Below, one piece after another: positions 1-64,000 of a DNA stretch of 64,000 nt. A program made the position numbers and the translations under genes. This DNA is from Macrostomum lignano (taxonomy: Eukaryota). The stretch spans positions 62,001 to 126,000 of the forward strand of contig NIVC01000380.1 in the NCBI GenBank assembly GCA_002269645.1. The letters run 5' to 3'. Numbering within the stretch: the first letter of the stretch is position 1; the number at the start of each line of letters is the position of its first letter. The notes beneath the pieces are model-generated. The model was not told the DNA's origin, searched no databases, and saw only the letters and a program-made list of their open reading frames with translations.

Positions 1-2391
1 TGCTTATTGATAGAAGCAATTATAAATGAGGACTAACTTTCATTGCATCATAAATTTTCCATAAATTGTTTTATTTTCTTTGAAAACTTCCACACAGGTG
101 AATGCTTTGGTGAAGCCATGAATTGCAATTATTAAACTAGTGTGAAAATGCCTAGCTGTACTCATTGCTAGATGCACATGATATTTAATATCCAGCCATA
201 TTCCCTTTAGCAGCCCTTCACTAATAGTCATGCATCTTCTTGTCCAATGAAATGTATCCAGATCAAATGCCAACCCTACCCCTCCAAGTTTGAAGGAATC
301 AGTGCCTCAAATCTATGTTCCATAAACTTGACTCTTAATTTTCCATTTCTTCTTAAGCCTCAAAGCCTCCTAAAGTCTCAGTACTAAAGCCAAGCACAAT
401 ATGCTTCTGACTGCTCAAGCACCCCTACTTTTTCTAAAGACATGCCATATGTTGCCCCATCCTTAATTCTCTCCCTTTATGAGCCACAAGCCTACAACCC
501 CTAACACTCTTGACTCTTCAAATGTAACTTCTTAGTCCTTAGTTTTCTAATTCTTTTCTTCATTTATGAGCCTTATTGAGCCACCACAGTAAATTGACAA
601 ATCGGTATTTAGATTATAGACTTTCCAATTCTGGTTTAAATAGAATATTTGTCCAATCTCTATAATATACTCTATATACTTCATATTAACATTGTTATAC
701 ATATGGAACAATATACTAAATGTACATAATATTGAATTTCATATTTTTCATTGTAGTTAATTATAAAGTTTCAAAAATATTTACCTTTGCTTTAGAGTCC
801 AGAGTTCCCTTTTAGCACACCAGGCTTTAATTATTAGAAAAGATCATGCAAAAACATTGGTATATTTTAAAATGTATTTTTATATTTCTAAATAACAAAA
901 AAGTAGTCTAAAAATATCATATTTTTTTATATTATTATTGTTGCCAGTAAGATTTCAGTTTTTTTAATTAGAATCATGAAAAATTTCATGAGTTGAACAT
1001 AAAAAATTGCATCATTTGTTTGAATTAAAATGACTTAACCAAATAGGCCCAACCCAAATGAAAAATGTTAACAAAGCAGTGAAAAACTAAAAAGCTTAAA
1101 GTCAAACATAAAGGAAATATCATATTAAATATTTTCAAAAACATCATATTAGACAACAAAACTTAAAAGAAGTATCATGTTGAAAATAAAATATTTTTGT
1201 AAATTTTAAAGATGTCAAGGCTTGAGGGGAATTATTATAATGCTATAACTTTTGGAGAAAATAGATAAGATATCAAAGCTTATATTATATTATATTATAA
1301 GTTATAAAGGGAAGTGCTAATATCAAAGCTCAGGAATAAATTTTTAAAATAAAATATCAAGACTTAATAGCTTAGCCTTAGGCCTATATTATAAAGAGAA
1401 TTGCTAAGATTTCAAGGCTTTTAGAGAGAATTTCAAGATGTCAAGGCTTATTATAAAGGAAATGGAAATTGCTTAAAGATATTTTGGCTATATTATTATT
1501 GTATATTGTATATTGTAGAATTTTTATCTATAGCCATAGGCCTACACAATAGACAATAGAAAAAAGGTAGAACTGAAATATTAGGCACAAAGTTTGTTGA
1601 ATAAAAATGTTACATCAAAAATGGTAATACAATTACAAAGCCAAAGGTTAAAGTTTTAGAAAAAATTACCATACAGCCTTAAAATGAGATAGAATATATT
1701 CTATAGCCATAGCATAGGCTCTACCTAATAAGTAATACTCTGTAAGGGGATCACATTAAGACTGTCTACAGTCTACATAAAGCCGGATTTGGTTTATTAC
1801 TTAGAAGTTTAAGTAAAACAAGCAAGCTAGACGCGTATGGAAAACAACATATGGAGGTTATTATACTGTAAAGATTAATGAAGTACCACATGAACGAAAC
1901 ATCGGAAAACCCAAACAAAAAAGCTTAAGCACGAGAAGAATGCGTGGCATTTGACCTTGATACGAAATAAAAACCCGGAGTATTACCAAATATTAAAACA
2001 AGATATTTTACAAAATGGTAGTAATTTTTCAATTTTGTCTTGTATATGTTACATTTTTTGCACCTAAACCCCGTGCTTTAAAAATTTGCATATTTTACTA
2101 AAACTATCTAGTATGTTGATTGCATAGTCAACATTTTTGACTCGCAAAATTTAACATATTTTATTTAGGTTTTTTAGTTTTTAGTACGAGACCCAGTTTT
2201 AGGAAATTCTCGATACCAAGACAATTCAACTGTGAATAATTTGAATAAAGGAGATGTATTTTAACCTTATTTTAAATAAGGGAAAGCAGACAAGAATATG
2301 TGGCAAGCGGATAGAAATAATATAGATAAGGGCAAATATATAATGATTACGGCTCGTATTACTTTAATATCTACGGGAAACGCCACACTTA

Positions 2392-2770
2392 GAGACACGG
2401 CGGCCGAGACTATTATCCAAAAACTTATAGAAACAGCGGCTGTGTCTCTAATAGTGATTAGATCCATACTTATAGACACGGCGGCTGTGTCCGTACAATA
2501 TATATATATATAGAATATGCGTCTCACACTGGAGACCGTGGCCGTGTCAATGAAGTCTGCACGGTGCCAGCGGCCGTGTCATTAATATTAAATATAATAT
2601 GTAAAGACACAGAGGGTGGCCGTGTCCCTAATATAGAATCCATTCAACACTGGAGACGGAGGCGGTCTCTTATTTTATTGCCAAAATTTAAAGCAACGGT
2701 ACCATGTGTGCTCACTGCTTACACGTTCGTGCCTAAAAGCTCCAATATTATAGACACGGCCGCCGTTTCT
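2392..2770. repeat. Array of ~8 imperfect palindromes AGACACGGC(G)GCCGTGTCT separated by AT-rich spacers
   Basis: Copies near 2392, 2429, 2474, 2532, 2560, 2605, 2653 and 2752. Confidence 0.75.
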
Positions 2771-3399
2771 ATAAGTGCCCGAAAGGGAAAATATGGATAT
2801 TTAGTGTTTCTTAAGGATAATGAGAGATTGTAACTTTCGCTTGTATGCATTTAATGGTAAATAACTCTTCATGTTACAGGCTAATCAAACCTGAGTAATT
2901 ACTCACCAAGTCACTGAGTAGAAAATTCTTGGTTTTTGCTAGCTAAAAAAATTACGATAAAGTAAAGTCTTAGTTATATAGCCCCCAGTTATATATTGCA
3001 CTTTTAGATTATTCATTTGTAGTTTTAATAGCCATGTAATTTAGTTTATTGAACATCGATTTTGAAATTTAAAATTTAAAATTTAAAACGCTTCCCTTTA
3101 CTTTTAAAACATATTTAGTTGATATGACAATACTCAAGCATGCAGTTTATGTATAGACTAAACTTTTTAGTAAAATAACAGTAATTGAATCAAAGGGAAA
3201 TAAATAAAATTAGTTTATATAATTTTCAATGATATGTATGGTCGAATCTGCACCATTTACTTTGGATATCGGAAGCTTGCAAGCTCCAAAAACACAACTG
3301 TATCTTAAGTATTAAGCAGCTTTTGCATTTCTATGAATTAAACTGTCATATCAATAATAGTAAAATATTTGAGTTTTTAATTTAAAACTTGCAGGTCAA

Positions 3400-5156
3400 A
3401 TGCTTGCAAAAGGCCACTTTATCGTCATCCTACTAGCTAAGCTGTTTAGCTTCGTCACTAATTGTTCTGCCATCAGCGCAGCCCCAGCAACCAGTTGGTG
3501 TCCGTGGTCATCATGGAGTTGTCATGTCATCTCGGATAGCTCCACTGACTGTCTTCTTCTTAGACGTCGCAGCTGCTGCGGCCAACAGCTGTCACTGCGA
3601 GGTGCCCAGCTGGCCTGGTGTGACGGTAGCAGTGCGGAAGCTGCATCAGGCCGAATTTCAAACGGCATCTGGTGCAGCTTCATCAGTTCTACCGAGGTAG
3701 ATCTGTGGCCAGAGCAGCGATTCGGTTGTAAAGTCCGGCTAAACAGGTTGGTGGATTTGGAACATTTTTTTGCTAAATTAATATTGCTGATCTTTTAAGT
3801 AATAGTCCTACAAAAAAGTGCATTGAGTTGCATGATAATTAGCTGTTAAATAATATTTTAGGATAAAATTTTGCAGGCGCAGATCTAAAATTGATTTATT
3901 GTATAAAAATTTACTTTTAAATTTGTGTCGAATCAGTTGCCGCCAAGATTATTAATCTACAAAAAACAATTCATAGTAGCTTACAGTGCAGATATCTCAA
4001 CTTCGCAAGAAAAAGCAGCTTTCATATGCCCCATGACTTCTTGAACATATTGGTTGGAACCCCTGTGCAACCCACGTACAGCACTGGCAGCAGAATTGCT
4101 TCAGCGCTGGTTGTCGGACAATGTCGCTGAAGACATTGCGCTGGGGTGCCCGAATATTGATATGTATTGTCCATGTAGCTCGTACTTTTAAACTCTTGGG
4201 CATCTCCCAACCAACTCTTTCATCCCAGTTCCAAGAAGCATCTGCAGTTTAAAAAGCCCGAGAACTACACGTCTCCGTCTGGATTGCAACAGACTCGAGT
4301 GGCAGGCCAAGAGTGCAACTGCACCGTTGACAACGGGAGTGAGGCGTCAACAACAACAACTGCAGTCAATCACCGGCTGAAGAAAAGACGACCGCCAGTA
4401 ACAGCGGTAGCCTTGGACCTGCTTATAGCTAGCGGATGCGCCAGCGTTGCAATTATTGGCGTAGGCGTTTGGTGCGTCGCCAGGTTTCGCCGAGTTCAGC
4501 TGCGAACGGAGAGACGGCGGATGACGGGTAGTAGCAGACGGCCTGGCATGGCGTGAGTGCCCTTTATTCGCCTGATAGTTGCTATGGGCTTGCTGTGAGG
4601 CTGCATAGTTTTATGCGGTGTTGCTATGCGGTAGTAATTTAGTTGCTATGTTGTTGTAATTTAGTTGCTATGCTGTAAATTCTTGGTTGCTATGCGGTAG
4701 TTATTCGGTTGCTATGTAGTTATCAAAGACTTCTAGAACGAAGTGTTCCTAGTGGTCCTTGGTAGTTCTTTGGTTGTTATGTGGTAGTTACTTGGTTGCT
4801 ATACTGCAATTACTGGGTTGCTGTGCGGTAGTTACTTGGTTGCTATGCGGTAGTTACTTGATTGCTATGCGGTAGTTAACATATTTATAACAGCATTTTT
4901 GTTTTTTCAACTGGAAAACTCCAGCAGAACGTCAACAAGATCCTTGGCAAATTTCAACTATCGCACCAACATAGCGATATCAGCGACTCATGACACGCCT
5001 GGCCAGCAATTGATAGCCAATATTGAATGCTACGGCTTTCCTAGGCCGCCACCTTATTCGCTAACGGAGACAGTTGAGATGTGTCGCCTTGACAACAATG
5101 GAATTGACATACCTCCGCCATATACAGAATGCGAACTTCCAGATTACAGAGAATGA
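3400..5156 (+). CDS. Type I membrane protein: signal peptide, TSP1-like Cys/Trp domain, one TM helix, cytoplasmic PPxY/LPxY motifs (3 exons)
   Basis: Exons 3400-3696 (GAG|gtag, phase 0), 4248-4552 (ctgcag|TTT ... GC|gtgagt, phase 2) and 4925-5156 (ctccag|C ... TGA) join in frame. Motifs: WCPWSSWSC...RRRSC (WxxWxxW plus RxRxC, TSP1-like); hydrophobic AVALDLLIASGCASVAIIGVGVWCVA followed by RFRR; tail with PPPY twice and LPDY. The exon 2 acceptor is the least certain boundary. Confidence 0.65.
4570..4880. repeat. Degenerate ~22-bp minisatellite (GTTGCTATGCGGTAGTTACTTG)
   Basis: Tandem units in intron 2 of the TSP1/TM gene. Confidence 0.8.
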
Positions 5157-5165
5157 GATTTTACC

Positions 5166-5420
5166 GAACAGTGCCCCCTAGAACAGTGCCCCCTAGAACA
5201 GTGCCCCCTAGAACAGTGCCCCTAGAACAGTGCCTCCTAGAACAGTGCCCCCTAGAACAGTGCCCCCTAGAACAGTGCCCCCTAGAACAGTGCCCCCTAG
5301 AACAGTGCCCCCCTAGAACAGTGCCCCCTAGAACAGTGTCTCCTAGAATAGTGCCTCATAGAACAGTGCCCATAGAACAATGCCCATAGAACAGTGCCCC
5401 CTAAACAGTGCCCCCTAAAC
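5166..5420. repeat. 15-bp minisatellite (AGAACAGTGCCCCCT)
   Basis: Begins ~10 nt after the stop codon at 5156. Confidence 0.9.
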
Positions 5421-6059
5421 GTACAGAGCCCCATTAAACAACTCGTAATGAAGAGCTGCCCTAGCTTTCAACTTGATTCTGATTTTATCTCCACATACTT
5501 AGCAAATTTAGACATATAAAATTATGATCTCAGACAGGCATTAAGATGTATGTGTGATGTTATCTTTTTTGCTCTAAAATGACCCACTGTGACTGCTAAA
5601 TTGTATTGCATTTCGGCATAACTTATTGGTACTTAGTCTTTTTAGTAAGTATTACTTATTGTCATATAAAAGTATTCAGGTGCTTGACTATAGGTATGCG
5701 CTTTTTAGGATTGTGCGATTCTAGCTTTTTTCGAATTTGATGTTCGTTGTACACAGCATGTGTGCTCCCTAACAGCGGTGATATTTTGTACATGCAATGT
5801 TTAGACAATAACACGTTGCTCAATACGATTTTAATGAGTCAATTTAAGATCGTAACTTTTTTACATACGAGCGTATCTGTTACCAAGAAATCTCAATGCT
5901 ATGAAATTTTTCCTCAGATTTTACTCAGTATTCAAATTTTATCTATCGCTTTTTATTAGCTGTTTGAGTTGTTTGTATCAAGCTAGTTAAAATAGTTTAA
6001 AATGCAAAAAGCGTTTTTTTTAATTGTTGTTCGATCTATTACGAAACCCATTTTCCCCT

Positions 6060-6890
6060 CAACCTCCGCTGTGTGTCTAATTGTGGATCGCCGCTGCCCC
6101 TCAGCCCCCCACAACCCCCGCTGTGTGTCTAATTGTGGATCGCCGCTGCCCCTCAGCCCCCCACAACCCCCGCTGTGTGTCTAATTGTGGATCGCCGCTG
6201 CCCCTCAGCCCCCCACAACCCCCGCTGTGTGTCTAATAGTGGATCGCCGGTGGCCCAGCCCCCCCACTCACCCCCCCACTGTGTGTCTAATTGTGGATCG
6301 CCGGTGGCCCAGCCCCCCACTCACCCCCCACTGTGTGTCTAATTGTGGATCGCCGGTGGCCCAGCACCCCTCTCAACCCCCGCTGTGTGTCTAATTGTGG
6401 ATCGCCGCTGCCCCTCAGCCCCCTCAACCCCCGCTGTGTGTCTAATTGTGGATCGCCGCTGCCTCTCAGCCCTCCACAACCCCCGCTGTGTGTCTAATTG
6501 TGGATCGCCGCTGCCCCTCAGCCCCCTCAACCCCCGCTGTGTTTCTAATTGTGGATCGCCGCTGCCCCTCAGCCCCCCACAACCCCCGCTGTGTGTCTAA
6601 TTGTGGATCGCCGCTGCCCCTCAGCCCCCCACAACCCCCGCTGTGTGTCTAATTGTGGATCGCCGCTGCCCCTCAGCCCCCCACAACCCCCGCTGTGTGT
6701 CTAATTTTGGATCGCCGCTGCCCCTCAGCCCCCTCAACCCCCGCTGTGTTTCTAATTGTGGATCGCCGCTGCCCCTCAGCCCCCCCACTCAACCCCCCCC
6801 ACTGTGTGTCTAATTGTGGATCGCCGGTGGCCCAGCCCCCCCTCTCAACCCCCGCTGTGTGTCTAATTGTGGATCGCCGCTGGCCCTTAT
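6060..6890. repeat. ~52-bp minisatellite (CCCCCGCTGTGTGTCTAATTGTGGATCGCCGCTGCCCCTCAGCCCCCCACAA)
   Basis: About 16 units ending ~160 bp upstream of the JHY-like ATG. Confidence 0.95.
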
Positions 6891-7050
6891 AGACCCTACC
6901 AAATTGTAAAGTTGTAAAGAAGCATTATATCTTACCTTACTTAAACGATTACTAAAACCATTTCAGATAAATCTCTCTACAAAACTAACTCCAAATTATA
7001 ACAAAGCAATAAAATTGAAATAATAGCTTTTTAATTCTTGGAAATAAAGA

Positions 7051-10000
7051 ATGAGCAGCCATTTGGTGGCTGGGGCAGCAGCCGGCGTTTACACACCGCG
7101 TGATTCACTCGACGAAGAGTACAACGATGAAGGAGAAGTTTATGACGATGTCGAGGATCCCGGCGAGGCTGATGAGGAGTACTACGATGAGGAATCGGAA
7201 AACTGGCAGCAGCAGCTGCTCCAACAGAAAGTCTACGTGGATTATCCGCACGAAAAAGAAGACGACAATGAGTACAGATTTGTGAGCAGTCGAATTGGCG
7301 ATGACTTTGATGACGATGAGAATGTCGGTGGAGCATACGGATTAGGGGATGCTGGGATCGCACATCTGCCTCATCAGAAGAGCCTACCGCAGCGGCAGCG
7401 GCAGCAGCAACATCCTCGCTACCAGGCCATGGATCTGTCACCAACAGGGGAGTTCAGTCATCGCCACGGAGTCGCAGCTGAACCTCTTCCAGTCTACGGT
7501 CTCCAGGACGAGGCCGGAGACCTTCAACAACCGGACGTTGATGAGGCGGCGGCGGCTGACCAAGAGTTGGCTGGGGAGATTCGCTATCAGGCTGAGATGC
7601 AGCGGAGATTAGATCAGATGGCTAATCAGGTATGCGTTTGCTTGTGTACGAGGCTTAAGTCAGTTTAGACAGGTAACATGACCTACATGTACTTTTTACA
7701 AGTAATCTGCCCCTTTAGTAACAGATATCAGTCTGTTTAAAGCAGGTAAATTAACTCTATGGTAACAGATGTCAGTCTCTGTCTCGATATATTAGCCTCT
7801 TAGCAAGACGGAAAATCAATCCCTAGCAACACAAATAAACAAGGCCTTAGCAACAAAAGTATACAGATAATCAATCCCTTAGCAACGAAAGTATACCCCT
7901 AGGTAATCAATCCCTTAGCAACGAAAGTACACAGGTGATCAATCTCTAAGCAACACGAGTATACAGGTAATCAACCTCTAAGCAACACAAGTTTACAGGT
8001 AATCAATCCCTAAGCAATATGGGTTATCAATTCCTTAGCAACACAAGTACACAGGTAATCAATCTCTTAGCAACGAAAGTATACAGATAATCAATCCTTT
8101 AGCAACACAAGTACATAGGTAAGGAAACATTTGGGAACACGGGTAACCAACCAATCCAAGGAATAAGTTCGAGTACGTTTTCCCACACCTGTAGCTCGTG
8201 AATGAATTAGATGACGAAAAACAATCCTCACTTAGGTGGCCAAGCTTGACAAGCAGAGCGTCGGGCCCATCAGCGGCGCCAAAGCGAGCGGCGGCGGCGG
8301 CGGCAGTGTCCCGCGCTTGGATCTGCTGCACATGGAGGAGGCCACAGCCTCTCAGCAGCATCTCTATCGCGACTCCCTCGACATCGACCTGCGCGACAAC
8401 GACACCGAAGAGACTGACGACGATGAAGCTGATCAGCATCATCCGAAGCCTCATCAACATCAGCATCAGCATTCATCGAAGCAGCAGCCGCAAGATCTTT
8501 CATCGAATCGTCGAGCCGAAATTGATCACGTGACCCGGCTGAGTCGCCAGCTCGGTGGCTTACAAATCGAGCCGGATTATTACGACAGCGGCAGGAACCC
8601 GCCCAGCGAGTCGATTGCCACCGACACCACGGGAAGGTCGGCCGCCGCCGCCGCCGCCGCCAACGCGATGCCAACGGCTGAGGATTTGGAGTTTCTACGA
8701 AAGCTGAAACGCGACATGGTCTACGGTGGTCAGGCCGGGCCGCACCAGCAGCTGATGAGGAATGAAGGTTCACCGATTCAACCGGATTCATTGAGGCAGC
8801 CGCTGCCGCAGGTGAGGGAGATGAGTAGATATAGACGAAGTATTATACGGTGCACGAAATCCTTGAACTGAGAATTTTTTATAGATATTAACCTACTTCT
8901 ACGGATCGCAATCTCAGTCTTCTCTAAATCTCAAGTCTTCCTTTCCTAGATCTCAAGTCTACCTTTTCATTGATCTCAAGTCTACATAGAGATCTCAGTC
9001 TACCCATAGATCCCAAGTCTACCTTTCATAGATCTCAGTCTACCTTTCATAGATCTCAATTCTACCTCTCATAGATCTCAATTCTACCTCTCATAAATCT
9101 CAATTCTACCTCTCATAAATCTCGAGTCTACCTTTTATTAGATCTCTATACGATTCCGGAGACTCCAAGCTGACTTCTGCACATAAATCTCATACTACGA
9201 GCTTATTCATGTTGACTTTAGTTTTAGGCTATTGATTACTAGGGGTGTTCGGGGTTCGGGGTTAGGGGTCGGGGTTCGGGGTCCCGATGAATGTTCGGGA
9301 CGGGGTTCGGGATTCCTGAAAGATGTTCGGGATCGGGGTTAACCCCGAACCCCGAAAAAAATGCCATCCCGAACACCCCTATTGATTACTAATCTATGGA
9401 CATAATATATTTTGATTAATTCCTCCAGGTTCAGCAGCAGCAACCCATCAACAAGCAGAGCCTTGTAAAACAGAGACCAGCTGTCCAGCAGAAACAGCCG
9501 CAGCCTCCCAGCCAACCGTTGGACAAAGACTTTGTCGAAGAGAACAAGAAGCTACCAACCAACAGGCTGCCAACCAAATCCTACGGTAAAATCTATCGCG
9601 AGAAACGAGAGAAGCCCAAACAGAAGAAGTATGTTACTATGCAACAGCCGTTGCAACAACAGAAGCAACAGCAGCATCTTGAGGACAGTCTAGAGGTGAC
9701 TCAGCTGGATGATCAGTCGCCTCCGGAGCAGGTGTGGATGTCGCGCATGGCGGCCCTACAATCGGTTGGTAGTGGCGGCTCGCAGCAGAGAAAGTCGCAA
9801 GCGGCGGCCACTTCAAAGCAGACCAGCGCCGATCCGCGACTGCAGAAACTGCAGCAACAGCAGAAGCAGGAGGTACCGGCTGAGAATCAGGTAGAGATGC
9901 AAGTTTCTCTTCCAGCTTCTACGCGGCGCCCAGATCACGTGACATTCTCTATGCTGACAGTTTTGTTGTTGAGTCACGTGATTGTTTAGATACCGCGGCG

Positions 10001-13000
10001 CCCAGATCACGTGACATTCTCTAAGCTGACAGTTTTGTTGTTGAGTCACGTGATTGTTTAGATACCGCGGCGCCCAGATCACGTGACGTTCTCTAAGCTG
10101 ACAGTTTTGTTGTTGAGTCACGTGATTGTTTAGATACCGCGGCGCCCAGATCACGTGACATTCTCTAAGCTGACAGTTTTGTTGTTGAGTCACGTGATTG
10201 TTTAGATACCGCGGCGCCCAGATCACGTGACATTCTCTAAGCTGACAGTTTTTTTGTTGAGTCACGTGATTGTTTAGATACCGCGGCGCCCAGATCACGT
10301 GACATTCTCTAAGCTGACAGTTTTGTTGTTGAGTCACGTGATTGTTTAGATACCGCGGCGCCCAGATCACGTGACATTCTCTAAGCTGGCAGTTTTGTCC
10401 GGTCACGTGGTTGTTTAGATACCGCGGCGCCCAAATCACGTGACATTCTCTAAGCTGACAGTTTTGTCCGGTCACGTGATTGTTTAGATACCGCGGCGCC
10501 CAGATCACGTGACATTCTCTAAGCTGACAGTTTTGTTGTTGGGTCACGTGATTGTTTAGATACCGCGGCGCCCAGATCACATGACATTCTCTAAGCCGAC
10601 AGTTTTGTTAGGTCACGTGATTGTTTAGATGCCGCGGCGCCCAGATCACGTGACATTCTCTAAGCTGACAATTTTGTTGGGTCACGTGATTGTTTAGATG
10701 CCGCGGCGCCCAGATCACGTGACATTCTCTAAGCTGACAGTTTTGTTGTTGAGTCACGTGATTGTTTAGATACCGCGGCGCCCAGATCACGTGACATTCT
10801 CTAAGCCGACAGTTTTGTTAGGTCACGTGATTGTTTAGATGCCGTGGCGGCCAGATCACGTGACTGAATAGCTACGCTACACGTACATGACTTAAAATCG
10901 CGCCTGTCCTGTAAAGTCATACCAGTTGGCACTAAGAAATTGAAAACCCCGTCTGCGCATTTTTCAACCCCAGCGCCACTCGGTTCCTGCCGACCGGATG
11001 CTGCACGGAGCAGACGCGGCGACACTGGCCAGAGCCGAGGCCTATTGGCCTTATCAGCAGGCGCATTACGTCACAGCCTACGATATCAATGGCCAGCCTG
11101 TCACCGTGCCAGTGGCCGGGCCGCCGCCAGCTCCGCCGCCGCCACCGCCTCAGGCATTCGTGTATCCCTACCAGCCTTATCCGGTATACGGCGTGCCGCC
11201 AGTGCAGATGCCTCCGCAGCCGCAGCAGCAGCAGCACACGATGCCGCAGGTAGCTAATATCTTTGTTATCAAAGTATTAGTATTTTATCAGCAAAACCAG
11301 TCACTGTTCATTATTTTATAGCTGCTTTATTACATAATTTCTCCGCGCTCTGACTTTACAATTTAATTACCGATGGATTTCTTATCTTCTATTATCTCTC
11401 CGATCTCGCAATAGTTATCAAAATCAACCTATTTTATTATCAGCAACCTGGCCCATTAGATGCCGCAATCTCAATTAATCTCAATTATCTCAATTAATAA
11501 TAATAGTGCTCAAATAATAGGGCCCACCTCACTGTCGCGCACCTATATGAGCATATATTCGCTCGTATTTAAGCTAGAACGGGGAGGGGTGGGTGCACTC
11601 ACCCCAGACATGTACGCGGTAACAACTAACCCCCCCCCCCTCAGACAGTGGTTGCTCGTGCACCCTTCAACAAGTAACAAGTCGACTACTACAATTGTGT
11701 TTTAGTTCTTGCAATCACAACTTAGTACAGCATCCATTGACGGTACACTCAAAAGCACACTCAACAGCACACTTAACAGCACAATCAACAGCACACTCAA
11801 CAGCACACTTAACAGCACAATCAACAGCACACCTAACAGCACACTTAACAGCACACTCAACAGCACACTCAACAGCACACTCAACAGCACACTTAACAGC
11901 ACACTCAACAGCACACTCAACAGCACACTTAACAGCACACTCAACAGCACACTCAACAGCACACTTAACAGCACACTCAACAGCACACTCAACAGCACAC
12001 TTAACAGCACACTCAACAGCACACTCAACAGCACACTCAACAGCACACTCAACAGTCCTTGGCATGTACGATACTTTTTGCTAGCCGCACAGGGCATGCA
12101 GCTTTCTCACTATCTGGGAATACTAACGGTAATATATACAAACTTACGTGCTGTTTTACTTTCCACAAACAGCAGCAACAGCCGCAGCAGCAGCAGCAGC
12201 AGCAGCAGATCTCGTATCGCCAGTCGCCCAAACACGGACAAGCTGGTCTCAGCCAATCCTTCGATGCCGCCGCGGCAGCCGCGGCTTCTCCCCGCGTGGT
12301 GATTGACGAGTCCACTCTGAACCGGCAGTTCAAGTACACGGGCACTCGGCTGGCCGGCTCCATGTCGCGCTCGCCGCCGGGAAAGTACAATCAACCGCTG
12401 CCGCCGATCTCCGGACCCGGGGCTGGAGCTAAGAAAATTGACAGCAGAGAATTGGACAAGGTGATTTTGAAGGCTCGTGTTAGTTGCCCGATCGCACTTC
12501 AATTTGCTGTTGATTGAACTGTTATTAAAACCTGTAGCTTTATTTCTAATTGATGAAAATATCTATGACAATCATGCTCTCTCCAGTTCAAATTCATTTT
12601 AATCCGCTCCATCCTATTTTAAATCAACCCACTCCAATTTAATCCCATCCACTCCAATTTAATCCCATCCACTCCAATTTAATCCCATCCTCTCCAATTT
12701 AATCCCATCCTCTCCAATTTAATCCCATCCACTCCAATTTAATCCCATCCTCTCCAATTTAATACAATCCACTCTACTTAAAGCTACGCTCATAATCCGA
12801 TCAACTCCTGTCGAACCCTCTCTAACCCTAATAGCTAATACAATCCAGTTCATTCTAATCCAGTCCAGTTCAAACAATCTACCACGCACACGACTACGAG
12901 CTAATAGTACAAGTACGTAAGAACTACTGGAACACCAACAGCAAAAAATAACACAATTCTGTTAACTGTTAACAACACTACTTGAACACTAAACTTGTGT

Positions 13001-15095
13001 GCACTCTGTGTTTTAACTTAGCTAACCAAGACGATCATAGCAGCTTCACCTGGAGACTCCAACAGAGACAGAAGCGCCGCTACATCAAAAACTGTCGCCA
13101 CAACAGCAACTGCAACTGCGGCAACCAACTCAACTATTGCCGAAGATCGAACAGTGACAGAGTTGCAGTTTGATGCGAGCAACACCGATTTTTCGGCTAC
13201 TGATTATAGTAATTCAGAGGTATAAATAATAATTTCCTAGTGATATTATTAACCATGCAACCTTAATGATAACATTAATTATCATTTTGTAAAAGGCAAA
13301 GATACTTTATTTTGCTTAATATTCGTAACTGAATATTGCATGCTTAATTATTATGCTTTATATTCCTAATGGAATATTCCACGCTTAATTGTGCCAGGTA
13401 TTTTCCATTTGTAATGGAATATTCCACGCTTGTTAAATTCATTACGCTCTCCTTAAATTTCGAATCACATATCTTTTACTTGGCTACTGTTGTAAGTAGT
13501 CAAATCAGCACGGAAATGATTATCGAAACCGTTTTCTTAATATTTGAATTTGAAATGAATCCACGACAGGAGGTCGGCGGTTATTCAACCAAGTTCCAGC
13601 AGGCCGCCACGTCGCCAGGCTACACTCCATACAGCGTGAGCGACTTTCAGAACCTCAAATCGGTTGCCACTCTGGGCGGCCTCGGCCACGATAAGGAGAA
13701 CGACGGGTACAGAATTTCGGTGAGTCGGTTAAGATGCTTTGACTTTTAGCCGAACAGAGATTCCAATTAGATTGGCACCGGTTATTAGCTTAAGGTTCTT
13801 TATTCCATGAATATTCCAAATGGAATAAACGGGGTTGTAGCCTAGTGGTTAGAGCGTCGGACTCACGACTTGAAGGTTGGGGGTTCGATTCCCGATCCTA
13901 CTGAAACAATTTGTGTCCTTGCGCAAGACACTTAACTCTGCATTGCTTCAGTTCACCCAGCTGTAAAATGGGTGCCAGCATTAGCTGGGGTAATTGAGGG
14001 TGTGTGTGGCGATCCCCCCCAGTCCTTGGACTGAACAGCCGTACGCAGCCTTCAGATGTGCCGCGCAATAGCTGCGGCTGAGCTGTCGGTTGCACATCTA
14101 TCTGCCCATTGGGGTAGGTGTAATAAAAAAATTCATGTAAATATATCCGGTCTAGATTGTACTCGTAATTTGACTCTATCATTACATTCTTACCCCCCTC
14201 GAACAATCCTGTGCAGCACCAGCTCTACAAGAAAAAGCAGCAATACGCCAAAGCTATTAACGAACGGAACAAGGCTACGTTGGGGACTGAAAAGACTCAG
14301 CAACCGCAGCAGCAACAGAAGCAGCAGCAGCAAGCATCCTCCACACCGTCAGAGGCTGAAAAGCAACCAGTAGTGGAACATGCAGAAGTGAGCGGTGAAA
14401 AGCAGCAACAGCAGCAACAGCAGCAGCAACAGCAGCAGAGAAGCCAGATTCGACCCGAAGTCGACCCGAAAACTGGTCAAAATTTAAGCGAAGTCGAACT
14501 TCAAGCCAAACGCGAAGCTCAAGAGAAGCGAAGTAGGGTGAGTTTCATTGAACAAATTGGGCGAAAAACGTGGTGGAATCTTCAAAGGATGATTTAATTT
14601 AGTCTCACATTCTACTTGAGCAGCCATTGGATTATGCTACACAACTCTAGCATAGCATTTATCAGCCATCGATTTAGTCCAGCTGATCAATTTCCCCACC
14701 GCATTTAACCCGAAATTAGATGAAGGCCTATTCGAAGAATCTGCAGCAGAAGAAGCCGGTTGGAAAACCTGCGGCCCAGCAAAAGCAGCAACCGAAGCAG
14801 CAACAACAGCAACCTGGTCAAAAAGCATCCGTTGATGTTAACAAGGTAAATTAGCTTGAAAATCAATCACTGTGTTTTTTATTTAGCATTTTTGCCTTCA
14901 ATCTAAAATTTGTACCGATATGTTGAGTAAGACAGTTTGTCGTACAGCTTTTTTAACATCGTTAGCTAATGCACGCATCTCGCTAATAACGCATCCCAGC
15001 TTCTTCACGATCCGGATCTTGATAGACAAATGCAGCGGCACCTGGAGGATAAGAAGCGCTCAGATTCTATTCGACAACAGGTGGCAGCAACGTGA
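7051..15095 (+). CDS. JHY: Gln-rich low-complexity protein with JHY-like C-terminal region (10 exons)
   Basis: Exons 7051-7629, 8236-8811, 9429-9890, 10974-11249, 12173-12460, 13022-13219, 13570-13719, 14217-14537, 14720-14845, 15000-15095, all with GT-AG ends, phase 0 and no stops. C-terminal blocks YTPYSVSDFQNLKSVATLGGLGHD, KKKQQYAKAINERN, EKRSRMKAYSK and QRHLEDKKRSDSIR match my recollection of the JHY/C11orf63 C-terminus (YxxYTLxDY..KLGGLGPD, KxKEYAK, RHExEK). The gene model is strong; the symbol is from memory and needs BLAST. Confidence 0.7.
7800..8115. repeat. ~32-bp minisatellite (ATCAATCCCTTAGCAACACAAGTATACAGGTA)
   Basis: About 10 diverged units in JHY intron 1. Confidence 0.85.
8910..9150. 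repeat. ~22-bp minisatellite (CTCAAGTCTACCTTTCATAGAT)
   Basis: Tandem units in JHY intron 2. Confidence 0.85.
9240..9381. mobile_element. hAT-type MITE, 142 bp, in JHY intron 2
   Basis: Perfect 14-bp TIR TAGGGGTGTTCGGG / CCCGAACACCCCTA; perfect 8-bp TSD TTGATTAC (9232-9239 and 9382-9389); internal GTTCGGG(G) subterminal repeats in opposite orientation at the two ends. Confidence 0.9.
9925..10865. repeat. ~72-bp minisatellite with two TCACGTGA palindromes per unit
   Basis: About 13 units in JHY intron 3. Confidence 0.95.
11746..12055. repeat. 12-bp minisatellite (CACACTCAACAG)
   Basis: Tandem units in JHY intron 4. Confidence 0.95.
12600..12770. repeat. 20-bp minisatellite (AATCCCATCCACTCCAATTT)
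   Basis: Tandem units in JHY intron 5. Confidence 0.9.
13831..14112 (+). mobile_element. tRNA-derived CORE-type SINE, copy 1 (JHY intron 7)
   Basis: A box TAGCCTAGTGG and B box GGTTCGATTCC, then TGTGTCCTTGCGCAAGACACTTAAC...CTTCAGTTCACCCAGCTGTAAAATGGG, which resembles the MIR/CORE consensus; A-rich tail; close second copy at 25512-25786. Confidence 0.85.
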
Positions 15096-15324
15096 ATGTG
15101 CATGAGCGTGGATGTCTATGTTTATTTACCTGGAAAGGGCGCACAATTACTGTGTTATTATCGTCTCGAACTGTTTAATTAGATGACTTGATTTTTTTTC
15201 CAAGTACATAGTATTTTGTTAATTATTTAATTATTTCTTATTACTTCGCTCACAATCTGCCGAGTTCAGGTACAGCCGCTATTAAATCACAGATTATGAT
15301 TCATAAATATAATCAGAATCAATT

Positions 15325-15402
15325 AGGATACGAACCCGCGACCTTCACTGAAAATTGACGGAAGTGGGGCACGCGCTTTACCAATATACTACGCCGACCC
15401 CC
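15325..15402 (-). other. tRNA-like SINE head or tRNA pseudogene fragment
   Basis: Minus strand reads GGGTCGGCGTAGTATATTGGT...GGTCGCGGGTTCGTATCC (A- and B-box-like); stems are imperfect, so it is not called a tRNA. Confidence 0.4.
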
Positions 15403-15939
15403 GTAGATTGAAACGTACTAATTACCATTTTAAGCATCTCCCAAGTGTTCCATTTTGAAGGTCAAGGTGCATGACGCAACTAATTGATAGCATCGAAATT
15501 TAAAAAATGCTGAGCCGTTACCTACACTGTTTGCTGACACTGACTTAGACATTTTTATACTGGTATTATTTCCTAGAAAAGACAAAAACCCGCCCACCCC
15601 TTCTTTCATTGCCTTCGATTGTTATTATTATTTTTTTTCTATTTCTTTCTCTATAATAAAAGCACTGATTTCACGTAAAAATACAGCAGGTGTTGTACAG
15701 AATATTTTATTTATAATGCTGATTTCCTAGCTGCTGAACAACACTTCTTTCCTTTTCACATCTTTCCTATTTAAACAATATAATTGAATGTCCTGAGCGT
15801 TGTGTGGTCGATGGAGACCCTCAGCTGTGGAGACGCTTACTGAGCTTTTCAAACCTTACAAAATTATGTATAAGTTTTGTAAAAAAAAAATCGCTTCGCG
15901 CTTTTAAAGCCGATTAGTTTTTTTCTTTATTTTCTACTA

Positions 15940-16360
15940 TTAATACGACAGGGAGGCAGGGAAATGAGGCGATAGAGAGGGAAAATGGGGAAGAGAAAAA
16001 GAGAAGATAGAGGGTAGAGGGGGAAAAGAAGGGAGACAGAGTAAAGGGAGGAGAGAGGTAAGAGAGGGGTGAGAGAGAGAAGAGAGGGTAAGGAGAGGAG
16101 AGAGGGTGCAGAGGGTAGAGAGGGTAAAGAGTGGTGAGAGGACAAAAAGATGGAGAGAGCGTAAAGCTAGGAGGGGAAAAAGAGGGAAGAGAGGGGAAAG
16201 AGGAGAGAGGGTAAAGAGGGAAGAGAGGGGAAAGAGGATAGAGAGGGTACAGAGGGGAGAGAGAAGAATGGTAAGAGAGGGGAAAGGGGAGAGAAGTTAG
16301 AGGGGAGAGAGAGTTAAGGGAGAGTAAAGTTGGGAAGAGGGCAAAGAGGGGAGAGGGGGC
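15940..16360. repeat. GA-rich low-complexity tract
   Basis: Purine-rich run. Confidence 0.85.
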
Positions 16361-17109
16361 GTCAGAGTCCGCGCTGCACAAAGAGAAAGAAGATGAGAGA
16401 CAGGAAACCGAAAGCAATCCATTTACTGGAAATTGGGTGAGTATAAATATGTAGGTAGGTGAGGTAAGGTCAGAGAGACCATGCAAGCTGCCATCGAGCT
16501 CCAGCTGCCCTCTGCAAACACGAGCGCCAATGATGATGATGACGCAATGGATTTATAACTGATTAAATAAATGCCTGTCGTATAATTGCATTTCCTAATC
16601 GATAGCAGACATCAATCTCTACGTCATCACATCAGTCTGTTGCTCTGTGAGGGTTAATCATATTTACAATTGTTTTTGCCAAACTATATTTACACTTAAG
16701 TCTCATTTCTGTCATTCGACAACATCATGCAGCTAACAAATCTTTCTCTGGAATTTTAATTGAATGGCAGAAAAATATTTCCTGCAAAGTTATTTAAAAT
16801 AACGATGTGATACACTTTTTAATGAATTTCCCAGATTATAATTAATAAACTTAAGTTCGCAGTTTCGTTGGCTCTGGACTTTGACAACTGCGTCAAATGG
16901 ATTGGCTTTGGGGCGTTCGCGTGCCAAAGATGCTTTGCCCGAAAATTCTTGCTTAACACAACTTTTGTATTTGGCTTTTGGGTCGGTCTGCAGGAGCCGT
17001 CAGTCTTTTAGTAGCATTGAATCAATCAAAGCCCCTTGAATACCACTACTCGTAGCCACGAGAGAGAGACAGACGCCGATAATGCGCCACCAAAGCCCGT
17101 TCATCAGGC

Positions 17110-17975
17110 ACAAGACCTAAAATTCACGAGACCTAATCTTCACTAGACCTAAAATTTATTAAACATAAACTTCACTAGACCTTCACTACACAAGATCTAA
17201 ACTTCACGAGATCTAATCTTCACTAGACCTAAAATTCACAAGACCTAAACTTCACCAGACCTAAACTTCACTGGACCTAATCTTCACTGGACCTAAATTT
17301 CACTAGATCAAAACTTCGCAAGACCTAAACTTCACGAGACCTATCTTCACTAGACCTAAAATTCACAAGACCTTAACTACACAAGACCTAAACCACACGA
17401 GACCTAATCTTCACTAGACCTAAACTTCACGAGACCTAAACTTCACTAGATCAAAACTTCGCAAGACCTAAACTTTACTAGACATAAATTTCACAAGATC
17501 TAAACTACACAAAACCTAAACTTCACCAGAGCTAAACTACACAAGACCTAAACTTCGCTAGACCAAAACTTCGCAAGACCTAAAAATTATTATACATAAA
17601 CTCCCACTAGACCTTCACTACACAAGACCTAAACTTCACTCGACCTAAACTTCACCAGACCTAAACTTCACTGGACCTAATCTTCACTAGACCTAAACTT
17701 CACGAGACCTAAACTTCACGAGACCTAAGCTTCACGAGACCTAATTTTCACTAGACCTAAAATTCACAAGACCTAAACTACACAAGGCCTTAACTTCACT
17801 AGACCATAACTTCACTGGATCTAAACTTCACCAGACCTAATCTTCACTAGACCTAAACTTCACTGGACCTAATCTTCACTAGACCTAAACTTCACTAGAT
17901 CAAAACTACACAAGACCTAAACTTCACCAGACCTAATCTTCACTAGACGTAAACTTCACTAAACTTCACTAACTG
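17110..17975. repeat. 16-bp minisatellite (AGACCTAAACTTCACT)
   Basis: More than 50 diverged tandem units. Confidence 0.93.
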
Positions 17976-18999
17976 CACCTAATCTAATTCTCTCCCTCCT
18001 CGATCCCTCCTCTCAACTCTCACGTCCCTCCTCTCAACTCTCACGTCCCTTATCTCAATAATCTTCCTCGTCTGTACTTTCTCTTATTTTTCATCTCTCA
18101 TCTCGTTTAAATCTCTCTTGACTTACCAGTCCTTTCTCTAATCTCCATCATTACGCTCGTGCATTCCATCAGCTGGTACGCTTGTAACATCACTCCGTAA
18201 ACTCTATACTTTATTCAACTTTAATTTCTTGATTTCATAAAATTTCATCAAACTATAGCGCAATTATGTAAAACCTTCGCCACTAACTAAATTTACCTTG
18301 CCATAAAATATTAAAAATTCTTCAAATTTAAGCCTAGTTCTACCATTTTTTGGCATCCAAATTCGGATTGTATTTTCTAAGAAAACAGTTGGCTCCAACT
18401 TTCGGCAGGTGGATTACACACTCTTGCCATCTTGCCATTGCTTAGCTATAGTTTTCTAGGAAACTGCAGTGCTTTAACTACAGTTCCCTATGCACTTTTA
18501 TCTGCCAGCCAGTTAGCTGGCTAACTTATATAAAATCATGGGGAACAAACTTAGATTGACTTCGTTCAATAGTTCGGGACCTATCATCGACCTTGAATTT
18601 TGCACTGGCAACACGGGGCAGTAATAAACGGTTGTATTGAGGGAAATTTCTAACGTTCCAAGCGTCGAACTTTTAAGTCTTGTCTGGTAAACACCCATTC
18701 AAGCCGTTAGTACTGCGGTTTTTTCTCCAAAATTATACCGACCTACCGGTGAAGGCCTCGCTATAGCCATATTCGGAATTTAACCGGTATAAATTACAGT
18801 ATACCGGTAAGCTTCCTATTTTACTATGCATAACGAATTCAACTGTTGCTTGTAAACAATTTTGTGCAAGTCTACTTTCGTTATAGAGAGGGCTGGGCCT
18901 GCAGTTCTCCGATAATAACGTAATATTTTTTTACAATCTGTGCGCAGTTTTTTGAATTTTGGTTAAAACTTTTAATATAACAAGGGTTGTAAGTATCTA

Positions 19000-19670
19000 G
19001 TGTCTTAGTGTCCTACTGCCTTTGTGTCTTAGTGCCTTAGTGAAATTAGTGTCTTAGTGTCCTACTGCCTTTGTGTCTTAGTGCCTTAGTGAAATTAGTG
19101 TCTTAGTGTCCTACTGCCTTTGTGTCTTAGTGCCTTAGTGAAATTAGTGTCTTAGTGTCCTACTGCCTTTGTGTCTTAGTGCCTTAGTGAAATTAGTGTC
19201 TTAGTGTCCTACTGCCTTTGTGTCTTAGTGCCTTAGTGAAATTAGTGTCTTAGTGTCCTACTGCCTTTGTGTCTTAGTGCCTTAGTGAAATTAATGTCTT
19301 AGTATCCTACTGCCTGTGTGTCTTAGTGCCTTAGTGAAGTTAGTGTCTTAGTGTCCTACTGCCTTTGGGTCTTAGTGTATTAGTGCCATAGTGAAATTAG
19401 TGTCTTAGTGTCCTACTGCCTTTGTGTCTTAATGCCTTAGTAAAATTAGTGTCTTAGTGTCCTACTGCCTTTGTGTCTTAGTGCCTTAGTGAAATTAGTG
19501 TCTTAGTGTCCTACTGCCTTTGGGTCTTAGTGTACTAGTGCCTAAGTGAAATTAGTGTCTTAGCGTCCTACTGCCTTTGTGTCTTAGTGCCTTAGTGTCT
19601 TAGTGTTCTACTGCCTTTGTGTCTTGGTGTCATTATGTCTTATTGTCTTATTGTCTTAGTATCTTAGTGT
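19000..19670. repeat. 49-bp minisatellite built from GTGTCTTA subunits
   Basis: GTGTCTTAGTGTCCTACTGCCTTTGTGTCTTAGTGCCTTAGTGAAATTA in tandem. Confidence 0.95.
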
Positions 19671-20559
19671 CTAACAATGACAAATTTATAATCAATGATT
19701 TCATCAATGCATTCGCCGAGGGATTTGCTAACTATCGCAGGCAAGCTTCAAGGTAAAAATTCTGGTTTTTAGAGAGGCATCTCCTCAGGAAAAAAGCAAA
19801 GGGCTTTAATTACGGTAAGTGGCGCCGGCAGCTGGCCTTTCAGGTTGCTTTTCTGTACCTGCCCGTCTTCCTCCGCCCCTCTACCTTTCATCAGCGTAGG
19901 TTAAAAAAACAGTTTTTGCTCCCTCTTTTTTCTTAGAATCATCGCCTCGTCAGTCAGCCTCTTCCTTTCTGCTCCAGCCTCCACCATCCAGCCCGCGCCC
20001 GCCTCTTATTGAACACATTTCAAATGAAGCAACAACGGCACGGGTAACTACGTGTGGCTGCTTCTTGAAGAAGGCAGACTCTGGAGAGCTCTGTAGAGAC
20101 AAGATTAAAGCAGGTGATGGCTTTGCAGAGACAGAAAAACAGGGGATTATAGTTTGAGCGGTGAAAGCTCAGCAAGGCTTCCCGCTGTGAGCAGCCCTTC
20201 AAAGCACTTCTTCCTCTTCTAAAAGACTGTGTCTTTTCTGCTTCAAGGCAAAAAGGCAAATAAATTATTTTGGCCAAAAAATACCTGGGAAACGAGGCGG
20301 CTTTTAATGAAAGAAAAAAAGCCTTTTTCCTAAGACTGATTATTAATCCCCTAACTGATGTTCTCGCGGCAGATTTATATAAGCCTGAAAACCTGGCATG
20401 TTATTAATGAAATGAAAAATTAATTAGTCACGAAAACAACCAGAGGAAGACCCGTTATTCATGTTACTTCAAGATGATCTCATTCTAGTAAAGATTTCAT
20501 CTTGGCCATACTTGACTAAACGGCTTGTGTAATAGACAGTCTGTAGTATCAGTGAGATT

Positions 20560-20945
20560 TTCTAACATAAGACAGTTTGTGTCATAGACAGTTTGTGTCA
20601 TAGACAGTTTGAGTCATAGACAGTCTGTATCATAGACAGCTTGTGTCATAGACAGTTTGTGTCATAGACAGTTTGAGTCATAGACAGTCTGTATCATAGA
20701 CAGCTTGTGTCATAGACAGTTTGTGTCATAGACAATTTGTGTCATAGACAATTTGTGTCATAGACAGTTTGTGTCATAGACAGTTTGTGTCATAGACAGT
20801 TTGTGTCACAGACAGTTTGCGTCATAGACAATTTGTGTCATAGACAGTTTGCGTCATAGACAATTTGTGTCACAGACAGTTTGCGTCATAGACAATTTGT
20901 GTCACAGACAGTTTGCGTCATAGACAATTTGTGTCATAGACAGCT
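20560..20945. repeat. 16-bp minisatellite (GTGTCATAGACAGTTT)
   Basis: Tandem units. Confidence 0.93.
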
Positions 20946-21263
20946 TGTCACGGAGCCAGTGATTGGTACTTTTAACTCAGGATTAACGCTGAATGCTCAG
21001 CTAGATTAAGTGTTGCTTTACGCGTAAAGTGCTCCTATACAAACAACTCCAAAAACTAATTAAATATTCATTAGAAAGCCATATCGTATATTTGTAGAGT
21101 AAGCACGAGAGTGAAAACTATAATAAATAAACAGTGTGCAGAATTTATTTGACTGCCATTTCGGCTGCGCTTGATGCTACGGTATATACACTGCCTATAG
21201 CTGTGTCAATCTAATAATAAATTCTCCCAACGCAAACCTTCCCTCGGCAGTCGCGGCAGGGTC

Positions 21264-21371
<108 letters not shown>

Positions 21372-22199
21372 AGGGTTAACTCAATAGTTTTCGGACATCT
21401 CGAAACTGATGGCTGTTGAAAGCGTAACTCACTTCGTGGGTGCAAAATGAAAAAAATACCATTAGTCCAGTAGGTTTAGCGCCACATTTAGCGTCATTTT
21501 AGCGCCATTTTAGCGCTTCATCTGGCATTACTGCAGCGCCACAACTAGCCACATTGCAGCGCCTTTTCGCGCCCTTTAAAGAAACCAGTTCTCTTCCAGC
21601 GTCTCTTCAATCCTTCATCAATCTATTTTTCTCTAGAAATCCTAAATAGACAAAATCGAAGCACTTTTACAAGACCAACAGGGCTAGATAGAATTTATTG
21701 CAGCTTCTGACACGACCTGCTGTGCCTCAAAAAAATACAAAAAATATAGACACGAGAGAGATAAAAAGCGAGAGAGACACAGAGATGGCGTTTCAACATT
21801 TCAGTTTTTGGTTTATAAATATGCTACCTGAGCTTGCCTTTCAGATTTTTGCTATAAAGACAAGAGGAAATGGCTGACACAGTGCTCAGGATGGAATGGA
21901 TTGTTAAAATTCGCTACTCACTCGGTGAGCGGCTTTCGAGAGGCAGTGAAAGTACGGAAACAAAAAAAATCTGAATCGCTACTGCACGCGGTTGGGGGAT
22001 TCTGGGGACAGAACAAATCTGGGAAAGATTTGAAAAAGGAACTAAAACTGGAAGGGATTTTTGCTGCGTATTGAGAATTGAGATTTTCCAGTACGCTCGT
22101 AGAAATTGAGAGATTTTTCAATATTAGTTTGATGAAGCTCGCATTATAAAATTGAGATATTTTTATGAGATTTTTTTCAAAAAGATGGTAAGGAAAAAT

Positions 22200-23155
22200 G
22201 TGAGGAGAGGGTGAGGAGAGGGTGAGGAAGAGGGTGAGAAAGAGAGTGAGGAAGAGAGTGAGGAAGAGAGTGAGGAAGAGGGTGAAGAAGAGAGTGAGAA
22301 AGAGGGTGAGAAAGAGAGTGAGGAAGAGGGTGAGAAAGAGGGTGAGGAAGAGGGTGAGGAAGAGGGTGAGGAAGAGGGTGAGGAAGAGGGTGAGAAAGAG
22401 AGTGGGGAAGAGGGTGAGGAAGAGAGTGAGGAAGAGAGTGAGGAAGAGAGTGAGGAAGAGGGTGAAGAAGAGAGTGAGGAAGAGAGTGAGGAAGAGGGTG
22501 AGAAAGAGAGTGAGGAAGAGAGTGAGGAAGAGGGTGAGAAAGAGGGTGAGGAAGAGGGTGAGGAAGAGGGTGAGGAAGAGGGTGAGAAAGAGAGTGAGAA
22601 AGAGAGTGAGGAAGAGGGTGAGGAAGAGAGTGAGGAAGAGAGTGAGGAAGAGAGTGAGGAAGAGGGTGAAGAAGAGAGTGAGGAAGAGAGTGAGGAAGAG
22701 GGTGAGAAAGAGGGTGAGGAAGAGAGTGAGGAAGAGGGTGAGAAAGAGGGTGAGGAAGAGGGTGAGGAAGAGGGTGAGGAAGAGGGTGAGAAAGAGAGTG
22801 AGAAAGAGAGTGAGGAAGAGGGTGAGGAAGAGAGTGAGGAAGAGAGTGAGGAAGAGAGTGAGGAAGAGGGTGAAGAAGAGAGTGAGGAAGAGAGTGAGGA
22901 AGAGGGTGAGAAAGAGAGTGAGGAAGAGAGTGAGGAAGAGGGTGAAGAAGAGAGTGAGGAAGAGAGTGAGGAAGAGGGTGAGAAAGAGAGTGAGGAAGAG
23001 AGTGAGGAAGAGGGTGAAGAAGAGAGTGAGGAAGAGAGTGAGGAAGAGAGTGAGGAAGAGGGTGAAGAAGAGAGTGAGGAAGAGAGTGAGAAAGAGAGTG
23101 AGGAAGAGAGTGAGGAAGATGGTGAGGAAGAGAGTGAGGAAGAGAGTGAGGAAGA
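22200..23155. repeat. 12-bp minisatellite (GTGAGGAAGAGA)
   Basis: About 80 units; explains the RVRK/TLFL/SSSL/HSLP pseudo-ORFs. Confidence 0.96.
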
Positions 23156-23899
23156 GGGATCCACATAACATCCGTCACAGAGTTTGTTATAAGATTCTTA
23201 CGATTAGATCCAACACAGAATGAGTTCACGCGATATTCTAAATGAATCCGTCAAATCTAAATTAAAGTATTTCCCTACTAAAACAAAAAGGCTATCAAAA
23301 ACTATCTGCTTTAAAATAGCAGGTAGATATGCACTACAACCCAGTTACATCCTGTTGCATTCAATAATGACGAATATTGCACATGAAATTCTAGCTATAA
23401 GTTTGAACTTTGACCCCAGACTCGTAAATGTATTGTAGCTATGCATGGATTTGACTTCTGGTTTGACTGACGACAAACTGAAATTTTGTTGCTGCAATAC
23501 TTCTGCGGGCACGCGCACCTCGCGATGAATGTTGAAATGGCTGCGAGTGAATGACACATGCACAGGGCGTGCACACAGAGACTGCGCGACACAAGAGGGA
23601 CGGGCTGTCGAGGGGCTGAGAGGAGAAAGACTGATCACCCACAGCGACACCGCGACAGCGGCACGAAGTTAAGTGCCGTCTCCAGCCGGAGGGGTAATAT
23701 CTAGCGGAGGTGAAAATTTGTGTGCCTATAGCGACTGGAAGACTGGAAGCGAATAAGAGGTGGAAAAAGGAGATGGATGACTGCCGGGTAGAAAGTTTGA
23801 AGAGAGATGGAGAGCTCAGTAGAGTTGCGGGAAGACAAATAGAAGAAACGGAAAAAGCAGAGGGAGAGAGGGAATTTCGAGATGGAAGAGTGGAGGGAG

Positions 23900-24630
23900 T
23901 GAGATGGGAGAGAGGGAGGGAGTGAGATGGGAGAGAGGGAGGGAGGGAGATGGGAGAGAGGGAGGGAGTGAGATGGGAGAGAGGGAGGGAGGGAGATGGG
24001 AGAGAGGGAGGGAGTGAGATGAGAGAGAGGGAGTGAGTGAGATGGGAGAGAGGGAGTGAGTGAGATGGGAGAGAGGGAGGGAGGGAGATGGGAGAGAGGG
24101 AGGGAGTGAGATGGGAGAGAGGGAGGGAGGGAGATGGGAGAGAGGGAGGGAGTGAGATGGGAGAGAGGGAGGGAGTGAGATGAGAGAGAGGGAGGGAGTG
24201 AGATGAGAGAGAGGGAGGGAGTGAGATGGGAGAGAGGGAGGGAGTGAGATGGGAGAGAGGGAGGGAGGGAGATGGGAGAGAGGGAGGGAGTGAGATGGGA
24301 GAGAGGGAGGGAGGGAGATGGGAGAGAGGGAGGGAGTGAGATGGGAGAGAGGGAGGGAGATGGGAGAGAGGGAGGGAGTGAGATGGGAGAGAGGGAGGGA
24401 GATGGGAGAGAGGGAGGGAGTGAGATGAGAGAGAGGGAGGGAGTGAGATGGGAGAGAGGGAGGGAGTGAGATGGAAGAGAGGGAGGGAGTGAGATGGGAG
24501 AGAGGGGGGAGTGAGATGGGAGAGAGGGGGGAGTGAGATGGGAGAGAGGGAGGGAGTGAGATGGAAGAGAGGGAGGGAGTGAGATTGGAGAGAGGGAGGG
24601 AGTGAGATGGGAAAGAGGGAGGGAGTGAAC
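23900..24630. repeat. 23-bp purine-rich minisatellite (GAGTGAGATGGGAGAGAGGGAGG)
   Basis: Tandem units. Confidence 0.95.
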
Positions 24631-25511
24631 TGAGACAGAGGGAGAGAGTGAGATGAGAGTGAGAGAGAGACTTAAGAGGGAGAGAGAGAAAGGAGGGAAA
24701 TGAGAGAGTGGGAGCTATGAGAGGGGAGAGAGGGGAAGATATGGGAGGGAGGCAGCGAGAGCAGAGATAAAACCGTGAATGGGGATGAAGCTACTCGTAA
24801 AAGTTAAGTTCCAGCTGCGACATCGCAATTACAACTGCAAATTTAGCGCAATAGCATCAGACAGACCGATGGAAATTTCTTGATTTCCCGTGCCTCTATT
24901 AACCCCCCCCCCCGGCAAATACAGTAGCCGTCCTGAATAATTTTAATGACTTCGCGATGGAATAAAAATGAATATGCACAGATATTGGTGTGCATATATT
25001 CGCGGTGAAAGAAACCCCGCTCTCCGCATTACTCGACGAAGAGGCGCGTGGTATCGGGCCTGCAAATCGTCAACAGTCGCATTGACTTCTGCACCAACCA
25101 GCAGACTGTTTCGAATATTTATGGGTTTGGGGAGGGGGGGGGGTGGGTTCAGCCTGGGGCGCCGGCATCATTAGTGTCTCGCAACAGATTTGACTGGCAG
25201 TTGCGCAGACGGAATCCCGTCTGTCTGTCAGTCAGTCTGCAAGCCTTGGAGGCCAAACATCGCTGGAAGAAGAAAAAAATAATGTTTCTTCGTCTTAAAA
25301 GCCAACCCTGGCATTGTGATTTCGAAAGCCAGCATATTTTTGTTGTCTCTGTTGTTGACGCTGCAGAATCTGTGTGAGTTAACCTGACGTGACAGGGGAA
25401 CCGTTGGTTGTTCAGCTGTTTTACTCCATACCATTCGTTTGGTGATTTGAAGTTTTTTAAATCTACAAACTAGATAATAATATTCATTATAATAATTGAT
25501 TGAGCCAGCTC

Positions 25512-25786
25512 TAATGGGCAGATGTGCAACCGACAGCTCAGCCGCAGCTATTGCGCGGCGCATCTGAAGGCTGCGTACGGCTGTTCACTTCAAGGACTGG
25601 GGGTCGCCACAAACACCTTCAATTACCCCAGCTAATGCTGGCACCCATTTTACAGCTGGGTGAACTGAAGCAATGCAGAGTTAAGTGTCTTGCTCAAGGA
25701 TACAAATTGTTCCGAGTGGGTCGAGAATCGAACCCCCGACCTTCCAGTCGTGATTCCCACTCTCCAACCACTAGGCTACAACCCCC
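25512..25786 (-). mobile_element. tRNA-derived CORE-type SINE, copy 2
   Basis: Reverse-complement match to 13831-14112 over the full length. Confidence 0.85.
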
Positions 25787-26011
25787 ATACACTAGACAGA
25801 CTCGACAAGCCTCTTAAGTTCCCAAAAAGTACTTTAAAAACTTTATGAACTTTTTCCACTTCTTTGTTCCTCTTCAATGATCAGAACTTACCGCCAAATC
25901 GATGGTCCTGCGATGGGTAGCCCACTTTAGCCAACATCCGTAAAGCGCGTTTGGAGAAGCAACGGATGACCCTACACGACACTTTTGCCATTCTTAGTTA
26001 GTTAGCTCATC

Positions 26012-26014
<3 letters not shown>

Positions 26015-26101
<87 letters not shown>

Positions 26102-26141
26102 CTAGTTAGTTAGTTAGTTAGTTAGTTAGTCAGTCAGTTAC

Positions 26142-26240
<99 letters not shown>

Positions 26241-26247
26241 TTCAGTC

Positions 26248-26307
<60 letters not shown>
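26015..26307. repeat. (TTAG)n microsatellite
   Basis: Tetranucleotide run. Confidence 0.96.
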
Positions 26308-26308
<1 letters not shown>

Positions 26309-26809
26309 GGAGTGAATAAACTATTAAAGGCGGCATATAGCTATCAATACAAGTTCGGCTATTAATCTAAATTGATCTCATAACAAACAAGAAACAAGCC
26401 CGAAAACAATGGCAATCGAGCATGCAGCTAAGCCCAGCCCTGTCGGCCCGTCACCCTCTCTCATGCGATCGGTCATGCGAGTCCAGCCAGGCGGAGATGA
26501 AAGGATAATCGGTTTGACAGAGAGACAAGAAGACGAAGAACATTTTTATCGTCTTCTGATTTTCCTATCCGCTCCAATGTCATGCGCCATTAGACACGGG
26601 GAATCTCTCAAGCTATATTGTATATATTAACTAAATTTATGCAATGTATATAAAGTGCTCAGCTACGCTTTAGCATAGCTTGAATAACGAACTTGATCTT
26701 TTAGCACGTAGTTCCTTTTTAGTTCAGGTAGAAAGCTTGCTATGATGATTATAAAGAGAAACTTTACAACTTTACAACTCTTTCGGGGCGCGCCAAACAA
26801 CCTTCTCAT

Positions 26810-27070
26810 CGTCCTTAGCGCCCTTAGCAACCCTGCGCCCTTAGCAACCCTGTCCTCTTTTCAGTGACCTTAGCAATCCTGTCCTCTTCATAGCGTCCTT
26901 GGCAACCCTGTACGCCCTTTTGAGCGCCCTTAGCAACCGTGTCCTCTTTTTAGCGCCCTTAGCAACCCTGTGCCCTTAGCAACACTGTCCTCTTTTGAGG
27001 GCCCGAAGCAACAATGTCCTCTTTATAGCGTCCTTAGCAACCCTGTCCTCTTTTACCGCACTTAGCAACT
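26810..27070. repeat. ~31-bp minisatellite with CCCTTAGCAAC core
   Basis: Diverged tandem units. Confidence 0.85.
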
Positions 27071-27789
27071 ACTCTTATTTTAAAAGCATGCAAAGAAATT
27101 TCAGCTGCAAATAATTACAAATTGGCATGCATTGTATTGTCTCCAGGCCTCCAGGCCCCAGAAAGGCAAACAGAAAAGCGATTTTCTCATTCAGTAAAAA
27201 AAGAACAAAAATTTGGCCGGAAGAGCAACAGCCAGGGAAATATAATAGGAGCAGCTAGCTTATGGGGTCACGCTGGGATTCTTCTGGGCGGGAAAAATAG
27301 AAGAAAAGAAATGAGAAAGAGAGAGGCAGCTGAGTTGAGAGGGTGGGAGGTTGGCGGCGGCTACGGCATGACAAACCTGTTTGCTCACTGCAACTGTTTA
27401 CCCTGTGTTGCGCCACCACCCCGGTACCTACTTTGGAGTTGGCAGCACCCCCCCCCCAACCCTCTGCTTACTTTATCCCGCCTCCCTCCGCTCCTCTCCT
27501 CTCCTCTACTCCTCTACTCTCTTTTATTTCGCATCTCAACTTTGCTTAAGGCGACCCGAATTGTGCGTGCAGGAGAGGACATTGGCAGTTGGAATCGGGA
27601 GGGGTGGGAATGGAGGGCCAGGTCCTCACCTGGCAAGTGGCCTTCCGCAATCATTCATATTCATGCTCCAATATCAACGCTCGTAGCCCCCCCCCCCGCT
27701 GTTTACCTTGCGCATGCTGCTCAATCTCGATTTGCGCAATATTTTAGCACAGCCAACTTCTAACACAAGAGTTTTGCTATTTTTTGCCG

Positions 27790-28600
27790 TCTCCCTCTCT
27801 CACTGTCTCCCTCTCTTCCTCTCTCACTGTCTCCCTCTCTCCCTGTCTCCCTCTCCTCCTCTCTCACTGTCTCCCTCTCTCCCTGTCTCCCTCTCTTCCT
27901 CTCTCACTGTCTCCCTCTCTCCCTGTCTCCTTCTCTCCCTGTCTCCCTCTCTCCCTGTCTCCCTCTCTCGCTGTCTCCCTCTCTCACTGTCTCCCTCTCT
28001 CGCTGTCTCCCTCTCTCCCTGTCTCCCTCTCTCGCTGTCTCCCTCTCTCACTGTCTCCCTCTCTCCCTGTCTCCCTCTCTCCCTGTCTCCCTCTCTTCCT
28101 CTCTCACTGTCTCCCTCTCTCACTGTCTCCCTCTCTCACTGTCTCTCTCTCTCTCACTGTCTCCCTCTCACTGCTTCCCTTTCTCACGGTCTCCCTCTCA
28201 CTGCTTCCCTCTCTCACTGTCTCCCTCTCACTGTCTCCCTCTCACTGTCTCCCTCTCACTGTCTCCCTCTCACTGTCTCCCTCTCCGACTGTCTCACTCT
28301 CACTGCTTCCCTCTCTCACTGTCTCCCTCTAATTGTCTCACTCTCACTGTCTCCCTCTCTTCTCTTCTCCCTCTCTCCCTGTCTCCCTCTCTCACTGTCT
28401 CCCTCTCTCACTGCTTCCCTCTCTCACTGTCTCCCTCTAATTGTCTCACTCTCACTGTCTCCCTCTCTTCTCGTCTCCCTCTCTCCCTGTCTCCCTCTCT
28501 CACTGTCTCCCTCTCTCACTGCCTCCCTCTCTCACTGCCTCCCTCTCTCACTATCTCCCTCTCACTGCTTCCCCTTCCAATGTCTCCCATCGTTTCCGTC
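27790..28600. repeat. 16-bp CT-rich minisatellite (CTCTCTCACTGTCTCC)
   Basis: Tandem units. Confidence 0.93.
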
Positions 28601-29399
28601 TCCCACACTCTTGCCTCTCTACAGTTAAAAGTAGCAAAATAAAGCAGTCAAAATATGGACTAGCCATCTATCTAAAACTGTATTCATTAGCGACCATTGC
28701 TTCTGGTCTGTAAAGCTATAACCCTTTCCGACAAATACAGAATACCCCATCTAATCCAAGTCTAGGAAAGAGATTTGCATAAATAAGGCCAATACAGTAT
28801 ATTTAAGCCCCTGATGAATTCCAATCTTAAGGTTCAGCTTATTTTGTCGATAGACCAAGCCCCAGAATTTTCCATATTCAAAGAGCAATGCAAATGCTGA
28901 CCTCGAAGTGAACAACAGATTGAATTCCAGTGCTTGGTTAAGTGGCCGGCGGGCAGTGGCCACTTTGGTTGGCTTCAAATCGTATCTAAATACTTTGTTA
29001 TATACAAAACTAGAAGAGCCAGCATTGTATCGGTTGATTAGTTTAAGCAACTTTGGTCGGGCTGAGGAAAATTTTTTAATCTTCCCCATCCGCCACGTCC
29101 CGTTGCTTTTGCTAATTCAGGGCGGATTGTAGCCAAGAAGAAAAATTGTCTCAGCGATTCGAACTTGCCACTGCATTTTTTTATTTCGCTACTGTTCTCT
29201 ACTGCTCCTATTCGAAAAAAATTGTTGGACCTGATAAAGAGCTGGCTAGACTCTTTTTCTTTGTTTCCTCTATTCTCGTTCCTTTCTCCCCTGAGGAGGA
29301 AAATCAAATTTGGATCAAGGGAAATTTTGGTAACATTTTTTTTCACGCGTCCTTGCATCTGAGTTTTATCTAGCCTAAGAAATAGATTTTTAGTCGCTG

Positions 29400-31060
29400 T
29401 TTACACTTCTCCCTCTCACTCTCTTTTTCACTCTCCCTCTCCTTCTCCTTCTTACTCTCCCTCTCTCACTCTCCCTCTCACTCTCCCACTCACTCTCCCT
29501 CTCACTCTCCCTCTCACTCTCCCACTCACTCTCCCTCTCCTTCTCCTTCTCACTCTCCCTCTCACTCTCCCTCTCACTCTCCCACTCACTCTCCCTCTCA
29601 CTCTCCCTCTCACTCTCCCTCTCACTCTCTCACTCACTCTCCCTCTCACTCTCCCTCTCACTCTCCCTCTCACTCTCCCTCTCTCTCTCCCTCTCACTCT
29701 CCCTCTCACTCTCCCACTCACTCTCCCTCTAACTCTACCTCTCACTCTCCCTCTCACTCTCCCTCTCACTCTCCCTCTCACTCTCCCACTCACTCTCCCT
29801 CTCACTCTCCCTCTCACTCTCCCTCTCACTCTCCCACTCACTCTCCCTCTCACTCTCCCTCTCACTCTCCCACTCACTCTCCCTCTCTCTCTCCCTCTCA
29901 CTCTCCCTCTCACTCTCCCACTCACTCTCCCTCTAACTCTACCTCTCACTCTCCCTCTCACTCTCCCACTCACTCTCCCACTCACTCTCCCACTCACTCT
30001 CCCTCTCACTCTCCCTCTCACTCTCCCTCTCACTCTCCCTCTCTCTCTCCCTCTCACTCTCCCTCTCACTCTCCCACTCACTCTCCCTCTAACTCTACCT
30101 CTCCTTCTCAATCTCACTCTCCCTCTCACTCTCCCTCTACTTCTCACTCTCCCTCTCTCTCTGCTTTTCACTTTCCCTCTTATTTTCCCTCTCTCCATCT
30201 CCCTCTCACTCTCCCTCTCACTCTCCCTCTCACTCTCCCTCTCACTCTCCCTCTCACTCTCCCTCTCACTCTCCCTCTCACTCTCCCTCTCTCTCTCCCT
30301 CTCACTCTCCCTCTCACTCTCCCACTCACTCTCCCTCTAACTCTACCTCTCACTCTCCCTCTCACTCTCCCTCTCACTCTCCCTCTCACTCTCCCTCTCT
30401 CTCTCCCTCTCACTCTCCCTCTCACTCTCCCACTCACTCTCCCTCTAACTCTACCTCTCACTCTCCCTCTCACTCTCCCTCTCACTCTCCCTCTCACTCT
30501 CCCACTCACTCTCCCTCTCACTCTCCCTCTCACTCTCCCTCTCACTCTCCCACTCACTCTCCCTCTCACTCTCCCTCTCACTCTCCCACTCACTCTCCCT
30601 CTCTCTCTCCCTCTCACTCTCCCTCTAACTCTCCCACTCACTCTCCCTCTAACTCTACCTCTCACTCTCCCTCTCACTCTCCCACTCACTCTCCCACTCA
30701 CTCTCCCACTCACTCTCCCTCTCACTCTCCCTCTCACTCTCCCTCTCACTCTCCCTCTCTCTCTCCCTCTCACTCTCCCTCTCACTCTCCCACTCACTCT
30801 CCCTCTAACTCTACCTCTCCTTCTCAATCTCACTCTCCCTCTCACTCTCCCTCTACTTCTCACTCTCCCTCTCTCTCTGCTTTTCACTTTCCCTCTTATT
30901 TTCCCTCTCTCCATCTCCCTCTCACTCTCCCTCTCACTCTCCCTCTCACTCTCCCTCTCACTCTTCCTCTTACTATCCCTCTCCCACTCACTCTTCCTCT
31001 CACTCTCCCTCTCCTTCTCACTCTCACCCTCCCTCTCTCATCCTCCCTTTCTCTGACGAA
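29400..31060. repeat. 12-bp CT-rich minisatellite (CTCTCCCTCTCA) with a 716-bp higher-order duplication
   Basis: Landmarks CCTTCTCAATCTCAC (30103 and 30819) and TTTTCACTTTCCCTCTTATTTTCC (~30164 and ~30880) recur 716 bp apart. Confidence 0.93.
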
Positions 31061-33107
31061 GAATTTACCTAATTCGAAATATCGGCAACTTAAATCAACT
31101 TAACTTGTTTGTCCTTTTTACATGTACCGCGTCCGTGCCTGAGATTGGAGGCGCCCTCCTCTCTCTCTCTCTCTCCCTCTCTCACTCTCCCTCTCCTTCT
31201 CACTCTCACCCTCCCTCTCTCATCCTCCCTTCTCACTCCCCCTCTCACTTTCCCTCTCTCACCCTCCTGTCTCCTATTTCTCCCTCCTTCTCTCTTAGTC
31301 TTTCTCTCTATGGAACAGCAAAGTGAAAAGCAGAAAATGCCACTTCAAGAAAAGGTTGCGAATAACTGAATTTAAAAAATGTCAGTCATTTTATTTGCAT
31401 CTAAATTTCACTGGCATGGATTCTGTCACTCTCAACTTGTCACTTGTCACTGACTCTTCAGATTTTATTTTGTCGCTTATATATTCAACAGTGTCGCCCT
31501 CACCTCTCGCCAACGCATCTCTCGCCACATCGCCAATGTCAATACAGAATTTGGCAAAATCGCGAGAGTGAGAGAGAAAGCTCGTATGCATACTTCCTTT
31601 TTAGATTGTTGCTTTTTGTTTCCTGTCACACACTGCAAGTCTCTGACTGCCTTTATCTCTCTCTCTCTCTCTCTCTCTTTCTCGCCACAGCTGTTGTCAT
31701 GGCTACACATTCCCCCAGCCAGTGTACCTGACTTTCCCACTTCCCCACCAAGCAGCTCGCAGCACAATGCAAAAATAGATAAGTGCAGGCAAGGAAAAAT
31801 AATGCAACTGCATGTGTTAATGTAAAAGTTAAAGATGAAATAGCTCCCTCGGTTGCTTGATGGCAATAGACAGAGGATTTGACATCTGTCGTGATGTACA
31901 CAAAAATGCCAATTTGTGCCTGTAGAAAAAGGAATTTCATGAAGAGAAGAACAGCTATAGTGTTTTGATTCAACTGATTTAGAGATTCATCCATGGGCCC
32001 AACCCCCAAGGCACAGAAGAGTGTAACCTGCCTGAATGGGGTTTTACCATAGACAAGATCGGTTGAGAAAAACTCCGACTATTCTCTAGACGGACTCCTG
32101 CCGCCCATTTCTGAGAAAACCGAGTGCTATCCAATGCTATGAGAAAGTGAGGACCGGTTGACATGATTGCTAATAGTCCTGCTGTACATTCAGAGACACA
32201 GGCAGGCTAAACCAATTAGTAGATGAATAGACAAAACCTGAGGTCTTTGTGTTCGGTAACAAAGCTCCACCTGAACCAGACTAACTAGTTATGAACCTGC
32301 TGAGTGCTTAACTTTAATCTCCCAATTGTGTCCAGGACTGAGACATTTATTGCAGCTATAGATAGTAGATAGATACTATTTTCAGGATTGTGGGGCTATA
32401 AGCCTTCAAGCTGTCTTTGTTCCCCCTGTGCTGAGCCTCTAGGCCGCACAAAGAGGTGAATTGAGCTTGAGCCGCGGAGCAGCAGCAGCATGGAAGCAGC
32501 GGGTGGGGCCAATGACTCACAAGCTGACACTATAGCCAGCTTTCTATAGGGACCGCCGGGACCGACGCAACCTAAATGTAGAATGGCTAGTTAATTGCTT
32601 TAACCAAGTGGGGCGCATTTTAACAGCGAGCTCGCTTCGGACCAGTTAGACTAGAGAGATATTTCAAAACGGAGCTGTATATAAATTCTGACCACCGAGA
32701 GTTGCCCACCTCACAGCGAATCATAATTATTCAATAGCTAATGTTCTGAGGCGGGAGTTCGGTCGGTCACTGGGTCGCTGTTTAGACTCCAGTTCGGAGC
32801 GTGAGTAAGCAAAATTAGACAGAACAAGCCTAAAGCCCTTGCGCCGCTTATTTATAACCCCCCCCCATGTGAGCATGAATTTGTTTGAAGCCTTGACGAC
32901 CGGAATAAGTTTTTGAGTCCTATAAGAGGGTCTTTTAAGCGCGTTATCTGATCTTCATGAATCTCGCGGGAGTGGAGGGGCTGTTTTGATGGACAGATGA
33001 ATGCAAGAACAGAGAAATTGTTTTGATAGACCGAAACGGCCAAGGTTTAAGGAATTTAAAATTGAAACTGCAGATCCTTAGTCGAGAGAGATGGTTTACC
33101 ACTGTAT

Positions 33108-33692
<585 letters not shown>

Positions 33693-33988
33693 TAGCACAG
33701 AATAGGATTATCGAAAGCAAACTCGCTGGACGTACAGTACGAGGCTACAAGCGGAAAACCAACGAAGCGACCCCGGCTGAATCTCATTGGCCGGGAGATC
33801 TGCCCGCCCACTAACCAGTTGATTGGCATTCAAGTATGGGCAAAACCGTTTTAAAACAGATTGCCTCCTCACAGACAGCTTCATTGCGGCCAAGAATTGC
33901 TTCATGTCAATCGCACTGTTGATAATTGCATCTCTTTCGACCCAAGTTCAGCAATTGAATAAATAAATTATTAAAATTCTTCGAAATC

Positions 33989-35350
33989 ATGCGGCTCCCA
34001 CCGCTTAGCTATCTGCAATTGCTGTTTCCGCTGCTGCTAGTGGAATCGCTGCACAGGGCCGGGGCCAAGCCGACCTGCCCAACCCAGCAACCATGCCAGT
34101 GCACCGACCTGCGCATCAAATGCGTCCAGCAGGACCGGCCTCAGTTGAACTACATCAGCCGAATTCCATATTTTTCGCCTAGCAACTATGAGACCCGATC
34201 GTGGACGTACAGTTTCCACGAAATGCGAGTCAGGGACCAGGCGCTAACGAATCTAAGCCTGCAGTTCGCCTGGGGCGTGCTGAACTTGCGCAAAATCGAG
34301 GTTACAAACTCGCTGGTTCGCAGAATTTCGCCCAACGCATTCAAAGGCATCATTGGCGTTCAGTCGTTGAATCTGTCTAACAATCTTCTGTCAAGCTTGT
34401 CCTCAAATGACCTCGCCGAATTGACTCAACTACGCGAGCTGATTCTTCACGACAATCAGATTCGAGTTGTCTATCAGGGAGCATTTCAGCATACGCCGTT
34501 TGTTGCTCAACTTTATCTCAGTCACAACCGGCTGTCGGAAATACCTGAGGACATTCGACATCTGAGCAGTTTGACGCACCTTTATTTGCAGTTCAACAAC
34601 ATCTCCACTGTAAGAGACTACGCATTTGCCGGACTAAGAAAGCTAATAGTGCTTGACCTGGGCACTTTGCGTAGGAACCTGCTCATCCAGCCCAGAGCGT
34701 TCTGCGGCCTTGGTGGCAGCGACGACGGCAGTTACGGTGACGAAGCACTTGGAGGCAGCGACGCCTACACGGACACTGACTCGACATCGTCCTTAGAGAG
34801 CATCATGCCGATGTCATTAATGAGCCGAGACCGAGGCCTAGCAGCCTTGTACCTGCGGCACAATGTCCTGCACGATTTGAATCTGTGCGCCCTCGGTAAA
34901 ATCACCAGCCTAAGAGCGCTGAACCTCACTGGAAGCATCTTCCCGTGCAGTTGCCAGGCGGCTAGCTTGGCTAATCAATCTACCTGGCAGGCTGATTACG
35001 GTTTCTCGCCCAGATACGTCACCTACGAGCCCTGGCAGGTGGCCAACTGCGACAGCAATGAGCAACGCTGCTCAGAGCTGGCCAGAAGACGGAGGCAACA
35101 TTGCGACACGTCAGCCAGGTGCCGAAGCCAGCCAGCGTATCCGGGTCGGTCCAGAGTTGGCAACGGTGGCGTCATTCGAGACTGGCAGTTCACCGATACC
35201 AGACTGAGCTACCGAAACGACCAAATGAGCCAAGATAGCAACAACGGCGCAAGCGAGCCTCATCTGTACTGCAGATTGCTGCTGCTGTGCTTGAGCATGC
35301 TCAGCGTGAACTTGGTGAACAGTATATCATGGTGTCTGATTAAGTTTTAA
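33989..35350 (+). CDS. Extracellular leucine-rich repeat protein (signal peptide, LRRNT, ~8-9 LRRs, LRRCT, C-terminal hydrophobic GPI/TM segment), single exon
   Basis: 453-aa ORF. Leader MRLPPLSYLQLLFPLLLVESLH; CPTQQPCQCTDLRIKC cap; LxxLxLxxN repeats (VQSLNLSNNLL, LRELILHDNQI, VAQLYLSHNRL, LTHLYLQFNNI, LAALYLRHNVL); FPCSCQ C-cap; hydrophobic terminus LLLLCLSMLSVNLVNSISWCLIKF. Confidence 0.9.
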   Translation: MRLPPLSYLQLLFPLLLVESLHRAGAKPTCPTQQPCQCTDLRIKCVQQDRPQLNYISRIPYFSPSNYETRSWTYSFHEMRVRDQALTNLSLQFAWGVLNLRKIEVTNSLVRRISPNAFKGIIGVQSLNLSNNLLSSLSSNDLAELTQLRELILHDNQIRVVYQGAFQHTPFVAQLYLSHNRLSEIPEDIRHLSSLTHLYLQFNNISTVRDYAFAGLRKLIVLDLGTLRRNLLIQPRAFCGLGGSDDGSYGDEALGGSDAYTDTDSTSSLESIMPMSLMSRDRGLAALYLRHNVLHDLNLCALGKITSLRALNLTGSIFPCSCQAASLANQSTWQADYGFSPRYVTYEPWQVANCDSNEQRCSELARRRRQHCDTSARCRSQPAYPGRSRVGNGGVIRDWQFTDTRLSYRNDQMSQDSNNGASEPHLYCRLLLLCLSMLSVNLVNSISWCLIKF

Positions 35351-35499
35351 TATCGTTTTAACCTTGTAGATATAAACTTGTAACATACCTACCCGTATAC
35401 CACTGCTTCTAATAACATGCTTGTGTATTGATTTCAATGGACGATTTTTAGATTGTTGAAAATGAAGTTACCTGAGAACTGGCATGGATTTGTTGGCGT

Positions 35500-36005
35500 C
35501 TCATAAGTCCCAGCTGGCGCCTCGAGAGTCCCATTCGGCGTGTTGAGAGTCCCATTTGGCGTCTTGAGAGTCCCATTTGGCGTCTTGAGTGTCCCATTTG
35601 GTGTCTTGAGAGTCTCATTTGGCATCTTGAGAGTCCCATTTGGCGTCTTGAGAGTCCCATTCGGCGCCGTGAGAGTCTCATTTGGCATCTTGAGAGTCCC
35701 ATTTGGCGTCTTGAGAGTCCCATTTGGCGTCTTGAGAGTCCCATTTGGCGTCTTGAGTGTCCCATTTGGTGTCTTGAGAGTCTCATTTGGCATCTTGAGA
35801 GTCCCATTCGGCGTCTTGAGAGTCCCATTTGGTGTCTTGAGAGTCCCATTTGGTGTCTTGAGAGTCTCATTTGGCGTCTTGAGAGTCCTATTTGGCGTCT
35901 TGAGAGTCCCATTTGGCGTCTCATAAGTCCCATTTGGCGTCTTGAGAGTCCCATTCGGCGTCTTGAGAGTCCCATTTGGTGTCTTGAGAGTCCCATTTGG
36001 CGTCT
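35500..36005. repeat. 21-bp minisatellite (TTTGGCGTCTTGAGAGTCCCA)
   Basis: Tandem units downstream of the LRR gene. Confidence 0.95.
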
Positions 36006-36319
36006 ATATGGCGATATATGTAAATCCACTATTTCTTATCAATATGTCTCCCTTGAGGCAGATCTCGCATCTGTTACATTTCACATAGGTTTATTTTTTC
36101 AATATGAATATCTGTTATAGCAATTGTGCGTGTTTTTTAACATTTTATCTGTGCGTGCTCAATAATACACTTATAAATTGTGATTGTGCTCCATGTGTTA
36201 AAAAGATAAATGAGGATTAGAAAAAGTAATAACTTGAAAACAGGAGCTTGCTTCAACAAGGTGTGACTGTCCTATTTAATGCAGGGGTGTCTGATTCAGT
36301 TGGAAGGTATCCCCTTGTG

Positions 36320-37010
36320 TGGGGTGTCCACTTTATGATTCCAGGGTGTCCACTTTAGGATATGTGGGAGTCCACTTTATGATATGTGGGGTGTCCACTT
36401 TAGGATACCAGGGTGTCCACTTTATGATATGTTGGGTGTCCACTTTAGGATATGTGGGGTGTCCACTTTATGATACCTGGGTGTCCACTTTAGGATATGT
36501 GGGGTGTCCACTTTAGGATATGTGGGGTGTCCACTTTATAATACCAGGGTGTCCACTTTATAATACCAGGGTGTCCACTTTAATGATATGTGGGTGTCCA
36601 CTTTATAATATGTGGAATGTCCACTTTATGATGTGGGGTGTCCACTTTATAATATGTGGAATGTCCACTTTATGATGTGGGGTGTCCACTTTAATGATAT
36701 ATGGGGTGTCCACTTTGGGGTATGTGGGGTGTATGTGGGGTGTAAGAAGATAAACTTCACGATATCAGGGTGTCCACTTTAGGATATGTGGGTGTCTACT
36801 TAAGGATATACATCAGGTGTCCGCTTTATATCAGGTTGTCCACTTTATGATATGTGAGGTGTCCAATTTATGACACCAGGGTGTCCACTTTAGGATAAAT
36901 GGGGTGTCCACCTTAGGATATGTGGGGTGTCTACTTTATCAGTCAGGTATCCACTTTATAATATGTGTAGTAGTCTACTTTTAATATAGCAGGGTGTCCA
37001 CTTTAGGATT
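36320..37010. repeat. ~23-bp minisatellite (GGGGTGTCCACTTTATGATATGT)
   Basis: Diverged tandem units. Confidence 0.92.
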
Positions 37011-37554
37011 AACATTTAGCGATATTCAAAATTGGGACTAACAACTGGAATCAGGCGAACTGAACCCAGCATGTTCGCTACTCTTGAATTAAACATTGAT
37101 CAACTGCTGCTAAAGATTCCTACTAGCTAATCTACGATGCCGCAGCTGCTGTAGCGCTTAGCAACAGGAGGCTGGAAACTGGGGAGGCTGCGCACTAAGA
37201 TGAAGGTGCAGCATGCAGCAGCAGGCTGAGCAGTCGAGTTCCCAAGGGGCTCTCCGTGCAACATCAGCTGCTGCATCTGGGCCTGAGGAGATAAATTTCA
37301 AGCTGCAGGCAGATGTTGTTGCTGAAATTCATAATTCTCGACTCAATGCGAGCTCAGGACTTGAGGGAGGGTTCGAAGGCTTTGAAGTGCGCGTCTTGTG
37401 AGGCTTCTAGCAGAAATACGGAATTCCCTAATGAGGGCGACCGCGTTGTCTTGAGGAAGAAAGGGAAGTCATGACTGCAGCTTTTGTGAAAGAGCTAATT
37501 ACCATACTCGAACGGGGAGGCAGAATTAAGTCTCAGATAGACTAAAAGACAGAC

Positions 37555-37997
<443 letters not shown>

Positions 37998-38679
37998 CCG
38001 CACTGCCCAGTAGCAGACAGAATGGATAAATCTTGATCCGCATAGCAACAACTCCACCCAGCTAATTGACTGGGACAGTCGGATTTCGGGCAGCTCAGCA
38101 GTCTCCCTCCCCTAGAGCCTCCTTGGCTTTCTGCTTGTCGAATTCCTATTTTTCCCATAGGCCGATCCCCAGCGGGCTAATTTGCAGCCAAGGGGGAGCT
38201 CCAGAGCGATTCCGATCTAATCGCCCCCTACGGAATCCAGGGGCTTAGGGAGGTTGGGGGTGTTGGCGCTGGACATGAAGTGGGGAGAGCGGAGATGAGC
38301 ACTGGCGGTGAACACAGCTCTCGGGCATTCATTCGCATATGCTCGGCAAGCAAGAACCGCACTAAACACCCCATTGAGTTGTCGGCTTGCAGTGGAGAGT
38401 CTAGATAGATAATGCTGCATTATGCTAAGACGAGGAGATTTCTGACAAGTGCAGAGGAAAATTTTGCGAATTGGACAAGCATGTTTATCAAGCATGCCCG
38501 ATTTTGTACCAATTCATAACTTTGTAGACATATTGTAGCATTTCTGTGTGGTCAAAAATACTTTTATGGATGGATAATATCTATAGCTCAATCGATAGTA
38601 CAGAAGATTCAAAATACTTTGTGGAAGAAGTTATATGAGGCTTGCATTCTAAGCAACCATGTCTCGTATCGCACTCTAC

Positions 38680-38990
38680 CCCCAGCAACCATGTCCCCTA
38701 GCAACATTGTCCCTCTCTATAGGGTCCCTAGGAACCGTGCACCTTTCTGTAGCGTCCCTAGCAACCGTGTCCCGTTCTATAGCGTCCCTAGCAACCGTGT
38801 CCTTTTCTATAGCATATCTAGCAACCGTGTCCCTTTTTATAGCATCCCCAGCAACCGTGTCCCTTTCTGTAGCGTCCCTAGCAACCATGTCCTCTTTTAT
38901 AGCATCCCTAGCAATCAATCATCTATAACGTCCGAAGAAATCTGTCTCTTAAGTAGCGTCCCTAGCAACTCTGCCCTTCTATTAGCGCCC
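38680..38990. repeat. 31-bp minisatellite with CCCTAGCAAC core
   Basis: CCCTAGCAACCGTGTCCCTTTCTATAGCGT-type units, related to 26810-27070. Confidence 0.88.
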
Positions 38991-39375
38991 TTAGAAACCG
39001 TTTTTAATTTTGCAGCAATTCTACAAGCGTAAGTTATGAATCAAGCAACAGCTTAAGCATAATTGAGCTGGAACAGCCAATTTTATTCATCGTAGAACAT
39101 TTTTATAATGAGCAACGCATCAGAGACCACGCTCCACCCTTATAATTTAAGTTTAGCATAATTAAGCAAGCAATTAAAAACAATTTAACTTCGTCGAGCA
39201 ATGCAATTTATCGTGCAAGTTTTTAATTGCACAGACTTCTAAATTAGCCGCTCTTGGCTGCATAAAAAGAAGCAACTCAAAAAACACACAGCACGACATG
39301 ATAATTTGAATTCATAATTACGCGCGCCGACTAAAACTGTACCCATTTTTGCTCATTCTTCGGCAGCTAACCTCA

Positions 39376-39665
39376 CTAGATCTCTCAGAATACCCACACT
39401 AGATCTCTCAGAATACCCACACAAGATATCTCAGAATACCCACATTGGATCTCTCAGAATACCCACATTGGATCTCTCAGAATACCCGCACTAGATCTCT
39501 CAGAATACCCGCACTAGATCTCTCAGAATACCCGCACTATAGATCTCTCAGAATACCCACACTAGATCTCTCAGAATACCCACATTGGATCTCTCAGAAT
39601 ACCCACACTACAGTAGATCTCTCAGAATACCCGCACTAGTTCTCTCAGAATACCCACACTAGATC
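39376..39665. repeat. 23-bp minisatellite (TAGATCTCTCAGAATACCCACAC)
   Basis: Tandem units. Confidence 0.93.
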
Positions 39666-41450
39666 TAAGTTTTTAGGACCCATCATATATAGACCCTCGA
39701 AATAGCCTAAAGCCTATACAGAATTTCATTCGATGGCATCTAGAAAATCTCTAAAATACGTGACATGCTCATACCTGCCTACTTTTAAGTGACGTACTAA
39801 TAGTACTAAAATAAAGAAAATATTGATTACACATAGTTTACAATGCCAATGTCCAACACAGTTAGAATACAAAGTCTTATTAAATTTTTATGTACATGTC
39901 TAGAATATTAATTAACTCTTACATTTAAAAAAATATTGAGTTTCTTTGCAGAAAAAACTTCTCGACGCAAACTCGATCGGTTTTGAATTGCAAAGCGTGC
40001 GTGTATATTTTCATCACCTAATTGTGCACTTACTAACTCGCTCCACGTACTATAGTTACTAACTTGATCCTGCATTCGCATAATGAGATGCAAATATACG
40101 CTAAAGCATACATGCAGTTTACCATATTTTCAGGACATTTTTTCCAGGACAGCTGTTAGTTATATGCAATAAGAAATACGACCAAAAATCTGCATGGATC
40201 GAAAATTCGAACTTTTATCTGTTGTTTGTTTTGAACAAATTATTCAATACAAAATCCGCGATGCGCTTTCAAACAAACTGGCGCATCATATGGAACCCTG
40301 GCTCTTTTGACTACATTCTGGCGCTTCTGACCGATAATTATAGTGCTTCCAAATAAGGAATTCTAGATCTTTTGACTGAAGATTCGATCTGGCGCATCCA
40401 TACTTCTGAGAGGAGTCCGACTTAACAATCAAAATACCAAGGACGACTTAATTAAATACATGGACATAATTGGTAGGATGCTACACCCAAACCACACAAA
40501 TTGAAAATGATTCTGGAGGATGGCACTGAAGAGTACTTACTACTGTACTGATAAATTAAGATGCTGAAGATGGTTCTGAAAATAATTAAAGCTTATTAGG
40601 TGACGCCAGCAGCTGGACGCACAATTCAATGAGACGGGCTTGTCAATGAGTAATATATATGCATATAATTAAAATATCCTCCCATACCGTACATATATAC
40701 CGTATGTAGACATTTATTTTGAACTCCTAGAATCAAAAAAACACAATACTTAAAATCTTTAATCTTATAAAATCCTGAAAAAATCGGCTATTCAGTACAT
40801 GTATATTGTTGGCAATAACTTAAAGCGAACAAAAGCTATGTAACTATCTGAACTCGCCAGCAATTAGAGCATTTTAATTCGCAGTGCTGTGTTTTAGTAA
40901 AATTGGTATGGCCCGAAGTAGAAAACAACCGATTAAATGATTCGTGCAGCGAGCCTTTGAAGAAGATCGCAAGTTTCAGAAGTCAAGTTTCAGACCTTCA
41001 GAATTAGTGTTTCAGTTAAGAGAAGCGAAAAAATTATTCAGGTACAATATATGTACGTGTTAATGTTAACGTACGTACGTAAACATGCACGTGCGTGCAC
41101 GCATGCACGCATGTACGCATTCTACGTACACATCAACGTTAAAAATGGTTTAAGTATTGAAATCAGGCTTCTATTGAGATAATCCACTTATTTGATGTTA
41201 GACATACTTCGAACAAAGTATAACAGCAGAAACAGCAATAATACCTACAGCAAATTCATTTGCTCTTTGTTTAAATCAGTAAAAAACGCAAATGCAAAAT
41301 TGTACAGTTCAAATTGGGCAGTTTCCCGAGAAATCTCAATTATAATTGTAATTTTGGACCTTCGAAATGGATACAAACAGCAAGTGATTGAATTTTAACT
41401 TCTATGAAAAAAGATCACAATTTCTTCAGACTTTTACTATTTTTATTATA

Positions 41451-41582
41451 CATACATACAAATTTATATACATACATACATACATATACATACATACATA
41501 CATACATACATACATACATACATACATACATACATACATCATACGTACATTTATATACATACATACAGATACTCGTACATAC
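41451..41582. repeat. (TACA)n microsatellite
   Basis: Tetranucleotide run. Confidence 0.92.
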
Positions 41583-42257
41583 AGATTTTTGTATAAAATA
41601 GTTAGGCCGCAATATTTCACACAGGGTACTGCATATAATTCAATGATACATTTGATAGGGTTGTGTCCCAGTGCACATTTTATAAAATAACAACAGCTGC
41701 ATTATTTTTTAACTGTGGTAATATGTTGAAAAGCTACATTAAGATGCTAATAAGGTATAAATAAATGCATAAATATATGCCTTATTTTAAGATTTTTCCT
41801 AAAATTCTGTTTGATTCAGGAAGAATTAAATTGATCTTTAATACTGCCATACTTTGTTAATGGTATTTAAATTGGTCTATTTATAGTAGCTATCATTTTT
41901 AGCTGCCAGGTTATTTGCTGAATCTTTTCACTAATTTTATTTTTTGCCTTCCATAGACCATAGCACTACTAAATTGTTTGATAAATGTGACTTGAAGTTA
42001 AATATTTATTGTAGCATATATAAAACAAGTTAGACATCCTGCTAAACTTGGAAAAATCTTTATACTATCAGTTATATTGAAAAAAACTCTAATATATATT
42101 GCATCTTATGGAGCTTGCAGAATAGCAACTTTTTAATTTCTATCTGCTTAATACCTTCCTCAAGTAGATTTATTAGCTAAATAAAAGCATACTAATCTTT
42201 GAAAATATATTCGAAATAATAATTAATACCAAGCAAACTTGACGATTTCTGTCAGTG

Positions 42258-45200
42258 ATGACTCATGAAAGCCAGTCGCCATTTGTAAATGCTAACAATA
42301 GACAGAATCTGTCCTGGCTAAACATCTATCCGGCTCCGGCTGAAGCATCGGCTCGAATTGAGCGCCCTAGCTCCGGTCTGAAGCGCTATTATCGCCAACA
42401 GACTGAACTACTGACCGCCTATCAGAACTTGGTTGGTTCAGGCAACGATCACAACAACAGTGAAGAAGAGAATGATAGTCAGAATCAAAGAGAGCGCACA
42501 ACTAGCGACAATGGGGACGGCAGCGCTGAGCAAAATAACTTGTCTCCGATTGCAAGGTAGATATAGCCTATTGGGTTTGAATTTCTACTTCTTGATTACG
42601 TAGGAAACCATGGCTACAAGGTACTATAGATATTTCGTAGTGCAAGTTTGAGTATAAAATTTAAAGGGGATGTCAACTTAAGGCTCTGGAATGGAGCCCG
42701 AAGTTCAGCTCCGGCCCAAACCGACTGCAATCGATAACTTGTCGGCCCAGACGGCTAGAATCGCCGAGACATCCCATCCGGCTCCCTTCCTTGGGGTCCC
42801 AGGGGATAAAGGGGATAAAATGGGGATCTCATGTCAACTTAAGGCTCTGGAATGGAGCCCGAAGTTCAGCTCCGGCCCAAACCGACTGCAATCGATAACT
42901 TGTCGGCCCAGACGACTAGAATCGCCGAGGCATCCCATTCCGTTTCAAGTGATGAAGCTCTATTCAATTCGAATATCGCATTAGCGGGTGTATTTTATTT
43001 CAGCTATTATATATTGTTTGCATTGTAATATTTCCGTCGTTTATTTTTTCCGGATTTTAGAGAATGTTTTCGCGGTTTTGATTTGACCACTTTAGGCCAG
43101 AGATTTTCGATACTGTGCGTCAAGTATTTGTAGCATTATTTTAAGCGATATATTTTAAGTGAAATATTAATGAAGTTAAGGTTTTCGTCAGTTTTTCTTT
43201 CTTAGTTTTATGACAGGTGCAGATTTGTTGCAGATTGCGTTTTATACTTGCTAGTAATGTCCGATTTTACTTGCTCTCAATGTGGTCATCAATTCAGCAA
43301 AGCAGCCAATTTGAACCGACATCTCGAAACGACTAGATGTGGTCGCTGCTCATCTGAATCGTCTGGAGCCTTCGCGCCTCCGAGAAACGCACGAGAGGCG
43401 CTTCAGTTTCTTGCGGTCGGTGGTAAGTATGTGAAAGTTTTTTTGAACCCAAACCTTTTTCCACGAACCGCAAATGAGAAGGAGTTCAAACGTATTTGCG
43501 GTCTTAGCTATAGTGATTTCGATAGCTTCTCAGAAATGTTACCAGAAGTATCTCGCCTTCGTATTTTGACAAAGCCGTCTCGAATATTTTTGTACCTGAA
43601 GAAGCTTCGCCAAGGTTGCAGCTTTCAATCATTAGCTTTCGATTTCAACATTTCTGCCCAAAGAGCATGCGACATTTTTTGGGAGATTGCCAAGGAGCAG
43701 TACCTACGGGATCCATATCAACCGAGGTCGATAGCGTCGACTCCGATTCAGACTCTGCTTGAGGAAAACGTAGTACGCGATCAATTTATTCTCGGTGTAT
43801 TTCACACACTACTCAAAGGCAAGAAGCTTGTTCTTCTAGTGGGTGATCATACTTACTTTTATCTCCCTAAGAGCAGCTCACACCACACGCAAATTCGAAC
43901 TTACTTTTCCGGCAAGAAAATGAATGTGAACAAAAAAATGGCGGTTGTCAACAGTAGAGGAAAAATTATCTACACCGCTCCCCTTACCGCCGCTATCTCG
44001 CCAACAATGGGCGATGGGAATTTGACTGCAATGCAAGTTGACATGGAGGCTGAAGGACTAATAGAGCCCATTTTGTTGCGCATTCTGTGCTCTGTACAGA
44101 AAGATTATCACGTTATTGGCATTTTCGACAAAGGTTACAGCCACCAGCTTTGTTCACCAACTTCGGTTAACTTCCGCGACTTTATAGAGACTAATAGAAA
44201 AGGCTGCACGACGCTTCTATTTCCGACCAGTCCAGGTGACCGAGTTCTAAACGAGCAGTTTGAATTTGTAAATAATGAGGCTCCTGTTGGTGACCGATCA
44301 ATACCAGGAAAGCTTACATCAATCGAAGCAAATACAAGTCGCTGCGCTACGCTTTTCCGTTATCTCGTAGAATGTAGCTTTGCTGCAATCAAGCAGGACA
44401 AATGCATAAATGAGCGACAGGAGCCGTACCAATGGCTACATGCCCCAGAGTTTACCGAACGCAGCCGGCTCGATGTTGTTATTGAAAACTCCATGGCAAA
44501 ATTCAACCGATCGCATCCAGGATTTCAAGCTACAAGGAGTCTGCCGCCGTCATGGTCAGATTGCTCCATGTTCGAATACGGACGGAACTTTGCTAAACAT
44601 CTTTTCATTGCGAATGAGCTAGACGAAATTGAGCAACTTGAGTACAATTGCGATTTGACTCGAATACCAACGAGTTCTACCCGAAAATGGACAGCAGTGG
44701 ATCCCCTGGACCCTGAAAGTTCAGGGTTCCCCAGCGTTGACGAAAGAAATCTGGAAGAGCTTAGCATCGGCCCATACCACGTTCTTCAGTCAAAACGCTA
44801 CATCGAAAACGTCAGAGTTCATGAGGTGCTCAGTAGCTACGCTGGAGACTCGTGGCGCGATTTCGAATTGTTGATTTCTGAACTGCCAAGCCATTTAAAA
44901 TGCTGGAAGTTTCATCAGCGAGCGCCACCAAAGGGGTGGAGCAGTAAGTTTGGAGAATGGAAACCATCTTGGATATATTTAGCCGTTCTTCATTCCCGTC
45001 ATCGGTCAAAAACTTACCGAGTTGTCCTTCGTATTTGCGAAACTGCAAGCGGTAACCGATTCGGATTTCGTGACTCGGGGCTGCTGCGTCTGCATGGCTA
45101 CTTTTCATCCTCAAAGGCCGGAAGCAGGACAGCAGGGTGTGACAGTCATGTTATGGCTATGGTTAGAATGCTAGGCTGTTATGCATATCACCCCGAAAGC

Positions 45201-48200
45201 TACAACATGTGCAGCAGCAGCTTCCGATTTATTGACAGTGCTTTGCCAAAAGCACTGATTGCCAATCTTTACAATGATCAATCTGGTGGTCATCCAGCTC
45301 CAAAATGCAGCTCGCAGAGACAGTGCTGAATCGCAGCAAGATGAACAGAGGCACAGTTTAAATGCTACTGGTTCATTGAATTCGCCGAAGAAGTTATTTG
45401 GGTTGCCAAATAATGGCCTGCAGTGCTACGCAAATGCAGCAGTGCAATTGTTTCTCTGCTTGCATTCTAATGGATGCATTTTAAAAGAGACTAGCAACGA
45501 CCAAGTCCATCGAGAGCTGCTTCGTCTTCTGACGGAGATGCAACAGCGGTCTGCAACAGTCACTCCACTGTTAACGGCAGTTCGGTTGCAACATCCAGAT
45601 TCATTTCAAACAAATCAGCACCATTGCGTCAACGAATTTGTTCAAACGCTTCTAATACATCTGGAATTTCTGTCATCAGAGGCTTTCACAGAATTTTCAC
45701 TCATTCAAACTTGTCGAGATTGCCAGCGCACAAGTGCTGAAGTTCCTGTTGGCACAATCGATAACAGAGTGATTTGCATTCCTCTCTGTCAATTTGAGCG
45801 CTCAATTGTCAGTTTAGACAAAATCTTCTGCGCTTTTGTCGCTCCTCAAGTAGTGAAATGTTCGGACGCCAATTGCCTGGGCGATTGTAATCAAGGGATC
45901 GTAGTAACACCTGGAAAGTTTACCCTGATTTATCTTGATCGTGCTAGTATGGATGGCCACCTAAAGCTTCAAACTCCTGTAAGCTTTTCTTCAAGGTCAG
46001 GGGGTGTTTCTACACTTGGTAAGCCAGTGGCCACAATATCACACCATGGAAACCGACTGAAATCGGGACATTTCACAGCAAGCGTACTGAGCTGTGTGTG
46101 GACGAGAATTGACGACATGAAAGTTACGTCAGACTATAACCCGTTCGTACGTGAGCCTGAGTGCATCGTGCTCGTTGCACTTTTAAACTCGTAAAAGCAT
46201 TTTTAGCGAAAATACAATTGTTTTAAGCGAGTGTACTGTACGTTTGTATTGCATGTTTTGACATGCAGATTAAGAAACAATGTCATCCCACGCATTCTTT
46301 ACGTACCATAGGTTACATGTGAAGATAATTCAGACTGACATCAAATAACAAAAGCTTTGCATTAGTTCTTTCAATTTCTTTTAGACTCACAATTAGCTAA
46401 AAATTGGAAGTATTTTTTACTGAAGCAAAGAACTTAAACCCAAAAACCGTTTCTTAGGACTGAGAAACTTTTGCAATTATGATTTTACTCAGCTATGCGT
46501 GAGAGGCGTTACTTTATTTGCTTAAAAACGTGTGCTGCTTTGCATGACATGCTTTGTTTTTATTACTTTGATAACTTGTACAGCTTTGCATGATATGCTT
46601 TGTATCCATTACGTCATAACTTGTACAGCCTTGCGTGATATTCTTTATTTTACCAATATACATGGTTTCGGTTTATCGTCAAAAGTTCTGCTTACTAATA
46701 ACCAAATGAATTTACCAGTTAATTTTTTCAAACTGAGTTTCCAGATCGGCATTTTTAACACTGTTTCGATACGAGCAAATCATTTTTATTACTTAACAAT
46801 CAATATATAATAGCTGAAATAAAATACACCCGCTAATGCGATATTCGAATTGAATAGAGCTTCGTCACTTGAAACGGGATGGGATGTCTCGGCGATTCTA
46901 GTCGTCTGGGCCGACAAGTTATCGATTGCAGTCGGTTTGGGCCGGAGCTGAACTTCGGGCTCCATTCCAGAGCCTTAAGTTGACATGAGATCCCCATTTT
47001 ATCCCCTTTATCCCCTGGGACCCCAAGGAAGGGAGCCGGATGGGATGTCTCGGCGATTCTAGTCGTCTGGGCCGACAAGTTATCGATTGCAGTCGGTTTG
47101 GGCCGGAGCTGAACTTCGGGCTCCATTCTGGTGCTTAAGTTGACATCCCCTTTGTATCGAACGAAAAGTATTAAGTATACTGACCTAACAGTTTGAGCAG
47201 AGAGAGACAAGAGACGGAAAATGACTGGCAAAGAGGAACAAAGACTTACAGAACAGTGCACGTGAGATCCACGTCCATGATTCACCAAATCAACAGAACC
47301 TGAATAGCATATCATTAGTTCTATGAAGCCTTGATATTCGCGGAATAAAATTAGAAGTAATTACCCTTATCAGCCGTTTTATGTCGCGCTGTAAAACTGA
47401 TAAAGAACAAATTTCAAGATAAGCGATTGTAGGGTTAAGCAAATAGCGAAAGAGAGACTGGCGTGGAAAGCCGGCGCACTGATATCGATTAGGATTAAAG
47501 GAGTGAGTCATCCAACGACCTCTACCCCAAGCCTAGGCTAGCTGAACCCTTTACCCAGCCAATCAAATCGCACCAGAGCGCTTGTAAATGCGCAACACAC
47601 ACAAAGCTATATACCTATAGGCTGCAAACACTGGGGCAAAGGGGTCGATAAACTGGAGTGGGTTGGAGTAGACAGACAAGAAATACCAAACATACCGTTT
47701 TAGCAGTCCGTTCAGAACCTTTTATAGCCTAGAATGTAGCAAAAGGGCTATGACTTGAGCCTGTGTGACTAACTTATAAATCGGATTAGTTATTGTGCGA
47801 TAATTATTTGAGCAAGTGCGAAAAATTATTGAATACACATTCAAAAAAACAAAAAAAAACAGATGACGCATTTAGATATGGTTAGTGCAAGGAAGTAAAG
47901 CGTGATAAAATTGTTGAAAATAAACAATGAAAATTAAAATGAATTTCAATTTTTTTTCTCTAGCCAGAGCAAAATCAGTAAGAGTCCACCTCACGTGTGC
48001 ACCTCTGCAAAAACCCACGATCACAGGACGATTATGCCCAAGTCGCCTTGGTCACCGGTATCAACACCGGCAGCAGTTTGGACAGTTCGTCGACAGGCTG
48101 AAGCTTCTGTGCTGGCCAATATTCTATTGGGCGGCTGCAAAGCTGCAGCAGTGGCTTTGTCCGGCTCTCTAGCCGTTGTAGCCTCTCTAATTGAGTCTAG

Positions 48201-50048
48201 CCTGCAGCTGCTCAGCGGTTTTGTCGTTTGGCGGGCGAGTCAGAAAACTAGGCGACGATTTCGGTATTCGTATCCGCAGGGTCGGACTCGACTTGAGCCG
48301 GTGAGAAACCTGATATTTTTAACAGTAGAACTACCAAGGGGTTTTCCCACCGGACAATTTTTTTCGCAGACACACGAAATTCAAGAACTCTGACTAACCT
48401 TTTATTGCGCGCCTTCTCAAACAACAACCAAGTCTCCCGCCCTCCGTACCTGGTGCCATCTGTTGAAGGTCCAGAAGCTCCGTCTGAGTGAAGTCTAGTG
48501 ACCAACGAAGTTACAGCTGATGTAGACACATGTGGTCGACGTGTTGGTGAAATTTGGAGTCTTGGCAATGCTGTACAGAGGCGCAGTGCTGATTGGCGCA
48601 CAGGGGTGTACTGAATACACTAAGCGCTTATTGGGAAAAATCAGACCTGGCAGAATCGTCAAATATCTAGACGGCCCGGAAGGCCGGCGACTTGATTCTT
48701 GTTTGAGAAGGTGCGCAATAAAAAGTTCGCCCGTGTTCTTGAATTTCGTGTGCCTGCGTTGTTCCGTTCCGGCGCAGCAAAAAAATTGTCAGGGGCTGGT
48801 GTGGGGAAATTCCCCTCCCCTTGGTACGTAGATCGACGGACGAAAAAATGGCTTTGGTATTCCGACTGTTAATATATAAGGTTTCACTAGACGTTAATTT
48901 CTCTCCAGGACACCTTCAGTTTCGGTAAAAGTTCAAAAATCCAATTTGAGGAATCTTTTAGGCAATGTTCACAAAATTTAGGGCCTTTGTGAAATCAACT
49001 TGATTTACCTATGTACCTAGGTAGTTTTTGCATTTGCGTCAAAACTAATCCATATATTACAGAATGGTTGTGCTTAATCCAATAGCAATCCTACTTCAGT
49101 ATATTGTTTAACTGAGTTTTTATTCTAGAATTATCCAGCATTATACACAGTAATCGTTTCTCGTTGGACAAAAACAGGTAGCCATCGTTGTTCTAGCCGT
49201 TGTCATGGCAACAGCCACGGTGCAAATGCTGGTCCGATCTGGCGGAGAGGCGACTGTCGCCTTGGCGCAATCTGCCGGCAGCAACCGAAGCGTGCGAAAT
49301 GTAGGATTGCAAGTCGAATGTCGATGCGGCGACGTCGGCAACTGCAGCGTCGGTGAATGTCGTAGTTGGACAAAACCGATGAAAGCTCGAATAGTGAAGA
49401 CTATAGGCGAGTGCCGACGAACTCTATAGCTCCTAGCCTCAATCTCATTTTCATCTTCATGCATTAATCTCATTTTCAGGCGTCTCCGAGCTGACACCAA
49501 CGGTCGTGGCCCTCGTTGGCGCATCTGTGGCCGTGAAGGCAGTCTTGCTGATAGCCTGCCTGGCCAGCAGTCGCACTCGCGGCAGTCACAGCGGTCGCAT
49601 TCTGGCTGTCGCTCATTTCAACGACATCGTCTGCAGTTCGTTAGCGCTCGGCTCAGCGGCTGCGGCGCGCTATCTTTGGCCCTACTTAGACCCTATCGGC
49701 GCCGCTGTTATAGCGCTGTTTATAGCACAGTCCTGGATTCGAATCCTACTGCATCAGATCCGTTTGCTAACTGGTCGATGCGCCGATCACAAACTATTGC
49801 AACTGCTAATATTTGCTAGCGCCAATCACAGCCCACTAATCACTGGAGTTTGCTCTGCGACGGCTTTTCATCACGGAGTTCAATGCCTGGCCGAGGTGTC
49901 CATCCAGTTGGCGCCGGACACTCCGCTGCGATTGGCGCACGATGTCGCAGAGAAGCTGCAACAAAGGCTGGAACAAATCGAAGGTATCGAGCGAGCGTTC
50001 GTGCATCCGCACTGCGGTGACCGGCCTTGCGAGCACAAAGTGGTGTGA
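42258..50048 (+). CDS. Cation diffusion facilitator (Mn-CDF / plant MTP8-11-like metal efflux transporter), 4 exons
   Basis: Exons 42258-42556 (AG|gtag, phase 2), 47964-48300 (phase 0), 49178-49352 (phase 1) and 49480-50048 are frame-compatible. Motifs: YYRQQTELL, SVLANILLGGCK...SGSLAVVAS, YSYPQGRTRLEP, HFND, DPIGAAVIALFI and C-terminal AHDVAEKLQQRLEQIEGIERAFVH. Confidence 0.88.
42666..43016 (+). repeat. Left terminal inverted repeat (~350 bp, contains a ~110-bp direct repeat twice)
   Basis: Reverse complement of 46801-47150; internal unit at 42670-42780 recurs at 42831-42942. Confidence 0.95.
43257..45329 (+). CDS. DDE transposase, PIF/Harbinger-ISL2EU-like (N-terminal C2H2 finger, HTH, DDE_Tnp_4-type core, degenerate SWIM-like C-terminus), ~690 aa
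   Basis: CSQCGHQFSKAANLNRHL (C2H2-like); FLYLKKLRQGCSFQSLAFDFNISAQRACDIFW (HTH_Tnp_4-like); catalytic candidates LVGDHTY, IFDKGY and EANTSRCATLFRYLVECSFAAIK; C-terminal SRHRSKTYRV...KAGSRTAGCDSHV. First ATG is 43257 (the track starts at an upstream TTG). Confidence 0.9.
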   Translation: MSDFTCSQCGHQFSKAANLNRHLETTRCGRCSSESSGAFAPPRNAREALQFLAVGGKYVKVFLNPNLFPRTANEKEFKRICGLSYSDFDSFSEMLPEVSRLRILTKPSRIFLYLKKLRQGCSFQSLAFDFNISAQRACDIFWEIAKEQYLRDPYQPRSIASTPIQTLLEENVVRDQFILGVFHTLLKGKKLVLLVGDHTYFYLPKSSSHHTQIRTYFSGKKMNVNKKMAVVNSRGKIIYTAPLTAAISPTMGDGNLTAMQVDMEAEGLIEPILLRILCSVQKDYHVIGIFDKGYSHQLCSPTSVNFRDFIETNRKGCTTLLFPTSPGDRVLNEQFEFVNNEAPVGDRSIPGKLTSIEANTSRCATLFRYLVECSFAAIKQDKCINERQEPYQWLHAPEFTERSRLDVVIENSMAKFNRSHPGFQATRSLPPSWSDCSMFEYGRNFAKHLFIANELDEIEQLEYNCDLTRIPTSSTRKWTAVDPLDPESSGFPSVDERNLEELSIGPYHVLQSKRYIENVRVHEVLSSYAGDSWRDFELLISELPSHLKCWKFHQRAPPKGWSSKFGEWKPSWIYLAVLHSRHRSKTYRVVLRICETASGNRFGFRDSGLLRLHGYFSSSKAGSRTAGCDSHVMAMVRMLGCYAYHPESYNMCSSSFRFIDSALPKALIANLYNDQSGGHPAPKCSSQRQC
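45274..46194 (+). CDS. Compact ubiquitin-specific protease (peptidase C19/USP-like), transposon cargo, ~306 aa
   Basis: Cys box GLPNNGLQCYANAAVQ; QQD-box-like NQHHCVNEF; finger Zn pairs CRDC and CSDANC; His box HHGNRLKSGHFTA; WTRIDDMKV carrying the third triad residue. The ORF lies entirely between the TIRs and overlaps the transposase 3' end in the +1 frame. Confidence 0.85.
   Translation: MINLVVIQLQNAARRDSAESQQDEQRHSLNATGSLNSPKKLFGLPNNGLQCYANAAVQLFLCLHSNGCILKETSNDQVHRELLRLLTEMQQRSATVTPLLTAVRLQHPDSFQTNQHHCVNEFVQTLLIHLEFLSSEAFTEFSLIQTCRDCQRTSAEVPVGTIDNRVICIPLCQFERSIVSLDKIFCAFVAPQVVKCSDANCLGDCNQGIVVTPGKFTLIYLDRASMDGHLKLQTPVSFSSRSGGVSTLGKPVATISHHGNRLKSGHFTASVLSCVWTRIDDMKVTSDYNPFVREPECIVLVALLNS
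46801..47150 (-). repeat. Right terminal inverted repeat
   Basis: Reverse complement of 42666-43016, with about four substitutions and one short diverged patch 18-24 nt from the tip. Confidence 0.95.
48334..48824. mobile_element. TA-flanked MITE (Tc1/mariner-type signature), ~490 bp, in CDF intron 2
   Basis: TA|CCAAGGGG ... CCCCTTGG|TA. Diverged inverted arms 48334-48446 versus ~48677-48824 share GACAATTTTTT, CACACGAAATTCAAGAAC and CTTTTATTGCGC.CCTTCTCAAACAA. Confidence 0.7.
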
Positions 50049-50569
50049 CAGCTTTGCATGGATTCAGCTCAATAGTTGGACGTTTTCGAATTACAAGTGA
50101 AGCACGCGTTTTGTGCTCGCTTCAGCAACTGATATCCACCAACGGCATAAGGACATAAGGACGCCGAGTTTGATTGACGGAGGTTTCAGCCACGTGATGG
50201 TAGTTCAGTCTTACAGTTTGTTCAACTCGGTGACTCTCTAAGTCTTCCATGGACGTTTTATATCATACTATGCTCGATGATCATTCAAAGTAAGCTAGGT
50301 AGTTAAATGTTAAAATTCGATTAAAAATGCTCCATTCAACTTCTTGTCGCTTTCGCCATATATAGTATCCTTGTTATAACCATTGTTAAGTACAAATGTT
50401 GTCTCTTTTAATTTTGCTTATATTGACGCATTTTTACTTTTCTTTTATCTTCATTTTGAAGCTGATTCTGTTTTACTAACCAAATAAATTGATTTTGTTA
50501 AAATATATTTCACCTGAACTGAATACTCAGTTAAACAAAGCATAAATTGATGTTGGAGTCTTACAATTC

Positions 50570-50885
50570 CTTGAAACGCCATTGCTGCGTGGCGTACTTA
50601 TAAATGCTACTCTGCCCATTACGCTGACGCCTGAGCATACGAGTGTAAACGAATACTGTTACACAGACACGCACTAGGGTGTACATCGGCCCTAACTTTT
50701 TACTATTAGACAGGCATGTGCACTCTCTGTCTTGGTGGTTGGCCCTCATGGCTGTCGTGAATCTCACGACAGCCTCCCGGCGACCTGGCCAATTTTTTTC
50801 GTGCACACGCAAGTCCCAAATGAAGGGACTCAAATGTGGCTCAAGGGTGCGCATGAAGTTCAACCATAGACAGATTTTGGTCGCG
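50570..50885 (-). mobile_element. Second SINE family, diverged copy 2
   Basis: Colinear blocks CTGCCCATT..CCTGAGCA..GTGTACA.CGGCCCTAA..AGGCATGT.CACT..CTTGG.GGTTGG.CTCA.GGC shared with 61220-61376; degenerate B-box-like TTTGAGTCCC. Confidence 0.55.
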
Positions 50886-51115
50886 ACGTTGTAAAAAGTA
50901 CGAAATAAGCAGCTTTGAATTTGCGAACTTTTTAATTTATTGTTGACTTACAAATAAAGAATTGCGGCGGGGGTAACCTGACGTACAGTATTATCTATGG
51001 CAGAGGCTATGAAAACTGAAGAGAGGAGAAACGTTTCATTTGAATGACTTTATTATATAGAATTCATTGTCAGCAGTAATCGTGTGAAATGCGATAAAGC
51101 TTACAGTTAGAAAAA

Positions 51116-52921
51116 ATGACTGGTCTATTACAAAATTCAACGCCGCTTCTGCTTCTGTGCTGCCTGGCAGCAGCAATCAACGTCTCTGCTAGCTCGTTCT
51201 GCACGTACAATTTTGCTAAATTGGTTCAGCACACTTGGACAATGCCGGAGGGCTTCGCTTCTTATGATGGTGAGTTTCTATTAATTTTTGAGCTGCAATT
51301 CTCCTATCCTGATGTTATTACAACTGCACGACTGTAACTTTTTGTTTTAGCTGCCAGCAATCATTCATCAACGAACGCTAGTGCACTGCATATACCTCGA
51401 AGTGTAGGAGACTCGACGCCAAAACAAAAAACTGCTGCAGTGCAATCAGATTCGAATGGTGAGATTGGAGTTCATCGTGTGGCTCTCTGATAATATTCTT
51501 ACTTAACGAAGTTTAAGCATCTGATCTAGGCAATTATTGACGTGAGGTCACGATATGACATTTGACATGATCCCTTAGCATCTCTGATGACATGATTCAT
51601 AGCATGTCTGATGACATGATCTATAGCATCTCTGATGACATAATCTATAGCATCTCTGATGAAATTATCTATAGCATCTCTAATGACATGATCTATAAAT
51701 GATCTATAGCATCTTTGATGACATAATTTATAGCATCTCTGATGACATATCTATAGAATCTCTGATGACATGATCTATAAATGATCTATAGCATCTCTGA
51801 TGACATATCTATAGCATCTCTGATGACATATCTATAGCATCTCTGATGACATGATCTATAAATGATCTATAGCATCTCTGATGACATATCTATAGCATCT
51901 CTGATGACATATCTATAGCATCTCTGATGACATATCTATAGCATCTCTGATGACATGATCTATAAATGATCTATAGCATCTCTGATGACATATCTATAGC
52001 ATCTCTGATGACATATCTATAGCATCTCTGATGACATATCTATAGCATCTCTGATGACATATCTATAGCATCTCTGATGACATATCTATAGCATCTCTGA
52101 TGACATATCTATAGCATCTCTGATGACATATCTATAGCATCTCTGATGACATGATCTATAAATGATCTATAGCATCTTTGATGACATAATCGATAGCATC
52201 TCTGATGACATATCTATAGCATCTCTGATGACATGATCTTTAGCATCTCTGATGACATGATCTATAGCATCTCTGATGACATGATCTATAGCATCTCTGA
52301 TGACATGATCTATGGCATCTCTGATGACATGATCTATAGCATCTCTGATGACATAATCTATAGCATCTCTGATGAAATTATCTATAGCATTTCTGATGAC
52401 ATGATCCCTTAGCATCTCTGATGACATGATCCATAGCATTTCTGATGACATGATCTTTAGAATCTTTGATGACATGATCTTTAGAATCTCTGATGACATA
52501 ATCTATAGCATCTCTGATGACATGATCCATAGCATCTTGACGACATGATCCATAACATCTGAATGACATGATCCATAGCATACACTGTAGACCTCGTGTT
52601 CTACGTCTTGAAGACATCGCTAGCCTAACATCCTCAATCCTTGCGTTGACATATCTTCCATCTGCAGGCAAATGCCCAGCAAATCTCTATGCTCCAATTG
52701 GATTCTGCAATCAACCGAGACGCTCTGGTTCCAAGCGATCAATAAAAAAATTAGCCAATGAAACAGGAGTTACGGAATCTACGACACGCGCAACGAACAA
52801 GACGACTGGTCACGTGACCGCATCCTCAGCCAATAGCCAATGTCCCAACACCAAACTAATGCTCGCTGCTGAACTATTCTCGTCAACGTCGCAAAGAAAG
52901 TCAACCAGGAAACAGAAATAA
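51116..52921 (+). CDS. Small secreted protein of unknown family (3 exons, ~170 aa)
   Basis: Exons 51116-51269 (G|gtgagt), 51351-51458 (ttttag|CT ... G|gtgaga) and 52668-52921 (ctgcag|GC ... TAA), both introns phase 1, open throughout. Signal-peptide-like PLLLLCCLAAAINVSA. No recognised domain. Confidence 0.55.
51560..52580. repeat. 23-25-bp minisatellite (ATCTATAGCATCTCTGATGACAT)
   Basis: Fills most of intron 2 of the secreted-protein gene. Confidence 0.95.
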
Positions 52922-53479
52922 ACAATAACCTAAAGCTGCGTGATAGTACTTATAGTAGAAAGATTTTTGTATACAGACTTCAGACCTAGAGAAATATCTT
53001 CAGTTTTAAAGCCAGGATTATATAGTACCAAAATCCTCAGTTAGCATTTACTAATCATTCTCATCCTCACTTCCTGATCGTTGATAAGGATTTAGTCTTT
53101 AGGTTTCAGTAAACGTATTAAGTCAGCAAATACATTGTATACAAACACAGGCAGATGAGCACCGCTGCATGACTTTAATTGCTTGCCTTTAAGGATTATC
53201 ATTTATCTATAATAAGAAATTTCTACATGTACAAGTTTTCTACTAAAAGTAGACTCAGCGAAAGCGACGTCATAATTTTCTAGTTATCTTATGCAAAGAT
53301 TCAGCCATGTTCTCGGAATGGGTTTTGTACAGATTCTGCATGCCTTTATCAAAGAAAAACTACCAGGGAATTGAAGCATTTGTCATAGACAACTTGCCGA
53401 GTGAATATCAGCATTCCAAGTGCAGTCGCATTAATTTCGTGCTAAATTGGAATCTCGACTTGGCTCTGCTCGTGCAATT

Positions 53480-54112
53480 GTACCATGACCTTTGTGCCCG
53501 CTGGGCACTTATTCTTGCCTTTTAATGCCATAGACTACATTTAAGCCCGCTTGCAGAAGTCAAGCTTACTTTAATGCAAATTAGCGGGCAGTTAATGATA
53601 TATTGTACCATGACCTTTGTGCCCGCTGGGCACTTATTCTTGCCTTTTAATGCCATAGACTACATTTAAGCCCGCTTGCAGGAGTCAAACTTACTTTAAT
53701 TCAAATTAGCGGGCAGTTAATGACATTTAACGCCCGATTGTCTATTTCAAACTTACTTTAATGCAAATTAGCGGGCAGTTAATATCATTAACTGCCCGCT
53801 AATTTTGTCCCACTTTGTCAAGGACACAAATGTCTATGGCACAATAATAGTAATACCCATGCTTTGCGGGCGTATTAATGTACTATTCTTCTGCACTATT
53901 TTTGAGTGTTAATGTTATTAGCGCGCGAGCGTGGTAATGACATTAACACTCAAAAAGAGTGCAGTAGAAACATTGCTACGAGCGTATGCGCTTTCGTCTA
54001 TGGCATTAGTTGGCGCCGGAAGGAGTCGAGGAGGGGGGAGAGTGAGAATTGGGGTGTGGGGGCGAAGCCCCCACTTTCTACAATGAAATGTAAATAAATT
54101 TTAGTCTATGGC
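53480..54112. mobile_element. Probable non-autonomous DNA element with ~126-bp tandem duplication
   Basis: Direct repeat ~53480-53599 / ~53606-53724; GCCATAGACTA (53527) inverted as TAGTCTATGGC (54102-54112); GC hairpin GTGGGGGCGAAGCCCCCAC near 54055-54074. No TSD found. Confidence 0.4.
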
Positions 54113-55169
54113 CCACATCGACATTAATATGCACTGTAGTTTTTTGACCCCATAAAGAGGGAGACAGAAGGTTTAAGAGAGCTGAGTAGAAAGACAGCAG
54201 ATTTGATTGCTTGCATCTTTCATTTACGCAAACGAATTCGCCATGGCTGACGCAGAGCCAACTACAGTGGCAGAAGTTCTGCCTCCTCTATTTAACTACG
54301 GAGCTATACCGAATGCTGAGATTTCAGGAGTAACATCCGGCGAGTTCGACTTGATTTGCACGTCATTCGATCATGCCCAAGGTCATTAGATAGTCGAGAT
54401 GCAGCGAGCCGCTATAGATTCTCCGAGAAAAACTGCTAGAGGCTTTCGCTATCTCGCTGGTTGTGTAGAAATGTCGTTTAAAGTGCGTTCCAGGGTGCAC
54501 AACAGCCTTCCTTACGCTTAAATTTCCCAGACGTAAAGCAATCCAGAGAGCCAAGTAAGCATATTATAATTGTTGTTTTCAACATAACATGACACCGTGA
54601 ATCGGACAGTCAGAAAAAGTAGAGCACAGATTCAGTGTCAGCGCAATTATATTATATATTTTATCTATTTTATATACTTTATAGTATGAGCGTAATAGTA
54701 AATATTACTAAATATACAATTAAAAATGTTACTGAACCAATCGCATCATTAAAGAAATTCAATTGCTAAACAAATATGAAAGAAAGAGACACAAATTTAC
54801 TGTGAAATAAATGTTATAATGTTGGCCAAATCCTGTACAGACAAGCAGTTAAATTTATACGGAATTGTACACAAATAAGGAAAATATACTAAAATAAGTT
54901 CTCACATATTAAGCTAATTAGTAAATTAGTAAACATTTCGCAATTACAGAGCCGTGCAAACTTCTAACGAGGACTAATTTATTGTTTCATTGAAAAGTCT
55001 CTTTCAAGGGGCTGACTGTGTTGAATCCTGAATATACTACTTTAGTAGTTAAAATGTAGGCATATCAGCCGAAAACTACGCCATCTTAAAATGAATTGGG
55101 AGACAAATTAGATTCTAGAGCATTTTAACACTGCCTTGCTGGGGGACAGGATGAAGGAGAATGTAATTG

Positions 55170-55430
55170 GGAAGCTGGGTAGAAAGGAAGAGGTGGAGAG
55201 GGAGAGAGAGAGGAGGGGAGACGGAGAGGAGAGAGGGAGGGGAGGGGGAAGGGAGGGGAAGAGAGAGAGGGAGAGGGAGAGGAGAGAGGGAGGGGAGGGG
55301 GAAGGGAGGGGAAGAGAGAGAGGGAGAGGGAGAGGAGAGAGGGAGGGGAGGGGGAAGGGAGGGGAAGAGAGAGAGGGAGAGGGAGAGGAGAGAGGGAGGG
55401 AGAGATGGAGAGGGTGAGAGGTAGAGGGGG
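55170..55430. repeat. GA/G-rich low-complexity tract
   Basis: Purine run just past the SENP stop. Confidence 0.85.
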
Positions 55431-55525
55431 TGCGAGGCCAACCAGAGGCAGAGCAAGCTACAAACCGCGCACGCTTAGAACACAGGAAAAATATTATACA
55501 AAATAAGCGGATCTGCTCAGACAGG

Positions 55526-58500
55526 CTAGGAGCGACAGGACTCAGTCTGACAGGCGGCGGTCACTTCCGATTCTTCAATTGGGTCGTCATCGCCGCCGCA
55601 GTGCGGCTTATCCGGTCCCAGCTTCCGGTACAGTTGCACTATTAGCTGCTGCATCTCAGCGCGTTTATTCTGAATCTCGGCGGTATTAAACCAATTCCGC
55701 ATATGCTCCTGAAAGTAGGCCTTAGTGAATTCCGGAATCGGTCGCTTGTAGAACATTTCGGCGTAGTGCAACACGTACGGGCCGCAGTCTACAAAGTTGG
55801 GCTGTTGAGGCACGTGCGGACTGAAGCCGCGCATGGTGCCTTTGTCGAATCGTTTGGGGCCGAGACCTGCGCGCTTCTTGATGTCCCACTCCACTTGCAG
55901 ATACCTGGAGGGGTGAGAAGAGTCAAATAAGCGCGCATGGCATAGGCGCATTACTGTATGAAATAAGACGCGCATCCTATGAAATGAGGCGCGCATTGTA
56001 TGAAATAAGGCGCGCATCCTATGAAATAAGGCGCGCATCATATGAAACAAAGCGGGCATCGTATGAAATTGAGCGCGCATCCTATGAAATAAAGCGCGCA
56101 TCGTATAAAAAAATACGCGCATCATACTAAATAGGCGCGCATCGTATGACACAAGCGCGCAAGATACGCGCAAAGTTTTGTTTGTTTGTTCTTTGGCCAC
56201 ACAAAGCTATCAACCTATCAAGTAGTCAATGATGCTTCATTTAATGGGGGTCCCAACTACAGAATCGAACCCTGGACCTATATGAACTAACGTCACTCAC
56301 TCTCTGATAATTTTCACGTTAGGCCCGCGGTGCGCCGTCCCAGACAGGCTGTCGAAAACCAGCACGCACGGCAACTGCAGGGTGCCGTCATCGGATCGAA
56401 CAGCTCCAGCAGGTAGCGGCTGCGGTGCTTGATCTTGACTGGAATTTGAAGGCGCCGTTGATTCGGCGGTCGTTCCATTTGGTCCCGCCGTCGCTTCTGT
56501 CTGGGCGGCCCGCTCAGCATTGAGCATGTCGTTATAGTCAACGCAGCCAGCCAGCATTGGAAAACAGATGACAACAAGGAACCAATGATAGTTCTCATTG
56601 ATTGGTATGATGATGAAGTCTTTAGAGAACAGGTCCACTTTTCGAGTCCATTTAGCTACGGACGCGTGGCGACGTTCAGCGGCGACTGACGCGTCGACAG
56701 CAACAGCCGCCGCAGCCGCCTCAGCCGCTTCAATTCCGGCGCAATGGGCCAATCGTTTGTAGAAGAACGAATTAAACAGATGAGTCCGCGCCCTCTGCTC
56801 CGGCGTTAAAAGTTCGTGCAAGATGTACTTTAAATAGAAGTCAATTATAACGTCGTTAAGATAATTGCCCGATCTTAGACAAGCCAGATCGGTGTCTGTG
56901 ATGGTGATGCCGTTAGAGCCGCCAGGTCGATAGGTGAACTTCTCAATTAGTGGCGGAGGAGGTGGAGGCGGCGGCTGCGGCACAAGTGTCGGCAAAGTAA
57001 TTGCCTTCGATGTTGCCGCCGCCGAAGGTGAGATAATTATGCGCACAGTCTGCACAGACGATGACGATAACGATAATTGGGCTTGCGCCGGCTGAGTTGG
57101 CTGGCTTAAAGATGGCGATGCTTGGGTTCTGATGAACACAATGCGCCGAGCCTGTTGTTGTTGCTGTTGCTGCTGCTGCAAAGACGGCGGGTGAAGTCTT
57201 AAAGTGGGCGTAGCAGCAGCAGAAGAAGCAACACTCGATACAGGTATCACAGCATTAGAAGCTTCTGATACTACAATAACAGCGGACGAGTCGGTAGTTC
57301 CCAATGTTGTTGCTTCTGAACTAATTGCTGTTTTCGCTGTGTCTTCTGCTTTTTCTGCAGGACTTGTTATAGCTGTAGCTGCTGTTGTTGTTGTTGTTGT
57401 TGTTAGTTCTGCTGCTGTTGTTGTTGGCGATGGTGTCATGGCGAGAAGTAATTGCGGATCGCAGTCGTGCAGTACAGACCGGCCTGAGACATCGTTAAGC
57501 TTCATTATTCGAACGCACAGCTGGGATCCGGCACGCTCGTACCAGTGTATCAACTGCTGAATGTTCGACACCAGCGGGTCTGGAGGCAATGAAAGACAGG
57601 TTTGTGTTACCGACTGATGGCGCTGAGTCACGGTTCCCCACCCCCATCCTCTTGATTGCCCATCCCCAATCTCTCGATTTCTCCATCCCCATCCTCTTGA
57701 TTTCCCCATCCCCATCCTCTTGATTTCCCCATCCCCATCCTCTTGATTTCCCCATCCCCATCCTCTTGATTTCCCCATCCCCATCCTCTTGATTTCCCCA
57801 TCCCCATCCTCTTGATTTCCCCATCCCCATCCTCTTGATTTCCCCATCCCCATCCTCTTGATTTCCCCATCCTCTTGATTTCCCCATCCCCATCCTCTTG
57901 ATTTCCCCATCCCCATCCTCTTGATTTCCCCATCCCCATCCTCTTGATTTCCCCATCCCCATCCTCTTGATTTCCCCATCCCCATCCTCTTGATTTCCCC
58001 ATCTCCATCCCCTCGATTTCCCCATCCTCTTGATTTCCCCTTCCCCTTCTTTTGATTTCCCCATCCCCATCTTCTTGATTTCCCCATCCCCTTATTTTTG
58101 ATTTCCCCATCTCCATCCCCTCGATTTTCCCATCCTCTTGATTTCCCCTTCCCCTTCTTTTGATTTCCCCATCCCCATCCTCTTGATTTCCCCATCCCCT
58201 TATTTTTGATTTCCCCATCCCCATCCCCTCGAGTTCCCCATCCCCTCGATTTCCCATCCCCATCCTCTTGATTTCCCCATCCCCATTCTCTTGATTTCCC
58301 CATTCCCATCTTTTTGACTTCTCTATCCCCATGATTTCCCCATCCCCTTCTTTTGATTTCCCTATCTCCATCCTCTCGATTTTTCCATCTCCATCCCTCG
58401 ATTCCCCATCCCCTCGAGTTCCCCATTCCTTCGATTTCCCCATTCCCAACGCCTCGACTTCCCCAGCTTCTTTTTTCCCACCCGTTTCTCCAATTTCGCC

Positions 58501-59436
58501 ACCACATGCAATCCTATCTGACCGAATCGGGAAAAATGTCCCCAAAATAAAAACATGGGACAACAGCCCAATCAGCAGCGCACCTGCGTCAGATTTATCC
58601 TCAGCCACTAATCCAATAACCCAGCGCCTGGCTCCGGTAGTAGCGCAGCACAGATAATCCTCTGGCAAGCCGGCCTGCTGGCAGATTCTGGCGCACTCCA
58701 CCTTGTCAGTTGGCCTGTAGCCAATAAAAGCCAACGGTTTAGTAGCAAAATACGTCACAGTGACAATCTTGTGAGGTATTCGAATGTAGGCTAAAGATGC
58801 CTCTCGGTGAACGCTGTCGCTACTGCCATTATGGCCATCGCTACTATTATTAAAGGGAAACTCAACGCAATCCAAGCTTAGCCGAAGCAGTCCAATTCTG
58901 GTTAAGGCGCGAAATTTAGACTTGCCAATCATTGTATGACTCAACGGGATAGACAGATTATCGATACTATTGGAATTGGATCGGTCAGGCAATATCGAGT
59001 CGAACGATATAGTTTCTTTCAGCCGTTTGCTAGGCGGCGAACAGGTCGTGTTGAGCCTCTGGGCGGCCGAATAGTAATAAGCCGAATTACGCGAAAATGA
59101 TGGACGAAGCATGACGGTCTGGACTGGCATCTGTGGAATTGCTGATGATGCTGCTGCTGTTGTTGTCGTTGCAGAATCCGACGTTATTGTCGAAGAGTCT
59201 GCTGCTGTTGCTGTTAACCGTTCGATTGGGCCAACAGTTTCAACATCGACCGCTGTGGAGGCGGCGGCGGTGGCGGCGGCGGGGGTGTCGGCGGAGGATT
59301 CGACCCCGCAAACGCCAACGCCCGACGGCTTCGAGGTGCGGATGACTGGGCTGTTGAGCAGGAAATTGACAGCGAATTTCTTTTCGAAAGGGGCGAGTAA
59401 TGATGAGTCAGTGCACTTTTAAACAGTTTTAGACAT
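55526..59436 (-). CDS. SENP6/7: SENP6/7-like SUMO/sentrin-specific protease (peptidase C48/Ulp1), 3 exons; 5' end uncertain
   Basis: Exons ~59436(or 59415)-58584 (GCAG|gtgcgc, phase 1), 57579-56301 (GA|gtgagt, phase 2) and 55904-55526. Ulp1 motifs: LRSGNYLNDVIIDFYLKY, HLFNSFFYK, KWTRKVDLFSKDFIIIPINENYHWFL (His), VLVFDSL (Asp), VPQQPNFVDCG (Gln/Cys), with the insertion typical of SENP6/7 inside the catalytic domain. An in-frame TAA sits at codon 6 after the 59436 ATG. Confidence 0.88.
55930..56160. repeat. 21-bp minisatellite (GCGCGCATCCTATGAAATAAG)
   Basis: In the last SENP intron. Confidence 0.88.
57640..58470. repeat. 23-bp minisatellite (ATCCTCTTGATTTCCCCATCCCC)
   Basis: In a SENP intron; explains the GMGKSRGW pseudo-translation. 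Confidence 0.94.
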
Positions 59437-59449
59437 GCTGAAAAAGTCT

Positions 59450-60045
59450 GGCGTTGCTAGGGACAGATAATGTAGCTGATTATGAGCGTTGCTAAGGGAA
59501 AATAATGTAGCTGATTATGAGCGTTGCTAAGGGAAAATAATGTAGCTGATTATGAGCGTTGCTAAGGGAAAATAATGTAGCTGATTATGAGCGTTGCTAA
59601 GGGAAAATAATGTAGCTGATTATGAGCGTTGCTAAGGGCATCTAGTTTTGAGCGTTGCTAGGGACAGAAATTGTAGCTGATTATGAGCGTTGCTAGGGCC
59701 AGATAATGTAGCTGATTATGCGCGTTGCTAGGGCCAGATAATGTAGCTGATTATGCGCGTTGCTAGGGACAGATAATGTAGCTGATTATGGGCGTTGCTA
59801 AGGGAAAATAATTTAGCTGATTATGAGCGTTGCTAAGGGAAAATAATTTAGCTGATTATGCGCGTTGCTAAGGGCATCTAGTTCTGATCGTTGCTAAGAG
59901 AAGAAAATGTAGCTAGTTATGAGAGTTGCTAGGGAAAGATAATGTAGCTGATTATGAGCGTTGCTAGGGCCAGATAATGCAGCTGATTATGCGCGTTGCT
60001 ACGGACAGTTAATGTTGCTAATTACGAGCGTTTTTTGGGCCAGAC
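59450..60045. repeat. ~35-bp minisatellite with GCGTTGCTA(A)GGG core
   Basis: About 16 units between the PPIL3 3' end and the first SENP exon. Confidence 0.93.
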
Positions 60046-60223
60046 ATTGCTTATACTGATTTCTATAAAGTTTTCAAAAATAAAATGATGACTAAAAAGT
60101 TTGTAACTCAATTTATTTTTTATGCAGTTCAGTACAGTTGCATTAAACGGAATCGAATATTAATAATTACACAATTATAAATGCCACATACATAGAAATT
60201 CGAATAACAGTTATTAGGCAACC

Positions 60224-60721
60224 TTAATCCGCAGCATTCTCTGCGATAGGGTTAGCGTGAACAGTAACATAGTTAATCTTGACATCCTTGACCGGTCGAT
60301 AAGTCTTATCGTCCACTGGTAGCGCCTCCAGCCTGTCAAGTACACTCAGACCATCGATAACTTTGCCGAACACAGTGTACTTATTATCCAGCATAGTCTG
60401 CTTAGCATAGGCAATAAAAAACTGGCTACCATTCATATCGGGTCCATTGTTCGCCATGGACACCGTGCCTCTCTGGCTGTGACGCAGACTCTCGTGAAAT
60501 TCATCTTTAAACTTCTCGCCCCAGATGCTGGAGCCGCCTTTGCCAGTGTTGCTGGGATCGCCAGTTTGCACAATGAAACCGCGAATGTTCCTATGAAATA
60601 CGCAGCCATTATAGTAGTCTGTTGCGCATAGTGCTAGAAAATTTTCGCAAGTTTTCGGACACAGCTCGCATTCTAATTCGAGCTTTATGTCGCCCAGATC
60701 TGTGTGCAGAGTGACTGCCAT
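60224..60721 (-). CDS. PPIL3: Peptidyl-prolyl cis-trans isomerase-like 3 (cyclophilin), intronless CDS, 165 aa
   Basis: MAVTLHTDLGDIKLEL...PKTCENFLALCA..YYNGCVFHRNIRGFIVQTGDP...MANNGPDMNGSQFFI...YTVFGKVIDG...KTYRP...TVHANP closely follows human PPIL3 as I recall it. Acceptor-like CTAACAG lies 25 nt upstream of the ATG, and AATAAA is at ~60113-60118 on the minus strand. Confidence 0.93.
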   Translation of the reverse strand: MAVTLHTDLGDIKLELECELCPKTCENFLALCATDYYNGCVFHRNIRGFIVQTGDPSNTGKGGSSIWGEKFKDEFHESLRHSQRGTVSMANNGPDMNGSQFFIAYAKQTMLDNKYTVFGKVIDGLSVLDRLEALPVDDKTYRPVKDVKINYVTVHANPIAENAAD

Positions 60722-60819
60722 GCAATAATTTGAGGTGGAATTAATTCTGTTAGTTTTTTGTTTATACAAATCAATGAGAGGCTTAAACAGTAAAAAATCA
60801 ATTGAAAAAAAATTTGGTG

Positions 60820-60970
60820 GCCACAAATGATAAAAGTATTAATAAATCGATAATAGTATTGATATAAATCGATAATAGTACTGATAATATAGATCGATAA
60901 TAATATTGACATAAATCCATAATAGTATTAATATTAATCGAAAATAGTATTGACATAAATCGATAATCGA
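60820..60970. repeat. 22-bp AT-rich minisatellite (ATCGATAATAGTATTGATATAA)
   Basis: Tandem units upstream of PPIL3. Confidence 0.8.
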
Positions 60971-61134
60971 TAAAGTAGTGACTACTTTTTCTATAATAAC
61001 ATCTGACATAAATGAGTAAAAGAATGTAACAAAAAGACCTAGTTCTGATACATCTTGTACAATCGTGTGCACACCATATTGCTAGCGTATATTTGAAGAA
61101 AAATTATCGCAATAATTTTTCAGACCATAAAAAC

Positions 61135-61500
61135 ACGTTTTTTTATTTATTAGAAGCAGGGGGGTTGTGTGCACCCTGGCGCACTTTAAGCGACATAGGC
61201 ACACAACCGGCGAGAGGCATTACTGCCCATTCCGCCGACTCCCCTGAGCAGGTATACAAGCGCGCGGATACGTACGCAGGCACACACTCACACAGGAGTG
61301 TACAGCGGCCCTAATATTATTTTTCGTTAGGCATGTACACTTCACTGCGCCTTGGGGGGTTGGCTCTCAAGGCCGTTAATTGCACGAGCAGAGCCAAGCC
61401 GAGATTCCAATTCAGCCCCAAATTAATGTGACTGCACTTGGAATCGAGCCTGGGTCGCTGGCACACCAGAGCAGCTGCGCTACCGCTGGGCTACGGCCCC
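61135..61500 (-). mobile_element. Second tRNA-derived SINE family, copy 1
   Basis: Minus-strand head GGGGCCGTAGCCCAGCGGTAGCGC...GGCTCGATTCC (A and B boxes), A-rich tail near 61140, and a body shared with 50585-50760. Confidence 0.7.
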
Positions 61501-62107
61501 CCTTTATAAATAAAAACACGTTACTTAAATATTATTTTAATCTCAGTAGTAGCGGTAAAAGTGTTTAAATTATTAATAACTACAAAACAGATCGACAATA
61601 TTAGAAAAAATCAAAATATTTTTTCAACGTCACAGATTTGAAAGAAGCAAGCACTTTAAGACTTTATTGTAAGGACGGAGTGAACTTTGCATTTAAAATG
61701 TTTATTTTTAAAAGATTTTCTAGAGCAGAAAAAAATTTTAAAAAGTTAAAAAAGAATAAGGGACGGAAATCCATAAATCAAAAAATCCTGAAAACAGAGT
61801 AAGGCCAAAGTTTAATTTATACATGACATTTTACAATTACAGCATGCCAATAAAAACTGACAACGATCTACTACTCACGGTAGTCAGCTGAGATCAATCT
61901 AATTATTTTTCCATAAAAAGTGAACAAAATAATAAAATAGTCTTTTATTTGCTTATCGGTGACCTACTTAACACCTAGAAATTTTTAACTGTAAAAATGA
62001 ACTTGTGAATGCGGTCTGCAAGGATGCTGATTACAGGTATACCATTGTTCACCAGCCAAAATCCATGGTTGGGGAAGAATATATATGGGACTAGGCAAAA
62101 TTGATAT

Positions 62108-62732
62108 TGAGGATCTGGGAGGCTGGCCCAGTAACTGAGGATCTGGGAGGCTGGCCCAGCAACTGGGGATCTGAGAGGCTGGTGGCCCAGCAACTGGGGA
62201 TCTGAGAGGCTGGTGGCCCAGCAACTGAGGATCTGGGAGGCTGGCCCAGAAACTGACCCTTTGGGAGGCTGGCCCAGCAACTGGGGATCTGAGAAGCTGG
62301 TGGCCCAGCAACTGAGGATGTGGGAGGCTGGCCCTGGCCCAGCAACTGACACTCTTGGGAGGCTGGCCCAGAAACTGGCACTATGGGAGGCTGGCCTAGC
62401 AACTGAGGATTTGGGAAGCCGGCCCAGCAACTGGGGATCTGGGAGGCTGGTGGCCCAGCAACTGAGGATCTGGGAGGCTGGTGGCCCAGCAACTGAGGAT
62501 CTGGGAGGCTGGAGGCCCAGCAACTGGGGATCTGGGAGGCTGGTGGCCCAGCATCTGAGGATCTGGGAGGCTGGCCCAGTAACTGAGGATCTGGGAGGCT
62601 GGTGTCCCAGCAACTGGGGATCTGGGAGGCTGGTGGCCCAGCAACTGGGGATCTGGGAGGCTGGTGGCCCAGCATCTGAGGATCTGGGAGGCTGGTGGCC
62701 CAGCAACTGGGGATCTGGGAGGCTGGCCCAGC
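62108..62732. repeat. ~31-bp minisatellite (GGCCCAGCAACTGAGGATCTGGGAGGCTGGT)
   Basis: Starts ~50 nt downstream of the CCDC13-like stop. Confidence 0.94.
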
Positions 62733-62784
62733 CAGCGGAACTCCGATGCCAAGTGGACAGGAAGTCTCTATCAAACAACGAACG

Positions 62785-63178
62785 TCACTGCCGCGCCTTA
62801 AAAGCTTTAAACGCCGCGAGGAACTGCTCCCTAGTCTGGGAAATAATATCCGTCAGCATTTTCAAATCCTCATTCTTAGAATGCAGCGCTGATTGCAGTG
62901 CGCGTCTCAGCGATGCCGCCTCCTCGTAGCAAGCGGTCAGCGCATCTCGCAGCCGATCAACCGACTCCTTGTTGGCGGCAAGGTCTTCGGACAACAGAGC
63001 GGCTAATTCAGCGTCGCTAGGCATCTCTATGGCAACGCTAGTACCCGGATGAGCCTGAGCAGTTTTACCAGTTTGCCTAGAAGATTTCTCTAATTGACGT
63101 TCCAGCAGAGCCAGACGCCGCATAGTCGACTGAAGTTGAGCAGCTGATTTTGCTTCGCGATCCAGCAGGTGCTGATAT
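62785..63178 (-). CDS. CCDC13: Last coding exon of a coiled-coil protein, CCDC13-like (upstream exons outside the window)
   Basis: Acceptor cacacctgcag|A. C-terminus EEAASLRRALQSALHSKNEDLKMLTDIISQTREQFLAAFK aligns by eye with the recalled CCDC13 terminus EENEMLKAALGSALRGKEEDFRMYHEILGQVKSVFLQAL; RRLALLERQLEK resembles HRTVVLEQHLEK. Confidence 0.62.
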
Positions 63179-63219
63179 CTGCAGGTGTGCGGGCAGGGCC
63201 TGTCTAATCCCTGATCGTC

Positions 63220-64000
63220 TAATCTCACTGTCTAATCTCAGCCTGTTGTCATCACTGTCTTATCTCAGTGTCTAATCTCAGTCTGTGCTCACTGTCTAAT
63301 CTCAGCCTGTGCTCACTGTCTTATCTCAGCCTGTGCTCACTGTCTTATCTCAGCCTGTGCTCACTGTCCAATCTCAGCCTGTGCTCACTGTCTAATCTCA
63401 GCCTGTGCTCACTGTCCAATCTCAGCCTGTGCTCACTGTCTAATCTCACTGTCTAATCTCAGCCTGTGCTCACTGTCTAATCTCAGCCTGTGCTCACTGT
63501 CCAATCTCAGCCTGTGCTCACTGTCTAATCTCAGCCTGTGCTCACTGTCTAATCTCAGTCTGTGCTCACTGTCTAATCTCAGCCTGTGCTCACTGTCTAA
63601 TCTCACTGTCTAATCTCACTGTCTAATCTCACTGTCTAATCTCAGCCTGTGCTCACTGTCTAATCTCACTGTCTAATCTCAGCCTGTGCTCACTGTCTAA
63701 TCTCAGCCTGTGCTCACTGTCTAATCTCAGCCTGTGCTCACTGTCTAATCTCACTGTCTAATCTCAGCCTGTGCTCACTGTCTAATCTCAGCCTGTGCTC
63801 ACTGTCTAATCTCACTGTCTAATCTCAGCCTGTGCTCACTGTCTAATCTCACTGTCTAATCTCAGCCTGTGCTCACTGTCTAATCTCAGCCTGTGCTCAC
63901 TGTCTAATCTCAGCCTGTGCTCACTGTCTAATCTCAGCCTGTGCTCACTGTCTAATCTCAGCCTGTGCTCACTGTCTAATCTCAGCCTGTGCTCACTGTC
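63220..64000. repeat. 24-bp minisatellite (CTCACTGTCTAATCTCAGCCTGTG) with 12-bp subunits
   Basis: In the CCDC13-like intron; runs off the window edge. Confidence 0.96.

Follow-up and report, generated by a model that had tools for sequence, protein, structure and literature searches.

Spy elements, among them Spy-1..7_BMo, cgSpy and cvSpy, belong to the PHIS superfamily, although Repbase files them with ISL2EU. They insert at an AAA/TTT target (PMC4122938) without duplicating it. Their transposases are 650-716 aa long, are all flanked by AAA/TTT and combine two DNA-binding motifs with a DDE core (PMC11304231, Table S1). Reported Spy terminal inverted repeats (TIRs) range from 5 to 1474 bp with the terminal consensus 5'-GGANNNNG-3', and the published elements are described as coding for a single transposase ORF of about 700 aa only. 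An outlier in the catalogue is Hyvu-Spy-1 from Hydra vulgaris, whose ORF is 963 aa long. Two other groups of the same superfamily share the helix-turn-helix (HTH) type and a capacity for accessory coding: PIF/Harbinger, with a Myb/SANT second ORF and a 3-bp TWA duplication, and ISL2EU, with a YqaJ exonuclease ORF, a THAP domain in the transposase and an AT duplication.

Proteases acting on ubiquitin-like modifiers are already known from other mobile elements. Ulp1 (C48) SUMO-protease domains occur in Ginger2/TDD, in some Mutator-like and in some CACTA elements, where their function is presumed to be counter-silencing or regulatory. These elements also associate a protease with a DDE transposase, but C48 differs from the ubiquitin-specific protease (USP) family, C19, in clan and fold, and the transposon superfamilies concerned are other ones. 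The HLE2 Helentrons keep a deubiquitinase-class cysteine protease (UCH, OTU or VTD, i.e. Herpes_teg_N) at a conserved position in or beside the transposition protein. UCH has been reported as a stable component of subgroups c and d (PMC11417382), and deubiquitinase activity has been demonstrated biochemically for VTD domains from zebrafish Helentrons (PMC9741609). Helentrons are, however, rolling-circle elements with a RepHel protein (HUH endonuclease and helicase), and they have neither TIRs nor a DDE transposase.

The locus studied here, at 42666-47150 (4485 bp) of a 64-kb window, the whole stretch of DNA that was analysed, is a genuine DNA transposon of Spy/PHIS type, of the cut-and-paste class and almost intact; its features are collected in Table 1. 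The near-identical TIRs of about 350 bp seen in the initial annotation were recovered by BLASTN and MAFFT as a pair of 355 bp, inside the range reported for Spy. A first repeat scan had delimited arms of 342 nt (42689-43030 and 46787-47128, 97% identity), with a further exact match of 17-20 nt at the termini. The 17-mer GGGGATGTCAACTTAAG is confined to both ends of the element (0.04 expected by chance), and the window holds one copy of the TIR family. A copy of the terminal motif stands at the start of each left-TIR subrepeat; the subrepeats, which in the right TIR (46877-46967 and 47038-47128) are 100% identical to each other, are candidate reiterated transposase-binding sites. The non-coding part behind ORF2 includes a tandem repeat of 45-46 bp in about 2.5-3 copies (46513-46651).

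Table 1. Features of the element and its flanks, in window coordinates.
Feature	Position	Strand	Basis or remark
Host AAA (half of the AAA/TTT target)	42663..42665	.	Sequence read; target per PMC4122938
Left TIR, 355 bp, begins GGGGATGTCAACTTAAG	42666..43020	+	97.5% to reverse complement of 46797-47150
Left-TIR direct subrepeats (two, 161-bp spacing)	42670-42777 and 42831-42938	+	98% identical
ORF1, putative transposase, 690 aa	43257..45329	+	Open reading frame, Pfam, motif reading
Overlap / frame-shift zone	45259..45329	+	Both frames open
ORF2, predicted USP, 306 aa	45274..46194	+	Pfam UCH, AF2, Foldseek, residue reading
3' non-coding part	46195..46796	+	Between ORF2 and right TIR
Right TIR	46797..47150	-	Carries the same two subrepeats as the left TIR
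Host TTT	47151..47153	.	Adjoins element 3' end; sequence read

The junctions read TTTAAA/GGGGATG on the left and CATCCCC/TTTGTA on the right, so that in the single copy read the element is framed by AAA and TTT and no target-site duplication is seen; with about 30% A and about 30% T, such flanks have a chance probability of about 7e-4. Long TIRs starting with GG(G) and this insertion site are shared with Spy. The transposase, at about 690 aa, has the Spy length, and its layout, a pair of N-terminal DNA-binding motifs (one a candidate HTH of the HTH_Tnp_4 type) before a putative DDE core, resembles that of Spy; the Spy/PHIS assignment originally proposed is supported at the level of a Spy-like element. 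The likeness is nevertheless incomplete. The terminal octamer GGGGATGT agrees with the Spy consensus at positions 1-2 only; active cgSpy (primer AAA followed by GGGCCTGG) also differs from that consensus at position 3, thus the Spy terminal motif is not strict. The DDE spacing, assigned by motif reading and a low-confidence model, is D(93)D(80)E against D(79-80)D(44-62)E in the 2014 definition of Spy. HMMER and word searches from the element's transposase did not reach the annotated Spy transposases, the sequence being too divergent. Three other identities were considered and rejected. The flanks show neither the TWA duplication of PIF/Harbinger nor the AT duplication of ISL2EU; the second ORF encodes a predicted USP, the Pfam scan of the element's ORFs gave no Myb match, and scans of the ORFs and a homologue gave no THAP or YqaJ match. 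A Helentron is ruled out by the 355-bp TIRs together with the DDE-type ORF, and Helitron_like_N and PIF1 found no match in the Pfam scan of the element.

As initially described, the element holds two uninterrupted ORFs. The first is open for 693 aa over 43248-45329; counted from its ATG at 43257 it has 690 aa and begins with a C2H2 finger (aa 5-28) that matches consensus zinc fingers at E 3e-7. Pfam matches to DDE_Tnp_4, HTH_Tnp_4 and UCH had been expected for the two ORFs, and UCH alone exceeded its cut-off: HTH_Tnp_4 aligned to aa 107-145 of ORF1 below threshold (E 6.1e-5, 23 bits against 27), and the Pfam scan of ORF1 gave no DDE_Tnp_4 match. A homologue with 50% identity to ORF1 (P0001) matched HTH_Tnp_4 at E 2.1e-4 and, weakly and below the curated threshold, DDE_Tnp_4 at E 0.011 across the YSGKK...PG block. 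Motif reading and a low-confidence model point to D197, D291 and E372 as candidate DDE residues, and the motifs GDHTY, YFSGKK (aa 216), FDKGY and VECSFAAIK are visible. The C-terminal region is long, and at aa 614-632 (GYFSSSKAGSRTAGCDSHV) it contains a SWIM-like motif in degenerate form. For ORF1, AF2 gave a pLDDT of 32 and no usable structure. ORF1 combines a C2H2 finger and an HTH_Tnp_4 match with a putative PHIS-type DDE motif set.

The case for ORF2 (311 aa over 45259-46194, 306 aa from its ATG) comes from several lines of evidence. After a linker of about 40 aa, rich in S, Q and E and predicted to be disordered, a USP (peptidase C19) catalytic domain extends over about aa 42 to 306 (45397-46191). 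Pfam UCH (PF00443) matched aa 48-291 of the 311-aa version at E 6.1e-10 (39.6 bits, cut-off 23.9). All the catalytic elements listed in the initial annotation could be located, numbered from the ATG: the oxyanion Asn46 and Cys51 in the Cys box GLPNNGLQCY, His266 in SGHFT, Asp280/281 in WTRIDD, and the finger Cys pairs C147/C150 and C196/C201; the boxes align with those of USP12. The AF2 model had a pLDDT of 77.8 and a pTM of 0.76, with residues 1-45 below 50. Foldseek with this model returned 243 PDB matches at E<=1e-3, and the best 50 of the 243 were without exception USP catalytic domains. USP2 came first (E 6.3e-15, TM 0.64), and the top matches USP2, USP46, USP18 and USP15 lay at E 6e-15 to 1e-13. 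Judged from sequence and predicted structure, ORF2 is a true USP-fold protein whose catalytic apparatus is intact.

The two ORFs overlap by 56-71 nt, ORF2 lying in the +1 frame relative to ORF1, a point absent from the initial annotation, and removal of one A from the A4 run at 45302-45305 gives a single ORF of 978 aa (43257-46194). A one-base insertion in the linker, for instance in this run, would be the simplest cause of the split, whether it arose as a true mutation in recent times or as an error of the assembly. Depending on whether the base is real, the copy encodes either a complete transposase devoid of USP plus a stranded USP ORF, or a 978-aa fusion.

Related sequences carrying both parts show about 50% identity to the window element in the transposase and about 35% in the USP. 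All come from short contigs of metagenomic origin, and stops or frame shifts interrupt several of these. In one of them (P0002/L002), a single ORF in frame +2 contains the C-terminal part of the transposase (tblastn E 1e-5) as well as the USP (E 2e-56). In L001, the transposase C-terminal frame stays open into the same linker until the contig ends; L001 and L002 are 89-95% identical, members of one family from one sample, and their multiplicity is transposon-like. Two further single ORFs, of 518 aa (P0008/L004) and of 768 aa from Tara Oceans (P0014/L008), each combine a SWIM motif and a linker with a USP, and their module in front of the USP aligns to the ORF1 C-terminus (BLASTP E 0.002; hhalign E 5.8e-4). 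A degenerate copy of a second family (L007) retains transposase fragments followed by a USP; in L005, the region upstream of the USP has no transposase similarity.

Since several relatives have one frame and the window copy is one nucleotide away from a 978-aa ORF, the reading we prefer is that the USP belongs to the transposase as a C-terminal domain which this lineage has long conserved. We regard it as probable that this lineage encodes a transposase with a C-terminal USP-type deubiquitinase domain, attached through the disordered linker. The catalogued outlier Hyvu-Spy-1 may be a fused relative. The two-gene module of transposase plus deubiquitinase originally proposed was not upheld by these comparisons. 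It would have a separate ORF2 protein made from the ATG at 45274, through an internal promoter, an alternative transcript or reinitiation, with the split as the functional and selected state. Both ORFs are indeed intact, 690 aa is already the full size of a Spy transposase, the ORF2 ATG has an A at -3 and sits in the short overlap, and other PHIS groups use a second ORF. Against this, in three ORFs, which represent two diverged families, the USP continues the frame of the transposase C-terminus, a single-base difference suffices for the split, an ATG is expected by chance in about one third of 23-codon overlaps, and overlapping bicistronic expression is unusual in eukaryotes. We consider this explanation unlikely.

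It might also be that the USP is a catalytically dead or decaying passenger, or does no more than bind ubiquitin, and plays no enzymatic part in transposition. The family has diverged strongly (only 18 matches at E<=1e-3 among 1.84 billion representatives), QHC replaces the usual QQD box, one member (P0003) has Ser at the first Asp position (ISDES), and ORF1 by itself is as long as Spy transposases for which activity has been reported in the absence of any USP (PMC11304231). Yet the Cys, His and Asp/Asn boxes, with the oxyanion Asn, are kept in nearly all members at only 22-36% identity, the USP fold is confidently predicted, and the linkage persists over about 50% transposase divergence, which makes an inert passenger quite improbable. 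Restoration of the frame in RNA or in translation, with the fusion still being made, seems very improbable. The ORF2 frame runs on unbroken past the stop of ORF1, where UGC UGA A could be read as GAA by a +1 ribosomal frameshift, and GT..AG pairs of 3n+1 length would land in this open frame (GT at 45286 or 45289 to AG at 45339-45340, 55 or 52 nt). However, neither the donors (GTGGTC, GTCATC) nor the acceptors of such a micro-intron show consensus features or a polypyrimidine tract, the junction yielded neither a slippery site nor a stimulatory structure, and the relatives need no such device. That a host USP fragment was captured once, or that a host gene merely lies between inverted repeats, is barely credible although a single copy was examined in this genome, because the linkage of transposase and USP recurs, among diverged relatives, on at least three contigs that derive from other samples, as the initial annotation had favored, and because the USP has no close cellular relative, its ORF is intronless, and the TIR ends and the AAA/TTT junction are precise.

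With the C-terminal USP as the preferred reading, the DDE core would excise the element and reinsert it at AAATTT sites, as has been seen experimentally in other Spy elements, and the tethered USP would remove ubiquitin in cis or locally. Its substrate might be the transposase itself, which would be shielded from proteasomal turnover, or alternatively chromatin or repair factors at the transposition site. In parallel to what has been suggested of the Helentron domains OTU, VTD and UCH and of herpesvirus tegument deubiquitinases, the USP may serve to guard the transposase or to counter ubiquitin-dependent restriction. More tentatively, and here we lean slightly towards doubt, these sequences could form an unrecognised Spy-like DDE clade of several marine or aquatic eukaryotes, in which an active USP became permanently fused, in convergence with Helentrons and herpesviruses, and is needed for efficient transposition, either by shielding the transposase from restriction through the ubiquitin-proteasome system or by removing ubiquitin marks where the element excises or integrates.

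A USP joined to a DDE/PHIS transposase appears to be an undescribed domain combination. We found no published description of one in the literature, and the words 'ubiquitin' and 'protease' are absent from three Spy papers (PMC4122938, PMC4482050, PMC11304231 with its supplement). The novelty first claimed appears to hold for Spy/PHIS, but for transposons at large it is tempered by the UCH domains of Helentrons (PMC11417382), which at the level of the Pfam family are the same.

To conclude, ubiquitin-family proteases now recur in Helentrons (OTU, VTD, UCH), in herpesviruses (tegument deubiquitinases) and in Mutator/Ginger types (Ulp1), which suggests that mobile DNA is generally held back by the ubiquitin system of its hosts. 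To our knowledge, no transposon deubiquitinase has yet been tied to a transposition phenotype. Spy is among the few superfamilies with a simple and highly active one-protein system, and cgSpy works in human cells; a Spy-type transposase with a natural USP appendage would thus offer a tractable test of the role of a deubiquitinase. If the fusion is true, it would give transposon classification a new architecture, C2H2-HTH-DDE-SWIM-like-USP, and would mark the divergent USP genes of invertebrates and plankton as possible transposon derivatives.

Sequence comparison points to a Spy-like (PHIS) lineage of DNA transposons in which the transposase is fused to a ubiquitin-specific protease (USP), and to a window copy in which this fusion is split by one base. 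The assignment of ORF2 as a USP is based on its motifs and its predicted fold. Indeed, ORF2 matches Pfam UCH (PF00443), as anticipated in the initial annotation, with a score of 39.6 bits (curated cut-off 23.9; E 6.1e-10), and every USP motif named there is present, namely the Cys box GLPNNGLQCY with Asn46 and Cys51, His266 in SGHFT, Asp280/281 in WTRIDD, and the cysteine pairs C147/C150 and C196/C201. In an alignment with USP12, the ORF2 motifs match its Cys and His boxes. When ORF2 was modelled with AlphaFold2 from an alignment of seven family members (mean pLDDT 77.8, pTM 0.76), disorder was limited to the first 45 residues, and USP catalytic domains made up all 50 best matches listed by Foldseek against the PDB, led by USP2, USP46, USP18, USP15 and USP4 (E 6e-15 to 1e-13, TM about 0.6-0.65). 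This USP family is very divergent, as only 18 matches at E<=1e-3 were returned when 1.84 billion representative proteins were scanned in full by HMMER. Its signature is Q-H-C at the usual USP QQD position, and it is without a close cellular relative. A word-indexed protein search gave no match with ORF2 as sole query; with the USP family alignment as query, it retrieved a single family member and otherwise canonical USP5/13-like proteins. Exact-sequence look-ups of ORF2 and of the leucine-rich-repeat ORF of the window gave no record. The nearest USP outside the family (P0007, box GLPNNDGVSCYANAALQ) is found on an AT-rich contig (L009 1-3954, Logan SRR31149412) where an Ulp1-like Cys motif (DCGPFAMAFA) is followed by USP domains in tandem; this is a different, multi-protease polyprotein, possibly from another mobile element, and it was rejected as a Spy relative.

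The fusion is seen in metagenomic relatives. The best ORF2 match in the HMMER scan, P0002 (35% identity, E 2.9e-49), starts with a part homologous to the ORF1 C-terminus (ILGHYSYEPDSFRQRF... versus MLGCYAYHPESYNMCSS...) and continues, uninterrupted by a stop, across a linker rich in S/Q/E and on into the USP domain. L002, its contig, and L001, the contig of the ORF1 homologue P0001, belong to one JGI sample. Where these contigs overlap they are 89-95% identical in nucleotide sequence, L002 having a 137-nt deletion, which makes them two copies of a single transposon family; in L001 the frame of the transposase C-terminus stays open into the same linker up to the contig end. A third contig of this sample, L007, holds transposase fragments and then USP fragments on the same strand, and is a degenerate copy belonging to a different family from that of L001 and L002. 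More distant relatives, P0008 (518 aa, ENA metagenome) and P0014 (768 aa, Tara Oceans scaffold), each consist of one ORF, in which a SWIM-type motif (FCDCESGMRTNAACCH, WCSCRMGGRTNTLCAH) is joined by a low-complexity linker to a USP domain. Ahead of this motif, both have a module that can be aligned to ORF1 at residues of about 535-640 (BLASTP E 0.002; hhalign E 5.8e-4 over 102 columns). The CxC...CxH motif is intact in both proteins and degenerate in the window family (SSS...CDSH), its ORF1 counterpart being GYFSSSKAGSRTAGCDSH; a SWIM finger is not mentioned in the published PHIS transposase descriptions examined. Given these fused ORFs, at least two diverged families have the USP as the C-terminal domain of their transposase. 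The initial proposal of a separate two-gene transposase-plus-deubiquitinase module is therefore not supported in that form, as the relatives are fused in one frame and the window copy differs by one base. Scans of JGI metagenome contigs (one by the transposase alignment, one by the USP alignment), of IMG/VR and of GTDB genomes yielded no related loci, and a full-length relative bearing both TIRs was not among the sequences recovered.

In the window copy, the two uninterrupted ORFs described between the terminal inverted repeats (TIRs) were confirmed. The ORF2 frame, +1 relative to ORF1, is open from 45259 and so overlaps the 3' end of ORF1, whose stop is at 45327-45329. Shortening the A4 run at 45302-45305 by one A yields a single 978-aa ORF (43257-46194), which places this copy one base away from the fused architecture. 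The extra base may be a recent mutation or may be an assembly error, and the split may also be bypassed via +1 recoding at the ORF1 stop. An intron across the ORF1/ORF2 junction is a minor alternative: a GT..AG interval of fitting length (52-55 nt) does span the junction, but its splice signals are poor. Least parsimoniously, the two-ORF state would have evolved as such.

ORF1 is probably a DDE transposase of PHIS type, a reading we hold less firmly than that of ORF2 as a USP. It contains the series LLVGDHTY, YFSGKK, IFDKGY and VECSFAAIK, which we take to be the PHIS/IS5 pattern of the DDE_Tnp_4 family. The two Pfam domains expected in it were recovered in part: HTH_Tnp_4 was seen at aa 107-145 under the gathering score (E 6.1e-5), and DDE_Tnp_4 was absent from ORF1 itself, with a weak match only in P0001 (50% identical to ORF1; E 0.011), precisely over the YSGKK...PG block. 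The isolated DDE and C-terminal regions gave no match in NCBIfam or Pfam scans. A C2H2 finger at aa 5-28 matched consensus zinc fingers in a profile search of the PDB (E 3e-7; Pfam E 0.0017) and was the sole match of that search. With only two aligned sequences as input, AlphaFold gave a model of ORF1 that was too poor to use (pLDDT 32).

TIR mapping showed that the boundaries first assigned to the element were exact. A repeat finder detected inverted arms of 342 nt (97% complementary) and, in addition, an exact 20-mer at the termini; joining arms and termini by BLASTN and MAFFT gave TIRs of 355 bp with 97.5% identity, in agreement with the near-identical repeats of about 350 bp initially noted. 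Each TIR contains two direct subrepeats at 161-bp spacing with a copy of the terminal motif at the start of each, and the terminal 17-mer GGGGATGTCAACTTAAG is confined to both element ends (chance expectation 0.04 matches). The element directly abuts host AAA at its left end and host TTT at its right end, without duplicated bases, the defining property of Spy (PMC4122938). Catalogued Spy elements, all flanked by AAA/TTT, have transposases of 650-716 aa; ORF1 resembles these in its 690 aa, its two DNA-binding motifs and its DDE core (PMC11304231 Table S1). The Spy/PHIS assignment is thus supported by the junction, the size and the layout, whereas the terminal octamer (GGGGATGT versus GGANNNNG) and the DDE spacing (93/80, as assigned by motif reading, versus 79-80/44-62) depart from the 2014 definition. 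The Spy terminal motif is loose, since the active cgSpy element starts GGGCCTGG (PMC11304231). We refer to the element as Spy-like, not as a proven Spy member.

Helentrons (HLE2) of subgroups c and d stably carry a UCH domain (PMC11417382), and Helentron VTD deubiquitinases (DUBs) are enzymatically active (PMC9741609), so that a transposon-borne DUB, even a transposon-borne USP, is not new. The novelty claimed at first is narrower: full-text literature searches gave no DDE-transposon case of a USP, UCH or deubiquitinase together with a transposase, and ubiquitin and proteases are unmentioned in the Spy/PHIS papers PMC4122938, PMC4482050 and PMC11304231 (the last including its supplement). The apparently new feature is the fusion of a USP to a PHIS/Spy-type DDE transposase. 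Hyvu-Spy-1 of Hydra vulgaris has a 963-aa ORF, versus about 690 aa in all other catalogued elements (PMC11304231 Table S1). Extending about 270 aa beyond every other Spy transposase and close in length to the repaired fusion, it may be a fused relative whose USP domain has gone unremarked.

The element lies between ORFs resembling exons of a plus-strand cation-efflux (CDF) transporter gene, and is thus probably intronic in this metal transporter gene, in the same orientation. Elsewhere in the window, an Ulp1/Peptidase_C48 domain is divided between two ORFs, its N-terminal part in 56297-58507 (E 1.2e-19) and its C-terminal part in 55526-56200 (E 3.8e-8). The longer of them is partly within a 23-bp minisatellite (57634-58413), and no TIRs were found near the pair, which may belong to a SENP-like gene of the host or to a further mobile element with a protease. 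Minisatellite density in the window is exceptional (63 TRF rows at score >=150), and several long "ORFs" with their Pfam matches are artefacts of 12-bp tandem repeats; Bactofilin (29452-30198) and TBX2-3_RD (11709-12302) were rejected as low-complexity matches of this kind and carry no information on the host taxon. The leucine-rich-repeat and cyclophilin ORFs are ordinary host genes.

Features of the element and its surroundings (window positions)
Feature	Position	Strand	Remarks
Spy-like element	42666-47150		4485 bp
TIRs	42666-43020, 46797-47150		
Inverted arms	42689-43030, 46787-47128		
ORF1 (transposase)	43257-45329	+	open frame between TIRs, 690 aa from first ATG
SWIM-like motif	45096-45152	+	ORF1 aa 614-632, just ahead of USP linker; CxC...CxH type
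ORF2 (USP)	45274-46194	+	open frame between TIRs, 306 aa from first ATG
Possible upstream CDF exon	42255-42560	+	CDF-like N-terminal motif RYYRQQTELL
Cation_efflux matches	47995-48393, 49506-50048	+	Pfam; ORFs 3' of element, also ZT_dimer matches
Ulp1/Peptidase_C48 ORFs	55526-58507	-	two adjacent ORFs, 224 aa and 736 aa, jointly carrying the domain
Leucine-rich-repeat ORF	33989-35350	+	intact, 453 aa, LRR_8 E 3.9e-29
Cyclophilin ORF	60224-60826	-	200 aa, Pro_isomerase E 2.4e-51
Minisatellite arrays (examples)	6055-6887, 9922-10864, 22200-23156, 29408-31037, 51576-52581, 63264-64000		TRF

The window holds one copy of the element (n=1), and selection on the USP was judged across families. The transposase-USP linkage persists across about 50% transposase and 35% USP amino-acid identity, and although the members are only 22-36% identical overall, nearly all of them retain the oxyanion Asn, Cys, His and Asp/Asn. 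A one-off capture is thereby excluded, in line with the selected function first suggested, and the USP is best regarded as a long-term selected component.

To conclude, the element is built like a cut-and-paste transposon: it has reiterated subterminal repeats and a DDE-type transposase, and its intact USP domain is, or once was, tethered via a predicted disordered linker. In human cells, Spy transposases on their own move DNA flanked by their TIRs into AAATTT sites (PMC11304231). The sequence features do not discriminate among USP substrates, nor between ubiquitin and ISG15-like or other modifiers, and USP18 is a structural neighbour of the ORF2 model in Foldseek alongside many ubiquitin-specific USPs. 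As for function, which we only infer, the USP would be a putative deubiquitinase acting in cis or where transposition takes place. Its role may be to shield the transposase from proteasomal turnover or, alternatively, to strip ubiquitin off chromatin or repair factors, a rationale also put forward for Helentron VTD and OTU domains and for herpesviral tegument DUBs (PMC9741609).
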